A stretch of DNA of 55,207 bases, from positions 1 to 55,207 of the IMG/VR virus record IMGVR_UViG_3300006080_000002, one strand, 5' to 3'. Both the position numbers and the translations under genes were made by a program. A model generated the notes under the pieces. It ran no database searches. It was not told where the DNA came from and saw only the letters and a program-made list of their open reading frames with translations. Origin of the DNA: a virus. Lineage: Duplodnaviria; Caudoviricetes. Each line of letters starts with the position of its first letter. Position 1 is the stretch's first letter. Below are positions 1 to 55,207 of this stretch, piece by piece.

Positions 1-99
1 TATGCCCATGAATGGGTGCCAGCACGCAATCTTAACCTTCTGGCGCGGGCTGTTGCTATTGCAGAAGCTGAAAACTTTAGTGTTATCGCGCTCGGCAAT
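1..99. repeat. Terminal duplication of 55109-55207 (circular assembly overlap)
   Basis: Exact 99-nt identity with the last 99 nt; falls in the middle of a gene. Confidence 0.95.
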
Positions 100-420
100 A
101 ACCTCGAAGAATCGGGGGCTTACCCGGACAACGAACCGGAGTTCATTAACCGCTTTAACAAGATGTTAAATTTTGCTGTCGGTGATGGCAAAAACATCCG
201 AATCGAAATGCCGGTCGGCAACCTTATGAAGCATGAGATTGTCGCAGAAGGGCATAAACTGGGGGCACCGATGCACCTTACCTGGAGCTGCTACCGCAAC
301 GGCGATAAACACTGTGGTCACTGCGGCCCGTGCTTTATGCGCAAAACAGCTTTCGAAATTAACAGAATCAAGGATCCAATTTCCTATGAAAACAATTCAG
401 TTGACACTCAAGAAAGTTAA
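1..420 (+). CDS. queC: 3' part of Gat-QueC fusion (continues from 54170 across the assembly junction)
   Basis: Frame 1 from base 1 reads [10 protein letters not shown]...YPDNEPEF...[18 protein letters not shown] (QueC zinc motif); in frame with the ATG at 54170 through the 99-bp overlap. Confidence 0.95.
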
Positions 421-559
421 GGACACCAAAGGGACGTTCGTGTTTGGGGATGATAACCCTGACGCACCGATACCATCAGTGTACATCAAGAAATCAGCAT
501 TCCCTGAAGGCTGCCCGCAAACCCTTAAAGTAACTCTGGAAGCTGGAGAAAACGAATGA
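386..559 (+). CDS. Small hypothetical protein (57 aa) inside the deazaguanine operon
   Basis: ATG at 386 after AAGGA; stop overlaps the queD start (ATGA). Confidence 0.7.
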
Positions 560-1080
560 CAGTTATTACAGCAACTCGCTACCATGATTTCAGCGCCGGG
601 CACCGTGTTGTCGGCCATGAAAGCAAATGCCGCCATCTGCACGGGCACAACTACCGGGTTCACTTTTTCTGCAAAGCAACGGTACCGGATTTTTCACAGG
701 ACGTCGTTGAAATAACGCATTCCTTTGTTGGCCTGGATAATATTGGCCGCGTTATTGACTTTTCCGTAATCAAGGAACGGTTGTGCATGTGGCTCGAAAA
801 CAACTGGGATCACAAGTTTCTGCATTGGCAAAACGACCCAGTGATCGGACACTTGGAAAATCTTATTACCGATCGCCCGGATAAAGACTCCGGTGAGTGC
901 GAAGAAGAGATTTTCTTTATGCAATCCGTTGTACCATTGTCATTCAACCCAACCGCTGAAAATATGGCAGTTTACCTAGGAACTGTCATTGGCCCTAAAC
1001 AGCTCGAAGGTACTGGTGTGACGCTGTGTAAAGTTATTGTTGAAGAAACTGCTAAATGTTCTGCAAGCTGGGAGCTGTAA
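556..1080 (+). CDS. queD: 6-carboxy-5,6,7,8-tetrahydropterin synthase
   Basis: FSAGH, KCRHLHGHNY, VIDF, PTAENMA and EET motifs. Confidence 0.95.
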   Translation: MTVITATRYHDFSAGHRVVGHESKCRHLHGHNYRVHFFCKATVPDFSQDVVEITHSFVGLDNIGRVIDFSVIKERLCMWLENNWDHKFLHWQNDPVIGHLENLITDRPDKDSGECEEEIFFMQSVVPLSFNPTAENMAVYLGTVIGPKQLEGTGVTLCKVIVEETAKCSASWEL

Positions 1081-1668
1081 ATGAACGAGAAACTGATCGA
1101 ATTAGCGATGACGCAAATTCTGCACAACATTGAACCAAACCCAAACCCGAACGGCTTATTGCGTGAAGGTTTGCGTAAGACACCTCAGCGCGTTGCTAAA
1201 GCCATGACTGAATGGTTTGGCGGTGTTGGCGCGGACATTCCAAAGCTGTTAACCACATTTGAGGACGGAGCTGAAAATGCCGATGAAATGGTTGCTGTCT
1301 GCAACATCCCATTCTACAGCAAATGCGAACACCACCTCGCGGATATTATTGGCGTTGCCACTGTTGCCTATATTCCTAACGGTCGCATTGTTGGTCTGTC
1401 GAAGTTAAACCGCGTTGTGGACGCATTTGCCCGCCGCCCACAGGTGCAGGAGCGTATGACAAACGACATCGCAAACGCACTTATGGAACACCTGCGGCCT
1501 CTTGGCGTTGGCGTGCGTATTGCGGCCCGGCATATGTGCATGGAAAGCCGTGGTGTTAAGCAGCGCGGCCAGTTCACTATTACAACGGCAATCCGTGGGG
1601 CTATGAAAGACGAACCGGAAACCCGTGCCGAGTTCATGGCGTTGCCATTGGATACCGTAAACCTTTAA
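1081..1668 (+). CDS. folE: GTP cyclohydrolase I
   Basis: REGLRKTPQRVAKA, SKCEHHL, GLSKLNR, RPQVQER, HMCMESRG. Confidence 0.97.
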   Translation: MNEKLIELAMTQILHNIEPNPNPNGLLREGLRKTPQRVAKAMTEWFGGVGADIPKLLTTFEDGAENADEMVAVCNIPFYSKCEHHLADIIGVATVAYIPNGRIVGLSKLNRVVDAFARRPQVQERMTNDIANALMEHLRPLGVGVRIAARHMCMESRGVKQRGQFTITTAIRGAMKDEPETRAEFMALPLDTVNL

Positions 1669-1674
1669 TCCTGC

Positions 1675-1697
1675 CGGGGGCATTGCGCCCCCGTTTG
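1675..1697 (+). terminator. GC-rich hairpin between folE and dpdA (weak terminator or processing site)
   Basis: CGGGGGC-ATTGC-GCCCCCG followed by TTTG. Confidence 0.4.
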
Positions 1698-1708
1698 TGT
1701 GAGGACTT

Positions 1709-2626
1709 ATGCAGATTTATATTGCGGCTTTGCATACTAACGGATACAAGCATACCCAGCGTTACCAAAACCTCAACGAATTCGAACGCTCAATTGTACA
1801 CCGAGTTCCAAATATTCTCGAATCGTACCACTATATCCACAAGCAGAGTTTTGTCGACGCCATCCGTGAAAGTGGGGATAAAATATTCCTTGACTCCGGG
1901 GCGTTCTCGTCGTACACGCTCGGCAAAGAAATTGATCTTACCCAGTATTGCGACTACATTAAACGCAATATGGATATTATTCGATTTGAAGATGGGGTTA
2001 TGATGGCGTCTGTTTTGGACGGTATCGGCGACGTGGAATTAACCTACAAGAACCAATTGGCAATGGAAGCTCAGGGCGTTCGACCGTTGCCGTGTTTCCA
2101 CGCAGGTGAGGACGAGCGTTACCTGGATTGGTATGTGGCCAACTACGATTATATCACCCTTGGTGGTATGGTGGGGGCGTCAACCGAACAGCTTATGCGC
2201 TGGCTCGATCGTATGTGGGACAGGCATTTGACTGATGGTGCCGGGCGGCCAAAGATTAAGGTTCACGGCTTCGGTATTACATCCATTCCCTTGATGGTTC
2301 GTTATCCTTGGTATAGCTGTGACTCCTCGTCCTGGATCCAGGCCACTTCGTTCGGCTCTGTTGTAACTCCGGACTATGGCCCAATTGACGTATCGTGCAA
2401 ATCCCCGAACCGGCACGTTGCTGGGCAACACGCAACAACAATGAGCGAAGCCGAAAATATAAAGATTCGCCAGATGTTTGCCAGCCAAGGCTTTGACCTT
2501 GACCGGCTTGCTGAAGTTTACGAATCTCGGGCTGCGTACAACCTGTTCGGATACATGGAAATGAATAACTATGTTAATTCCAAAAATCCGGGTTTCTTTA
2601 AAGCTATCGATCAGGAGTTGTTTTAA
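1709..2626 (+). CDS. dpdA: TGT-fold DNA-guanine transglycosylase (DpdA-like)
   Basis: FLDSGAFS, LGGMV, VHGFG and SCDSSSW match the TGT catalytic-Asp motifs; lies in the preQ0/G+ biosynthesis cluster. Confidence 0.85.
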   Translation: MQIYIAALHTNGYKHTQRYQNLNEFERSIVHRVPNILESYHYIHKQSFVDAIRESGDKIFLDSGAFSSYTLGKEIDLTQYCDYIKRNMDIIRFEDGVMMASVLDGIGDVELTYKNQLAMEAQGVRPLPCFHAGEDERYLDWYVANYDYITLGGMVGASTEQLMRWLDRMWDRHLTDGAGRPKIKVHGFGITSIPLMVRYPWYSCDSSSWIQATSFGSVVTPDYGPIDVSCKSPNRHVAGQHATTMSEAENIKIRQMFASQGFDLDRLAEVYESRAAYNLFGYMEMNNYVNSKNPGFFKAIDQELF

Positions 2627-3588
2627 TGCTTGACGAACTGAAATTCGTGCAAGGGGCTGTTGCCAAGAAAGAATTCATCCCGGAGCTCACGCACTTTTGT
2701 ATTGAGAACAATACTGTCCGCAGCTTCAACGGTACGCTGGCCCTCTGTAGCCCGATTGACCTTGACATTTCGTGCAAACCAAAAGCGGCCCCGTTTGTTA
2801 AGGCTATCCAGAACTGCAAAGAAACTGTTTCGCTCTCAATGACCCCTGCCGGGCGGTTAAGTATTAAGTCCGGCGGCTTTAAGGCGTTTATCGAATGCGT
2901 AACTGAGGAAACCCCGCACGTTGTCCCTGAAGGTGAGATTCTTGACCTTAACGGGGACGCCTTTATCGAAGCCGTGGCAGCCCTGGAAACCTTTATTGGC
3001 GACGATGCTTCCCGTCCTTGGTCTACAGGCATACTGTTTGAAGGTAACAGTGCCTTTGCGACAAACAACGTCATTGCCGCCGAGTATTGGACGGGGCTGG
3101 GTATTGCCGGGCGGTATAACGTGCCTCGCTCTGCTGTCAAAGAGCTTCTACGCATCAAGCAAGCTCCAACACACATGCAAGTATCTGACAAGTCTATGAC
3201 CTTCCACTTTGAGGACGGACGCTGGATTCGAACTGCGTTGTTCTCGTTCGATGGTTGGCCGGATCTTCGCGGGTTGTTCGACTCCAACAGTGGGCAGAAG
3301 GCAACACCAATCCCGGAAGGTTTTTTCGATGCACTTACGGCAATTAAGCCGTTCCTGGATTCATTTAACCGTGTGTATTTCATTGATGGTTCTTTGTGTA
3401 CCAGCATTGTGGAAGGCGACGGTGCGTCTTACGAGGTCGAAGGGTTGGTGAGTGAAGGTGTGTTTAACCACACCATGCTCGAGCGAATCCGCCCAGTTGT
3501 TAAGTCCATTGATTTTAACGCCGAGGGCCGGGCTTGTATGTTTTATGGGGATAAGTTGCGCGGCGCGATTACAAGGGTGCGGAGTTAA
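2626..3588 (+). CDS. DNA polymerase sliding clamp (beta-subunit-like)
   Basis: 320 aa; DDASRPWSTGILF and ATNN resemble beta-clamp domain 2; translationally coupled to PolB. Confidence 0.75.
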   Translation: MLDELKFVQGAVAKKEFIPELTHFCIENNTVRSFNGTLALCSPIDLDISCKPKAAPFVKAIQNCKETVSLSMTPAGRLSIKSGGFKAFIECVTEETPHVVPEGEILDLNGDAFIEAVAALETFIGDDASRPWSTGILFEGNSAFATNNVIAAEYWTGLGIAGRYNVPRSAVKELLRIKQAPTHMQVSDKSMTFHFEDGRWIRTALFSFDGWPDLRGLFDSNSGQKATPIPEGFFDALTAIKPFLDSFNRVYFIDGSLCTSIVEGDGASYEVEGLVSEGVFNHTMLERIRPVVKSIDFNAEGRACMFYGDKLRGAITRVRS

Positions 3589-5723
3589 TGCGGAACGATA
3601 GTGATGGGCTGTTTTGGACAGACACAAACGACAAAATTGAAACAAGAAAAACCAAGCTTCTCGACAAAGGTTACGTTGAAGTTATGCCGGGCTTTTGGGC
3701 AGAGGCTTACCGGGTAGCCAAAGGCGACTACCGGCAGCACGTTTTGACGTTCGACAAGGCTTATGACCTTGTTAAGAACCAAGCCGAAAAGCGGACGCCG
3801 CCGGAGCCAGTGTGGTTAGAACCAACATACCTTCCAGGGCTGCAAGAGGCTCTGGAATTTAACGTTGACTTATTTACAGACGACGAGCTGGTTGAAGCAA
3901 GCTTCGACTGGATGTATGGTAAGAAGCACGAGCTGTCATTCGATATTGAGTGTTATGCCAACTATTTTCTGGTTGCATTTAAGTCGGTTACACTGGGTAA
4001 GGTTGTCTACTTTGAAATGGGGCAAGGACAATCATTAAACCTGCCGAAGCTGCGTTGGGTGCTTGACAACTTCCTTATCATTGGGTTCAACAGCAACGGG
4101 TACGACGTGCCAATGCTGCGCATTGCCTTTGCCGGGGCCAACACTGTGCAACTGAAAGTTGCAACAGCGTCCATAATCGAAGAGAGCATCAGACCCGGTG
4201 ATGTCGTGCGCCAATTTAAGGGCGTGAAGTTAGAGCTTGACCATGTTGACCTAATGGAAGTTGCCCCTCTGCGGGCAAGCCTGAAGATTTATGGCGGGCG
4301 GCTTAATTCTCGAAAGATGCAGGATTTGCCGTTTGCGCCAAACACAATCTTAAGCCCTGAGCAGATTGCTATTGTGCGCCTGTACTGTATCAACGACTTA
4401 GATACAACAATTGATCTCCGCAACGAGTTACGCAAGGAACTGGACTTGCGGGTAACCATGAGTAACGAATATGGGCTGGACTTGCGCTCCAAATCTGATG
4501 CACAAATTGCCGAAGCCGTTATTCGCAGTGAAATTGAAGCAATTAACCACACAAGACTTCATAGCCAGCACATTGAAGAAGGTACACGCTTCCGTTACCG
4601 GCCACCTGAGTATTTTAAGTATTTCCAGTCGCCTGAAATGCAAGGTGTTGTTGCGAGCATTACTAACCATGAATTCACTGTAGGCGAAAAAGGTAAGATT
4701 GGACTGCCTGAATTCATTAAGGCTATGCGAATAAACATTGGCAACAGCACGTATAAGATGGGTATCGGTGGTCTGCATAGTAGTGAAAAGAAAGCGGCCC
4801 ACTACAGCAGTGCAACTCACTTTTTAGTTGACCGCGATGTTACATCCTATTACCCGTTTATTATCTTAACCCTTGGCCTGTACCCGGAAAACCTTGGCCC
4901 GGTGTTCCTCACTATTTATCGCAGCATTGTTGAGCGCCGTATTGGGGCGAAAGTTGCTAAAATTAAATCTGTCGCGGAGACCCTGAAGATTGTTATTAAC
5001 GGTTCCTTCGGTAAGCTTGGGCAAGCCGGTTCAGTGTTGTACTCACCAAGCCTTTTAATCCAGGTAACAATCACCGGGCAGTTAGCCCTGCTGCTGCTTA
5101 TCGAGCAGCTTGAGCTTGCTGGGATACCTGTGGTCAGTGCTAATACCGACGGTGTTGTAATTAAGTGCCCGCGCGATAAAGAACACATTATGGATCAGAT
5201 TGTTGCTTGGTGGGAACAGGTCACACAATTTGAAACCGAGGCAACCTATTACAAGGCATTGTTCAGCCGCGACGTAAACAACTATTTGGCGGTGGTTGAA
5301 CCTAGCACATTGTCCGAAGGTGACGACCGGGTTAAAACCAAAGGCATTTTCAGCGACCCCGGCTTGAAGAAAAACCCGCAGAACTTTATTTGTGTTGAGG
5401 CTGTGATAAACCTTATTTGTGATAACATACCAATTGAGAAAACAATTCGTGAGTGCCGTGATATTAGCAAGTTCTTAAACGTGCGAACTGTTAAAGGCGG
5501 TGCGGTACGTGATGGCGTGTTCCTGGGTAAGGCGATTCGCTGGTACTACGCTGAAAACTATGGCGGTGAGATTGTGTATGCACTGACCGGGAATAAAGTG
5601 CCGAAGTCCGAAGGCGCCAAGCCAATTATGGAACTCAGCCCGGAGTTTCCAAACGATATTGATTATGCTTGGTATATTCGGGAAGCTGAAAAGCTTATGG
5701 TGAAGATTGGGGCTTACGGTTAA
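3588..5723 (+). CDS. Family B DNA polymerase
   Basis: Exonuclease motifs FDIE, GFNSNGYD, YCINDL; polymerase motifs DVTSYYP, KIVINGSFGK, SANTDG. Confidence 0.92.
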   Translation: MRNDSDGLFWTDTNDKIETRKTKLLDKGYVEVMPGFWAEAYRVAKGDYRQHVLTFDKAYDLVKNQAEKRTPPEPVWLEPTYLPGLQEALEFNVDLFTDDELVEASFDWMYGKKHELSFDIECYANYFLVAFKSVTLGKVVYFEMGQGQSLNLPKLRWVLDNFLIIGFNSNGYDVPMLRIAFAGANTVQLKVATASIIEESIRPGDVVRQFKGVKLELDHVDLMEVAPLRASLKIYGGRLNSRKMQDLPFAPNTILSPEQIAIVRLYCINDLDTTIDLRNELRKELDLRVTMSNEYGLDLRSKSDAQIAEAVIRSEIEAINHTRLHSQHIEEGTRFRYRPPEYFKYFQSPEMQGVVASITNHEFTVGEKGKIGLPEFIKAMRINIGNSTYKMGIGGLHSSEKKAAHYSSATHFLVDRDVTSYYPFIILTLGLYPENLGPVFLTIYRSIVERRIGAKVAKIKSVAETLKIVINGSFGKLGQAGSVLYSPSLLIQVTITGQLALLLLIEQLELAGIPVVSANTDGVVIKCPRDKEHIMDQIVAWWEQVTQFETEATYYKALFSRDVNNYLAVVEPSTLSEGDDRVKTKGIFSDPGLKKNPQNFICVEAVINLICDNIPIEKTIRECRDISKFLNVRTVKGGAVRDGVFLGKAIRWYYAENYGGEIVYALTGNKVPKSEGAKPIMELSPEFPNDIDYAWYIREAEKLMVKIGAYG

Positions 5724-5785
5724 GCCCCTGTAACGCCCGGCACGCGGTGCAGCCGGTTAGGCGCGGTAAAGCTATTGCCGGGCAT

Positions 5786-5806
5786 AAAAAAGCCCCAGTA
5801 CGGGGC
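5786..5806 (-). terminator. Intrinsic terminator ending the late (tail) transcript
   Basis: On the - strand GCCCC-GTACT-GGGGC-TTTTTT, in the convergent intergenic gap. Confidence 0.65.
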
Positions 5807-5827
5807 AAAGAATTGGTATGCGCAGGC

Positions 5828-6886
5828 TTACGGCTGCCGCAACCCGCGTATTTTTACAAAACTCACTTGGTTGACAGTAGTTGCGGGGTCTTTATGCGAA
5901 AATATCTGCGCTGTGCTCCCTGCCGTGTTTACCGTCATAAAGTACCCACCGGGCTGATTGGTTTCTACCAACGCCCTGCGCCCCGGCTTATGCTGGTTAG
6001 TAAACTCGATGCCTTCGAAAGTTAAAACCGCGTCAGGGTCGGTGGCAGGATTGCTCGGTTTACAAGTGACTTCTAATTTTTGAATTACACCTGCGGCAAA
6101 TTGCTGTATGCTGAACTCGTTTGCCCAGTAAAAATTCGCTACTAAACCGCTGACGTATGTTGTCCACTGGCTAACAGTATCCAACGGGCGATTCTCAAAT
6201 GGCTTCGTCAATGCCTGTGCAAAGGTTGGCAACCCCAGATCCGGAATGGCTGGGTATCCCGCAGGAGGAACCGCATCGAATTTTAAATTGAACGCGGTGT
6301 TGTTATTTCCTTTCACATGAACAGCAACAGACTTCATATCCAAGCATTGGTCATTAAGCGGGTATTGTGAACCACCTTGGTCAATATACAGAACCCCATT
6401 AACTCGGCGAAGCAACAACGCCGGGTCGGTAACGTAGAGGTTTATCGGCCAATTAGGGGCACCGTTTTTCCGGGACATAACTGGTACAACGCGCCATTTA
6501 CTGTTCTGCCAAATAATTCGGAAAGCACCAAAACCTGCATCCGTTTGGCTGGATGGGTTAACGATGCGGTTTTGGCTGAACGCAACTGTAAAGTCAACAA
6601 CAGTTGAATAAGTAATGTCCCAAGTAATTAACGTGCTGAAATCGCCGTCCAGGGAGCCGTCCAGCTCGTAGCGGGCACCAGTTGCCCCGCTACTTTGCGC
6701 AGCTATGTTGATTTCAAGCGGTGTTGGCTGCTCTACTTGCAGGGTTGCTGAAGTATCTGCTATCTCGTTTGTAAACGTTTTAGCAATCTTAAACAACCCA
6801 AGATCGGCTGAAGGAGCACCGCCGCCGGAGTTAAGTTTTGTCCGTACAGCAGAGCTCAGCGCAGTCTCTTCAATAAGGTTAGCCAT
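5828..6886 (-). CDS. Putative receptor-binding/tail fibre protein
   Basis: Last gene of the tail module; short helical N-terminus, GGG linker, beta-rich body. Confidence 0.55.
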   Translation of the reverse strand: MANLIEETALSSAVRTKLNSGGGAPSADLGLFKIAKTFTNEIADTSATLQVEQPTPLEINIAAQSSGATGARYELDGSLDGDFSTLITWDITYSTVVDFTVAFSQNRIVNPSSQTDAGFGAFRIIWQNSKWRVVPVMSRKNGAPNWPINLYVTDPALLLRRVNGVLYIDQGGSQYPLNDQCLDMKSVAVHVKGNNNTAFNLKFDAVPPAGYPAIPDLGLPTFAQALTKPFENRPLDTVSQWTTYVSGLVANFYWANEFSIQQFAAGVIQKLEVTCKPSNPATDPDAVLTFEGIEFTNQHKPGRRALVETNQPGGYFMTVNTAGSTAQIFSHKDPATTVNQVSFVKIRGLRQP

Positions 6887-7313
6887 TTGGTTCCTCCGGC
6901 CACTGGATGCTCAGCGGATACCCTGCCTGTGTGGTAATATCTGCAAGCGCGTGAAAATAAGTGTCAAGGCTTTCCGTTGTTTCAGTTGGTGTTAAACCGA
7001 GGCGGATTTCACGCTGGTTGCGTGTGATGCGCCACTCGTGCTTCCGGAATAAGCTGTCCCGTGTATTATGGGCAAGCTCGTCAGCCTTGGCTTCCTCAGC
7101 TGCGGCAATCTGCGCCGTTAAATCGGCTGGCACGGAAGCTACACCGTGCTCGTCGATAACCACAGTGCCAACACCAATCACTGCCGCAATTTCATCTTTA
7201 CGGGCAGCGTCCGTAAACACCGCGTTTTCAGGCAAGGTTTCAGGAATTGGGAATTCCTGATAACCCTGAATCACTTTAGTGTCTTTATCGAACCATACAA
7301 GAACGTTTTGCAT
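6879..7313 (-). CDS. Tail fibre assembly chaperone
   Basis: C-terminal RDSL...YFHALADITTQAGYP..IQWPEEP is typical of fibre assembly proteins. Confidence 0.8.
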   Translation of the reverse strand: MQNVLVWFDKDTKVIQGYQEFPIPETLPENAVFTDAARKDEIAAVIGVGTVVIDEHGVASVPADLTAQIAAAEEAKADELAHNTRDSLFRKHEWRITRNQREIRLGLTPTETTESLDTYFHALADITTQAGYPLSIQWPEEPNG

Positions 7314-7314
7314 T

Positions 7315-9126
7315 TTATCCTACCTTATAGATTGTTGCGATTTGTGTAGCACTTGGTGTTGAACCGGCGTACCCCCAAGCTTGGCCGTTGTAAATGCGAA
7401 CGCCTACTTTCGAGACGGGTTCGTAAGTCGAACCACCATATGGGTTATCCGGGTTGCACCAACAACTAAGAAAAACAAAATTGTTGCTTCCGCTGGAAAG
7501 GGCAACGCGAAACACGTAGAAGCCCGATGTGGCGCCAACAGGGAATGGGGCACTTACCGCCAAACCGCCCCAAACCTGTGTTAGCTTCTCCGGGTCGAAA
7601 GCGGCAGCACCCGCACCACGAGCATCCGAAATCTTTGTCCAAGGCCCGAAGCTGTTAACCCAAGTGCGAGCCCAGCGCTCGCCTGTTGGTGGCGCGAGTT
7701 CCATTGGGTAGGTTAATACCTCCGCAATTTGCACAAGAGAAGTATCTGCCGACTCCGGTGCTAAATACCATTCTGACGTGTAACGAACAGGTTTTCCGTC
7801 AAGATCCGTGCCCGGAGCGGAGATGGCGTCAACTACCCCTTTCACATCGGTGTTTATTTGCGAGGTGATATCGCTGATCGAGCTGACCGAGTCGTATTTT
7901 TCGACACGTTTGTAAATACTTGCCGGGTTAACATCACGGAACCATTGGACGGCCAGAACGTCGCCGTCGTTGGCACCGGGCATATCAACTGACGTAATTT
8001 TCCCATTACCGTCGAGAAGTGTTGTGTATTCGGTTTGCACAACCCAATTGAGGTAGACTGTTACAATGTCTGCCGGGTCGTCTAAGCGAACACCCGTGGA
8101 ACCGCCGACAAGCGTTATGGTTTTCCAACCGCTTTCCGTAATGCCCTGCGGGCTAAGATCGAACGAAACCCAACCGCCATTCTTGCTTGCGTACAGCTTG
8201 TTATCCGAAGGGGCGTGCGTGAATGGGACAATCTCTTGTAAAGCACCGTTCAGAATGCCATAAAGCTTGTTATCACCTAAAGAGGGTGGAAACGGTGCAA
8301 ATTCTGTCCATTGGCCGTCTCTACTCGCGTAGAACTTACCGTCAGCGCTTGCATGACTAAATGGCGTGAATTCAACTAAAACACCGTCTCGGATCACATA
8401 AAGCTTCCCGTCCCCTTTGGACGGCGGGAACGGTTCAAATTCAGCCCACTGGCCATTCTTGCTGGCGTAAAACTTATCGGTGGTTCCTTGAGCATGGGCG
8501 AACGGCGTGAATAATTCCAGACCGCCGTTCTTAACCACGTAAAGCTTATTGTCTGAAGGGGAATCTGGGAATGGTTTAAATTCAGTCCATTGGCCATCTT
8601 TGCTTGCGTAGAACTTACCATCGGACGCCGCGTGTGTGAATGGGTTAAATTCCAGCAGTTTACCATTCTTGATAATGTACAGCTTATCATCGTTTGGCAT
8701 GTTACCCAAGCCACCACTGTCTTCCCATTCACCCCAAGTGCCTTGAGAGTGAATGCGGTGGCGCTTTAATGGCGCATCCAACAACGAAACTTCAATTCGA
8801 ACAAACCCGTTTGCATTACGAACGTCACAATGCACTTTTTCATCCAAGGCACCAAACGGGTTAACATCAAAGTCCGTGCAATTTGCGATGTAATAACCGC
8901 TTGGGGTTGTGGTAAGGTTTGGGTTCGCTAAGGTGACATCCGCATCCGTTTTACCAGCACCAAATGCACCAACTTCCATAACGTTCCCGGCCTGTACGCC
9001 AACATACCGGGAAGCCGCGTGCGAAGGTGTGGTGAAGTTATCGTTAATAGTTTTTGCAGCACTGCGCAGCGGATCGCCTGTGTTATCGTCTGGCTGTGCC
9101 CCACGGTTAATTTGTTGAATTGCCAT
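7315..9126 (-). CDS. Tail fibre with T4 gp9/gp10-like N-terminus and tandem repeats
   Basis: N-terminal QINRGAQPDDNTGDPLR..KTINDNF; VGVQAGNVMEVGAFG fibre motif; 8 repeats of about 23 aa. Confidence 0.85.
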   Translation of the reverse strand: MAIQQINRGAQPDDNTGDPLRSAAKTINDNFTTPSHAASRYVGVQAGNVMEVGAFGAGKTDADVTLANPNLTTTPSGYYIANCTDFDVNPFGALDEKVHCDVRNANGFVRIEVSLLDAPLKRHRIHSQGTWGEWEDSGGLGNMPNDDKLYIIKNGKLLEFNPFTHAASDGKFYASKDGQWTEFKPFPDSPSDNKLYVVKNGGLELFTPFAHAQGTTDKFYASKNGQWAEFEPFPPSKGDGKLYVIRDGVLVEFTPFSHASADGKFYASRDGQWTEFAPFPPSLGDNKLYGILNGALQEIVPFTHAPSDNKLYASKNGGWVSFDLSPQGITESGWKTITLVGGSTGVRLDDPADIVTVYLNWVVQTEYTTLLDGNGKITSVDMPGANDGDVLAVQWFRDVNPASIYKRVEKYDSVSSISDITSQINTDVKGVVDAISAPGTDLDGKPVRYTSEWYLAPESADTSLVQIAEVLTYPMELAPPTGERWARTWVNSFGPWTKISDARGAGAAAFDPEKLTQVWGGLAVSAPFPVGATSGFYVFRVALSSGSNNFVFLSCWCNPDNPYGGSTYEPVSKVGVRIYNGQAWGYAGSTPSATQIATIYKVG

Positions 9127-10085
9127 TAGTTCACCTTATAGATTTCTGCAATTGTGGAAGAGCCTTGCGTCACATCGGCAGCCGTTTCTGTAACCTTAAA
9201 CCAAGTCATTCGGACTGTGTTGCTTGTATCGTGGTTGATAGACGTTACCGTAATAGCGTCGATACCACCGGAAGCCATTACCGCGTTATTGCAATTGCTT
9301 CCCGGGATAATGTCGACTGTGAAAAACCCGGAACCGCTTGATTTAATAAAATAAGTTCCAGCTCCGGGGTGTCCACCCGGCAAAGTGTCAAGGTCTACGC
9401 TCGTTGCGCTTCCTGACCAAACTAGCGTCTTAGTGCTTGGCGAACCAAGTGGCTTGAACATTGTTGCCAATGCAGGAAGGTTGAGTGGTATTAAATAATA
9501 CTGTTCAACGATTGGTGAAGTGCCTGCAAGAACTTTTGCAAAACCCCACAGCGTTCCCGGTTCGAGTGGTACAGAGGTGACAAACGAACCGTCCACAGTG
9601 CCGTCACTTTTTTGAATGCTGATTGTGTAACCTGCCGGGATCGTGGCTTGTGTGCTCGGAACCCCGTAGGTCATAACTTCGTTCCGTGGAATTGTGTTAT
9701 TCCATGTGGCACGAAGCGAGAATGTTGTTCCGGAGACGCCAATTGTCGAAAGAACACGGTTAAGGAACCGTGTATCATTTTGTTCGTTGGTTCTGGTTTG
9801 AGTTGAGCCTGTGCCTTTTTCTGCGGCATTTAATGCTGCCCGCGCCCCAGCTGCGTCGGTTGCACCAGTACCACCACCCTCGAGACTGATTGGAATTGTT
9901 GTCCAAATATTAGATAACAATGCTTGGAATTGTTGGCTTGTGAAACGGATTGAGCCTTCGGGAAGGTTGGTGTGAGTACCTGCGGCAAACATTACCGCAA
10001 GGGCTTCCATATTGTTCCGGATCTCCTGCATAATTTGCAGGTAATCGCTGTCAACCGTTGGTTTTGAAAAGTTACCGTTAGCCAT
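9126..10085 (-). CDS. Tail fibre protein
   Basis: GGGTGATDAAGARAAL fibre motif; ATG at 10085 overlaps the stop of the upstream gene (TAATG). Confidence 0.8.
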   Translation of the reverse strand: MANGNFSKPTVDSDYLQIMQEIRNNMEALAVMFAAGTHTNLPEGSIRFTSQQFQALLSNIWTTIPISLEGGGTGATDAAGARAALNAAEKGTGSTQTRTNEQNDTRFLNRVLSTIGVSGTTFSLRATWNNTIPRNEVMTYGVPSTQATIPAGYTISIQKSDGTVDGSFVTSVPLEPGTLWGFAKVLAGTSPIVEQYYLIPLNLPALATMFKPLGSPSTKTLVWSGSATSVDLDTLPGGHPGAGTYFIKSSGSGFFTVDIIPGSNCNNAVMASGGIDAITVTSINHDTSNTVRMTWFKVTETAADVTQGSSTIAEIYKVN

Positions 10086-13000
10086 TATACTCCCCTTGCA
10101 CGCCATGAGAACGGTACGCTTTGGCGCACAAAGCCAGAACCGTCAATATACTTGAAAAATTGAACCTTAAAGAACGTCGGATTAGGGACGTCTTGGAAAT
10201 CTGTTGCGACAATGATTGGCTCATTGGAAATAGCGTTAACTGAGATATCAATAACGTCCACAAACGCGGTGTTGAAGTTAACCACAGTGCCATCCACATC
10301 GCTTGCCAAACCCTGTCCCCGGCCTTGGTCGTCCCGCAGTTTAACTTCCAGTGCCAAGCGCACAGCCCGGATGCGAATTAAATCTTGGTCACTGGTGCTG
10401 GTTACAGTTATTCCGACCTTAACGTATCGGAAATTCACACCGATCATTGTTGTTGCGGTTTCCGTAGTAAACGTGACGCCGTCGTCGCTATAGCCCACAG
10501 TGTACGCGATAACCGGGTTCCCTGCCACAATCTCAACCTCGGGCAAGTAGCGAATACGGCTCAGCGTAAACTGCCCTTGGAAGTCTGTAACGTGTTCGAA
10601 TGTTGCCGTTACGTTTGGTGACGGTTGCAAGTAATGATTGTAGCCGTTGTCTAGCTGTTTTTGGCGTACCGTGGTGCCACTGCCCGGCAATGCTGCGTAA
10701 TGCTGCGCCCACGTTGTTGAGTTCTGCACAGGGGCTAAAACCTTAAACGGGCCAGTCCCGGGAATATCGTTTTCAACGACCAGCATATTGCTCACAGTGG
10801 CCTGTGAAAAGTCCAGGTACTGGTCTGCTTGCAATACAAAGTCCGGCGGCTGGTCAACAAGGGCAACGGTTGAAGCATAAGGCCCAATGTTGCCTTGAAC
10901 ATCCACACCGGCAATCCAATAAGTGTACTCGCCCGCTTTAGTTTCGAACAGTGTGGAATACGTTGCGGTGACTTGCCCAACGGTTTCGGCTGTGGCTAAA
11001 TCCGCACCTTTCTTGATTAGGTAATGCGAAATGGCAAAGCTTGTTTCAGCACTAGCCCAATAAATCAAAACGTTGTTATCGATCACCGTTGTGCGAATTG
11101 GGCTAACCGATTTAGGTGCGTCAACATCCAAGTTCGCTACGGTTGCATTCAGAGAATAGTTGCCGCTTGTATCTTTGGCTTTAATCCAAAGCTTTTCCTG
11201 TCCGCTTGGCCGCGTTTCCCAAGTCCAGCGGGTAGCCTGTAACGTCTGGAGAGTGACCCCAGTATCCCAGTCTACGCCGAGACGGATTTCGTAATAATCC
11301 AAATCCAAGTCCGGCACAGGATCCCAACGCATTTCAACTGTAAAAGGGTTTAGGTTTGCGAAGAACCCTGTTACGTCTGCAGGTGGAGCTGTTTTACCAT
11401 AGTTCCGGAAAGTTAGGGTGGCCCAAGGGGAAGCAATCCCAAGCCCGTTGAACGCGCGCACACGGAAATCCCACAGGCCGACTTCAGCATCGTTATATTC
11501 AAAGATAGGCGAGCTAAGGTAATCACTCAGCGGAACAAACGCTGCACCGTCATAGCTGCCTTCTAACGCCCAACGCTGAATGGTTGGCGAGCCATCCCAA
11601 ACCAAACGGATACGGCTGCGAATTGTTTTCTTGTCGTTGGCGATGTACAAGTATTCCGAGCCGGTTAACCCGGTTGGGGCTGTGACCACACTGGGGTCAG
11701 GCAGGTTCAGCGCGGGTGGAACATCAACTTCCAGCGCGTCGCCTTCTTCCCAAGCCCAGACGTCCGGGTGGTCTTCTTCCAAAATAACGTCCGCGCCGCC
11801 TTTAACAAAACTGATTTCCATTTTGGCAATGCGGAAAACACGCTTGTCCCAACCAAGCTGGGGCATGGTAAGCGTTATACGGGAACCTACGCCATAACGC
11901 AGCACACGCCACCCCAGCACGGTTTCTACCTGTATGCCATAGCGCGAGCGCTCCAGGTGCAGTTTCGCCAGCCTGCGGGCCGCTGTGCCGGTTGTGGTAA
12001 AGGGCAACTGTGTATCCGCGTACATGATTGCTTTGTCTTTCTGCACATACGCATCGATCACAATTGGCACGAAATCTACGCTCTGGTAGTTCTGGTTCTT
12101 GTCAAGGTACTGGCCGCGAGCTGCGTTAACAATCGAAGACGTGTCACCCTTTTTGCGAATCTGCAAACCGCCAAGCAAGTCGTCGACAGTAAAGTGCGGA
12201 TTATCGTAAACCACTGAAGCACCGCTGGAATCCATTGTGAACAGGGTGCTGTCCATTGTGATTTGCGTGCTGTCGAATGTTGGTGCTGGTGTTGGGGCAG
12301 GCTCAAACGGTGCGGTGTAAACCCCTGGAACGTAAACCCAGCGCCCTTGGATATATTGCGTATCCGCTGCCCCGGCAATAAGCAGGTTCTTATGAGCTTT
12401 TCGCGGGTCGTCAACGATGGTGATAGTTCCGTTAACGGTGTAACGCTTTTCCGTTTTACCGGGGCCAGCAGACACCAGCTGATCGCAGATATTGGCACCA
12501 GCTTTGAAGCTTTCATCGTCAAAATGCGTTTCACCGAAGCCATACGTGCTGGCCATATAATCCCGGGTCACTAAAGCGTGATTATCAGTCCAACCTGTTA
12601 ACCCGGTACGTGGGTCATAAATGTCCTTTTTGCCGCGAACAATTGCGCGGATGGTGGGCAACCCTTTGAAGAGGTCGGTATCGTATTTCAGCCGCGCATA
12701 AATATACGTCTTACCAAGCAATTTATGATTCGTTGTCCACTTCGGGGCACAGTTGGCAACAGCCACCGGGTCGGCTGCCGTTTGGTTGCCAAGTTGAATT
12801 GAAAACACAACGTTGTTTTTATACTTGTCAATGGTGGTTCCGTTTTCGTAAACCTTTTCATCGTTAAAGTAAATCTGGGGAATTGCTAGGCACGGGTGCG
12901 CGGCCATAACAATAATGAGATGCAGGTATTCGCTATCTGTACCGCTGGCATGAATAAATCGCACGGCACCGCTAGTAAAGCATTCGCCATATATGATACG

Positions 13001-13324
13001 TTGCGGGGCAGCAGCATCGCGGCTCATTACCAAGCGATCTTGGTAATCGTACGGCGGAATATCCGGTAACACCCAATCGCGGAAATGGTCGTAGCCAATG
13101 TTCCACATACCGCCGGTCATAAGGTTGGTAATTTGGTCGCCAATCGACAGGATGTCACTAACAGCTCCACCAACATCGCCCCGGCCAACAGCACGCAGAA
13201 AATCTCCGCTAGAGTCGAAAATATTGTCTACACTATTGCCAATGCTGTCAGCTATTCCGCCAACAACACCACCAAGGGCTCCACCCTTATTCGTAGGGTC
13301 TAAATCACTTAAACCAAAGCCCAT
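10085..13324 (-). CDS. Central tail tip / host-specificity protein (lambda J-like, FN3 domains)
   Basis: IIYGE, IYDPRTG, FN3-like VRAFNGLGIASPW and YWIAGVDVQGN; 1079 aa. Confidence 0.88.
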   Translation of the reverse strand: MGFGLSDLDPTNKGGALGGVVGGIADSIGNSVDNIFDSSGDFLRAVGRGDVGGAVSDILSIGDQITNLMTGGMWNIGYDHFRDWVLPDIPPYDYQDRLVMSRDAAAPQRIIYGECFTSGAVRFIHASGTDSEYLHLIIVMAAHPCLAIPQIYFNDEKVYENGTTIDKYKNNVVFSIQLGNQTAADPVAVANCAPKWTTNHKLLGKTYIYARLKYDTDLFKGLPTIRAIVRGKKDIYDPRTGLTGWTDNHALVTRDYMASTYGFGETHFDDESFKAGANICDQLVSAGPGKTEKRYTVNGTITIVDDPRKAHKNLLIAGAADTQYIQGRWVYVPGVYTAPFEPAPTPAPTFDSTQITMDSTLFTMDSSGASVVYDNPHFTVDDLLGGLQIRKKGDTSSIVNAARGQYLDKNQNYQSVDFVPIVIDAYVQKDKAIMYADTQLPFTTTGTAARRLAKLHLERSRYGIQVETVLGWRVLRYGVGSRITLTMPQLGWDKRVFRIAKMEISFVKGGADVILEEDHPDVWAWEEGDALEVDVPPALNLPDPSVVTAPTGLTGSEYLYIANDKKTIRSRIRLVWDGSPTIQRWALEGSYDGAAFVPLSDYLSSPIFEYNDAEVGLWDFRVRAFNGLGIASPWATLTFRNYGKTAPPADVTGFFANLNPFTVEMRWDPVPDLDLDYYEIRLGVDWDTGVTLQTLQATRWTWETRPSGQEKLWIKAKDTSGNYSLNATVANLDVDAPKSVSPIRTTVIDNNVLIYWASAETSFAISHYLIKKGADLATAETVGQVTATYSTLFETKAGEYTYWIAGVDVQGNIGPYASTVALVDQPPDFVLQADQYLDFSQATVSNMLVVENDIPGTGPFKVLAPVQNSTTWAQHYAALPGSGTTVRQKQLDNGYNHYLQPSPNVTATFEHVTDFQGQFTLSRIRYLPEVEIVAGNPVIAYTVGYSDDGVTFTTETATTMIGVNFRYVKVGITVTSTSDQDLIRIRAVRLALEVKLRDDQGRGQGLASDVDGTVVNFNTAFVDVIDISVNAISNEPIIVATDFQDVPNPTFFKVQFFKYIDGSGFVRQSVPFSWRARGV

Positions 13325-13327
13325 TTA

Positions 13328-13900
13328 TTAATCCTCGTAGAAAGAAGCGGCTGGCCAGATTACTTGTGCAAAGCCAACCTCAGCCGCGTATTGCATTCCA
13401 AGATCGCCGGGATATTTTGCTTGCTGCTCAGCGTCGGAATAACGCTCTGAACGCACACGAAAAGCCGAATCGGCAGAGCTACCACAGCGAAGCCGCACTT
13501 CGGGCTTTCGGCCATAAGATAAGCTGCTGTCAACCAGTACCCCATCAAAGAACAAGATTCCGCCGCCAATAATATTCCAGTCTTCGTCGTGTGGTAAAAG
13601 GTACACACGCGCCGGGCTGTTAATGTAGTCGGCATTGGCAAACGCAGTCATAACCGCAGGGTCAACTGCAACGACACCAACCTCCAGGCTAAGCCCCTTT
13701 GAACGGGCTTCCTCACCTATAGCACCAAGCGAAGATAAGGAGCCATAGGTGTATGTTTCGCCGTTAAATTCAAAGTTGCTTTGGCCGCTGCTTAGGCGCA
13801 AAGATAAGCCCGGAAGGTCTATGGCAACCGCGATAATCCATCGCTTATAGGCTCGCTGCAATGCGGCAATGGTTGCGTTATCCAATGGGCGCAGCATCAC
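13328..13900 (-). CDS. Minor tail / baseplate hub protein
   Basis: Lies between distal tail and J; RYSDAEQQAKYPGDLG motif. Confidence 0.7.
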   Translation of the reverse strand: MMLRPLDNATIAALQRAYKRWIIAVAIDLPGLSLRLSSGQSNFEFNGETYTYGSLSSLGAIGEEARSKGLSLEVGVVAVDPAVMTAFANADYINSPARVYLLPHDEDWNIIGGGILFFDGVLVDSSLSYGRKPEVRLRCGSSADSAFRVRSERYSDAEQQAKYPGDLGMQYAAEVGFAQVIWPAASFYED

Positions 13901-14496
13901 AACACCTCGCGCGCTTTAAGCGTCAACGAAACAACAACCGGAGCGGAAACACCAAACTCCGGGCTTGTGACCTCAACCGAACGCATATAACAACATGGTT
14001 TAACCACAATCACGCTCTGGCCGTCGACCGGGGATTTGCGAATCGGTGGTTCGAATTTCAACAATGCTGCCCCGCCGCTGTCTGAACTAATTACCTCAGT
14101 AATCGTTTTTAGTTCTTGGTTGACTTCGATATAGTCGCCGGGGTAGAAAAGTGTTGGTTGGTTGGCGTTCCATCCTCGGGTGTGTAACTGATTCCCCTTT
14201 TGCCCGGCACCGTCCACAACCCCGTTACCGCTCATTGTACCCATAGGATCCCAATCTGGCGGGGTGATTTTGAAAGTGTTTTTAGGCCCGTGAAGGGATA
14301 ACGCTTTGGCTTTCAGGATGCGTGCCGGTAAGCCGTCGCGGTCTGTCCAACGGAACGAAGCTGCCCAGTATGAACCGGGCAGCTCGTCAAACGACTGCAC
14401 ATTACTCAGCGAACTTTCGTGGCCAATGATATTAAACACCAGTTTGAAAGCGTAAGCATCCGGTTTCTCGTTGTCGAAATCGAACTCAATTGTCAT
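13897..14496 (-). CDS. Distal tail protein
   Basis: Follows the tape measure; PGDYIEVNQELK and FEPPIR. Confidence 0.65.
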   Translation of the reverse strand: MTIEFDFDNEKPDAYAFKLVFNIIGHESSLSNVQSFDELPGSYWAASFRWTDRDGLPARILKAKALSLHGPKNTFKITPPDWDPMGTMSGNGVVDGAGQKGNQLHTRGWNANQPTLFYPGDYIEVNQELKTITEVISSDSGGAALLKFEPPIRKSPVDGQSVIVVKPCCYMRSVEVTSPEFGVSAPVVVSLTLKAREVL

Positions 14497-16514
14497 ATGG
14501 CTGGCCTGCGCTGCCCATTACGGGCACTTTGTAACATCATTTGTTGTAACATTGGCATCATACTCATTAGCTCTTGGCGAACAGCCCCTTGCACACCCAG
14601 ACCGATACTAAAGTAGTTTGTCATTGCTGGTTCTTTTGCAGCGGCTTGTTCCAGGAGCTTTGCGGTGTCCTTACGACTGGTAACGTTGGCCGGGCCACTT
14701 ACCAGCTCTGGGCCAACTTCGCCCACCATACCATATTTACCAGCAGGGATAAAGCCGCCATTATCGTATGCACCTGCGTATTCCTGTTCATTAATTTGCG
14801 CAATCTGCACAGCCGCTAAAGCGCTAGTTGTGCCGATGGCGATAGGTTTCAGCGCGGTTGGGATCTGTGGATCTGCTAACACGTTGAGAACCGCCATAGC
14901 GGCACTGATACCGGCTTGCGCGCTTGCAAGAATTTTGTAATTCTCGAATTGCTCTTTGCCGCCAGCTTGCGCAATGCTGGCCAGTTGCCCAGCAATGTCT
15001 GCGGCATAGCCAAGCTGTTGTGATTGCAACTGGCGTTTCTTGGCTGCCGCCTTTTCTTCTGCGGCCAGAACTCGAGCAATCTTGGCTTCCTCATCCTCAG
15101 CCTCTGCAGCAATGATTGCGAGTACGTCTTCTTTGTTCGTTAAGCGGGCCTGACGTTTGGCTTCGAATGCTTCGCGTGCTTTATCGGCGGCTGCAAATTG
15201 TGCATCGGCTTCGGAAATGGTAGCTTCGCGCTCATCAAGGATTGCTATAATGCTCTGGCGGCGGGCGTCGGTTATACTTGCGATATTACGCTCGGCTTCC
15301 GAAAAGATATCGCCAGTCATTGCGCTGGATAATTTTTCCAGTGCTGCGATTTCTTTGTCTACGTTGATCTCGCCATCTTCAAACGGGTTGATGGCAATGC
15401 GCAACGCTTTCCCGTAAACCTTGGCTTTCTCGACAAGCTCAGCTAAGCGGACACCCAGGACTTTACCGAAGGCCGTTCCGTACTCATCACCGTAGTCGAC
15501 AAGAGAAGCAACTTCAACAGCCATGAGCTGAATAATTGCACGAATGTTCTCTGGCATATTGCGGAATGCTTCACCAATGTGGTCAACTGCTTTTTCCGCA
15601 GCAGGCCCGTATTCGCCAAAATTATCAAAGAAGAATTGGCTAAGGTCGTTGAGCATTTCCACAACGTCTGACGTAAAGCCGTCGAACTTGACTGTTACTC
15701 CGTCAATGTAACCTTCAAGCTGGCCAGAGGCCACCAAACCGTTTAATTCTTCAAGGACACTGATAACTTCGCGAACGCCACCAGTAATGGCATCGCCTGC
15801 ACCGCGCTTGCTAATGTTTAACCACAGTTTGTTCCACTCGTCGCCAAGGTTGGACATTGCACCGTCTAAGGTTTCCATCCTGCGGGTCATTGCGCCGTCG
15901 AAGTTAACCTCACCAAGCCTTGTGAGGTATTCTTCAATCGCACCAGCTTCAAAGGCGACCTTTTCTTTAACGCCCTTGAATGTAAACTCAACTTCTTCAC
16001 CCTGCTTGCTGGCTCGAATACCGAATTCTTTTAAGCGCTCAAATTCACCAGTCGCAGCATCCGCAACCGCTTCAATTAACTGGTCGAGGCTTTTACCCAT
16101 AGCGGAAGCCGTGTCGCCGTAGGATTCAAGCGCACGCTGGGAAGGTGTTAAACCAAGGTTTTGCAGTTTGGTGAAGGCTGTGGTAACTTGTCCAAGATCG
16201 TACGGTGTGCGGGTAGCGAAATCTTGGATTGCTTCAAAAGCATCCGTTGCCCGTGTCGCGTTACCTGTTGCGGTGATTAGCTGCGCGTTAAGGATATCGA
16301 ATTCACGGGTAACATTGGTGAGCTTTGTAAGTGAGCTAACAACCAGCGCGGCAGCAGCCGCAGGCCCGGCAAAGCGTTTAAACGCAGCGGTAAGGCCGTC
16401 CGTTGCCCGTTCTGTCTTGCGGCCCTGCTTTTCCAAACCGTCGAGGCGCTTATCAGCTGTAAGCGCCTCTAACGAGTCAATGCGAATCTGGAGTTTAGCT
16501 AAATCTTCAGCCAT
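14493..16514 (-). CDS. Tape measure protein
   Basis: 673 aa, helical and Ala-rich; FATRTPYDL, GEFERLKEFGI, GMVGEVGPEL. Confidence 0.9.
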   Translation of the reverse strand: MAEDLAKLQIRIDSLEALTADKRLDGLEKQGRKTERATDGLTAAFKRFAGPAAAAALVVSSLTKLTNVTREFDILNAQLITATGNATRATDAFEAIQDFATRTPYDLGQVTTAFTKLQNLGLTPSQRALESYGDTASAMGKSLDQLIEAVADAATGEFERLKEFGIRASKQGEEVEFTFKGVKEKVAFEAGAIEEYLTRLGEVNFDGAMTRRMETLDGAMSNLGDEWNKLWLNISKRGAGDAITGGVREVISVLEELNGLVASGQLEGYIDGVTVKFDGFTSDVVEMLNDLSQFFFDNFGEYGPAAEKAVDHIGEAFRNMPENIRAIIQLMAVEVASLVDYGDEYGTAFGKVLGVRLAELVEKAKVYGKALRIAINPFEDGEINVDKEIAALEKLSSAMTGDIFSEAERNIASITDARRQSIIAILDEREATISEADAQFAAADKAREAFEAKRQARLTNKEDVLAIIAAEAEDEEAKIARVLAAEEKAAAKKRQLQSQQLGYAADIAGQLASIAQAGGKEQFENYKILASAQAGISAAMAVLNVLADPQIPTALKPIAIGTTSALAAVQIAQINEQEYAGAYDNGGFIPAGKYGMVGEVGPELVSGPANVTSRKDTAKLLEQAAAKEPAMTNYFSIGLGVQGAVRQELMSMMPMLQQMMLQSARNGQRRPAI

Positions 16515-16836
16515 TGGTCACCGCCCGTGTGATACGTTCCATTTGCATAAGCGCAGCCGCTTCAAATGGTTCCAGCTCAATCTTCATAAGCTCAGACCAA
16601 TTACGGAGCTCAGTGAATGTGAGCGGTACACCGCTCGCAGATAGGACGGAGTACCATTTTAAAAAGTGTTCAAACTCTTCTGGGCAAGAGCCATGCTGTG
16701 CAAGCTCCGCAGGCTTCCGGCCTAACTGCTTTTCAACCTGTAGCAGGTGTTCACGCCTTGTTAGTTCGGAGCCCTTGGGGCAGGTGTCGAGCTCTACTTC
16801 TCTGCGGAACCATCCGTAGAACTCGTTGACTTTTTT
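16507..16836 (-). CDS. -1 frameshift extension (gpT-like) of the tail assembly chaperone
   Basis: The -1 frame after A AAA AAG is open to TGA at 16507: VNEFYGWFRREVELD...LTFTELRNWSELMKIELEPFEAAALMQME; absent from the ORF track. Confidence 0.85.
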   Translation of the reverse strand, partial: KKVNEFYGWFRREVELDTCPKGSELTRREHLLQVEKQLGRKPAELAQHGSCPEEFEHFLKWYSVLSASGVPLTFTELRNWSELMKIELEPFEAAALMQMERITRAVTNG

Positions 16837-17192
16837 GCGTAGAAGTAAGTTTTACTCGCCGCAAGTTGGTTCACCATATCCTCAATTTGCGGTGCCTTAG
16901 TAAGGAACTCCACAACATTTTCCAGCGTGCATTCTTTATCGAATGACCAATCTGCAATCAGTGAAGCAATAAGCTCGCTCTGAAGACGGGTTGCAGTCGC
17001 AGCACGCTCAGCCGGGTCTTCGATTTGGCTAATCTGAAGGATAGCCCGCTTTGCCCGGTTATCGGCAATACGAAATGCGTCGCTCTGCATACTGCGCACA
17101 TGAAGCCAATGCTCTGTTGGCGAACCATCGGCTGCAAACAACGGAACCCGCTTGCCTTCGTTAGCTGTGTCTCGTGTGAAAAACTCTTCCAT
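16794..17192 (-). CDS. Tail assembly chaperone (gpG-like)
   Basis: Between tail tube and tape measure; contains the slippery site. Confidence 0.85.
   Translation of the reverse strand: MEEFFTRDTANEGKRVPLFAADGSPTEHWLHVRSMQSDAFRIADNRAKRAILQISQIEDPAERAATATRLQSELIASLIADWSFDKECTLENVVEFLTKAPQIEDMVNQLAASKTYFYAKKSTSSTDGSAEK
16830..16836 (-). other. Programmed -1 ribosomal frameshift slippery site A AAA AAG
   Basis: In-frame GCA AAA AAG near the end of the chaperone gene; lambda G/GT arrangement. Confidence 0.85.
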
Positions 17193-17194
17193 TT

Positions 17195-18145
17195 TTACAT
17201 TCCGTAATCGATTGCAATGTTTGTTTCCAGCGTTGCGTCCAGGAGTGCCTGGATTGGCATTGCCAGCGTAATTGAACCTTCACCGCTAACGTCAGGCGGA
17301 GCGGCTGTGTAAACCAGACGCGGAACAACAACGTTATATTGGTTGCCATCCGGGTCGTTGAGCCCAATTTCCAGCGCGCTTTCGTCTTCGTCCAGGAACT
17401 TCTGCAGAAGCTTGGTATCTTCGAAATATGCTGTAACCTGTCCAGTGAGCAGTGAACGGCCAACTTCAGGATCAATACTGTTCTTGCTGCCAATAACAAA
17501 GCGAGGGCCAATGCCGTTCTGCAGGTTGAGGTTAATTTCAGTAACCACACCAATCGCCGTGGCCGCACCGCCGATACCTTCTTTCAATACACTGGTGAAG
17601 GAATCCATTGGGCGGGTCGTTGTTGGTGCCGCGTAGGTTGGCGTGCCAAGGCCAGTGAGGTCTGCCGCCAATTCCATGCTCTGCCCTACAACGCTGAAAA
17701 CACAAGTAGTGATTGCGTTTGCGGCAATGCGAAGCTGCATACTGTTGATTTCAACACCACGGAAAATCTGGTAAGGCTTGTCCGTGATGTCGGCAAAGTG
17801 ACGGATAACTGTGAACGAGTGGCGTGTTGAGCCTGCCTTAATTTGTGCGCGCCCGGTTACTGGTGCGTTAGCAACAGGGGCAGCAGCAAACAAGGCTCCC
17901 GCAATCAGCTTGTCGAATGTGCCGTAGCTAAGTTCACCGCTGATATCGCCGCCAACTTGGTTCGCACCCATACGAAAATCACTGACCATACGGTCGCTTC
18001 GGATTTCGGCAGGCTGGAGGCTGTCTTTGTTAAGCGCAAGGGTTGTCCCGGTATTGCGCAGCAAGTGCAGTTCCGGGTTATTTGGGGTTGTTCCGCGCAC
18101 TGTCTCTTCGACAATGTACAGACTGTGACGGCTACCGTTTGCCAT
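17195..18145 (-). CDS. Major tail tube protein
   Basis: EETVRGTTP, EIRSDRM, GGDISGELS, TGQVTAYFED. Confidence 0.85.
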   Translation of the reverse strand: MANGSRHSLYIVEETVRGTTPNNPELHLLRNTGTTLALNKDSLQPAEIRSDRMVSDFRMGANQVGGDISGELSYGTFDKLIAGALFAAAPVANAPVTGRAQIKAGSTRHSFTVIRHFADITDKPYQIFRGVEINSMQLRIAANAITTCVFSVVGQSMELAADLTGLGTPTYAAPTTTRPMDSFTSVLKEGIGGAATAIGVVTEINLNLQNGIGPRFVIGSKNSIDPEVGRSLLTGQVTAYFEDTKLLQKFLDEDESALEIGLNDPDGNQYNVVVPRLVYTAAPPDVSGEGSITLAMPIQALLDATLETNIAIDYGM

Positions 18146-18157
18146 GATAAACGCTCC

Positions 18158-18574
18158 TTAATTGCGTGTCGTTCTTGAGTAGTAATAAAGCGAAACCGTG
18201 GCCCGGTTATATGAATCAACTGGCTTTGTTGGGCCGAGCGATGTGCGCGAAATGCTTACCGTTTGGGCATTATAGGTTAGGGCGTGCCCTGCGGTAAAGT
18301 GCGACAAAATTGTGTCTGCAAGGTCTAAAACCGGGCCTTCCATTTCGGATAACGGGTTGTTAATATTTATCTGGATAATGCCCGGATGGTTGTCTTCGCC
18401 CTTGTCACCTAACGTGACCGGGTTGCTTTCACCTCGCAGGTTATACAGGCTGCACCATACCCCGGTTTTATCGGCATCAGTCAACGGGTTTCCGCTGTAT
18501 TCAAGAGGCACCGAACCCAGAAACGCCAACATGGTGTTGATAATATTTAATTCGATATCTTTATATGCGCTCAT
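18158..18574 (-). CDS. Tail terminator protein
   Basis: Synteny; GIIQINI and ADTILSHFTAG. Confidence 0.7.
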   Translation of the reverse strand: MSAYKDIELNIINTMLAFLGSVPLEYSGNPLTDADKTGVWCSLYNLRGESNPVTLGDKGEDNHPGIIQININNPLSEMEGPVLDLADTILSHFTAGHALTYNAQTVSISRTSLGPTKPVDSYNRATVSLYYYSRTTRN

Positions 18575-18975
18575 TTCAACTTCTTCGCGTTTTCAGCAAC
18601 CAACCGTTCCCAACTTAAAGCGTTAATACGAACCATACCTTCTGGCGCTTGGCGAGAATGGCCGTATTCAATTGGTTCGGCATACGGGAGATTGTTTGTT
18701 AGATAAATTGATTGGTAAGCCGCCAAACCTTCAACGTTCTTTAATACGTCTTTAATTCGGTTAATTGTTGCAGTACCAACCGGCGCACCTGCAGACGTTG
18801 TTTCATCGCTTGGCACACCGATAGCGCAGAACCAATTATTCCGAAGCACGCCACGGTGAACCGGAGTGCCAATAACCACATTGGTGAACAGGTCTAAGGC
18901 TGCTCCGCGCTTTATCTTTGCATGGCGGTCTTCTACCTTCTTACGGAACGCTGCTAACTGATCACCAAATGCCAT
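18571..18975 (-). CDS. Tail completion/neck protein (HK97 gp10-like)
   Basis: TPVHRGVLRNNW and NNLPYAEPIEYGHSRQAPEGMVR. Confidence 0.85.
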   Translation of the reverse strand: MAFGDQLAAFRKKVEDRHAKIKRGAALDLFTNVVIGTPVHRGVLRNNWFCAIGVPSDETTSAGAPVGTATINRIKDVLKNVEGLAAYQSIYLTNNLPYAEPIEYGHSRQAPEGMVRINALSWERLVAENAKKLK

Positions 18976-19331
18976 TACGTCACATCCAGCATATAAACAA
19001 CTACAATATCCGCAGGCTTAATGGCGACAAGCTTGTCCATCTCAAACCAACGTCCGTCAACCTCAATGGTTTCACCCGGTTGCGGGTTAGCATCGTGGCT
19101 AAGGATCAGTGTTTTGGTTGCTTCCCAGCTAACTACACCGAGGGCCATACTGCGGGCGGTTTGCTGGTCGGCAACTATGCCAGTTACGCTGCGCCCTTGG
19201 CCCGGTGTTGTGGTTAGCGTTGCCGGGCTTGGGGTAGCCTTACCCCGCACCGTAAAAGCCCGGCCAAGGGCCGTAAAAACGGGCGCAATGTCGGCAATGA
19301 CGCCTTGGTAAAACGCATCTGAAGCTGCCAT
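18975..19331 (-). CDS. Head closure protein
   Basis: Synteny; PQPGETIEVDG..IKPA. Confidence 0.65.
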   Translation of the reverse strand: MAASDAFYQGVIADIAPVFTALGRAFTVRGKATPSPATLTTTPGQGRSVTGIVADQQTARSMALGVVSWEATKTLILSHDANPQPGETIEVDGRWFEMDKLVAIKPADIVVVYMLDVT

Positions 19332-19858
19332 TATCTGTAAGTCCTTCCAACACCACTGATCCCGGCGTTGGTATATGGGTAAACCAAGGCGTCAGCCTTT
19401 GGAAAGTCAATGAATTGCACGCGCGAAACGTTGCCTTCGCGGTAACTTGTTTCGGTTGTAATAGGGCCAACGACGGTCTTCTTGCTTTTGATGTTGTATG
19501 CTTCTTGTGTGGCTACAGTGGCGTGAAGTGCATTGGTAGCAGACAGGAAAGCATATTCACAAACGCTCTTTTTCCAGTTATCGGGAATACCAAGAACAGG
19601 TCGATAGTAACGGTCATACAACCCTGAGCGCGGGTATTCTAAAGCCTGTTCATTATTCAGCGGTCGGCCACCAAGCTTCGCTCCCCATTTCTGGTCAGCG
19701 TAGCTTGAGCCATCGTTGAGAGCGTTTTCTTTAGCAGCTTGGGTAAGTTGTGCCCAGTCCGAATATCCTTGAGCTGCGCAGTAAGCATCAGCATACACGA
19801 TATCAACATAGCTGGTTGAATTGGGAATTCCTGTGCAGTCTTCTACAATAAAAGTCAT
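19331..19858 (-). CDS. Head-tail adaptor protein
   Basis: IVEDCTGIPNSTSY, QALEYPR, KTVVGPITTE. Confidence 0.8.
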   Translation of the reverse strand: MTFIVEDCTGIPNSTSYVDIVYADAYCAAQGYSDWAQLTQAAKENALNDGSSYADQKWGAKLGGRPLNNEQALEYPRSGLYDRYYRPVLGIPDNWKKSVCEYAFLSATNALHATVATQEAYNIKSKKTVVGPITTETSYREGNVSRVQFIDFPKADALVYPYTNAGISGVGRTYR

Positions 19859-19947
19859 TTTTAACTCCTTGCGTTTTAATGCGTTTTATTGTAACAGGCA
19901 ATACCCTCGAGGTACAGTGTGGGAAAGCAGATATAGGGAGTTTGATA

Positions 19948-19975
19948 AAGTTGCGGGCATTGCGCCCGCAACTTT
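19948..19975 (-). terminator. Intrinsic terminator after the capsid operon
   Basis: AAAGTTGCGGGC-N5-GCCCGCAACTTT perfect inverted repeat. Confidence 0.65.
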
Positions 19976-20576
19976 AGTTCAGAATGCCGAGGGCACGCTG
20001 TTCTTTATCGCTTAAAACCGCACGGAGAGCTTCGTTACGTTCAGCCAGTGCTTCACGTTCTTTGCGGCCCTGTTCCTGATAGCGCTTAATCTGCTCAGCA
20101 AAGGTTTCTTCTTTGCCTTTGGCTTCTTCCAAAGCCTTGGTGTGGGCTTCCTGTGCATCACGGAAAGCACGGTCTGCTTTCGCACGGGCCTGATCTGCTT
20201 CTTCCAGGGCTTTAGCTGCCGCAGCAACTGGATCTTCTGTAGCCACAGAATCACCTTCGCCAGCGTCGCCAGCGTCTTCGTCCGCGCCAGTTACAGGGTC
20301 AGCGGGTGCAACAGGTGCAACAGGTGCAACAGGTGCAACAGGTGCAACAGGTGCAACAGGTGCAACAGGTGCAACAGGTGCTTCAGCTTTGACCTTTGCG
20401 GCTTGTGCTGCCACACGGCTAAAGCCCGGCCCAGCTGCCGTAATCTGATCACGGGTAACAGGCTTACCAACCAGATCTTTCACAACGTCCAAACGCGGCA
20501 GGCCATCTGCTGTCCAATGGTCGTTATTGTCCGGATCGAGTTTAGCGAGCGCTGCAATAATTACTTCATTGCTCAT
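19974..20576 (-). CDS. Capsid-adjacent hypothetical protein with (APV)8 linker
   Basis: N-terminal LDPDNNDHWTADGLPRLD domain, Pro linker, C-terminal coiled coil; follows the major capsid gene. Confidence 0.75.
   Translation of the reverse strand: MSNEVIIAALAKLDPDNNDHWTADGLPRLDVVKDLVGKPVTRDQITAAGPGFSRVAAQAAKVKAEAPVAPVAPVAPVAPVAPVAPVAPVAPADPVTGADEDAGDAGEGDSVATEDPVAAAAKALEEADQARAKADRAFRDAQEAHTKALEEAKGKEETFAEQIKRYQEQGRKEREALAERNEALRAVLSDKEQRALGILN
20305..20381. repeat. Perfect 9-bp tandem repeat GGTGCAACA, about 8.5 copies
   Basis: Read directly; encodes Ala-Pro-Val repeats on the - strand. Confidence 0.95.
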
Positions 20577-20627
20577 TGTCTTTTCCTCTTAATAAACAGG
20601 TGAGGCTGAAGCCCCACCTGTTCCGGA

Positions 20628-21665
20628 TTACATTTCGCGGGTTACGAGACGCGCAATCTTGATCTGCTTGCGTTCAGTGTACGCACGCTGCCAAGAAGTT
20701 GCTGCTTCCAGAACCGTATTGGATGGGCCACCTTTTGAAGCCGCGCCAACATACTTGTGACCGGCTGGGTGCAGACACCACTGAACGCGGTTGTACAGTA
20801 CGCTGGAACCGCCACCGTTACCGGAGTCAGGCTTACGCGAAGTTTCAGTTGGTGTAGCTGGGGCAGCACGGCCGAAGCGAACAGCGCCAGCACCAAAGAT
20901 CCAAGTGTCAAAGACACCGCCAGCGTTTGGCATACTGTCGTCACGGATAACAGTACGGCCCAGGAACGTCGGGATCATAATTTTACCATCGGACGCCGGG
21001 ATAAATTCAATCAGGTTGTTTTTGCGCATCTGGTTGTAAACAACCGAATGAACCATTACCATGCCCAGATCGTCATCGCTGTCACCCATAGTCGCCAGAG
21101 CGTCGATAAATGCTGGAGCGCTGAACTTGGTGGCCGCACCGACTGCAGTGCCTTTAATGTCGTTGGTCAGGTCGCCTTGGGTGTGCTCGGTGCCGGTAGG
21201 CGCGGCATCGTTATCGGCAAACACACCTTTAACAGTGGAAATGAACGCACGCTGCAGACGTCGCTGCCAGTAATCCGCAACACGGCTGGCAATGCTGTTC
21301 ATTGGGTCTGCACCAATGAGGTCTGCCGCCAAGTCTGAGCTTGACCATGATTGGTTACGGTTCAACCGAACGGCAATTTCTTCAACGGTGCCGGTTTTCT
21401 TCGGCGCGGAGTTTGTAGTACCGCCAGTGAACGAGTCGTCGGCGTCGTCGCTTGAAACGTTATCTTCGTCGTTATCCAGGTCTTTGAAACTTGGAACGTG
21501 GAAGGTTAAACCGCCGCCAGCCAGTTCGGTGTCCAGCAGTGGGTCACGCGACATAGCGCCAGATTGAATCAGACGCGACTTCTCTTCGGTGAGCAACTGC
21601 GCGTAAGGTGTGAAAACTTCTGGGACAATAACGTCCGCAAGATTGGTGATCGGTCCAGTAGCCAT
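20628..21665 (-). CDS. Major capsid protein
   Basis: TNLADVIVPEVF, DPMNSIASRVADYW, VHSVVY, LHPAG; strong GGAGG RBS. Confidence 0.9.
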   Translation of the reverse strand: MATGPITNLADVIVPEVFTPYAQLLTEEKSRLIQSGAMSRDPLLDTELAGGGLTFHVPSFKDLDNDEDNVSSDDADDSFTGGTTNSAPKKTGTVEEIAVRLNRNQSWSSSDLAADLIGADPMNSIASRVADYWQRRLQRAFISTVKGVFADNDAAPTGTEHTQGDLTNDIKGTAVGAATKFSAPAFIDALATMGDSDDDLGMVMVHSVVYNQMRKNNLIEFIPASDGKIMIPTFLGRTVIRDDSMPNAGGVFDTWIFGAGAVRFGRAAPATPTETSRKPDSGNGGGSSVLYNRVQWCLHPAGHKYVGAASKGGPSNTVLEAATSWQRAYTERKQIKIARLVTREM

Positions 21666-21805
21666 GTGATCCTCCAGGATATGTGGCTTAGGTTAACAAC
21701 TCCTGAGCCGCTGCCCCATGACCGCGTCCCAAACATAAAAAGGGCGTCCACCATTGGACGCCCTTTTACTATAGCAACTTGCAAAAAATTCAAGCAAGCA
21801 TTATT

Positions 21806-22606
21806 TTATTCGGCTGGCTTAGGGCCGCCAATGGTTGTACCCGCAGCGGCAGCCATCTGCTCCGCTTTTGCATGGTCAGCCGTAACAAGCTTACCTTGCT
21901 CAGTGAGGTTCCAGTGCTTGGCGCTGAATGGATTAACCACAGCCGAGCCGCCACCGGGGCGCGCATTGGCACCTTGTGACACCGGCCACCAGTGCGGGCG
22001 AGTCTGCTGCATATCAGTGAGCCATACGTCTGCGCCAATGCCGGGGGTGACACCAACATTATCGCGCGTCACTACCCGGCCATCTTCGCTAACTTCGAAC
22101 ACGCGCTCAGCCTGCAACAAAATATCGTCCAGCGCTGTTTGGTGAACTTTCGAAGCCAAACCAGCTTCGCGCACGTGATCGTGAATCTTGCGGGTCACTT
22201 CACGCTTTTCGTATTCGGCAACCTGAGCTTCAGTATCCGCCAGCTTTTTCTTGGCATCGTTCAGCTCGCGCTGTACAGGGCCAAGCTTACTCTGCAAACG
22301 GGCTTCAACCATTTCGCTCAGCTTGTCTTCGTCCAGCTTGCCACCGGCAGCCAGTTCCAGTTCTTTAATTCGGTCGAGACGAGCCAACACAACTTCTGGT
22401 TCTTCATCACCAAACTGGCGCAGTTTGTCTTTTGTTTCACTGTGGTCTTTGCGTTCTTTGCGCAGACTTTCCTGAAGCTTTTCGACGTCGGATTTCGAGC
22501 GAATATCTGCGGCAGCGACTAACACATATTTGTCACCGGACTTAACGAACAGATGGCGGTAAGCCGCTGGGATTTCTTCGAGGGTTGCGTATTCTTCATC
22601 AAGCAT
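21806..22606 (-). CDS. Capsid scaffolding protein
   Basis: Coiled coil; NPFSAKHWNLTEQG C-terminal motif; GGAG RBS before ATG 22606. Confidence 0.75.
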   Translation of the reverse strand: MLDEEYATLEEIPAAYRHLFVKSGDKYVLVAAADIRSKSDVEKLQESLRKERKDHSETKDKLRQFGDEEPEVVLARLDRIKELELAAGGKLDEDKLSEMVEARLQSKLGPVQRELNDAKKKLADTEAQVAEYEKREVTRKIHDHVREAGLASKVHQTALDDILLQAERVFEVSEDGRVVTRDNVGVTPGIGADVWLTDMQQTRPHWWPVSQGANARPGGGSAVVNPFSAKHWNLTEQGKLVTADHAKAEQMAAAAGTTIGGPKPAE

Positions 22607-22650
22607 TGGAATCACTCCGTTGGTTTGGCGAACCATTTCGCCGGAAAAGC

Positions 22651-22680
22651 ACTATAGCACAGGCGCACGGTTTACTGCAA
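22651..22680 (-). promoter_or_regulatory. Sigma70-type promoter for scaffold/capsid genes
   Basis: TTGCAG-18 nt-TATAGT with upstream TG. Confidence 0.55.
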
Positions 22681-23838
22681 CGTCCGCTTGGTAATTTCGT
22701 CTAAAGTAAACTCACGCCCATCCGGGGCAACAAACCCACTGAGCGGGACTTCGCCTTTCTTGTAAAGCTCATAACGGGCCGGGCCGAGGTAGTCCCGCTG
22801 AAACTCCGCGCTCTGCCGGGCAAAGAATTCACTGAAGGTTGTTGCCCCGGCAACCTGCCCAATTAATTCGGCCTTTTTGGTTTCGGCGAATTTGTCGAAC
22901 TTGCCCTTTAAACCTCGTGGCAATTGCGAACGCTTGGTGACACCTTTAAGGCCGTTCTGCTTGGCGAACTCTTGCACGGCAAGCTTTTCTTGATAGGCTT
23001 TGAACGGGCGCTTGCCAAGCAAATCTGGGTCAAGATACGGTACACGCAACGAACGGCAGCGGAAGTGAAGTGGTGGCATTGGCCCCTCACCCCGCTTCAA
23101 GCGCTTGTGGTCATTAGTGGCGCATTCCAATGTTGTATGGCCGTCTAGTGTGGCAAGAAAAATCTCCTCCTTAATAATATCGGAGTTTTCTTCATACAAG
23201 GCTTGTTTAACTTCCTGCTGGATGCCATTTGTTACCGTCAGCAAAACGGATTCAATATCCCGCTTTGCTTTTGCGCTAACGGCGCGTCCGGTAATAATAC
23301 CCTGCTCCCCGGCAATTTCTGCAGCCATTTGCGTCGGAGTTATACCTTGAACAATAGCAGTCTTTGCCCTGCGCAATATGGCGTCAACGTCCGCTGCGGC
23401 TGTACGTTCCATCCATTGTTTAAGGGTGGCACCTTCAAACGGCTGGGAGTTTACAATAGCGTTGAGTTGCGACACCGGGGGCACAGCCAAGCCCATAACC
23501 ACAGGCACCGCACCGTCAATTGTCGCGGCGGCCAGTGTGGCTTCGTTTGCGGCATAGGATTTAAGCTGTTCCGTGTAAGTGTCCAGGACCTCCTGCCAAG
23601 CGCCAAGGCGCACGGCCAGAACTTCCTGTTCCATTTGTGCCAGCAACTTTTTCCCGCGTTCGTTTATGAGAGATTTGCCTTCCAGCTTGGCCCCGTAGCG
23701 AAGCAGTATGTTATACACATCCTCATCCGTTTTGCTAATTACGCTGGAACCTTGATTTCGCAAGCTTCCAGCGTATCGAAGCATATAGGTCTGATGACGC
23801 ACATACGCATCCAACAGTTCCTCATTACTCGTCGCCAT
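22672..23838 (-). CDS. Minor head morphogenesis protein (SPP1 gp7/Mu gpF-like)
   Basis: ATLDGHTTLEC...PPLHFRCRS. Confidence 0.88.
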   Translation of the reverse strand: MATSNEELLDAYVRHQTYMLRYAGSLRNQGSSVISKTDEDVYNILLRYGAKLEGKSLINERGKKLLAQMEQEVLAVRLGAWQEVLDTYTEQLKSYAANEATLAAATIDGAVPVVMGLAVPPVSQLNAIVNSQPFEGATLKQWMERTAAADVDAILRRAKTAIVQGITPTQMAAEIAGEQGIITGRAVSAKAKRDIESVLLTVTNGIQQEVKQALYEENSDIIKEEIFLATLDGHTTLECATNDHKRLKRGEGPMPPLHFRCRSLRVPYLDPDLLGKRPFKAYQEKLAVQEFAKQNGLKGVTKRSQLPRGLKGKFDKFAETKKAELIGQVAGATTFSEFFARQSAEFQRDYLGPARYELYKKGEVPLSGFVAPDGREFTLDEITKRTLQ

Positions 23839-25294
23839 TCACATCGCCCTCATCTGTTTTACCATTCAACGTCACAGGCTGTATTAAGGGGGCTTCGCTG
23901 TTCAGAAGCTTCATTTCGTCTTCGTATGAAAGCGAACTAATGCCTTTTTCTTGCAGCCAAGCGTGAATGGATTGCAGGCTAAGTGGAGCGCCCATATTCT
24001 TCGCAGCCATGATTTCGTTAAGAATGCCGCTAACAATTTCAACGTTTGTAAATTCTAAATTCGGTTTAACGCGCACTTGGTCCGGGTCTGCACCAAGCCA
24101 AGTCGCCAGCGCTTTCAGTACCTTTTCCAGCCCAGCAGCGCCCGCCTTTGCTATTTGGGGCAACGTTGCTGTTTGTGAGGCCATACGCAGTCGCAGGGCG
24201 TCTCCGCTTTCCTTAGCCCGGCTTGTGGCGTCTGTAACCTGCCCGCTTTTTGCCTTGGCCCGTGCGTAATCGTTTTCAAGGGCTTTGCGCAGTTCGGGCA
24301 AGCCTTGTGAAGAAACACCGATAAATTTAGCGTCACCGTTTACAGGTACGTCAATCCGAGCACCGGCGCCAACGCGGACTTCATCTTCTGTATCCGTAGC
24401 ACCAATGCGAACAAGGGTGTCTTGGCTTTGCATAAACAAGCTCTGGCGGTAATCGGCTTCTGTACGATAAATTGTCATACAAGCGTTCGCTAACCCGAGG
24501 AGCGGTGGAAGCTCCGGTTCCGGTGACAGGTCACGGCTATTAACAAAGCTAAAGGGGATCATGCCTTCCAACGGAGTACCACGAACACCCGGTAACGTGT
24601 AAGTAAGGCTCGGAATCTCGTCGTCGTTTTCAATGACGGCAGTTCCGTACACAGTCTTAACGCTCTCCGGATCAACCTGTTGCGTCACCGGGTCTACAAG
24701 TGAGCAAATGCGGTAACGCTCTTTGAATTTCCATTTGTTGGTTGCAGGGTCACGAACTTGCGCACTTTCGTTAAGCTTCAGAAAAGTTATATCCAAATCT
24801 TCGCGCCCTTCGACACCGTCGTCCCAGTCCATAATGGCTTGGCCGGTGTACAGAACAACCACAGGACGCGGAGAACCATCGGCCTCAACAGCGATATCGC
24901 CTAAGATACCGAGACGACCGGTGATAAGCTGCATGGTGTTAATTCGAGCCAGAACCATCTCCAAGCTTTCACCAATCAGCGTTGAATTAAGTTCCATCTC
25001 TTTCATAACCGGCGGCAATGAAATCGTCGGTGGCTTTGCGTGCATAATACCAATCGCAGCTTGCACAGCTTCCGAATAGATATCCGGGTACACCGCACGC
25101 AGTTTATAAGCATCGTAATCTTGCTGCCCCGGTTGGTCTTTGCCTTGGCCATAACCGTCCTTTCGGTGGCCGGTTGTTGGCGGAAGGTACTTATCGCCAG
25201 CCTTTTTAACGGCGTGTTCACCGTCATAACTGTCTTCGCCAAGCTGCCAGTATTCGACAAACTGGATATAGGATGGATGTGTATCTACGCTCAT
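23825..25294 (-). CDS. Portal protein
   Basis: 489 aa directly after terL; YLP, YDAYKLRA, PPLLGLA, ADYRQSL. Confidence 0.88.
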   Translation of the reverse strand: MSVDTHPSYIQFVEYWQLGEDSYDGEHAVKKAGDKYLPPTTGHRKDGYGQGKDQPGQQDYDAYKLRAVYPDIYSEAVQAAIGIMHAKPPTISLPPVMKEMELNSTLIGESLEMVLARINTMQLITGRLGILGDIAVEADGSPRPVVVLYTGQAIMDWDDGVEGREDLDITFLKLNESAQVRDPATNKWKFKERYRICSLVDPVTQQVDPESVKTVYGTAVIENDDEIPSLTYTLPGVRGTPLEGMIPFSFVNSRDLSPEPELPPLLGLANACMTIYRTEADYRQSLFMQSQDTLVRIGATDTEDEVRVGAGARIDVPVNGDAKFIGVSSQGLPELRKALENDYARAKAKSGQVTDATSRAKESGDALRLRMASQTATLPQIAKAGAAGLEKVLKALATWLGADPDQVRVKPNLEFTNVEIVSGILNEIMAAKNMGAPLSLQSIHAWLQEKGISSLSYEDEMKLLNSEAPLIQPVTLNGKTDEGDVNGDE

Positions 25295-25303
25295 GTTAAC
25301 TCC

Positions 25304-26890
25304 TCACGTTAAACCAGTGGTTCGGCCACTTCGGAACATATCACCAACGCTTAATATAACGTAGCGGCTTTCGTCACAAACGTGGTCTTCAGCTTCGGTA
25401 TCAACGTCGTCTTGGTCTACTTCGTCTCGTGGTATTGTTGGGACAGTACGAATAAATCCGTCCTGACAACTTCTAAAAGTAAATAGTCCGGGGCTTTCCC
25501 GGGGGCCACCGTGCTCCGGTGGTTGGGCATTATACATTGCGATTCGCATAAGCTCCCAGCCATTTTTTCGGCTACCGGGGCTTTTGTCTGCACGGGTAAA
25601 GCTTAGCCCCCGGTAGGTATGGCCGTCAATTACAACTTTTTTCTGCATATCGGTTGCAATGCACACACCGTTGACAGTGTCATAAATCGATCCGTCAGCC
25701 GGGCCAGCTTTAACCCGGTCAAAGATACCCATCTTTAATTCGCGCTGAACCGCACCTTGGGCCACCTTTGTTGCCAGCAAACGGAGGCCGGTGTTAGCCA
25801 CACCATTCCACCCGTACCACTCGCCAATCCGGAACAGGTCACCGCGCACAGTTGAGCGCCATTGCCCTTTCGCATCTTTGTAATCGCTGCCGTCGCTTTG
25901 TGCCCACCAGCCAATAGAGAACGGGCGGGAGCTACCCCAGTCGAACGAACGGAATATGCGCCAGCTTTGCGGAATTTGGAAATCCTCAACAATGTTGTGT
26001 TGGCTCGACCAAACATCGTCGAACATACCACCAGAAGTGATATCCCAATCGCCCCACAACCAAGCGGCCCGTTTGTTTGGGTCTGTAATGCTTTCCAGCT
26101 CCAAAACATATTCCGGGCTCAAGAAACGGTTTTCTTTGTATGAACCGAAAATGCGAACTTGGGTTTTTGTGATGTCCTCGCGTTTACCTGTCCGTGGGTT
26201 AAACACGTTCCGGGTAATGCGTACAAGCTGCCCCGGCCCGGCAGGGTCAATGAAGCGCTGCTTAACCCAGTTATGGCCAACACCGAAAGGGTTGGTTGTG
26301 CTGAAAACCACCAGCGGGATTTCAGGCAGCGGGTTGTCAATTTCCCCGGTTTCTTCGTTGCGTGGGCTGTGCTCTAACGGCAGGAATGACGAACGATTAC
26401 AAGACATCATTGCGTCATATAAATTCGAATTTGGGTGCTTTGTTAATTCGTTCCACCCGATGAAAGGGAATTCCTGCCCGTGATATTTCCAGTAATCTTG
26501 CTCGGTTTTAACAACGCGGAACCAAAGCTCTTCACCTGTAGGCCAGACCCATTTCAGTTGGCTTGTGGAACTGATGAATTTCGCACCATCTTTAAACAGT
26601 GGGAACCAGCGGCGGGACTTTGCAATTAAGTCGTCGAGGTTTTTATATTCACGGTCGTAAATTACACCGCGCCAAAATTGCCCGTAACCCTTGCCAACAA
26701 ATCGGCGAAAATACATAATCTGCGAATCTGTTTTGCCGGGGCCGCGTGTGCCCTCGTAAAGAATGTGGTTAGCCGGACAGCATATTGCGAGGGCTTGGGA
26801 TCCTTCCAAAGGCTTCCATATTTTAACCGGCGTCGCTTGTTTCGCTTCCGGTGCTGGAAGCGCTAGAGGTGCTGCGCTCAACCCATTCAT
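25304..26890 (-). CDS. terL: Terminase large subunit
   Basis: EGTRGPGKT Walker A, WNELT, TTNP, FDWGS, EDHVCDE nuclease motifs. Confidence 0.95.
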   Translation of the reverse strand: MNGLSAAPLALPAPEAKQATPVKIWKPLEGSQALAICCPANHILYEGTRGPGKTDSQIMYFRRFVGKGYGQFWRGVIYDREYKNLDDLIAKSRRWFPLFKDGAKFISSTSQLKWVWPTGEELWFRVVKTEQDYWKYHGQEFPFIGWNELTKHPNSNLYDAMMSCNRSSFLPLEHSPRNEETGEIDNPLPEIPLVVFSTTNPFGVGHNWVKQRFIDPAGPGQLVRITRNVFNPRTGKREDITKTQVRIFGSYKENRFLSPEYVLELESITDPNKRAAWLWGDWDITSGGMFDDVWSSQHNIVEDFQIPQSWRIFRSFDWGSSRPFSIGWWAQSDGSDYKDAKGQWRSTVRGDLFRIGEWYGWNGVANTGLRLLATKVAQGAVQRELKMGIFDRVKAGPADGSIYDTVNGVCIATDMQKKVVIDGHTYRGLSFTRADKSPGSRKNGWELMRIAMYNAQPPEHGGPRESPGLFTFRSCQDGFIRTVPTIPRDEVDQDDVDTEAEDHVCDESRYVILSVGDMFRSGRTTGLT

Positions 26891-27125
26891 TTAATAGTTC
26901 CAACCTTTTGTTGCAGACTTTTAGTTCACCTAAGATAACCACAGTGTAATTCAAGGCGTCGCCAACAGTTAGCCCGGTAAATTCGGGTATATGACAGCGC
27001 TGCAACAATTCAGCAGGTGGCCGTATAACCTCAGTCTTCGTTAGGGTTATCGGTTTGTTCCCTGAGCAAGCGTACAGCATCGGGAGGCAGGCGCATACTA
27101 AACAAATCGTGGATAGCTTTGTCAT
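26823..27125 (-). CDS. Outer-membrane spanin (Rz1-like lipoprotein)
   Basis: Signal peptide with LYAC lipobox; PPAELLQRC; overlaps the 3' end of the i-spanin. Confidence 0.8.
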   Translation of the reverse strand: MTKLSTICLVCACLPMLYACSGNKPITLTKTEVIRPPAELLQRCHIPEFTGLTVGDALNYTVVILGELKVCNKRLELLNEWVERSTSSASSTGSETSDAG

Positions 27126-27411
27126 TGTTTGCCAGTTCCTTGAATCGCTTGGTTATGTCGTCGGTTTGGGTTTTCATGCTTACCTGCTGCTCTGCAAGTA
27201 AGCGAAGAATTTTATCGTCAATAAGACGTTGCTTCGTAAGCGTTTCAATCGTTTTAGCCTGCTCACGTATGCTATCCGTAAGCAGGCTGTTCCTGTGTTC
27301 TTCAACTTTAAGACGTTCTACAGCTATATCGTAGTGGAGTTGGGTGATAACTGCGTAACCTGCCATTACAGCGCTTAGAACGGCTAACGCGACTGAAAGG
27401 TTATTTCGCAT
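27031..27411 (-). CDS. Inner-membrane spanin (Rz-like)
   Basis: N-terminal transmembrane segment, coiled coil, LPPDAVRLL. Confidence 0.8.
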   Translation of the reverse strand: MRNNLSVALAVLSAVMAGYAVITQLHYDIAVERLKVEEHRNSLLTDSIREQAKTIETLTKQRLIDDKILRLLAEQQVSMKTQTDDITKRFKELANNDKAIHDLFSMRLPPDAVRLLREQTDNPNED

Positions 27412-27739
27412 TGTCTTCAATATCATGTTGTTCAATCCCAAGTCTACGGCGCACAACTTTAGCAAGCATTGCAATACTTGCCTCTGCCCCAATCCAACCA
27501 AAGACGCCGACAATTACACCAGACCAGCGCCAGTCAAGGCCCATAGCCTTGCAGGCAAGCATAGCGATCAAACCCACAAATGCAGATGAAAGCGCTTCAA
27601 TTAGGCTTCGAAACCATGTTGGTGTTTTCTCGTTATTCAAAGTCCGCAAAACATAACCAAGCAACCCGCCAACAGCAGCGAACAGCGAAAACAGCAATGT
27701 TTCTACCAACCCAATGTTCTGCGGATCCCGGAATGGCAT
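27401..27739 (-). CDS. Holin
   Basis: 112 aa, three hydrophobic segments, charged C-terminus; next to the endolysin. Confidence 0.8.
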   Translation of the reverse strand: MPFRDPQNIGLVETLLFSLFAAVGGLLGYVLRTLNNEKTPTWFRSLIEALSSAFVGLIAMLACKAMGLDWRWSGVIVGVFGWIGAEASIAMLAKVVRRRLGIEQHDIEDNAK

Positions 27740-27740
27740 T

Positions 27741-28208
27741 TTAAGTTCCTTTCATTAACACATTCTTAGCCCATTGTTTAACATCAAAGCATGGGCATTC
27801 TTTAAGCCAATCGCGCCGGTCAATTTTGCCGTCGCCGTTAAGATCTGGGAACCAATCCCGATGTCCATACACTTCGGCGTATGGGATACTGTACTCATTG
27901 CACAGTTTCTTTACCAGAAGCTCCAGCGAAGCCATCTGGCGAGGATGGAAATTGTCGCTTGGCTCGCCGTTTTCATCCAGCCCACCAATTAAGCAAATTC
28001 CAATATTATCCTTGTTGTGGCCCTTGACGTGCGCTCCGGCTTGAAGTAAACTGCGTCCAGGTTCCATAACACCACTAAGCGGGATAACAAAGTGATAACC
28101 GATCGTGCGCCAACCCTGTGACACATGCTGGATCATAATATCCCGTGCGGTTTTCAAACTTCCGTGTTTATCTGCGCTGCAATGAATTGTGATTCGTTTT
28201 GGTAGCAT
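27741..28208 (-). CDS. Endolysin, N-acetylmuramoyl-L-alanine amidase (T7 lysozyme-like)
   Basis: IHCSA, IGYHF, GAHVKGHN, IGICLIGG, GHRD, KECPCF. Confidence 0.93.
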   Translation of the reverse strand: MLPKRITIHCSADKHGSLKTARDIMIQHVSQGWRTIGYHFVIPLSGVMEPGRSLLQAGAHVKGHNKDNIGICLIGGLDENGEPSDNFHPRQMASLELLVKKLCNEYSIPYAEVYGHRDWFPDLNGDGKIDRRDWLKECPCFDVKQWAKNVLMKGT

Positions 28209-28276
28209 TGGCTGCCCTCCTGTGCGTGCCTGCCGCAAGGGTACACCAGCCCACCAGCAGCAAGCAACGGCTATAA

Positions 28277-28795
28277 TTATTCACGCACGGTTTGCTTTAG
28301 TTTAGCCTGTGCGGTTGAAGCGGCCTGCTCCCAAGCGTCAATCCCAGGAATATGCGGAACTTCCATCACGCCACCTTGTGCCGCTACACCGTTCACTTTA
28401 GGATCGGACATTTGGTCTAGGCCAACAATTGACGCAAGCTTTGCAAATGCGCTCACCCGTGCCGAGTGTGATGCGCCCGGCCCGTTATAATGGGCCTCGC
28501 GAAGCAAACCCTGAATAATTCGGTTTTGATATGTTTGGCGAAGGCTTTTATCGTCTGCGCTAAGCCGATCCATCTGCTCACGAATGCGTTTGCGAACATA
28601 CGGCTCGGACATAAATGCTTTGGAATATTGCTGGGCAATTTGCCCGCCATTGAAGCCGACTCGAATGGCAGCCCCATAGCTGTCGAAATCGATTAAATAT
28701 TCGGCAACAAAAAGCTCGCGTAATGCGAGCTCATTTTCACTGTAGTTCTGCTCGATAAGCGTTTCGATGCAGTCGTCAATAAAATCTGGTTCCAT
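28277..28795 (-). CDS. terS: Terminase small subunit
   Basis: FVAEYLIDFDSYGAAIRVG HTH motif; ARVSAFAKLA. Confidence 0.8.
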   Translation of the reverse strand: MEPDFIDDCIETLIEQNYSENELALRELFVAEYLIDFDSYGAAIRVGFNGGQIAQQYSKAFMSEPYVRKRIREQMDRLSADDKSLRQTYQNRIIQGLLREAHYNGPGASHSARVSAFAKLASIVGLDQMSDPKVNGVAAQGGVMEVPHIPGIDAWEQAASTAQAKLKQTVRE

Positions 28796-28839
28796 AACCA
28801 GTGCTCCGGCACACAAGACACCATTGTCCTATGTGCTGG

Positions 28840-28868
28840 AGTATAACCACACTCTCAGGCTAGGGCAA
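28840..28868 (-). promoter_or_regulatory. Promoter for the terS-lysis-terL operon
   Basis: TTGCCC-17 nt-TATACT. Confidence 0.55.
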
Positions 28869-28873
28869 CTTGC

Positions 28874-29359
28874 CTATCGTGGCGTCGTGTATGCGTGCGC
28901 CGCTTCAGTATCAAGCCAGCGGTTTGCATAATCCAAAAACCAATGTTTAAACATGCTGAATTCAATTTCAGCGTCCACACCGTGAAGCATAGTTGGGTTT
29001 CCTGCTGTTGGTGTATCCAGGCTCAGACAGCACAACATCCGGCAGCGCCAGGACTTGCGGTTCTGGCGGAACAACAGGATTGGAATGTTGTTCTGGCGGC
29101 GGGCACTGGCCTCACACTGGCGCCACCAGCTAGGCACGGACAGATTTTCCTGCCGTTTAACTTCAATGCTGAGGCGCATAGGGTTTGTGAGGTCGTCCCC
29201 GCCAACCGCGCTTTGGTTCTGGTTGCGTTGAAACGGGCGGTCTTCAACTGCAGGAATCTTGTAACCTTTGCGGATACAGGCTTCGTCAAACCAGTTGTTC
29301 AACAGGGTAGCAATTTCACGCTCCCCGGTTTGGCCTTTTGTACGGGCGTTGATTGTCAT
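28874..29359 (-). CDS. Holliday junction resolvase-like PD-(D/E)XK nuclease
   Basis: KGQTGEREIA, GGDDL, IEVKRQE. Confidence 0.75.
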   Translation of the reverse strand: MTINARTKGQTGEREIATLLNNWFDEACIRKGYKIPAVEDRPFQRNQNQSAVGGDDLTNPMRLSIEVKRQENLSVPSWWRQCEASARRQNNIPILLFRQNRKSWRCRMLCCLSLDTPTAGNPTMLHGVDAEIEFSMFKHWFLDYANRWLDTEAAHAYTTPR

Positions 29360-29402
29360 ACTGTTCCCTTAATGGGTTAGCCCGGCGAACCGGGCGTTGT
29401 GG

Positions 29403-29609
29403 TTAGAGGTAGCCCATGTAAGCAGCTACCGCGAAAAAGGTGCGAGGGATTGGGACTTCAACTTTCCCGGCGCGCCACAGGTAAAGATCCTGAAAGCTAA
29501 CATCCGTCGCTTCTGCAATTTCAACTATTTCGTTGTATTGCAGATCTTCGAGCTCTTCACAGATTTCCTGGAAAACGCTAATGAACTCTTGAACTTGTTT
29601 TGAATGCAC
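29403..29609 (-). CDS. Small HTH DNA-binding protein
   Basis: EIAEATDVSFQDLYLWRAG HTH pattern; AGGAG RBS. Confidence 0.7.
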   Translation of the reverse strand: MHSKQVQEFISVFQEICEELEDLQYNEIVEIAEATDVSFQDLYLWRAGKVEVPIPRTFFAVAAYMGYL

Positions 29610-29641
29610 TGTTTTCTCCTTTAGTTGCTAAGTGCAGGTGC

Positions 29642-29670
29642 AGCATATGAACTAATATCAAGTGATGCAA
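29642..29670 (-). promoter_or_regulatory. Promoter for the HTH gene
   Basis: TTGCAT-17 nt-TATGCT. Confidence 0.5.
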
Positions 29671-29673
29671 CAC

Positions 29674-29907
29674 TTATTCGCAACCAAATGGAATTTTATT
29701 ACCGGAAGCCTTTGCCCAAGCCGCTTGGCCGTGGCTGTCGTAATGGCCAGCCAACCAAGCGCAGCGCAGCCCTACGGCGTTTACAGCATAAGGGCAAGGG
29801 CTACCCGCCGGGGCAGCCCAACCGGCCCGGTATTGGGCGTTATAGTTGTTGGGTACACCGGAAATCGGGTATTTTAACGGGTGCTCAGTGTCAACTCGCC
29901 TTTTCAT
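29674..29907 (-). CDS. Rmf-like small protein
   Basis: YRAG...CPY......RCAWLAG resembles the ribosome modulation factor pattern YxAG...CPY...RxxWLxG. Confidence 0.5.
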   Translation of the reverse strand: MKRRVDTEHPLKYPISGVPNNYNAQYRAGWAAPAGSPCPYAVNAVGLRCAWLAGHYDSHGQAAWAKASGNKIPFGCE

Positions 29908-30137
29908 GCTGTCAAACCGAGCTTGTCTTCTTCAATGTAGTTGTAGACGATGGCAGCAATCAGACGACCGCTACCGCGTGCGGTTTCAACGCCGTCACGC
30001 AGCACGCTGTATTCTCCGTCGGAATAGCAGACTTCAGCACTGTTGATAAGAATACGGCCTTTGTGGATTGGCAGACCGTAGATGGTGGCAAACATTTCCA
30101 AGCGCACACGCGCTTCGCGTTTGAAAAAGCGTTTCAT
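29904..30137 (-). CDS. Hypothetical protein
   Basis: GAGG RBS; coupled to the downstream gene. Confidence 0.6.
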   Translation of the reverse strand: MKRFFKREARVRLEMFATIYGLPIHKGRILINSAEVCYSDGEYSVLRDGVETARGSGRLIAAIVYNYIEEDKLGLTA

Positions 30138-30200
30138 GGATATCCCTCGGACTTTTGGTAGTTGGTACAGCATATAACAGTTGTTTAACTTGTGCAACAG

Positions 30201-30596
30201 TTAAAACTGAAACTTGTATGACAAGTTAACGGCATTTCCAAAGAACATCAAATTAACGTTTGATAGCTCCATGTAGACACCAATAACCGGAAGCGGGTAG
30301 TTATCCGGCTCCGGCGGCTTTTCTTCTGCATCCCAACGGCAGTATCCGTAGATGCACGAACCCTTATACCCGGTCACAAGTGCGGTTAATACACCAGCCG
30401 AATAATTCCATTCATAGTTTCGTGTTTGCTCGAATTTCTTTCCGATAAGGTACGACCGGCTGAAGTAAGAATTTACCATTGTTGCTGCAAAATAATCCTT
30501 GTATTCAACAGCGACAACTTGGTTATCCTCGTTCAGGTAAGTTGAATCTCCAATGTGGGCCGTCATTAGCCCAACGTACAAAGCGACTTCAAACAT
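30201..30596 (-). CDS. Putative small beta-barrel protein
   Basis: Alternating beta pattern, C-terminal YKFQF; AGGAGG RBS. Confidence 0.5.
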   Translation of the reverse strand: MFEVALYVGLMTAHIGDSTYLNEDNQVVAVEYKDYFAATMVNSYFSRSYLIGKKFEQTRNYEWNYSAGVLTALVTGYKGSCIYGYCRWDAEEKPPEPDNYPLPVIGVYMELSNVNLMFFGNAVNLSYKFQF

Positions 30597-30810
30597 GGGC
30601 CACCTCCTTGACCACATAATCCCAACCATGCTCCCGCGCCCGTGCGTGTGGGTTTTGTAACCCCAAGGATGTGAACATTTCCGCGTCTACCATACTGTGG
30701 CGGCGCAGTGCGGCGAACGGGTGGGCTGCTTCAACGGTTTCCGTTACGTGTAACGGTTCATCGTCCAACAGTGTTACAGTGACTTCGTACTTTAGCTTTT
30801 TCTGTTCCAT
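30589..30810 (-). CDS. Hypothetical protein
   Basis: First gene after the promoter at 30836-30863. Confidence 0.6.
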   Translation of the reverse strand: MEQKKLKYEVTVTLLDDEPLHVTETVEAAHPFAALRRHSMVDAEMFTSLGLQNPHARAREHGWDYVVKEVAHV

Positions 30811-30835
30811 GGTTTAACCCTTTTCACTTTTGGTT

Positions 30836-30863
30836 AATATACCAGCCCAGGATACAGATGCAA
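30836..30863 (-). promoter_or_regulatory. Sigma70-type promoter
   Basis: TTGCAT-16 nt-TATATT just downstream of a terminator. Confidence 0.6.
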
Positions 30864-30873
30864 GCTTTAATCC

Positions 30874-30911
30874 AAAAAAAAACCCCCTTGCGAATGAACG
30901 CAAGGGGGTTT
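30874..30911 (-). terminator. Strong intrinsic terminator
   Basis: AAACCCCCTTGCG-loop-CGCAAGGGGG followed by a long T tract on the - strand. Confidence 0.85.
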
Positions 30912-31048
30912 CCCGTCAAGCACCAACGAAACACAACCGAACAAGGAATGTTAGTGAAATTGGTGCAACAGAGGCAAGGCCAAATCCCAGTGACCTTTCT
31001 ACCACGACAACAGTCCGAGGTAAGAACAACGCGGCAGCCCCTGCCAGC
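30874..31048 (-). ncRNA. Candidate small non-coding RNA (about 170 nt)
   Basis: Bounded by the promoter at 31055-31083 and the terminator at 30874-30911; no ATG-started ORF within the predicted transcript. Confidence 0.45.
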
Positions 31049-31054
31049 GCTGTT

Positions 31055-31083
31055 ACTATGGCAAAAGTACTAGGGCTTTGCAA
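31055..31083 (-). promoter_or_regulatory. Promoter of the candidate sRNA
   Basis: TTGCAA-17 nt-CATAGT. Confidence 0.55.
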
Positions 31084-31090
31084 GCCTTTG

Positions 31091-31441
31091 TTAACAGGAT
31101 TTTTTAACAATGTGTAAATTATCCCTGTCCCATGCCACCTTCAGGTTCTTGAACCCCTTTTTGTGCAGGTACTTTTCAACCTTGATGCGAATGGTACAGC
31201 GTTCGGCTTCCGTGTACGGGTTCTGCCCGTCTTCACGGTAGTAGACATCCAAGTACTTAATACAGCGCCCATAAATGTTTGTCGCAGTGTGTTCTTTTGC
31301 CTTTTTGGTCCGGTACAGTTTGACATATTCCAAACCGTTATCCCACAGTACAGTTTTAACAGCATCGGCCACCTTTTGGTTTCGTTGGTCAATGTCGACG
31401 CCCTTTTGCAAAGAACGCAAAACTAAATGTTTATAAGCCAT
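31091..31441 (-). CDS. Hypothetical basic protein
   Basis: GGAGG RBS before ATG 31441. Confidence 0.65.
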   Translation of the reverse strand: MAYKHLVLRSLQKGVDIDQRNQKVADAVKTVLWDNGLEYVKLYRTKKAKEHTATNIYGRCIKYLDVYYREDGQNPYTEAERCTIRIKVEKYLHKKGFKNLKVAWDRDNLHIVKKSC

Positions 31442-31685
31442 CAGTGACCTCCACATCGGAAATGGCGTTAGTAATGATAATGCGCAGCCCCAGGATCTCT
31501 CGCGGCGAACCGGGGCTGCATTTGGCAAGCTCATCCATATAAGCGCGAACAGCCGGATAAAACTCGCTGGCCTCACCAACCCGAACGAACTTCGGCCGGT
31601 AGCCGTGGTTGAGTTTGAATGAATTGGCCAGATCATTAATCCGGTAAAGGTAATGCCGCGCAACCTGTTTGAGCTCGTTATCCAT
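31431..31685 (-). CDS. Hypothetical protein
   Basis: Tightly packed in the operon. Confidence 0.6.
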   Translation of the reverse strand: MDNELKQVARHYLYRINDLANSFKLNHGYRPKFVRVGEASEFYPAVRAYMDELAKCSPGSPREILGLRIIITNAISDVEVTDGL

Positions 31686-31687
31686 AG

Positions 31688-32029
31688 TTACCCCGTTACA
31701 AGTGGTGATTCAACCACGTCAGCAATTGTGCGAACTGCACAAGCAACTCGCTGATAGTTGGCTTCCATGTCTGCAATACGCAGGCGCAGTTCTTCGTTTT
31801 CATCGTTCAGCTTTTGGCGTTCTTCATTGCTGGCGGACAGCTCGCCGCTCAGACGGTCGCACGCGCCGGATGCCCGAGCAATTTCGATCTTCATTGCAGT
31901 CATTGCAAGTTCTGCAACAAACAAGCATTCCCGAGCCTCACGAAGTTCTTTCTGTTGCTTTCGCATTGCTGCCAGTAACGCCTTGTTTTTAACTAACCGT
32001 TTTTCCGATTTTTGTTTTTCGTTTTTCAT
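31688..32029 (-). CDS. Hypothetical coiled-coil protein
   Basis: GAGG RBS; heptad pattern. Confidence 0.6.
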   Translation of the reverse strand: MKNEKQKSEKRLVKNKALLAAMRKQQKELREARECLFVAELAMTAMKIEIARASGACDRLSGELSASNEERQKLNDENEELRLRIADMEANYQRVACAVRTIADVVESPLVTG

Positions 32030-32076
32030 TGGTATTACCTCGTTCAATTGTGGGCGCGGGTGCGCCCCCGGTGTGG

Positions 32077-32634
32077 TTAATATTTCTTACCGTCAGCTTC
32101 TGCGCGGGCTTCGCGTGTGTGGTCTGGTCGAACTTTATTGAATGCCAGCTTTTCTTCAACAGCTCCGCGCAGATCCAACCCGCGAACGTTGCAATGGTGC
32201 ATAATTGCATAAATCACGCCACACCACACAACGTCCTCACCTGAGGAATTTTCTAATATCGTAAGTGCGATGGCTGCCGTAAGAGCTTTCAGCACAGCCA
32301 GCTGAGCCACAGGATTTTTGCGAGGAGTGTAACATCGCAGAATGTAAGCTTGCGATTCAGCGGTAGCTTCGTCGTATTTGAAGCCATAACGCCCGGCGAA
32401 ATCGCACAGACGAATAAAGGCGTCGGCCATTTCAACTTCTTCCATTTTGCGGTGAGGCAGTTTATCGTCCATCAAATTTTTGCGGACGCCTTCTGTCGCT
32501 TCGGAAAGTTCGCTAATAGCTAACCCCAGCTTTTCCAAAGGGTCGACATCTTCGTGATCCCACCAGCCCGCTTCTACATTGGCTTTGTGGATGGAAGAAA
32601 TCAGTTCGTTAATTTCGGGAATAGTATAAATCAT
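32077..32634 (-). CDS. MazG-like nucleotide pyrophosphohydrolase
   Basis: SELSEATE..EEVEMADAFIR metal-binding helices; EKLAFNKVRPDH. Confidence 0.8.
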   Translation of the reverse strand: MIYTIPEINELISSIHKANVEAGWWDHEDVDPLEKLGLAISELSEATEGVRKNLMDDKLPHRKMEEVEMADAFIRLCDFAGRYGFKYDEATAESQAYILRCYTPRKNPVAQLAVLKALTAAIALTILENSSGEDVVWCGVIYAIMHHCNVRGLDLRGAVEEKLAFNKVRPDHTREARAEADGKKY

Positions 32635-32644
32635 ATTTACCTCG

Positions 32645-32917
32645 TTATTTAAAGTTATCAATACAAGCCTGACGGCGTGCATCGTCTTGCCAGTGGTGGC
32701 TTAAACCGCGTGAGCCGTGGTATGCCCCACAACCGCAGCGCTTACCGCCACCTTTAAGTGACCACAGGTAGGCCCGCACTTCGTGTCCGCAGAACGGGCA
32801 GTTAAAGTAGATCACTATGCTGGAAGGTGCTTCCAGTTCCTTGTTATGTACTGCATAAGGGCGGCGCGTTATGGCGTCGCGGTCACGGTCAATCTTCGGA
32901 AAGTCTTTCTTAGCCAT
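32645..32917 (-). CDS. Small zinc-ribbon protein
   Basis: CPFCG...CGCG. Confidence 0.6.
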   Translation of the reverse strand: MAKKDFPKIDRDRDAITRRPYAVHNKELEAPSSIVIYFNCPFCGHEVRAYLWSLKGGGKRCGCGAYHGSRGLSHHWQDDARRQACIDNFK

Positions 32918-32976
32918 ACCGGCCCCTTTTTTAATGTGCCTGCGTATTATAACAATCTGTTGCGAATGTGCAACAG

Positions 32977-33309
32977 CTAAATGGCGCCATCCAATTGTTC
33001 CCAAATACAGCTCTGGCTGCGTTCAGGGTAAAACTTCACCCTGCGGCCTTTTCCACCGGGGCCGCTTTTCTTGGCCTCGCGCGCAATAATGACAACAGCA
33101 ATCGAATCGAATGTCGAAAGGTCAACGTTAACATCCACCACTTCCCAAACGTAACTACAGCTAAGACCAATCGCCGTAAACTTCTTGCCAATGTAGCGTT
33201 CACGAGCAGCTTCGAGCTCAGTTTCAAGTGCCCGGCGAAGCTGCTGCTTCATAAACAGGATATTGTTGTGCATATCCAAAACCGTTTTATTTTCTTTAAA
33301 CGTGAGCAT
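32977..33309 (-). CDS. Hypothetical protein
   Basis: GAGG RBS before ATG 33309. Confidence 0.6.
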   Translation of the reverse strand: MLTFKENKTVLDMHNNILFMKQQLRRALETELEAARERYIGKKFTAIGLSCSYVWEVVDVNVDLSTFDSIAVVIIAREAKKSGPGGKGRRVKFYPERSQSCIWEQLDGAI

Positions 33310-33356
33310 GTAATACCTCAGCAATGTTGGCCCGGCGCAGTGCCGGGCGGTTGTGG

Positions 33357-33629
33357 TTAGTTGGCGGCCTTGTAAGCTTCATAATCATCCAGGATAGCTT
33401 GGCAGGCGTTACGGTAGGACAGCAGGATTGAGCTGTGGAAATCCGAAAACAGCACTTTACCATTTCCCAGAACTTCAACGCCACGGGCTTCAAAGGTAAT
33501 GCTGTAGACACCGTTGCAGAATGTTTTACCACAGCGAAACCCTTCCTTGTGGTACGCTGATAAACCAAAACGGTTGAGCATATCGGCGGCGAGTTTGGCG
33601 GCCTTCATCTGGTTGGTTGGCTGGGTCAT
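33357..33629 (-). CDS. Hypothetical protein
   Basis: GGAG RBS; own promoter. Confidence 0.65.
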   Translation of the reverse strand: MTQPTNQMKAAKLAADMLNRFGLSAYHKEGFRCGKTFCNGVYSITFEARGVEVLGNGKVLFSDFHSSILLSYRNACQAILDDYEAYKAAN

Positions 33630-33660
33630 TGTCGTTCTCCGTTGCGTTGTTGATATGTAC

Positions 33661-33688
33661 ATATTACCTGAACTATTCAACAACGCAA
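33661..33688 (-). promoter_or_regulatory. Sigma70-type promoter
   Basis: TTGCGT-16 nt-TAATAT. Confidence 0.5.
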
Positions 33689-33701
33689 CTTATTTTTGCA
33701 A

Positions 33702-34481
33702 TTACATTTCACCTTTAGCTATATCGAGCAGAATCTCCTGCTTCGCTTCAGCTTGCCAGCGGGCTTTCATTGTGTCCAATGCTTCCGGTGTGTACAGAAT
33801 ACCAGACGCCAGAAGATTTTGGGCTTCACTCAATTCTTTTTCCAGTTGCGCGATGCGGTCTTTATGTTTCTTTTTAGCAACGTCTGCTTTCGCTTCGTCA
33901 CGGTAGTACACAAAATCGGCAAGCATCCGTTTCGTGTCGCCTGTAAACTTTTTCGCGGTATCCGGGTCGTGGAGAGTTGACCATCCTGTGAACTGCGATA
34001 CAATCTTTTCTTTTTCATTAATAGCGGGGTCTTCCGTTTCAACGAAAATCCACTCTGCAGGGTCTACGGCCATTTCGTTTTTCAGCGCGTTATCGAACAG
34101 AACAGTAAGCCTCGGTGAAGAGTAACAACAACGCTTCGGTGACTGCTGTGGCGCGCCTTTTGCTTTAGCTGGGGTTTTCTTGCGTATGACATACCAGCGA
34201 CCAGGAATTGGGCCTTCGTATTCTGGTTCTGCCGCCGGTTTGTTCAATTCGTCCGAGCTGTACCCCTTTTGGACGCAAAGATTGTACCACTCGGCTCGCT
34301 CAATTGTTCCAAGTGATGGTGTCTCCAGCGATACGAGATAGGGGTATTTATTCACCCGAGTCACCCATTTCCAACCGCTAATGGTTGGGGTTTCACTGTT
34401 TATCAACCTTGGCCATGTTACAAAAAGGTGAACGAGGGCTTCCAAGGCTTGCGGTTTGGTTTTGGTAGGTATCATAATCAT
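33702..34481 (-). CDS. Hypothetical protein
   Basis: About 259 aa; follows the promoter at 34508-34535. Confidence 0.7.
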   Translation of the reverse strand: MIMIPTKTKPQALEALVHLFVTWPRLINSETPTISGWKWVTRVNKYPYLVSLETPSLGTIERAEWYNLCVQKGYSSDELNKPAAEPEYEGPIPGRWYVIRKKTPAKAKGAPQQSPKRCCYSSPRLTVLFDNALKNEMAVDPAEWIFVETEDPAINEKEKIVSQFTGWSTLHDPDTAKKFTGDTKRMLADFVYYRDEAKADVAKKKHKDRIAQLEKELSEAQNLLASGILYTPEALDTMKARWQAEAKQEILLDIAKGEM

Positions 34482-34507
34482 ATTCCTGTGTTGGTTGGTA
34501 TAGACCA

Positions 34508-34535
34508 ATATTAACAGAACTGTTCTGGTGTGCAA
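34508..34535 (-). promoter_or_regulatory. Sigma70-type promoter
   Basis: TTGCAC-16 nt-TAATAT downstream of a terminator. Confidence 0.6.
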
Positions 34536-34544
34536 GCTTTAGTC

Positions 34545-34572
34545 AAAAAAAAAAACCCCGGCAATTCGGGGC
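34545..34572 (-). terminator. Intrinsic terminator
   Basis: CCCCG-AATTGC-CGGGG followed by a long T tract. Confidence 0.75.
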
Positions 34573-34578
34573 TGTGTG

Positions 34579-34821
34579 TTAAAGCATGAGGCCGGTTATA
34601 AAGCCGGACAGAAAGTCTGGCGAGCTGTCTTCCGGTTCGCTTACCTTTGGCTCGGCCCGGCTTGGCGTAACAGGCACGCCGGTATCAACCAAACCACTTT
34701 TCAGAAGCTTATGGTAAAACTCTGGCGTGACTTCGATAACGTCAGCTTGGCTGAAAACCAGTTCGCCAACTGTGTTAATACCGCCATTCGAAACAACGAC
34801 GGTACGCCCAAAAACTTTCAT
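34579..34821 (-). CDS. Hypothetical protein
   Basis: ATGA overlap with the upstream gene. Confidence 0.6.
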   Translation of the reverse strand: MKVFGRTVVVSNGGINTVGELVFSQADVIEVTPEFYHKLLKSGLVDTGVPVTPSRAEPKVSEPEDSSPDFLSGFITGLML

Positions 34822-35273
34822 TTTGTAAACACCAAGTGAAGCACGAAACCAAAAATGGCAAGCGTTTCAATTCCAATAACGCCGAGTCCAATTGGAATGG
34901 CATACTCGAAAAAGTCACGTTTCGGCTTAGCCTTCATTTGCTGCGCAGTATCCGGTTTTTCATCCAAAAAGCGGCGGTATTCCCGGCAATGCCGTCTGTA
35001 CCGCTCGTGTACCCGTGACAGGTCAATTATAAGCGCGTTTGTCACCGCAATAACCACAGCGAACACCAATGCGCAGCGGGCGGCAGCTATAATCGCCATA
35101 TGCCGTGGCATCGTGGCATACAGTTCATACAGGCTCAAGTCCAAATACATGGCCGACGGCGCTATTGCCAACACAGCCAGCATACACAGCGCAATAAGCG
35201 ATGTCCCAAAATCAGGGAACCAGCTTTGTTTCAGCAGTTTCCAGAATGACGGTTTTTCAAAATTCGCAATCAT
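34818..35273 (-). CDS. Membrane protein
   Basis: Three hydrophobic segments. Confidence 0.7.
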   Translation of the reverse strand: MIANFEKPSFWKLLKQSWFPDFGTSLIALCMLAVLAIAPSAMYLDLSLYELYATMPRHMAIIAAARCALVFAVVIAVTNALIIDLSRVHERYRRHCREYRRFLDEKPDTAQQMKAKPKRDFFEYAIPIGLGVIGIETLAIFGFVLHLVFTK

Positions 35274-35282
35274 GGTTCATCC

Positions 35283-35444
35283 TTAGCCTATGGCTTTTGC
35301 TTCACAAATAAGTTTATCGAGCTGGCCGAATACATCGAACAGCTCGATGATTCCGTAAATGGGGCAAGCGAGAAGGGTGACGGCCAGAGCAATCATACCC
35401 CAGTGCAACAGCTTCCAGCGCGTAGCGCTACTCGGTTTCATCAT
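35283..35444 (-). CDS. Small membrane protein (53 aa)
   Basis: GAGG RBS; one transmembrane segment. Confidence 0.55.
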   Translation of the reverse strand: MMKPSSATRWKLLHWGMIALAVTLLACPIYGIIELFDVFGQLDKLICEAKAIG

Positions 35445-35727
35445 TTTTCGTTTCCTCATGGTAGTTGCTAAGTTCCCAATAAATATACGCCCAAACAAGA
35501 ACGGATACAAGGAATAACATTGCCAGATGTTCAAGCCAGTTGCGACGGCATTGCACATCACTGAACAGGTGTTGGCACAGGTGGTTCATTATATCGAAGC
35601 TGTACAGGATTGCGAACATGAGAACTACAGCGAACAGCACTTCCCGTATTGCATCGATGGCACGGACGAACCGTGCCTTCATGCTCGCAAACCACCAGCC
35701 AAGGAACGCCCTTACCCGACGCATCAC
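35428..35727 (-). CDS. Membrane protein
   Basis: Two hydrophobic segments. Confidence 0.6.
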   Translation of the reverse strand: MMRRVRAFLGWWFASMKARFVRAIDAIREVLFAVVLMFAILYSFDIMNHLCQHLFSDVQCRRNWLEHLAMLFLVSVLVWAYIYWELSNYHEETKNDETE

Positions 35728-36434
35728 TCAGCCTCCGGGTAAGGGGCCACACCTTCATCGAATTCGGCCTGTTGGCGGATAAGGTCGACAACTTTGCGGT
35801 AGATGTGCCAATCGGATTCAACCACGGCGCAGTTTTCAATAACAGCGTTCATTTCTTGCGCGTCGCCAATGGTGTCCTGCACAAGCTCAAGGGTGTTCGA
35901 GGAAAGCTTTGACAGCTTCAAAACAAGGTAACGTGTATCAAGCACGAACCCGGTGTCAGGTGTCTGGTCTGCAACACCATAACGGTTTACGGTTAACAGC
36001 TCTTGAGCAAGCCGGAACCCGAATTCCTCAAATGAGAAAAGCATTGGCAGCATGAAATGAATGAAATGCTGAACATGCTGCGCTATCGCCCGGCCAACAT
36101 TCGCGCGAGTTGCCCGGATGTTGTAGTAGTTGCTTGGATGGCGGAAACCGTGGTAGTCAAGCTGCATCACAATGGTGTGTGAATTATTGTTAAGTGGAAC
36201 GTACTGGGTACAACGCCACTTCCCATGCTTCAGAACTTTTGCAGCCACAGCTTGTTCCGCTTTACCCAGAGCCCGGCGCAAAGCGATTGCAGTGTAGCCA
36301 GCACCATTGACAGAAATACTGTGGTTGATAATCTCGGCAACCTTGCGGCAATCCCGGAAGTGGTTGATACGCTCGCGCATATTCCACAGGTCTTTTGCAA
36401 TTTCGTCAGCAAAGCTGAAGTTATTGTTGGTCAT
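35724..36434 (-). CDS. Hypothetical protein
   Basis: 236-aa ORF with GGAG RBS. Confidence 0.7.
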   Translation of the reverse strand: MTNNNFSFADEIAKDLWNMRERINHFRDCRKVAEIINHSISVNGAGYTAIALRRALGKAEQAVAAKVLKHGKWRCTQYVPLNNNSHTIVMQLDYHGFRHPSNYYNIRATRANVGRAIAQHVQHFIHFMLPMLFSFEEFGFRLAQELLTVNRYGVADQTPDTGFVLDTRYLVLKLSKLSSNTLELVQDTIGDAQEMNAVIENCAVVESDWHIYRKVVDLIRQQAEFDEGVAPYPEAE

Positions 36435-36436
36435 GG

Positions 36437-36733
36437 TTAGTTGCTCCAGTTACGCAGGAAAATTGACTGCTGTTTGTTTTGAGCCCCAGGATGCGGCCCA
36501 TCGAAAGTGGCTAACCAGCCGTGCGGCAGATCGCACATATTAAGCTTGTCAACAATGCGGCCAATACGACCGGCGATATCGGCTGGCGTTCCATGGCCGT
36601 AAACAGCGTAGAACTTGATGGTTTTGCCAGACTTGTTCACGTTGTAGTAGGTTTTGACGCATTGCAGGTTATGCTGAGCCAACAGTGCGCGGGTGGCGGC
36701 GATGGCTTTCTTTTGGTTGCGAGGTGTTGTCAT
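36437..36733 (-). CDS. Hypothetical protein
   Basis: AAGGG RBS; follows the promoter at 36765-36792. Confidence 0.65.
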   Translation of the reverse strand: MTTPRNQKKAIAATRALLAQHNLQCVKTYYNVNKSGKTIKFYAVYGHGTPADIAGRIGRIVDKLNMCDLPHGWLATFDGPHPGAQNKQQSIFLRNWSN

Positions 36734-36764
36734 TTGATTACCCTTGTTTGGTTTCGGTAAGGGT

Positions 36765-36792
36765 ACTATACAGGAATGCGCGGGCGTTGCAA
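36765..36792 (-). promoter_or_regulatory. Sigma70-type early promoter
   Basis: TTGCAA-16 nt-TATAGT. Confidence 0.65.
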
Positions 36793-36812
36793 CAACTAAA
36801 CGCCCGCTTTTG

Positions 36813-37394
36813 TTATTCGCCGATTTTGTAAACCAGCTGAACCAGATAAGAATCAAGGCGCTTCGATACGCCGTCTTCAATTCCCCAGCACGGGGCATCG
36901 AATGCGGTGTAGTTAGCTTCGGTCGGATATGCCGGGTCATGTATGACCACACCATTTCGGCAAACCACGGCATGGTTCACTTCCGTGCCATCGTAGCCGC
37001 CGTTGACAATGCAGACCACATTGCCCAACAGCTCCGCGGTGAATTCCAAAGCTTCCTGAGCTGTCATCGGGTTGTGTTTGTTGCCATATATTGAGAAGTC
37101 GAAAAGCCCCCAGCCAATTTCGGCAAGTGCCGCTTTGAACTTTTCGTCGGCTGCTTCCAGAACCGCAATCGCTTCTTTGCTTGGGTTGCGGTGCGCCCAT
37201 TCCGGGACAAGGTCGTACAGGTTGGGCAACCCTACCACCCCGGTGATACTTTCAACACAGGCACGGAAGCAATCGGTTTCGGTGCGCTGTGGCACCGGGT
37301 TGGCCATATGCTGCGGAACCCAGAAATTGGCTTCCGGGTCGAAGTAGTCAAGATCGTGCAGGGCAAAGCGCCCAATATGTGTAAAGTTATTCAT
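36813..37394 (-). CDS. Putative papain-fold (C39-like) cysteine peptidase
   Basis: QRTETDCFRAC ... NHAVV ... IHDP. Confidence 0.55.
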   Translation of the reverse strand: MNNFTHIGRFALHDLDYFDPEANFWVPQHMANPVPQRTETDCFRACVESITGVVGLPNLYDLVPEWAHRNPSKEAIAVLEAADEKFKAALAEIGWGLFDFSIYGNKHNPMTAQEALEFTAELLGNVVCIVNGGYDGTEVNHAVVCRNGVVIHDPAYPTEANYTAFDAPCWGIEDGVSKRLDSYLVQLVYKIGE

Positions 37395-37651
37395 GAGCCC
37401 TCACCCTCCATGCTTACAATACTGAAGAACTTTTCAATGTCTTCGTTATCAATCAAATGTGACTCGCAGATGTCGCTTTTAAATTCGTATACAGCGAAAT
37501 TTTCCTCACGGCTGATAACTGCGTGAATCGTATAAAAGCGGCCTGTTGTAAGCCACTTGTCAGCAATAACTGAACCTTCCATATAGAAGTCGGCGTTGGC
37601 TAACAGCACCTGCCCGGCGCTAAGTTCAAGAGGGTTAATTGAATCAGTCAT
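37391..37651 (-). CDS. Hypothetical acidic protein
   Basis: ATGA-coupled on both sides. Confidence 0.6.
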   Translation of the reverse strand: MTDSINPLELSAGQVLLANADFYMEGSVIADKWLTTGRFYTIHAVISREENFAVYEFKSDICESHLIDNEDIEKFFSIVSMEGEGS

Positions 37652-38133
37652 AGTTCGGTTGCCCAGTTTGATGGTAGTTTAGCTGCGGTTATGGCCGCAG
37701 CTCGTTGTTCATGTGTTAAGCCCGGCATAATATGCCTGAAGAAGAACGGGTTAGCAAGTTGCGCAATATGGCCAGCCATAGTCCGGAAGTTGTCAGTAGT
37801 CATTGCACCCCGTGCCATCTGGAACGTTACGTTGTACTGTACACCGGGGCAAACGTCCACACTTACTTGAACATGAATACACTTTTGGTATGTGCAACCG
37901 GGCTCATTAATCGATGGCTCGTCCTGTGTGCAGTAATAGTCAACAAATATGGCATTTGCCAGCACTACATTACCGCACCAGAATGAACCACGGGACAGGG
38001 CGTGCTTTTGGCTGTACCTGCGCCCATCATGAATGGTTAGCCCATAGCCTTCCATATAATGTTCAACCGCTGCAACAACATCCGCAGCGGTTGGAACAAC
38101 CTGTTGAACAGTACCTGCATTATTAAAGGCCAT
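37648..38133 (-). CDS. Hypothetical protein
   Basis: GGGGA RBS before ATG 38133. Confidence 0.65.
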   Translation of the reverse strand: MAFNNAGTVQQVVPTAADVVAAVEHYMEGYGLTIHDGRRYSQKHALSRGSFWCGNVVLANAIFVDYYCTQDEPSINEPGCTYQKCIHVQVSVDVCPGVQYNVTFQMARGAMTTDNFRTMAGHIAQLANPFFFRHIMPGLTHEQRAAAITAAKLPSNWATEL

Positions 38134-38239
38134 TACACATCCCCCACAAGCATTCAACTGGGAGGGTTTGACTAACCACAAGCGAGGCCAAAGCAACCAG
38201 CGCTCCGATCACGTAATGTTTTTGTTTTACCTTGCGCAT
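38123..38239 (-). CDS. 38-aa small membrane protein, first leftward early gene
   Basis: AAGGA RBS; MRKVKQKHYVIGALVALASLVVSQTLPVECLWGMCNGL; below the ORF-track cutoff. Confidence 0.6.
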   Translation of the reverse strand: MRKVKQKHYVIGALVALASLVVSQTLPVECLWGMCNGL

Positions 38240-38272
38240 TTGTGAATTCCTTTGTTGTTTGTTGATATTCAG

Positions 38273-38300
38273 ATTATAGCAGCTTTTGCAGGCGTTGCAA
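38273..38300 (-). promoter_or_regulatory. Main leftward early promoter
   Basis: TTGCAA-16 nt-TATAAT. Confidence 0.75.
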
Positions 38301-38339
38301 TACCCCTAGTGCAAGTTGCAAGAAAGTCGCTTGATTACT

Positions 38340-38880
38340 GTACGTTTTTTAACCAAAAGTTATTAACATTCAAGGTTAATAAATGTTAATAAAATGTTAA
38401 TTTTGTACAAAAAATGCACAGCTTTTAAATTGGCAAAAGTGAGGGGGTTGGTTGAATAAATTTTATTTGTCGGTGACGATTTTGGCAAAGCTAAAAACGG
38501 GGCTTTTTTATTAACCAAAAAACCAACTTATAACATTAAAATAACCAGTATGGTTAATCGCTGTAAGCCCCGTAAATACTGGGTTAAATAATAATATATA
38601 TATAAAAATTAACATTATTAACCTAGTAAGGGGGGTAAAACGTATATTTATAGGAACCCATCAAAATTCAAAATGCACACCTTTTAGAACCACCCCCTAA
38701 AAATACCCCCTAACACCCCGACGGCCCAAAAATGTTAAAAATGTTAAAAACTGGTTATTTCATACACCAGCGTTTTACAAATGTTAATTTTTGGGTTAAT
38801 TTTTGCCAGCGGTTAATAGTAACCCTAACTTTTAACATTTTTAAAAACACACCCCCTTATTAACATTTGCAAAAGGTAAA
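38340..38880. other. AT-rich non-coding divergence region with AATGTTAA/TTAACATT repeats (candidate origin or genome-end region)
   Basis: No ORF; about 9 copies of the 8-mer in both orientations; central TA run. Confidence 0.55.
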
Positions 38881-38884
38881 ACCC

Positions 38885-40024
38885 ATGCAAACACCAGCAA
38901 ACCCAACCAATAACGAACTGCCCGGCCAAGGGCAACCAATGGAACAAGCGGCACAGCCAACTGTGCAGCCCGCCAGCCCGGCCCCAGCGGCTAACCCTGT
39001 GCAACCCCCTGCCCAACCCGTACAAACGGCCCCAGCGCACGCACAGGCCGTACAACCACACATCGCAGCGGCCACGGTGCATGACTTAGTGGAGGAGGTT
39101 GGCGGCATTATGCACCTGTGCCTAAAAGCGGCTGCACCGGGCCAACAGGAAACGCGATACGCTTGGCTGCCCTCTATGGTGTCCAATGTGGTTAAAAGCT
39201 ATTCATTCAGTAACCCTTGGCCACATTGCCATCCACAGGTTCCGGACGACGTAAACAACCCGTTCAACTTCGCGCTTAGTAACGAGCCGGGGTTGCCTCT
39301 GTGCCTGGAGCTGTCCCCGCAGTTCAAAGGCATTGTTGGCGAAGCCCGTTACCGTGATGACAGCTTTATCATGGAACCACTGGAAGGCGATTCAATGCGT
39401 CTGCCCCATGTGCCGCTGCCGCACGAATACCACGAGCTGCTTTTCGGGCCGGGCAAACCTGATTACACTGACAGGGAAAAGACCGCACTGATTAATCATT
39501 TTATCCCTTTAATCGGTATGGCATCATGCCCGTACAATATGCTTGGCGGCATGGTGTTGGTGGATACGGAAGCTGTGCTTTTAAACTGCTATCGCTTTTA
39601 CCTCAAAATGCACGCTGAGCGGCAAGCACGGGCAGACGCTGTTTACACTCCGGAAGTGCTGGCCAGCGACGCACCAGTTAAGGCCGCCATTGAACGGCGC
39701 CGTGAACTGCAACGCCAGCGCCGGGAAGCTCGTGAAGCGCGTGCGGCGGAACGTAAAGCTGAGCGTGAGGCCAAGCGGGCGGAACGTGAGGCGAAAGCGG
39801 CTAACCGGAAAGTCAGTGCCGAGGCGTATCAGGAATGGCTTGCCAAATGCACGGCTAAGCGTGAGCGTATTGAAGACATCCGCGCACAAATTGAGCAGGC
39901 CCGTATCACACGCGATGAGGAAATTGAAGCTCTGCAGGATGAATGGCGTAAAGCCATTGGTTTGTTGGAGCAGGAGTTGCGTGATGTTAAGGGTGAGCCG
40001 GTTGGTACAGTGCCCGGCAACTAA
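38885..40024 (+). CDS. Hypothetical protein, Q/P-rich N-terminus and charged coiled-coil C-terminus
   Basis: First rightward gene; AAGG RBS. Confidence 0.75.
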   Translation: MQTPANPTNNELPGQGQPMEQAAQPTVQPASPAPAANPVQPPAQPVQTAPAHAQAVQPHIAAATVHDLVEEVGGIMHLCLKAAAPGQQETRYAWLPSMVSNVVKSYSFSNPWPHCHPQVPDDVNNPFNFALSNEPGLPLCLELSPQFKGIVGEARYRDDSFIMEPLEGDSMRLPHVPLPHEYHELLFGPGKPDYTDREKTALINHFIPLIGMASCPYNMLGGMVLVDTEAVLLNCYRFYLKMHAERQARADAVYTPEVLASDAPVKAAIERRRELQRQRREAREARAAERKAEREAKRAEREAKAANRKVSAEAYQEWLAKCTAKRERIEDIRAQIEQARITRDEEIEALQDEWRKAIGLLEQELRDVKGEPVGTVPGN

Positions 40025-40027
40025 CCG

Positions 40028-40056
40028 TTGCGATTTTACAACAGGGCGGGTATAGT
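40028..40056 (+). promoter_or_regulatory. Promoter for the HTH-primase operon
   Basis: TTGCGA-17 nt-TATAGT. Confidence 0.6.
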
Positions 40057-40089
40057 TACCGGCCCTGCTAATATTTACGGAGTCAACAA

Positions 40090-40332
40090 ATGTCTGAACA
40101 CGAAACAACCCCGCAAGAACGCTTTGACGCGCTGTATATCACCAGTAACGAAATCCAGGAACGTATGGGCGTTGTACGCTCAAGCATCCTGCACGCTCGC
40201 CAGCGGGGTATGCTTCCTGACCCTATTATGGTTCGCGGTGTCAACACTTTTATTTGGGAACGTGACGGTATCGAAGAGTACCTCAAAAGCTGGGAACTTT
40301 CGCTAAAGTCTCGTCGCGGTGAACTGAACTAA
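40090..40332 (+). CDS. AlpA/excisionase-like wHTH DNA-binding protein
   Basis: EIQERMGVVRSSILHARQRGMLPDPI...W. Confidence 0.65.
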   Translation: MSEHETTPQERFDALYITSNEIQERMGVVRSSILHARQRGMLPDPIMVRGVNTFIWERDGIEEYLKSWELSLKSRRGELN

Positions 40333-40343
40333 GGGGAAGCGCA

Positions 40344-42758
40344 GTGAGAGACGTTTTATGGGAACGTCTGCCGCTGGAAATGAGGGAACGTAACCAATGG
40401 TGCGTTGCAGGCCCGGACAAAGCCCCTCAGATTTTAGGTAACTCAGGTTTACACAATGCCAGCCCGGTTAAAGGCCCGTGGATGAGCTTTGAGAAAGCCT
40501 GCCAAGTTGCGCGGCAGTACGACGCTGAAATCGGATATGTTTTAACAACAGAAGACGGCATTACGTGCATTGACTTGGATGTTAAGGATTCGACGTCTAA
40601 GAAGCCCAACGGCGAACCTGTGCCGCCAAAAGATTGGACAACAGTAGAAGAGTTGGCGCAGTACCGTGAATGGATACAGTTTTTTGGTAGTTATGCTGAG
40701 CGCAGCGTTTCCGGACGCGGGGTTCACATTTTAGTTAAAGGCGACATTGGGGCTGGTGTTCGACGCGGTGGCGTTGAGCTGTACAGCACAGAGCGCTTTA
40801 TCGTTTGTACTGGCGACACGGTTTCGGACGTGCTTTATAGCGTGCGTGACAATGTGGTTAGGTGCGAACCATTGCACACTGACCCATTCCACCTCGCTGA
40901 TTGCAATGACCAAATCAATATCATGGCTTTTGCATACCGCAGCAGCCAAGGTGTGCAAGGCTCCCGAAGCGACTATGAACTGGTGGAACTTGAGCCGGTT
41001 GAAAGTGATGAAACCATCATGCAGCGTGCCCGGGAAGCGGCCAACAACAGCAAGTTCAGCCAACTGTATGACGGCGACTGGAGCGGCTATAAAAGCCAAT
41101 CCGAAGCGGATTTGTCGCTTATGTCAATGTTCACGTTTTACAGTAAAAGTAACGAGCAATGCCGCAGGCTGTTCCGTTCGTCTGGTCTGGGCAAGCGTGA
41201 AAAGGCTGTTTGTGATAACCGCTATATCGATTTAACGCTGAAGCTTGTGCGCCAGCGCCAGGATCGTGAAGCAGAACGGGCAAAGCAATCCGCTGAGCAG
41301 GCAAAAGAACTTGTCAGCCAGTTGGTTTCCAAAATGAACAGCGAAGCAAGTGCTGCCATTTCTGGCGAAGTGCTGAGCACTGACCGGTCATTACCACAAA
41401 GTGCGTCAGACCTTGGCGACGGCCTGGACTGGCCGCCCGGCGTAGCTGGTGCTATTGCTAAGTTCATTTATCGCAGCGCACCGCGCCCTGCCAAGGAAGT
41501 TGGTATCGTTGCTGCACTGGGTTTGCTGGCCGGTATATGCGGCCGGTCATTCCACATTCCACAGTCGGGCTTAAACCTGTATATCATTCTTGTTGCGCGT
41601 TCCGGCGTAGGCAAGGAAGCGATGCACACAGGTATCAGCTTAATCGTGAATAAGGTAATGGACGGCTGCCCTGTATTTAACAGCTTTATTGACTTTGACG
41701 ATTTTGCATCCGGTCAGTCCTTAACGCGGGTAATTTCCGAAAAGCCTTCCTTTGTAAACGTTGGTAGTGAGTGGGGGCGCAAACTGAAGCGCTTAGCACA
41801 TGACGACGGTAAAGGCGAAGGCCCAATGCAAAGCCTGCGCACAACAATGACAGCGCTATATCAAAAGTCAGGCCCATCATCCATCGTTGGTGGTATTAGC
41901 TATTCGAAAGCGGATAAAAACGTTGCCTCCATTAGTAGTGCCGCTTATAGCATGATTGGCGAAACAACGCCGAGCACGTTTTTTGAGTCCTTAACCGACA
42001 GTATGATGGAAGACGGGTTTTTAAGCCGCTTCTTGATTATTGAATATAACGGTAACAGGCCACCATTAAACGAAACGCCGGTATTGGAGCCGGAACCTGC
42101 CCTTGTAAAAGCGTTGCAGAATATGGCGTTTGTTTCTTCAAAATTAAACGCAATGAATAACAGTAAGCTCGTAGCGTTTGACCCGGACGCTATGGCCCAG
42201 CTAAAGGCATTCGACAAGCGCTGTGATGATGAGATTAACAGCAGCGACGATGAAAGCTGGCGGCAAATGTGGAACCGGGCACACCTGAAGGCGTACCGGA
42301 TAGCTGCGTTGCTTGCGGCTGCGGACAACCCGGAAAAGCCCTGTGCTACTACAGCCCATACGGAATGGGCCTTGATGGTTGTGCAGCGCGATATCAAGCT
42401 TATGACGGCCAGGATGCAAAGCGGGGAAATTGGGCAAGGGACGGACGATAAGCGGGTTCTTAAAATTCTGGAAATTGCAAGCGAAGTATTTAAAAACGGG
42501 TATTCAAAAGGATATAACTTACCCGCGGAATTTGCGCCGAACGGTATATTGGCCAGGAGCTTTTTACAAGTGCGGATATCCCGGATTAAAATGTTTAAGG
42601 AACACCGGGTTGGCACCGGGGCTGCTTTGGATAGCACATTACGATTAATGATTGAAAACGGTTATATTGAAGAAATAAACCGGGATACATTAATCGCGGA
42701 ATATGGCCGGAACTATGGTAAATGTTATCGGGTTATCAACTGGCCGAGCACGTATTAA
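40344..42758 (+). CDS. Primase-polymerase (NrS-1-like) fused to a helicase-like ATPase
   Basis: CIDLD, ERSVSGRGVH, SQSEADLSL; P-loop ARSGVGKE; DGFLSRF. Confidence 0.85.
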   Translation: MRDVLWERLPLEMRERNQWCVAGPDKAPQILGNSGLHNASPVKGPWMSFEKACQVARQYDAEIGYVLTTEDGITCIDLDVKDSTSKKPNGEPVPPKDWTTVEELAQYREWIQFFGSYAERSVSGRGVHILVKGDIGAGVRRGGVELYSTERFIVCTGDTVSDVLYSVRDNVVRCEPLHTDPFHLADCNDQINIMAFAYRSSQGVQGSRSDYELVELEPVESDETIMQRAREAANNSKFSQLYDGDWSGYKSQSEADLSLMSMFTFYSKSNEQCRRLFRSSGLGKREKAVCDNRYIDLTLKLVRQRQDREAERAKQSAEQAKELVSQLVSKMNSEASAAISGEVLSTDRSLPQSASDLGDGLDWPPGVAGAIAKFIYRSAPRPAKEVGIVAALGLLAGICGRSFHIPQSGLNLYIILVARSGVGKEAMHTGISLIVNKVMDGCPVFNSFIDFDDFASGQSLTRVISEKPSFVNVGSEWGRKLKRLAHDDGKGEGPMQSLRTTMTALYQKSGPSSIVGGISYSKADKNVASISSAAYSMIGETTPSTFFESLTDSMMEDGFLSRFLIIEYNGNRPPLNETPVLEPEPALVKALQNMAFVSSKLNAMNNSKLVAFDPDAMAQLKAFDKRCDDEINSSDDESWRQMWNRAHLKAYRIAALLAAADNPEKPCATTAHTEWALMVVQRDIKLMTARMQSGEIGQGTDDKRVLKILEIASEVFKNGYSKGYNLPAEFAPNGILARSFLQVRISRIKMFKEHRVGTGAALDSTLRLMIENGYIEEINRDTLIAEYGRNYGKCYRVINWPSTY

Positions 42759-42773
42759 ATAAGCGTTTTTATA

Positions 42774-42802
42774 TTGCAACAACCAATTGGGCGTTGTAAT
42801 AT
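42774..42802 (+). promoter_or_regulatory. Sigma70-type promoter
   Basis: TTGCAA-17 nt-TAATAT. Confidence 0.7.
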
Positions 42803-42837
42803 AACCACACCTACCACAACCAACAGGAGGGCCACTT

Positions 42838-43290
42838 ATGGCCGAGTTAAACCATAACGCTGATGTAATCACTGTAGAAGAATTGTCCTACTGGGAGAAG
42901 TTGGCGCGTCAGCTTTCGCAAATTAAAACGGAAGAGATTACGCTCCGCAAGCGTATCTTTGAAGTTATGTTCCCGGATGCTGGCGAAGGAACCAACACCC
43001 ACCCTCTGGCCAATGATTACGTGCTGAAAGCAAGCTACCCTTTCACACGTGATATTGACGAAGGTGCATTGGCTGCTATGCAGGATGAACTGAAAGCTGC
43101 CAACGTGCCAATGGACACCCTTGTCAAGTACAAGCCAACCCTGTCGAAAAGCACTTATAACAAACTGACCGAAGAACAGCGCAAGCTTGTTGACCAGTTT
43201 ATTATTTGCCGCCCCGGCAGCCCGGCGCTGGAAATTTCGCTGCCAAAGCGTAAGCCGAACTTTACTTCAACCGGGCATCTGGCCCTGTAA
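42838..43290 (+). CDS. Hypothetical replication-module protein
   Basis: AGGAGG RBS; 150 aa. Confidence 0.75.
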   Translation: MAELNHNADVITVEELSYWEKLARQLSQIKTEEITLRKRIFEVMFPDAGEGTNTHPLANDYVLKASYPFTRDIDEGALAAMQDELKAANVPMDTLVKYKPTLSKSTYNKLTEEQRKLVDQFIICRPGSPALEISLPKRKPNFTSTGHLAL

Positions 43291-44867
43291 TGCTGGTCAC
43301 GGTAATGGCCGACGCTTCGTTCTGCGACCGCCTACAGGTGGCAGGATATGGTTATTATGTGGTCAGCGACCGCAAGAAAACCAAGGGCGGCGGCTTTATA
43401 AAAGAACCTGTGTTGACGTCGGTTACCGCTGAATTTATGGCTGTTGCTATGGCAGTGACCAAGGGTATTAACTGCGGTGTAATTGACTACGGTGACGCCT
43501 TAATAATCCAGACGGATTGTACAAGCGTTATTCAAGCATTTAACGGCAAACGAAAGTACCTTAATACACAGGAACGCGAGGCGCTGGAATATCTGGTTGC
43601 CTTGCGTGTTCAACACTGTTTAACTTACACGCTTCGGCATGTAAAAGGTCACACAAACAGACCGGAGCCTAGATATGCCGCTAATAGGTTCTGCGATGAT
43701 AAAGCAAGTAAATATCTGGCAGTAGCCAGAAAGAAAGCGCGGATTAACAAGATTAAAAAGCAACTGGACAAACCCGAGGTAAAAACTATGAGCACCGGAA
43801 CACAAACCACCGAACAACAGTACGTTGCGCAACCTTGGGCGCCCCAAGGCCCACAGGCAGGCCAAGCGCCCGGCTATACGCAGCAACCGCTCCCGCAATC
43901 TGTGCAACCGCAGGCAATGCCGTACGAACAGGCGCCTATGCAACAGGCGCCTATGCAACAGGCGCCTATGCAGCAAACACCAGCTCAACAGGCACCAGCC
44001 GAACAGCCATCAGCACAGCGACGTCACCTTGTACCTGAACAGCAAAAGGTGCGTGATGAAATGTCGCAGGTTGTTCGTATCTTTGCAGCAAGCAACGGCC
44101 AAATCCGCCCGCACTGCATTGTAACCGGCCCATCCGGCAGCGGTAAGTCTCACTTGATTAAAACGCTGGCTGAAGACCACAACCTGCACTTTATCGAAGT
44201 TAACGCAGCCCAGCTGACCAAAGAAGGCACCAGCGGCAACAGCCTGAGCAAATCTCTGGCCCGGTTAACGAACACTGCCGGTCAGCCAACAATTTGTTTT
44301 GTTGACGAATTCGACAAGCTGTTTATTTCTGGTAACAGCAACAGCAGCTTGGCTCACGAAGTTACAAACGGCGTGCAAAACGAATTTCTGAAAGTTCTGG
44401 AAAGTGAAACCACAGAGGTTTTTGGTGATTATGGTAAATATCACAGCATCCCGATTTCCAATGTGCTGTTTATTTTTGCTGGGGCATTCAACGGTGAAGA
44501 AAACTTAACACTGGATCGCCTGCGTGAATTTGGTATTAAAACGGAATTCCTTGGCCGGGCCGGGTTAATTTACAACCTGGAAAAACTGTCCATTAATTCG
44601 ATGGCTGTTGTTCTGCAAAACAGCTCACTGTTGAAGAAATATATGGCGCTGTATGATAACGTCAGCCTGGAAACGGTTATCAACGATATCATGACGGTCG
44701 TTGCCAGCGTACACGATAAGAATACGCTTGGCATTCGTTTACTGGATAATCTTATTAACCAGTATTTCATCAAAGGCGGCCGTTTAAGTGTGGACACTGT
44801 ACGCCAAACAAGCTTCCAAACGAAGCTGTCATTCACTGTTAACGGTTCGGAGGTGGCACATGGTTGA
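43290..44867 (+). CDS. RNase H domain fused through a Q/P linker to a ClpX/HslU-like AAA+ ATPase
   Basis: ADAS, AE, QTDC, HVKGH, N..CD (RNase HI); GPSGSGKS, FVDEFDK, VQNEFLKVLE, FIFAGAF, EFLGR (ClpX-like). Confidence 0.85.
   Translation: MLVTVMADASFCDRLQVAGYGYYVVSDRKKTKGGGFIKEPVLTSVTAEFMAVAMAVTKGINCGVIDYGDALIIQTDCTSVIQAFNGKRKYLNTQEREALEYLVALRVQHCLTYTLRHVKGHTNRPEPRYAANRFCDDKASKYLAVARKKARINKIKKQLDKPEVKTMSTGTQTTEQQYVAQPWAPQGPQAGQAPGYTQQPLPQSVQPQAMPYEQAPMQQAPMQQAPMQQTPAQQAPAEQPSAQRRHLVPEQQKVRDEMSQVVRIFAASNGQIRPHCIVTGPSGSGKSHLIKTLAEDHNLHFIEVNAAQLTKEGTSGNSLSKSLARLTNTAGQPTICFVDEFDKLFISGNSNSSLAHEVTNGVQNEFLKVLESETTEVFGDYGKYHSIPISNVLFIFAGAFNGEENLTLDRLREFGIKTEFLGRAGLIYNLEKLSINSMAVVLQNSSLLKKYMALYDNVSLETVINDIMTVVASVHDKNTLGIRLLDNLINQYFIKGGRLSVDTVRQTSFQTKLSFTVNGSEVAHG
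43927..43971. repeat. 15-bp tandem repeat x3 (QQAPM)
   Basis: AACAGGCGCCTATGC three times. Confidence 0.9.
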
Positions 44868-45807
44868 GTTAAAGCGCCCGATGTTGGCTGAAGCTGCCGA
44901 AGACGATAAGCTGAAATTCCCGCTGTTGGCTTCACCAAAGATTGATGGCGTGCGTGCAACTGTACAGACTGGACGCTTTATTTCGCGCAGTAACAAGCCA
45001 ATCCCGAATGACCACATACAGCGAACTTTGGCCGCTTATGGTGTCGGAGAAAACAACGTCTTTGACGGCTACGACGGTGAATTGGTTTTAGGCGACCCAA
45101 CCGATCCGGATGTGTATAACCGCAGCCAGTCGAACATTATGAGCCATAAGCGTGAATTTGATTTCACCTTTTACGTGTTCGATTTAATTCCGGTTCGCCC
45201 CGGTGTAGATGGCGGCAAAACTTGGCAGCGACAAGAAACGCTGAATATGCACTCAACGTCGCTTACCTTTGCCGGGCGTTTCCCGGACTGGATTAAGGTT
45301 GTCAAGCAAACGCTTATCCACAATAAAGCTGAGCTGGACGCCTATGAAGAAGAGATGCTGAATGAGGGGTTCGAGGGTGTTATTGTTCGCCGTCTGGACG
45401 CCCCGTATAAGCACGGGCGCAGCACTGTGAATCAGGGTTATATGCTCAAAATTAAACGCTTTGTTGACAGTGAAATTAAAATCACCGGCTTTGAGGAGCT
45501 GGAACACAATGTTAACGAAGCGTTTAAAAACGAGCTCGGGCAAACATCCCGGAGTAGCGCAAAGGCTGGTAAAGTTGGCGGCGACACGCTTGGGGCACTG
45601 GTTGGCGTAGATATCAGTAACCTGCCGGGTACAACGGTTCGCCTTGGTACTGGGTTCACTGCTGAAATGCGGCAGTATATCTGGGATAACCGCCAAGCGC
45701 TTCTTGGTGCTGTGGTCACATACAAATACTTCCCGAAAGGTATGGTTGACGGCCCACGGCACCCGGTGTTCAAAGGTTTTCGAGATCCGGCCGATATGGG
45801 GGAATAG
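44860..45807 (+). CDS. ATP-dependent DNA ligase
   Basis: SPKIDGVR, DGEL, FDL, EGVIVR, LKIK, RHPVF. Confidence 0.93.
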   Translation: MVELKRPMLAEAAEDDKLKFPLLASPKIDGVRATVQTGRFISRSNKPIPNDHIQRTLAAYGVGENNVFDGYDGELVLGDPTDPDVYNRSQSNIMSHKREFDFTFYVFDLIPVRPGVDGGKTWQRQETLNMHSTSLTFAGRFPDWIKVVKQTLIHNKAELDAYEEEMLNEGFEGVIVRRLDAPYKHGRSTVNQGYMLKIKRFVDSEIKITGFEELEHNVNEAFKNELGQTSRSSAKAGKVGGDTLGALVGVDISNLPGTTVRLGTGFTAEMRQYIWDNRQALLGAVVTYKYFPKGMVDGPRHPVFKGFRDPADMGE

Positions 45808-45809
45808 TT

Positions 45810-46034
45810 ATGGAACAAAAGCATGTAAACCGTGTTTATCTTGGTGGCCCGTTCAGCGGATTTCCTGCGGCCACCAGCACACCCGGAACATTGACGTTCA
45901 CAGTTGAATCAAAAGTTGTTAACCCGCGCTGGAATCACAAGAACCACCAGCCAAAATTTATCCGTAAAAAGTTTCACGGATATTACGATAACCAGAACTA
46001 TTGGGTGGATGGCCCAAAAACAGCCGTCACTTAA
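45810..46034 (+). CDS. Hypothetical protein
   Basis: GGGGA RBS; packed after the ligase. Confidence 0.6.
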   Translation: MEQKHVNRVYLGGPFSGFPAATSTPGTLTFTVESKVVNPRWNHKNHQPKFIRKKFHGYYDNQNYWVDGPKTAVT

Positions 46035-46063
46035 CTGTTTTAAATGCGCAACGGCCCCGGCTG

Positions 46064-46072
46064 TGTTATAAT
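46064..46072 (+). promoter_or_regulatory. Extended -10 promoter
   Basis: TGTTATAAT upstream of sak4. Confidence 0.55.
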
Positions 46073-46098
46073 GGCCGGGTTAACTAAAAGGGGGTAGT

Positions 46099-46824
46099 AT
46101 GGCATTAAATTGGTCGACAACAGAACTAGCCACCGAGAACAACGGTGTCAAAGCTCTAATTTACGGCCCGGCGGGTATGGGTAAAACCATGTTATCAGCA
46201 ACCGCGCCTTCGCCATTGTTGATAAGTGCCGAAGCTGGTACGCTTTCGCTGAAGCGCAAAAACATTGAACGGGTATATGGCCCAACAGGTTTACCCTATA
46301 CGGTAGATTATCCTGTTCTGGTTGTTAAAACACTTCAGGATCTTGCTGACATCTACTATTGGTGCGCAGGGAGCCACGAAGCAAAAAATTTCCAGACTAT
46401 TTGTCTGGACTCGTTGAGCGAAATTGCCGAGCAAATTCTGGCAAACGCTAAACCGCAAGTAAAAGACCCGCGCCAAGCATACGCGGCAATGATGGATCAA
46501 ATGGGAACTTTTGTCCGTTCTTACCGTGATTTACCGGGTTTTAACGTGTATATGAGTGCCAAGATGGAACCACACAAGGATGAGATGAGCGGGATTACTA
46601 AATACCTGCCGTCCATGCCGGGTCAAAAGTTAGGGCCGCAATTACCCTATTTCTTTGACGAAGTGTTCCGTCTTGGTGTTGGCAAAACTCCAGACGGGCA
46701 GGATTACCGCTTTTTGCAGACCCAGCCCTGTATGCAGTACGAAGCCAAAGATCGTTCAGGTTCTTTGGCCGAAATTGAATACCCACACCTGACATCAATC
46801 TTTAACAAAATCAACGGAGCATAA
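46099..46824 (+). CDS. Sak4-like ATPase recombinase
   Basis: YGPAGMGKT, LDSLSE, AKDRSG; adjacent to SSB and exonuclease. Confidence 0.85.
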   Translation: MALNWSTTELATENNGVKALIYGPAGMGKTMLSATAPSPLLISAEAGTLSLKRKNIERVYGPTGLPYTVDYPVLVVKTLQDLADIYYWCAGSHEAKNFQTICLDSLSEIAEQILANAKPQVKDPRQAYAAMMDQMGTFVRSYRDLPGFNVYMSAKMEPHKDEMSGITKYLPSMPGQKLGPQLPYFFDEVFRLGVGKTPDGQDYRFLQTQPCMQYEAKDRSGSLAEIEYPHLTSIFNKINGA

Positions 46825-46825
46825 C

Positions 46826-47662
46826 ATGCAACTGAACTTCAACGCAGCTAACCACGAACCAAACAAGCCACTCGACCCAATCCCTTCGGATTGGTACGAT
46901 GCAATGATTGACGAAAGCGAAATGAAGCCAACCTCTGCGGGTAACGGCCAATATTTGCAACTTCGTTTCAACATCCTGTCCGGCCAGTTTTCGGGCCGCA
47001 AAGTGTTTACACGCCTGAACCTGATTAACCCGAATCAGACTGCTGTGAACATTGCTTACGGTGACCTGTCTGCGATCTGCCGTGCAATCGGCCGTATGCA
47101 AATCCAGGACTCTGCTGAGCTGCATGGCCAGCCGATGAAAATTAAAGTTAAGCTCGTTCCCGCTCGCGGCGATTACGATGCCTCTAACGAAATCAAAGGT
47201 TACGAAAATATCAACGCTCAGGTTGGTACAGGCACGCCTGCCGGTGGTATGGGCGCCAGTGGTATGGCTGCCCCTCAAGGCGGTATGGCTGCCCCTATGG
47301 CTGCCCCTATGGGTCAGCCTGCCGGTATGCAGGCCAATACGCAGCAGGCACCTACGCAGCAGGCACCTATGCAGCAGACTGCACCGCAGGGCGGTATGCA
47401 GGGCGGTATGCCGGGCGGTATGCAGGGCGGTATGCCGGGCGGTATGCCGGGCGGTATGCAGGCCAATACACAGGCGCCTATGCAGCAAACTGCGCCACAG
47501 GGTCAACCGACTGGTATGCAGCAAACTGCGCCTCAGCAGACTGCACCAGCACAGCAGCAGGCACCTCTGCAGCCTTGGCAGCAAGCCACAGCACAGCAGC
47601 AGGCACCAGCACAGCAAGACCCGGCTGCAAACACCGGAACCCCGTCTTGGGTTCAGCAATAA
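46826..47662 (+). CDS. ssDNA-binding protein (DUF669-like) with long Q/G/M/P-rich tail
   Basis: PIPSDWY, GRKVFTRLNL, NEIKGY; Sak4-SSB-exonuclease synteny. Confidence 0.8.
   Translation: MQLNFNAANHEPNKPLDPIPSDWYDAMIDESEMKPTSAGNGQYLQLRFNILSGQFSGRKVFTRLNLINPNQTAVNIAYGDLSAICRAIGRMQIQDSAELHGQPMKIKVKLVPARGDYDASNEIKGYENINAQVGTGTPAGGMGASGMAAPQGGMAAPMAAPMGQPAGMQANTQQAPTQQAPMQQTAPQGGMQGGMPGGMQGGMPGGMPGGMQANTQAPMQQTAPQGQPTGMQQTAPQQTAPAQQQAPLQPWQQATAQQQAPAQQDPAANTGTPSWVQQ
47390..47461. repeat. 12-bp tandem repeat x6 encoding GGM(Q/P)
   Basis: GGCGGTATGC(A/C)G six times. Confidence 0.9.
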
Positions 47663-47683
47663 CACGGGTTCCCAGCCCGTCCC

Positions 47684-47710
47684 AAAAAGCCCGGTTCGCC
47701 GGGCTTTTTT
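47684..47710 (+). terminator. Intrinsic (bidirectional) terminator
   Basis: AAAAAGCCCGG-TTCG-CCGGGCTTTTTT. Confidence 0.85.
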
Positions 47711-47725
47711 AACAAGGAATTCACT

Positions 47726-48628
47726 ATGCACTTAGCAACTAAAACGCTTGCTGCTATTGAGCAAGCAATCTATGCCGATCAAGGTGCCACTTACCGTCAG
47801 TGGCTTGGCCGGGTAATCCCGCATATCGGTGACGCCTACAGCGGTGACACATTCCCGTTCCGTTCCCACATGGGAGCAAGTCTTATCGGTGGATCATGCC
47901 AGCGAAAGGTTTGGTATGGTTTTCACTGGTCGGCAGTTCCAAAGCACAGCGGTCGCTTGTTGCGCTTGTTTAACCGTGGACACCTGGAAGAAGCGCGCTT
48001 CATTGCTATGCTTCTGACAATTGGCTGCGAAGTTTACCAGCAAGACGAACACGGAAAACAGTTCCGGATAAGCCATTGCGGCGGCCACTTTGGTGGAAGC
48101 GGTGACGGGATTGTGGTTAATATCCCGGATATGCCCGGCCAGCGTTTGCTTTGCGAGTTTAAAACCAGTGCCGAAAAGCCGTTCCTGAAGTTACAAAAAG
48201 AAGGTGTTAAACGCGCTAAGTTCGAGCACTACGTTCAAATGAACATTTATATGAAAAAGATGGGTTTTGCGGCAGCCCTATATATGTGCGTGAATAAAAA
48301 CAATGACGAATTGCACGCCGAAATTGTTCTTTTCGATGAACAGGTTGCCAATGCGCATCTGGATTTAGCGACGTATTTAGTTGGAAGCCGCATACCTGTG
48401 AAGCGCGTTAGTGAAAGCTCGTCCTGGTATGAATGCAAGAACTGTGAGAATGCTGCAACTTGCCACAGGGACGCTCCGCCAGCAGTTAACTGTCGAACCT
48501 GTAAATATGCCACACCTGCAGACGATGGAACTTGGTGTTGTGAAAATATGCTGTCCGAGTTAAAGGGTGTCGCCTTATCCAAAGAGCAACAGTTGGCGGC
48601 CTGTCCATCTTACACGCGGGGATTTTAA
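47726..48628 (+). CDS. Cas4-like PD-(D/E)XK exonuclease
   Basis: GASLIGGSCQRK, GSGDG, EFKT, YVQMNIY, CxxC clusters. Confidence 0.85.
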   Translation: MHLATKTLAAIEQAIYADQGATYRQWLGRVIPHIGDAYSGDTFPFRSHMGASLIGGSCQRKVWYGFHWSAVPKHSGRLLRLFNRGHLEEARFIAMLLTIGCEVYQQDEHGKQFRISHCGGHFGGSGDGIVVNIPDMPGQRLLCEFKTSAEKPFLKLQKEGVKRAKFEHYVQMNIYMKKMGFAAALYMCVNKNNDELHAEIVLFDEQVANAHLDLATYLVGSRIPVKRVSESSSWYECKNCENAATCHRDAPPAVNCRTCKYATPADDGTWCCENMLSELKGVALSKEQQLAACPSYTRGF

Positions 48629-48629
48629 A

Positions 48630-49226
48630 ATGAACCCATATGATATTCTTGGTGTTTCACCAGAAGCTACCGAAGAAGAAATTCGAAAAGCTTACAAGCG
48701 CAAAGCGCAGCAGTTGCATCCTGACAAAAATGATGCAGTTGATGCTCAGGAAATGTTCAACGAGCTGCAAAAAGCGTATGAAATGCTCGAAAGTGGCAGT
48801 TATGGTAAATACCAACCATTTTTGGATGACGGCATTGATGAAGAAATGATTAATGACGCGGTCACGACGGTCATGACGGAGCTGAGCGTTGCTATACGCG
48901 GAGGCCCAGAGCCATTGCGCCGGGTTGCAGCAAGCCTCCGCGAATCTATCCACGACTGTATGCAAGAAATTGAAAACGCAAAACGGGAAAAAGGTTTAAT
49001 AAAACTTCACATCTCCCGAATGCGCAATTGCGACTTAATTATTGAGCGGCTTGAATTGGTTATGCGGAGTTGTGATAGCACAGTCGAAAGCATGAAACGA
49101 AAGATTTTGCATCTCAAGCTTGCTATAAAAATTGCGGAACATGGTGAATATTTGCGGGAAGACTGGATCAACGGAAATCCCGCCAAGAAACGCGCAATTG
49201 TAAACATTGATTATCAGGGCGGATAA
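48630..49226 (+). CDS. DnaJ (J-domain) protein
   Basis: PYDILGV..EEIRKAYKR..LHPDKN. Confidence 0.9.
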   Translation: MNPYDILGVSPEATEEEIRKAYKRKAQQLHPDKNDAVDAQEMFNELQKAYEMLESGSYGKYQPFLDDGIDEEMINDAVTTVMTELSVAIRGGPEPLRRVAASLRESIHDCMQEIENAKREKGLIKLHISRMRNCDLIIERLELVMRSCDSTVESMKRKILHLKLAIKIAEHGEYLREDWINGNPAKKRAIVNIDYQGG

Positions 49227-51082
49227 TGAAGCTTCGCGATTACCAGTGGGCAGCCGTAAAAGCTATCTGGGATTATTTTTTAACCAACTCCGGAAACCCG
49301 TTGGTGGCATTGCCAACGGGTACGGGTAAATCCTTGGTGATTGCCGGGTTTGTGCGACTTGTCCAGGAGCAGTACCCGGCCACTAGAATTATGTGTTTAA
49401 CGCACGTCAAAGAGCTTGTTGAGCAAAACTGCAATAAGCTCATGGAATTTTGGCCAGAATCCGATCCGGGCATATACAGTGCCGCACTCAACAGAAGAGA
49501 TGTTTATAACCGAACAATATTTGCAGGCATTGCTTCCGTCGGTAAAAAGCCGGAAGCCTTTGGCCACATTGACCTCATCATTATTGACGAGGCGCACTTG
49601 CTTAGCCCGAACGAAAATACACTATATCAAAAATTTATTGCGGAGCTGAAGAAGTACAACCCACGTCTAAAAGTTATCGGGTTAACCGCAACGCCTTGGC
49701 GTATGGGTTTCGGTATGCTGACCGAAGAAGGCAGCTTGTTTACCGACGTCTGTTTCGATATGACGGGTGTTGAGTCATTCAACTGGTTTGTTTGCGAGGG
49801 TTACTTAATTCCGCTAACACCTCGACCAACAAATATCCAACTTGATGTTGAAGGCGTACATACACGGGGCGGTGAGTTTATACCCAAGGAATTGCAGCTT
49901 GCTGTTGACCGTGACGATATTACCGAGGCGGCCTTACACGAAGCCCTGGAAGTTGCCTCCGAACGCCATTGCTGGATGATTTTTTGTGCTGGTGTAGAGC
50001 ACGCGGAAAACACTGCCGCAATCGCCAATATGCTCGGAATACCGTGTGGCTGTGTCCACGGCAAAATGAGCCCAGCCGAGCGCGATAGCGAAATTGCCAA
50101 GTTTAAGGCCGGGCAATACCGGGCAATCACAAACAATAATATTCTTACAACAGGCTTCGACCACCCAGCAATCGACCTCATTGTTATGCTTCGCCCTACG
50201 CAAAGCGCTGGTTTGTGGGTGCAGATGCTTGGCCGTGGAACTCGCCCTGTGTATATTGCCGGGTTTGACCTCGGAACAACGGAAGGCCGCTTGGCGGCAA
50301 TTTCCGCAAGCCATAAGCAGGACTGCATGGTTCTGGATTACGCCGGTAATACCATGAGACTTGGCCCAATTAACGACCCAAGGGTTCCACGCAAGAAAGG
50401 TAAGAAAACCGGGCCACCACCTGTGAAGCTTTGTGAGCGGTGCGATACCTACAATCACGCGAGCGCAAGGTTCTGCATTAACCCGGCCTGCCAAGCGGAA
50501 TTCGTTTTTGAAACAAAGATCACCGCAATTGCAAGCGATGAAAACCTTGTGAAGCAGGATCTGCCAATTGTTGAAGTGTTCAAGGTTGACCACATTACAT
50601 ACTACGAACACACCAAGAAAGGCGCCCCAAACATGATACGGGTGACGTACTATTCTGGTATTCGCAAGTTCGACGAATACGTGTGCCTGGAACACACGGG
50701 TTACGCACTCAAACGGGCTAGGGATTGGTGGCGGGCGCGTTCTGATTTACCTGTGCCAGAGCAGACAGCTGACGCCTTGGCTGTGGTTACAAAGCTCAAG
50801 ACGGCCACCCATTTAAGGGTTTGGACTAACAAGAAGCACCCGCAAATTCTTGCTTATGACTTTGAGAATAGCGCCTTTGGTACTTTGGAGGCTGACCCGT
50901 TCGAGCGCCCAACGGTTGAGAACGCCAGCCCTTATGATATGAAGATTGCGCCAAAGCCTGAACCGCACAAAAGCCTTACAACTGAAAAGTTCGTTTGGAA
51001 AGCGGCCGAAGGTGTGCAACACGCGCAAGTTCAATGGAATGCACCGCAGTTCCCTGACGTTGAGGACGATATACCGTTCTAA
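49226..51082 (+). CDS. SF2 DNA helicase (RadD/YejH-like)
   Basis: LRDYQ, PTGTGKS, DEAH, TAT, QMLGRGTR, zinc finger. Confidence 0.93.
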   Translation: MKLRDYQWAAVKAIWDYFLTNSGNPLVALPTGTGKSLVIAGFVRLVQEQYPATRIMCLTHVKELVEQNCNKLMEFWPESDPGIYSAALNRRDVYNRTIFAGIASVGKKPEAFGHIDLIIIDEAHLLSPNENTLYQKFIAELKKYNPRLKVIGLTATPWRMGFGMLTEEGSLFTDVCFDMTGVESFNWFVCEGYLIPLTPRPTNIQLDVEGVHTRGGEFIPKELQLAVDRDDITEAALHEALEVASERHCWMIFCAGVEHAENTAAIANMLGIPCGCVHGKMSPAERDSEIAKFKAGQYRAITNNNILTTGFDHPAIDLIVMLRPTQSAGLWVQMLGRGTRPVYIAGFDLGTTEGRLAAISASHKQDCMVLDYAGNTMRLGPINDPRVPRKKGKKTGPPPVKLCERCDTYNHASARFCINPACQAEFVFETKITAIASDENLVKQDLPIVEVFKVDHITYYEHTKKGAPNMIRVTYYSGIRKFDEYVCLEHTGYALKRARDWWRARSDLPVPEQTADALAVVTKLKTATHLRVWTNKKHPQILAYDFENSAFGTLEADPFERPTVENASPYDMKIAPKPEPHKSLTTEKFVWKAAEGVQHAQVQWNAPQFPDVEDDIPF

Positions 51083-51125
51083 TCCTTTCGAACAAAAACT
51101 TTGGATAATATTTGCTCGAAAGGTG

Positions 51126-51153
51126 TTGCACTTTGAAAACGTCTGCGTATAAT
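51126..51153 (+). promoter_or_regulatory. Sigma70-type promoter
   Basis: TTGCAC-16 nt-TATAAT. Confidence 0.7.
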
Positions 51154-51209
51154 TGTTTTCATGGTTAGGCAATACCGCCAACAAACAAATAACGAACGGG
51201 GTAACAAAC

Positions 51210-51863
51210 ATGAAAACTTACACTCAGAAGTCTAATGCACGTCGCGCAGCAATCACCGCTCTGGTACGCGATCGCGGTTTAACCAAGGCTGAAGCCCAGG
51301 AAAAAGCAAACGAACTGTTCACCATCCGCACTGCGGACAACGGAGAGTTCTACCCGCACTTCCACAACGTGCGCGACGAAGCCGAAGCCAAAGCCGCAGC
51401 GGAAGCTAAAGCGGAAGCTAAAGCGGCAGCTGAAGCCCCGGTTGTAGGTGAGTTCACCTATTGCCCGCACTGCGAAATCCACCTGAGCAACGGCTATCAA
51501 ACCGACAGTGATCTGCGGAATGGTATGAATGGCCTGAAAGGTTGTGAAAAATATGAATACCTGTGCCTTGCGTGCGCCGAAGAATTTGGCCCGGAAATTA
51601 TCCGCACGCAAAAGGCTGTTAGCTCGGCTCCAACTGGCACAGGTGTTAAAATTGAAAAAGACCGCCCTGAGCAAAATGGTATCAAGCGCCCATCCCGTGG
51701 CGGCAAGTGTGCCCAAGTGTGGGATATTTGTGACGCCTTCTTTGCGGAACACCTTGCTTCGCCAAAGCCAAAGTACATGAAGGAAGCCGCCAAAGCGCGG
51801 GGCTTGAACGAAAATAACGCGGTTATCGAAATGTACCAATGGCGCAAGTTCATGGGCTTATAA
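51210..51863 (+). CDS. Hypothetical protein with zinc ribbon and PEQNG domain
   Basis: CPHC...CLAC; C-terminal domain paralogous to 52629-53372. Confidence 0.75.
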   Translation: MKTYTQKSNARRAAITALVRDRGLTKAEAQEKANELFTIRTADNGEFYPHFHNVRDEAEAKAAAEAKAEAKAAAEAPVVGEFTYCPHCEIHLSNGYQTDSDLRNGMNGLKGCEKYEYLCLACAEEFGPEIIRTQKAVSSAPTGTGVKIEKDRPEQNGIKRPSRGGKCAQVWDICDAFFAEHLASPKPKYMKEAAKARGLNENNAVIEMYQWRKFMGL

Positions 51864-51923
51864 GCCAAGCCGGGGCAGAAATGCCCCTACTTTCAAACAC
51901 TTAGCAGTTATCGGAGTCACCCC

Positions 51924-52538
51924 ATGTATGTTTTAATCAGTTTAGATGACCACACAGTTATCTATCGACATAGCGACCTTAATACAGTTCTGTCCCTTGC
52001 CCATATTGAATGTCCGGACATTGGCTTCAGCTGTTTTAGCGACGATGATGTTAGACATTATCTCGGCTTCGGCATCCTGGCACTCCGCCAGTTATACAAA
52101 AACATCTCCGGCCAGGAACCCGCGTCAAATCTGCCTTCGCGCTTACTGGCCCCGCAGATCCGCGATATGATACAGTGGATTCCTGAAAGCGATGTACGTG
52201 TTTGGGAGGTTGAACAGCAGGCCCGCAAGGCCGACGGCGTTATTCGTCACCGTTACGTTAAAGGCGCTTACACGCCAACAGTAATCACCGAAATGTTTGA
52301 CAGCGGTGAACACCCGTTGCCATCGCTTAGCCTTACCCCGGAACAAGCCAAACAGGCCATTGCCGGTGTGCCTGTACCGCAGCCTGTGCAGCGCCAAGCG
52401 CCGCAGGCCGGGCAGTATGTGCAAGTGGTTGGCCGCGCCCAGCAGCAACCACAGCCGCAACCACAGGCGGCACAGGCACCGCAACCGGCGCAACAACAGG
52501 GCACAGTGCCAAGCTGGCTCGCAGGGTGGAAAAAATAA
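51924..52538 (+). CDS. Hypothetical protein with Q/P-rich tail
   Basis: GGAG RBS; 204 aa. Confidence 0.7.
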   Translation: MYVLISLDDHTVIYRHSDLNTVLSLAHIECPDIGFSCFSDDDVRHYLGFGILALRQLYKNISGQEPASNLPSRLLAPQIRDMIQWIPESDVRVWEVEQQARKADGVIRHRYVKGAYTPTVITEMFDSGEHPLPSLSLTPEQAKQAIAGVPVPQPVQRQAPQAGQYVQVVGRAQQQPQPQPQAAQAPQPAQQQGTVPSWLAGWKK

Positions 52539-52551
52539 TTGCGAAAGGGTG

Positions 52552-52580
52552 TTGCAAAGTCTTGGGACACCCCCTACTAT
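52552..52580 (+). promoter_or_regulatory. Sigma70-type promoter
   Basis: TTGCAA-17 nt-TACTAT. Confidence 0.65.
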
Positions 52581-52628
52581 ACAACTCACGGCACCAACGC
52601 CTTTAAATTAGCAAAACAGGATAAGACC

Positions 52629-53372
52629 ATGACAAACACTATCGAACAACTGGATCACAATGTTGCGAACGCTGAAATCGCACTGGAAACTGCAAAAGAA
52701 AATCTGGCAGCCCACGAAAAGGCTGACCCGCAGGACGTTGCGGCTGTTGAGCACTTCAAAGCTGAAGTTAAAGCCAACGAAGTGGCATTAAAAACTGCCC
52801 GTGCCGAACTGACCAAGGCAACCAAAGCCGCACAGCGCGAAGCTGAAAAGGTTGCCAAGGCTGAAGCACGCGAAGCTGCTAAAGCTGCTAAAAAAGCCGA
52901 AGCTGAAGCTAAGAAAGCCGCCAAGGAAGCCGAAAAGGCTGAAAAGGCAGCCGCTAAGGCCGCAGCCAAAGAAGCAAACAAAATGCCTGAACAAAACGGT
53001 GTACGCCGTCCGAAGCCTGGAACCAAATGTGGTCAGGTTTGGGAACTGGCTGACGCTATGTCCGCTGAACAGGGTAGCCCGGTAGCAATCACCGATCTGC
53101 TGGAACACCCACAAGCCCTGGAAATGAACGCAAATAACGTTCGTTGTGAATATGCAGCATGGAAAAAGTTCTACGGTATTACAGGCCGCATTGAGTCCCC
53201 AAAAGCTGCTGAAGCCCGCGCTGCAAAGGAAGCTGAAAAAGCTGCTGCTGCACAAGCAAAAGCTGAAGCCAAAGCGGCTGAAAAGGCTGCCAAGGCTGCT
53301 GAAAAAGAAGCCGCCAAAGAAGCCAAGGCTGCTGAAAAGGCTGCTAAAGAAGCTGAAGCCGCTGCTCAATAA
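52629..53372 (+). CDS. Ala/Lys/Glu-rich protein with central PEQNG domain
   Basis: AGGA RBS; AKE low-complexity arms flank the conserved domain. Confidence 0.75.
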   Translation: MTNTIEQLDHNVANAEIALETAKENLAAHEKADPQDVAAVEHFKAEVKANEVALKTARAELTKATKAAQREAEKVAKAEAREAAKAAKKAEAEAKKAAKEAEKAEKAAAKAAAKEANKMPEQNGVRRPKPGTKCGQVWELADAMSAEQGSPVAITDLLEHPQALEMNANNVRCEYAAWKKFYGITGRIESPKAAEARAAKEAEKAAAAQAKAEAKAAEKAAKAAEKEAAKEAKAAEKAAKEAEAAAQ

Positions 53373-53391
53373 GTAACACCCCCGCGTTATC

Positions 53392-53420
53392 TTGCAACGC
53401 CTGCGCCCCTAGTGCATACT
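53392..53420 (+). promoter_or_regulatory. Promoter of the deazaguanine operon
   Basis: TTGCAA-17 nt-CATACT; shares TTGCAACGCCTGC with the 38300 promoter. Confidence 0.6.
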
Positions 53421-53473
53421 GCCGGGGGCGTGCCAAAACGCCCCGCAACTACCTATGAAACCCCGGAGCTATC

Positions 53474-54169
53474 ATGTCCAATACTCAACCACCCGAAAAG
53501 TTCGTCCCTAGCGACGGCACCAAACTCGACGTCCATTCCACTTTTAATACAATCCAAGGCGAAGGCCCGTTTTCAGGCTACCGCGCATTCTTTATCCGGC
53601 TGGCTGGTTGTAACCTGCAATGCCCCGGCTGCGATACCGAGTACACCCAAGGGCGTGCTAAGGTTGAAATTTCAAGCATTGTTGAGCGGGCGCGCATGAG
53701 CCCGGCTGGCCTTGTGGTTATTACTGGCGGCGAACCTTTCCGCCAAAATATCGCGCCGCTTGTTAAAGCACTGATCGCTGCCGGCAAATTGGTACAGATT
53801 GAAACCAACGGCACGCTCCCGCAATCCCCAGAACTGCCAAATGTTGGTTGTTATGTTGTCTGTAGTCCGAAAACGCCAAGCATTAACCAGCGACTGGCAA
53901 GCCGGGCAAATGCTTTCAAGTATGTTGTTGACGCTGATAATTACGATGAGCGTGACGGTTTACCTACAATCGTTCTGGGCAACCAATGCCGGGATGGTGC
54001 GGTAGTTGCCCGGCCACCAGTTGGCGCAAAAATCCCAGTCTTTATTCAGCCAGCTGATGTAAAAGACGCTGAACAGAACCTGCGGAATAACGCAACTGCG
54101 GTTCGCTCCTGTTTGGAAACGAACCGAATTCTGCAACTTCAAATTCACAAGCTTATTGGAGTAGAATAA
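53474..54169 (+). CDS. queE: 7-carboxy-7-deazaguanine synthase (radical SAM)
   Basis: TIQGEG, FIRLAGCNLQCPGCDT, ITGGEP, IETNGT, QIHKLIG. Confidence 0.96.
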   Translation: MSNTQPPEKFVPSDGTKLDVHSTFNTIQGEGPFSGYRAFFIRLAGCNLQCPGCDTEYTQGRAKVEISSIVERARMSPAGLVVITGGEPFRQNIAPLVKALIAAGKLVQIETNGTLPQSPELPNVGCYVVCSPKTPSINQRLASRANAFKYVVDADNYDERDGLPTIVLGNQCRDGAVVARPPVGAKIPVFIQPADVKDAEQNLRNNATAVRSCLETNRILQLQIHKLIGVE

Positions 54170-55207
54170 ATGTGTGCAATCTTTGGATTTCTAAGCGCTG
54201 GGGCTGACCCAGCTTTATCGCGGTTAGCAAACGCCTCAATATCGCTAATTAACCGTGCATCCTGTGAGCGCGGCAGGGACGGTACTGGCTATATTGTCAA
54301 CGGCCATGCCGAGCGCCGTGGACTTTATTTACCATTGTCCGAAGCGAACAATATTATTGGCAATTCCCGTGCGATGCCAACGACAGAATATTACCACACC
54401 AAGCCAAGCGATTTGGATCAGCAACCATACCGGGTTGGCCCGTGGGCTATTGTTCACAATGGAACGATAGCAAACGACGCTGAACTTCGTACTAACTCTC
54501 ATGCCAGCAAAATCGACAGCGCGGCAATTGCCGAAGTATTAGCCAAGGTTTCACACGAAAACCAGTCGAGAACGTTAGCTGAGCAGTTCGAAATGGCAAT
54601 CCGACAGCTTCGTGGTAGCTTCGCTATCCTGGCTGTGCATCGTGACCACCCGAACTTTATTTTTTATGCTTGCAATTATAAACCTATCTGGTACGCCAAA
54701 GACAGTGAGGGCAATGTTCACATTGCAAGCACCAGAAAAATGCTTCGTCACCTTCAGTACGCGGATATGATTGAGCCATACACGTTAGGCTATTTTATCT
54801 CCGGCGTTGGTGGGCCGGTTTTCATTGGCCCACTCCGTGCTGAGCCGAATCGCCGGGCGTTGGTTGTTGCCAGCGGTGGCCTGGACAGCACCGTGGCTGC
54901 AAAAATGTTGCAGTCGCAAGGTTATGAGGTTGAACTTGTCCATTTTGCCTATAACTGCCATGCAGAGCAAAAGGAGCTTAAAGCTGTTGCGGATATTGCA
55001 AAAAGCCTTAACGTGAAAGTCCGCGTATTGGATATGAGCATCTACGGCAATACGGATTCAGCATTGCTCGACGATCGTGGTATCGCTGACGGTGTTGCCG
55101 GTGCAGAATATGCCCATGAATGGGTGCCAGCACGCAATCTTAACCTTCTGGCGCGGGCTGTTGCTATTGCAGAAGCTGAAAACTTTAGTGTTATCGCGCT
55201 CGGCAAT
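54170..55207 (+). CDS. gat-queC: Glutamine amidotransferase-QueC fusion (5' part; about 452 aa after joining 1-420)
   Basis: N-terminal MCAIFG (Ntn Cys), ERGRDG, VHNGTI, IDS; then SGGLDS PP-loop; missing from the ORF track because it runs off the end. Confidence 0.92.
   Translation, partial: MCAIFGFLSAGADPALSRLANASISLINRASCERGRDGTGYIVNGHAERRGLYLPLSEANNIIGNSRAMPTTEYYHTKPSDLDQQPYRVGPWAIVHNGTIANDAELRTNSHASKIDSAAIAEVLAKVSHENQSRTLAEQFEMAIRQLRGSFAILAVHRDHPNFIFYACNYKPIWYAKDSEGNVHIASTRKMLRHLQYADMIEPYTLGYFISGVGGPVFIGPLRAEPNRRALVVASGGLDSTVAAKMLQSQGYEVELVHFAYNCHAEQKELKAVADIAKSLNVKVRVLDMSIYGNTDSALLDDRGIADGVAGAEYAHEWVPARNLNLLARAVAIAEAENFSVIALGN

Follow-up and report, generated by a model that had tools for sequence, protein, structure and literature searches.

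Genome content and GA/TC-free islands

The window, by which we mean the whole 55,207 bp stretch of DNA analyzed here, is a complete Queuovirinae-like siphophage genome, from a metagenomic record, with a 99-nt terminal overlap. The genes of the preQ0 pathway (FolE, QueD, QueE and QueC, all with Pfam and PHROG matches) adjoin dpdA, at 556–1668, 53474–55207 and 1–420. The DpdA ORF had no Pfam match, TGT included, at E 1e-3 or better. Over its full length (tblastn, HMMER) it is 67% identical to the enzyme of R7M and 57–63% identical to those of Iggy, CAjan, 9g and PaMx25. A Gat-QueC fusion is common to the window and to phage 9g, and dG+ is therefore the modification predicted for the window phage.

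The focal island (Table 1) overlaps a convergent gap, 5724–5827, where there is one GA/TC site compared with 12.9 expected (z −4.2), while AG/CT has 9 for 12.4 expected. The island contains 10 GGC/GCC. On the minus strand, a GC-rich hairpin at 5806–5792 is followed by TTTTTT, as in intrinsic terminators, and no T-run was found after the plus-strand hairpins of the island.

All nine GA/TC-free runs listed in a first-pass annotation of this DNA were reproduced, with ends within one base, and five others were added (47378–47503, 19169–19291, 20300–20383, 38479–38558 and 43813–43891). Of the longest islands, about half lie in non-coding DNA: the terminator gap, the iteron/promoter region and two promoter gaps. 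The remaining long islands are Asp/Glu-poor, Q/P/A/G-rich coding stretches or tandem repeats. Four of the original nine runs lie in ORFs, as do 8 of the 15 longest islands, where the encoded peptides have no Asp or Glu. The runs at 38944 and 52343 had been described as D/E-free, Q/P-rich coding DNA, and they do fall in the Q/P/A-rich parts of ORFs 38885–40024 and 51924–52538. The density of GGC/GCC is 0.09–0.12 per base in the GC-rich islands and 0.084 in the nine longest islands pooled, versus 0.041 genome-wide.

Table 1. Modification genes, GA/TC-free islands and control elements in the window.
Feature	Position	Strand	Length (nt)	Remarks
QueD	556–1080	+		Pfam PTPS; PHROGs
FolE	1081–1668	+		Pfam GTP_cyclohydroI; PHROGs
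DpdA, DNA guanine transglycosylase	1709–2626	+		phrog_887, E 5e-82
Focal island	5706–5810	.	105	Last DNA polymerase codons and convergent intergenic gap; lone GA at 5810 between 5706 and 5863
Perfect 8-bp hairpin	5709–5728	+		GGGGCTTA / TAAGCCCC; over polymerase stop codon; no T-run behind
Longer GC-rich stem	5735–5783	.		GCCCGGCA ... TGCCGGGC; fold z-score −1.4 (+ strand), −2.4 (− strand)
Intrinsic-terminator-like hairpin	5792–5806	−		Then TTTTTT; closes leftward structural operon
Island, head-closure (Hc1-like) gene 18975–19331	19169–19291	−	123	Ordinary coding sequence, not low-complexity
Island, 9-nt tandem repeat	20300–20383	−	84	GGTGCAACA on + strand; encodes APV repeats
Island, small ORF 29674–29907	29739–29861	−	123	phrog_35883, E 3e-6; P 0.001; fold z-score −0.5
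Island, small ORF 30916–31110	31025–31098	−	74	ORF without family; P 0.003
AT-rich divergent control region	38197–38884	.		Between leftward block (ends 38196) and rightward replication block (ATG 38885)
Promoter-like TTGCAA-16-TATAAT	38273–38300	−		TG before −10; toward leftward operon; without GA/TC
Promoter-like TTGCCA-17-TAAAAT	38460–38488	−		3 GA/TC in spacer
Island	38479–38558		80
Island	38559–38654		96
Island	38761–38915		155
Island, N-terminal part of ORF 38885–40024	38943–39063	+	121	Q/P/A-rich
Island over gap behind primase gene	42747–42827	+	81	Promoter-like TTGCAA-17-TAATAT at 42774–42802
Island, linker of ORF 43290–44867	43813–43891	+	79	Q/P/A-rich; P 0.048
Island over gap ahead of Sak4-like gene	46028–46114	+	87	Extended −10 TGTTATAAT at 46064–46072
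Island, C-terminal part of SSB-like gene 46826–47662	47378–47503	+	126	GGMQ/GGMP tandem repeat; P of zero sites 0.005
Island, part of ORF 51924–52538	52342–52519	+	178	Longest island; 58 codons, Q/P/A-rich
QueE	53474–54169	+		Pfam and PHROG matches
Gat-QueC fusion	54170–55207, on into 100–420	+		Pfam GATase_7 and QueC, single ORF through the 99-nt overlap

The control region at 38197–38884 includes the islands 38371–38441, 38479–38558 and 38559–38654 and the start of 38761–38915. It holds 24 GA/TC sites versus 73.8 expected (z −7.8), and 45 AG/CT sites versus the same expectation. Nine of the ten genomic copies of the AATGTTAA/TTAACATT motif lie within 38363–38867, upstream of the replication block. 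With copies of one motif in either orientation, in AT-rich intergenic DNA beside replication genes, this region is a putative iteron-type origin or operator cluster. The two promoter gaps are similarly poor, with one GA/TC site versus 9.2 expected at 42759–42837 and none versus 7.8 at 46035–46098. All five promoter-like sites in the window have TTGC at the −35 (TTGCAA twice, TTGCCA, TTGCAC and TTGCCC), and none has TTGACA. These are consensus matches only, and the three found in 38100–39000 equal the 3.0 found in shuffles. The guanine of a −35 TTGACA stands before A, that is, in a GA context.

Among the coding islands, 52342–52519 has no GA/TC where its protein and codon usage predict 9.1, and 19169–19291 has none where 9.0 are expected (fold z-score −1.65); for each, 0 of 5000 resamplings were free of sites. 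ORF 38885–40024 matched no Pfam or PHROG family. The longest gaps of CAjan, R7M, PaMx25 and Iggy fall in orthologous Q-rich stretches.

The islands exceed chance and composition

The chance of a given 100-nt run had been put at (7/8)^100. That estimate assumes even dinucleotide use, while the real GA/TC frequency in the window is 0.095 (5253 sites), but the runs are still beyond chance. Under a geometric null at this frequency, nine gaps of at least 86 nt were seen versus 1 expected, and six of at least 116 nt versus 0.05. The control dinucleotides AG/CT, with the same base make-up and a frequency of 0.10, have a longest gap of 65 nt. The null was checked on 14 named dpdA-less phages: each has its own E=1 threshold, which was reached by 0–2 gaps in 13 of them and by three, one of 194 nt, in the remaining phage, VP882. 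For coding DNA, genome-wide resampling (400 replicates) preserved proteins, codon usage and codon 3-1 junction bias. It gave 0.62 coding gaps of at least 100 nt and 0.27 of at least 116 nt, where five were seen at either length, and no replicate exceeded three. This null includes the mean deficit and yet expects 0.62 gaps for five seen, so the pressure is locally uneven.

For non-coding DNA, shuffles that preserved base composition within each of 28 ORF-free segments gave 355 GA/TC sites for 203 seen, and 354 AG/CT sites for 292 seen. Thirty of the 203 remaining sites are at the Shine-Dalgarno position, where they function in RNA. No other compartment of the genome is as poor in GA/TC as the non-coding control DNA, whose five most depleted regions, chosen post hoc, have 30 sites versus 115 expected (0.26), well under the value of ~0.65 at the codon 3-1 junction. 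Several islands consist of tandem repeats or low-complexity sequence, and one of the 400 resampled genomes did give a 235-nt gap, which would suit an origin in chance or in plain base or amino-acid composition. However, the deficit called for a check against composition- and codon-preserving shuffles, and it persisted under the geometric, codon-aware and per-segment nulls alike, while gaps in AG/CT, the equal-composition control, stop at 65 nt. We regard chance or composition as an extremely improbable explanation.

GA/TC is the lowest of the ten dinucleotide classes in the window, with a rho* of 0.76 overall, 0.77 in ORFs and 0.55–0.58 in ORF-free DNA. Within codons, GA is at expectation (1.05) only at positions 1-2, the position of Asp/Glu codons. 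At positions 2-3 GA falls to 0.36 and TC to 0.68, and at the 3-1 junction GA (0.70) and TC (0.59) are lower than the other 14 of the 16 dinucleotides, near the ORF-free value. GGC is not under-used (Markov-1 O/E 1.02). Among GA-containing trinucleotides GAA shows no depletion, and, with dinucleotide content conditioned on, most longer GA-containing words do not appear to explain the deficit.

The deficit in relatives with and without DpdA

Of the 80 IMG/VR loci that had a polymerase alignment, 50 were examined, 33 dpdA+ and 17 dpdA-less. The first-pass annotation had tied the GA/TC deficit to dpdA, a link that this comparison does not bear out for the general deficit: rho* was below 0.9 in 14 of 33 dpdA+ and 8 of 17 dpdA-less loci (medians 0.92 vs. 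0.96, Mann-Whitney p=0.64), and the median ORF-free O/E was 0.90 and 0.92, respectively. Neither QueC nor phrog_887 was found in the 17 dpdA-less records and Loki, while two positive controls were detected; dpdA-less status comes partly from incomplete records, in which absence is not proof, and recent loss is possible. Loki, a complete dpdA-less relative, has a rho* of 0.81 and an ORF-free O/E of 0.69. In a 90% complete dpdA-less record (G032) GA/TC ranks lowest, with values of 0.78 and 0.70, and two further dpdA-less records have 0.86 and 0.70 (G024) and 0.87 and 0.79 (G040). Conversely, 6 of 16 named dpdA+ phages have no deficit (1.12–1.16), and K4PH164 is at 0.96. As dpdA-less relatives also under-use GA, the evidence supports a link to the enzyme only in part. 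All 13 dpdA-less phages unrelated to the lineage (hosts E. coli, Pseudomonas, Vibrio and Acinetobacter) are without the deficit (rho* 0.91–1.21), and it therefore tracks the lineage, not the host.

These comparisons bear on two other explanations. Error-prone base exchange by DpdA might erode GA, as CpG is eroded under methylation. The deficit is indeed greatest where constraint is weak, the window has a high AA/TT value (1.33), and TA in Iggy is 0.81 versus 0.48–0.66 in seven other Pseudomonas phages, dpdA+ or not. But the deficit is equal in relatives without DpdA and QueC and missing from the six named dpdA+ phages, and 9g, reported to replace up to 27% of its G (PMC6884629), has a rho* of 0.94. 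Dinucleotide correlations are, moreover, confounded by host GC, and such decay seems to us very improbable. Alternatively, the phages could avoid GA/TC-containing targets of host restriction or defense, or a DNA physical property could be disturbed by GA/TC steps. The deficit is lineage-wide across several hosts and GATC has an O/E of 0.73, as this would predict. However, 93 copies of GATC remain, TCGA is over-represented (1.21), GAA is undepleted, and unrelated phages of the same hosts lack the deficit; we judge this explanation improbable.

In contrast to the general deficit, the extreme islands, like −35-like hexamers with TTGC in place of TTGA, tend towards dpdA+ genomes. Of the 33 dpdA+ loci, 10 have gaps beyond the E=0.05 threshold, as against 0 of the 17 dpdA-less loci (p=0.010). 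Counting whole genomes with non-coding gaps that reach the E=1 threshold gives 6 of 12 dpdA+ and 0 of 8 dpdA-less (p=0.042), or 6 of 7 and 0 of 4 where rho* is below 0.9 (p=0.015). The 12 dpdA+ whole genomes have 11 non-coding GA/TC gaps compared with 2 for the compositional twin AG/CT. The relatives' non-coding islands are iteron regions, and one relative (G038) and the window have the GGTTAATTTT motif in common. A similar contrast is seen for CG (5 of 12 dpdA+, 1 of 8 dpdA-less) and CC/GG (6 of 12, 2 of 8), and AT-rich non-coding regions of dpdA+ genomes have long CC/GG, CG and GC gaps too. The larger dpdA+ genomes have AT-rich control regions, from which the GA/TC contrast therefore partly comes. 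In pooled promoter-like sites, A at −35 position 4 is rarer in dpdA+ (39/196) than in dpdA-less genomes (27/66; p=0.001). The counts are 24/127 in 16 dpdA+ phages (the window and 15 named) and 14/34 in 13 named dpdA-less phages (p=0.011), and 15/69 and 13/32 in the IMG/VR relatives (p=0.059). All these contrasts come from small, confounded samples with crude gene calls and consensus-only promoters, and several tests were chosen post hoc.

Could the dpdA+ phages, beyond the lineage background, have cleared GA from DNA that is read by proteins, such as −35 hexamers, iterons and operators, and perhaps others? We consider this possible, though doubtful. Orthologous DpdAs are reported to modify GA near saturation. 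Templates containing 7-vinyl-, 7-ethynyl- or 7-phenyl-7-deazaG almost abolished transcription by bacterial RNA polymerase, and that report places the block at initiation and points to the guanine of the −35 TTGACA (PMC4838386). The TTGC of all five promoter-like sites in the window, the rarity of A at −35 position 4 in dpdA+ genomes, the restriction of extreme and non-coding islands to dpdA+ members of the lineage examined, and the residual ORF-free sites that serve in RNA at Shine-Dalgarno positions all point the same way. On the other hand, the general deficit is untied to dpdA, roughly half of the long islands lie in coding DNA with no known role at the DNA level, and the focal island consists of terminator hairpins, whose action is in the RNA. 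GGC/GCC, the second motif of CAjan, is two- to three-fold enriched in the GC-rich islands, and GGC is not under-used. Exceptional islands are missing from CAjan and R7M, four promoter-like sites of pVco-14 read TTGACA, dpdA-less VP882 has its 194-nt gap, and the dpdA+/dpdA-less contrast extends to CG and CC/GG.

Equally doubtful, though conceivable, is the corresponding general rule, that phages replacing the G of GA with a 7-deazaguanine have GA-free iterons, operators and promoter gaps and a −35 recoded from TTGACA to TTGCNN. If it were true, the guanine met by host RNA polymerase and by DNA-binding proteins of the phage would be ordinary on fresh and mature DNA alike, and the islands would be a sequence-readable map of the genome's unmodified sites.

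Interpretation

We favor, tentatively and at somewhat under an even chance, the reading in which the islands are the extreme tail of a lineage-wide, DNA-level under-use of GA/TC that is irrespective of DpdA. The under-use would belong to the siphophage lineage with the family-B polymerase module, at least to its low- and mid-GC members. It would be restrained where proteins require GA or TC, chiefly in Asp/Glu codons. Its full extent would then appear in non-coding control DNA (the three terminator hairpins, the AT-rich iteron/promoter region and short promoter gaps) and in Asp/Glu-free coding stretches (Q/P/A/G-rich linkers and tandem repeats); there, every site may be cleared through synonymous choice and codon junctions alone. 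Repeated GA-free motifs, namely the AATGTTAA iterons, G/C-only stems and 9- and 15-nt tandem units, would lengthen the runs. We infer that one pressure lies behind both the coding and the non-coding compartments; a candidate source is the replication module of the phages, through a mutation bias, and another is selection unrelated to DpdA.

What the islands mean for modification depends on the enzyme. If the window DpdA is GA-only, like that of Iggy, the islands would be stretches of unmodified DNA, which is a consequence and need not be a cause; control DNA, being the most GA/TC-poor, would then carry little or no modified G. If it has the dual motif of CAjan, the GC-rich islands, rich in GGC/GCC, would be heavily modified, and the islands do not avoid all of its motifs (GGC/GCC 0.084 vs. 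0.041). The earlier proposal that selection keeps control DNA unmodified fits with control DNA being poorest in GA/TC, but not with a deficit that is not dpdA-specific or with four of the nine runs lying in ORFs. Its corollary, a map of unmodified DNA, similarly gains from the scarcity of GA in control DNA and loses from the GGC/GCC-rich islands and from CAjan and R7M, where no island is exceptional.

Comparison with known systems

CAjan, an Escherichia phage (Seuratvirus), resembles the window in its orthologous DpdA (57%), gene cluster and genome type. Its DpdA is reported to insert dPreQ0 at GA and GGC (PMC7544227), in agreement with the specificity quoted in the first-pass annotation; the available part of that paper does not mention intergenic DNA, promoters or avoidance. 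CAjan shares the GA/TC deficit in a mild form (rho* 0.87, lowest-ranked class). Unlike the window, it has a QueC without an amidotransferase fusion and no exceptional islands (two gaps at or above the E=1 threshold, none at E=0.05), and its second motif, GGC, is enriched within the window's GC-rich islands. R7M, the closest named relative, likewise has no exceptional islands.

The DpdA of Pseudomonas phage Iggy, 60% identical to that of the window, is reported to place dPreQ0 at a strict GA motif, at ~97% of sites, and the available part of the report does not treat the low GA count as avoidance (PMC10484667). Like the window, Iggy has a strong GA/TC deficit (0.79, versus 1.07–1.21 in four dpdA-less Pseudomonas phages), with 11 gaps that reach the E=1 threshold, four that reach E=0.05 and a longest gap of 171 nt. 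One of its GA/TC-free regions, with G-runs, resembles the window's control region. Its polymerase, however, is merely 43% identical, and its modification is dPreQ0. In the Enterobacteria phage 9g, Gat-QueC together with DpdA is reported to produce dG+ (PMC6884629). Its Gat-QueC fusion, a marker of dG+ producers, is shared with the window, and 26.3% of its G is in a GA context, near the reported modification level; unlike the window, it has almost no deficit and no islands.

Phages are known to avoid restriction sites, and CpG is depleted where cytosine is methylated; in both of these familiar cases a short word is rare and its rarity is tied to a modifying or cutting activity. As in those cases, the short-word deficit in the window is strongest where coding constraint is weak. 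The window differs from them in that the lineage-controlled comparison does not tie the deficit to the enzyme, and in that the word would here be targeted by a protective enzyme of the phage itself.

Excess of GA/TC-free islands over chance and coding constraint

The dinucleotide GA and its complement TC occur 5253 times in the window, a frequency of 0.095 and not the 0.125 assumed in the first-pass annotation. The GA/TC-free runs listed there (islands, or gaps) are each present, and we found five further islands of 79–126 nt. Under a geometric model with the real frequency, 1 gap of at least 86 nt is expected and 9 are seen, while for gaps of at least 116 nt the expectation is 0.05 and 6 are seen; lengths at which one or 0.05 gaps are expected per genome are called here the E=1 and E=0.05 thresholds. 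For AG/CT, a control of the same base make-up with a frequency of 0.10, the longest gap in the window is just 65 nt. Of 14 named phages without the DNA guanine transglycosylase DpdA (dpdA-less, as opposed to dpdA+), 13 have 0–2 gaps at or above the E=1 threshold in the same test, so the geometric model is not too lenient.

A codon-aware null, in which all genes were resampled 400 times with protein sequences, codon usage and third-to-first codon junction bias preserved, gave 5329 ± 45 GA/TC sites in total vs. 5253 observed. Coding gaps of at least 86, 100 and 116 nt were expected 1.36, 0.62 and 0.27 times, respectively, and five were observed at each length. The 400 replicates held at most three gaps of at least 100 nt per genome, and their longest gap averaged 103 nt. 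The amino-acid composition of the coding islands (zero Asp/Glu) accounts for part of them but not for their number: the islands at 52342-52519 (58 codons) and 19169-19291 hold no GA/TC, against 9.1 and 9.0 expected from their own peptides. We rejected gene-level differences as an explanation for the islands (per-gene z-score SD 1.36, zero genes free of GA/TC), and the distribution in 120-nt windows lies near the null, departing slightly and only in a heavier lower tail. ORF-free DNA has 203 GA/TC sites where per-segment shuffles predict 355, and 30 of these 203 lie at places expected for a Shine-Dalgarno sequence. That chance or composition produced the islands is the least credible of the explanations weighed here, since three nulls reject it. 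Avoidance of GA/TC through restriction or DNA structure is unlikely as well: GATC is present 93 times (O/E 0.73) and TCGA has an O/E of 1.21, for which restriction avoidance was rejected, and positive evidence for either form is absent. A small ORF at 40028-40306, between a Q-rich protein and the primase, runs opposite to its neighbours, with 27 GA/TC sites vs. 17.4 expected from its protein plus genome codon usage (z +2.9); a recent gain or a wrongly called reading frame could explain this.

Location of the islands

Seven of the 15 longest islands are mostly non-coding: one is the focal terminator gap, four are parts of the divergent control region, and two are short gaps that contain promoter-like sequences. 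The other eight lie in ORFs. Structured RNA was considered as a reason for the coding islands and rejected, with fold z-scores of -1.65, -0.48 and -0.68, none notably beyond shuffles; an Rfam scan of the whole window returned zero families at gathering score.

Coordinates of gene blocks, modification genes, coding islands and the most strongly depleted ORF-free segments in the window
Feature	Position	Strand or direction	GA/TC seen	GA/TC expected	Basis or remark
Replication and modification genes	38885 to end, then 1 to 5723	rightward			PHROG, Pfam
Structural, lysis and small genes	38196 down to 5828	leftward			PHROG, Pfam
QueE	53474-54169	+			PHROG, Pfam
Glutamine-amidotransferase-QueC fusion (Gat-QueC)	54170-55207, resumes at 100-420	+			PHROG, Pfam
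DpdA	1709-2626	+			PHROG, Pfam; QueD and FolE in the same modification cluster
Coding island	52342-52519				Q/P/A-rich
Coding island	38943-39063				Q/P/A-rich
Coding island	43813-43891				Q/P/A-rich
Coding island	47378-47503				GGMQ/GGMP tandem repeat, 15-nt unit, in frame; near C-terminus of SSB-like protein
Coding island	20300-20383				9-nt tandem repeat, in frame, APV repeats; ORF 19974-20576
Coding island	19169-19291				ordinary-looking sequence
Coding island	29739-29861				ordinary-looking sequence
Coding island	31025-31098				ordinary-looking sequence
ORF-free segment	38197-38866		24	73.8
ORF-free segment	5724-5827		1	12.9
ORF-free segment	42759-42837		1	9.2
ORF-free segment	46035-46098		0	7.8
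ORF-free segment	53373-53473		4	11.7

The focal island (5706-5810) extends from the last polymerase codons through the convergent gap and is made up of three GC-rich hairpins. The last hairpin (5792-5806), with TTTTTT after it on the minus strand, resembles a terminator of the leftward operon. Because these hairpins function as RNA, there is no obvious need for the DNA here to stay unmodified. A perfect TTGACA lies at 5871-5876, just beyond the interval first described, within the 3' terminal part of ORF 5828-6886. The whole genome has 29 TTGACA/TGTCAA sites, close to the chance expectation, and none of them lies in the ORF-free control regions examined.

Genome and modification genes

The record is a complete IMG/VR virus of 55,207 bases, and bases 1-99 and 55109-55207 are identical. 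The Gat-QueC reading frame is unbroken over this 99-nt exact terminal overlap, so the assembly is circularly closed or terminally redundant, with ~55,108 unique bases. PHROG and Pfam scans describe a siphophage with three transcription blocks, in which the modification cluster is followed by clamp and family-B DNA polymerase genes. Among named phages, Alteromonas phage R7M (Queuovirinae) is nearest, its polymerase and DpdA being 58% and 67% identical to those of the window; full-length identity to the DpdA of the window is 57–63% for the enzymes of CAjan, Iggy, 9g and PaMx25. Passages on phage 9g report that dG+ is placed in its DNA by Gat-QueC plus DpdA (PMC6884629), and by analogy with this pair dG+ is the predicted modification of the window phage. 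Searches for close relatives gave no megablast match among phages and no close relative in IMG/VR via DpdA alone, in metagenome contigs via the polymerase or in genome contigs via the tail fibre. Neither the tail fibre, with weak matches mixed over Vibrio, Acinetobacter and Ralstonia phages, nor the endolysin, with relatives 35–48% identical and scattered among unrelated bacteria, points to one host. Among the small leftward genes, the ORF at 30201-30629 partially matches phrog_3600, a family of PagP-like lipid A acylation proteins (E 2e-14, residues 14–96).

A GA/TC deficit shared by the polymerase lineage

Fifteen named dpdA+ phages were compared with 13 dpdA-less phages that infect E. coli, Pseudomonas, Vibrio or Acinetobacter. 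The observed/expected ratio of GA/TC (rho*) is 0.75–0.94 in nine dpdA+ phages (R7M, CAjan, 9g, Vid5, Iggy, pVco-14, CA8, V1.117.O and HD01), 1.12–1.16 in six dpdA+ phages of GC-rich hosts and 0.91–1.21 in the dpdA-less controls; O/E in ORF-free DNA splits in parallel. A DpdA-specific footprint, suggested in this panel by the 9/15 dpdA+ phages below host-matched controls, was rejected after lineage-controlled tests. Gaps at or above the E=1 threshold number 9 in the window, 11 in Iggy, 6–8 in three Nipunavirus-type phages and 0–3 in the others. The dpdA-less Vibrio phage VP882 has a 194-nt GA/TC-free gap and three gaps above its own E=1 threshold, so such runs can arise without DpdA.

Because these controls are unrelated phages, we sought phages that share the polymerase lineage but lack dpdA. 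One is Acinetobacter phage Loki, with 47% polymerase identity and no match to DpdA, QueC or phrog_887; its rho* is 0.81, vs. 0.97 in two unrelated Acinetobacter phages, and its ORF-free O/E is 0.69. The dpdA+ Klebsiella phage K4PH164 has a rho* of 0.96. From 589 relatives found, polymerase alignment retrieved 80 IMG/VR loci, and 50 were examined for DpdA, after 17 that sit on contigs shorter than ~20 kb and the 13 that ranked lowest had been set aside. DpdA is present in 33 records and absent in 17, although absence from incomplete records is no proof and recent dpdA loss is possible. The same 17 lack QueC and phrog_887, in a search that detected two positive controls.

The first-pass annotation tied the depletion to the phage's own G modification and named its equal appearance in dpdA-less phages as evidence against that view. 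For the general deficit this is what we find: rho* is below 0.9 in 14/33 dpdA+ and 8/17 dpdA-less loci (medians 0.92 and 0.96, p=0.64), with ORF-free O/E medians of 0.90 and 0.92. Across loci, rho* increases with GC content (Spearman 0.61). Whole genomes, comprising 11 of the 12 dpdA+ records and all six dpdA-less records with a completeness of 90% or more, plus the relative G024 (70% complete), agree with the loci: the dpdA-less G032, G024, G040 and Loki have a rho* of 0.78–0.87 and an ORF-free O/E of 0.69–0.79, and a deficit of this type is absent from unrelated phages of the same hosts. Decay of GA by mutation driven by DpdA is contradicted by these dpdA-less relatives, and we consider it very improbable. 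Our tentative preference, as the most likely source of the islands, is a single DNA-level pressure against GA/TC that would be common to the polymerase lineage and independent of DpdA. Such a pressure would act wherever proteins can do without GA/TC, and GA-free repeats and G/C-only stems would extend the runs.

A possible second layer in dpdA+ phages

The main rival is that dpdA+ phages carry a second layer, in which DNA read by proteins has lost more GA than the lineage background accounts for; we regard it as possible, if less likely. Only dpdA+ loci have gaps that exceed the E=0.05 threshold (10/33 vs. 0/17, p=0.010). Non-coding gaps at or above the E=1 threshold, as placed by crude longest-ORF gene calls in the genomes other than the window, occur in 6/12 dpdA+ whole genomes (window included) vs. 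0/8 dpdA-less (p=0.042), and in 6/7 vs. 0/4 when only genomes with rho* below 0.9 are counted (p=0.015); several of the contrasts between dpdA+ and dpdA-less phages were picked after the data had been seen. Within dpdA+ genomes, 11 non-coding gaps are of GA/TC and two of AG/CT. However, CG (5/12 vs. 1/8) and CC/GG (6/12 vs. 2/8) show the same contrast, so that for GA/TC partly reflects AT-rich control regions in the larger dpdA+ genomes. The VP882 gap also argues against clearing, as do CAjan and R7M, which have no exceptional islands, and the Nipunavirus-type islands, which are Q-rich coding DNA in phages without a genome-wide deficit.

The control region of the window is AT-rich and holds 9 of the 10 genomic copies of the 8-mer AATGTTAA/TTAACATT (38363-38867), in both orientations and several inside GGTTAATTTTT-type repeats. 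This cluster, next to the replication genes, is probably an iteron/operator set for a phage DNA-binding protein. Consistent with clearing of protein-read DNA, non-coding islands of the relatives are AT-rich iteron regions, and the GGTTAATTTT motif of the window is also found in the GA/TC-free region of the IMG/VR relative G038. The most extreme case seen is the relative G010, where ~1.25 kb (~28446-29701), part non-coding and part in a long ORF, has five GA/TC sites and gaps of 141, 112, 137, 260 and 368 nt.

Promoters bear on the same question. Passages of PMC4838386 report that 7-vinyl-, 7-ethynyl- and 7-phenyl-7-deazaguanine templates almost abolish transcription by bacterial RNA polymerase, place the block at initiation and implicate the guanine of the -35 TTGACA, a G that precedes an A. 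All five promoter-like sites located in the window by consensus matches have TTGC at -35, and none has TTGACA. We then scored promoter-like sites ignoring -35 position 4 and requiring a match at 8 or more of the remaining 11 consensus positions. An A at position 4 is found in 24/127 such consensus matches in 16 dpdA+ genomes (the window and the 15 named phages) vs. 14/34 in the 13 dpdA-less named phages (p=0.011), in 15/69 vs. 13/32 in IMG/VR relatives (p=0.059) and in 39/196 vs. 27/66 when pooled (p=0.001). Contrary to this trend, the dpdA+ Vibrio phage pVco-14 (rho* 0.81) carries a perfect TTGACA -35 at four promoter-like sites.

The enzyme motif is a further difficulty for clearing. Passages on CAjan describe dPreQ0 in GA and GGC contexts with nearly every such site modified (PMC7544227), and those on Iggy DpdA a strict GA motif with ~97% of sites modified (PMC10484667). 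GGC is not under-used in the window; the focal island has 10 GGC/GCC, and the GC-rich islands carry 0.09–0.12 per base vs. 0.041 genome-wide, so they would be unmodified only under a GA-only enzyme.

Implications and relation to known systems

If protein-read DNA is indeed cleared of GA, this would show by what rule hypermodifying phages keep a protective base modification compatible with gene control, and unmodified regions, perhaps also enzyme specificity, could be read from sequence; modification maps and deletion mutants exist for CAjan and Iggy. If not, a lineage-wide GA/TC deficit of unexplained cause remains in a large group of polymerase-encoding siphophages, together with a warning that comparison with unrelated phages alone would wrongly link the deficit to DpdA.

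In the main texts of PMC7544227 and PMC10484667, supplements aside, we found no treatment of intergenic DNA, promoters, avoidance or depletion. Full-text literature searches, most subscription journals and supplements aside, returned no account of these phages as poor in GA/TC, as having control regions free of GA or as using promoters of the TTGC type. The finding would belong with known word avoidance tied to DNA modification, and the closest published remark on a GA/TC deficit in these phages, as far as the main text goes, is the lower GA-site count reported for Iggy (PMC10484667).
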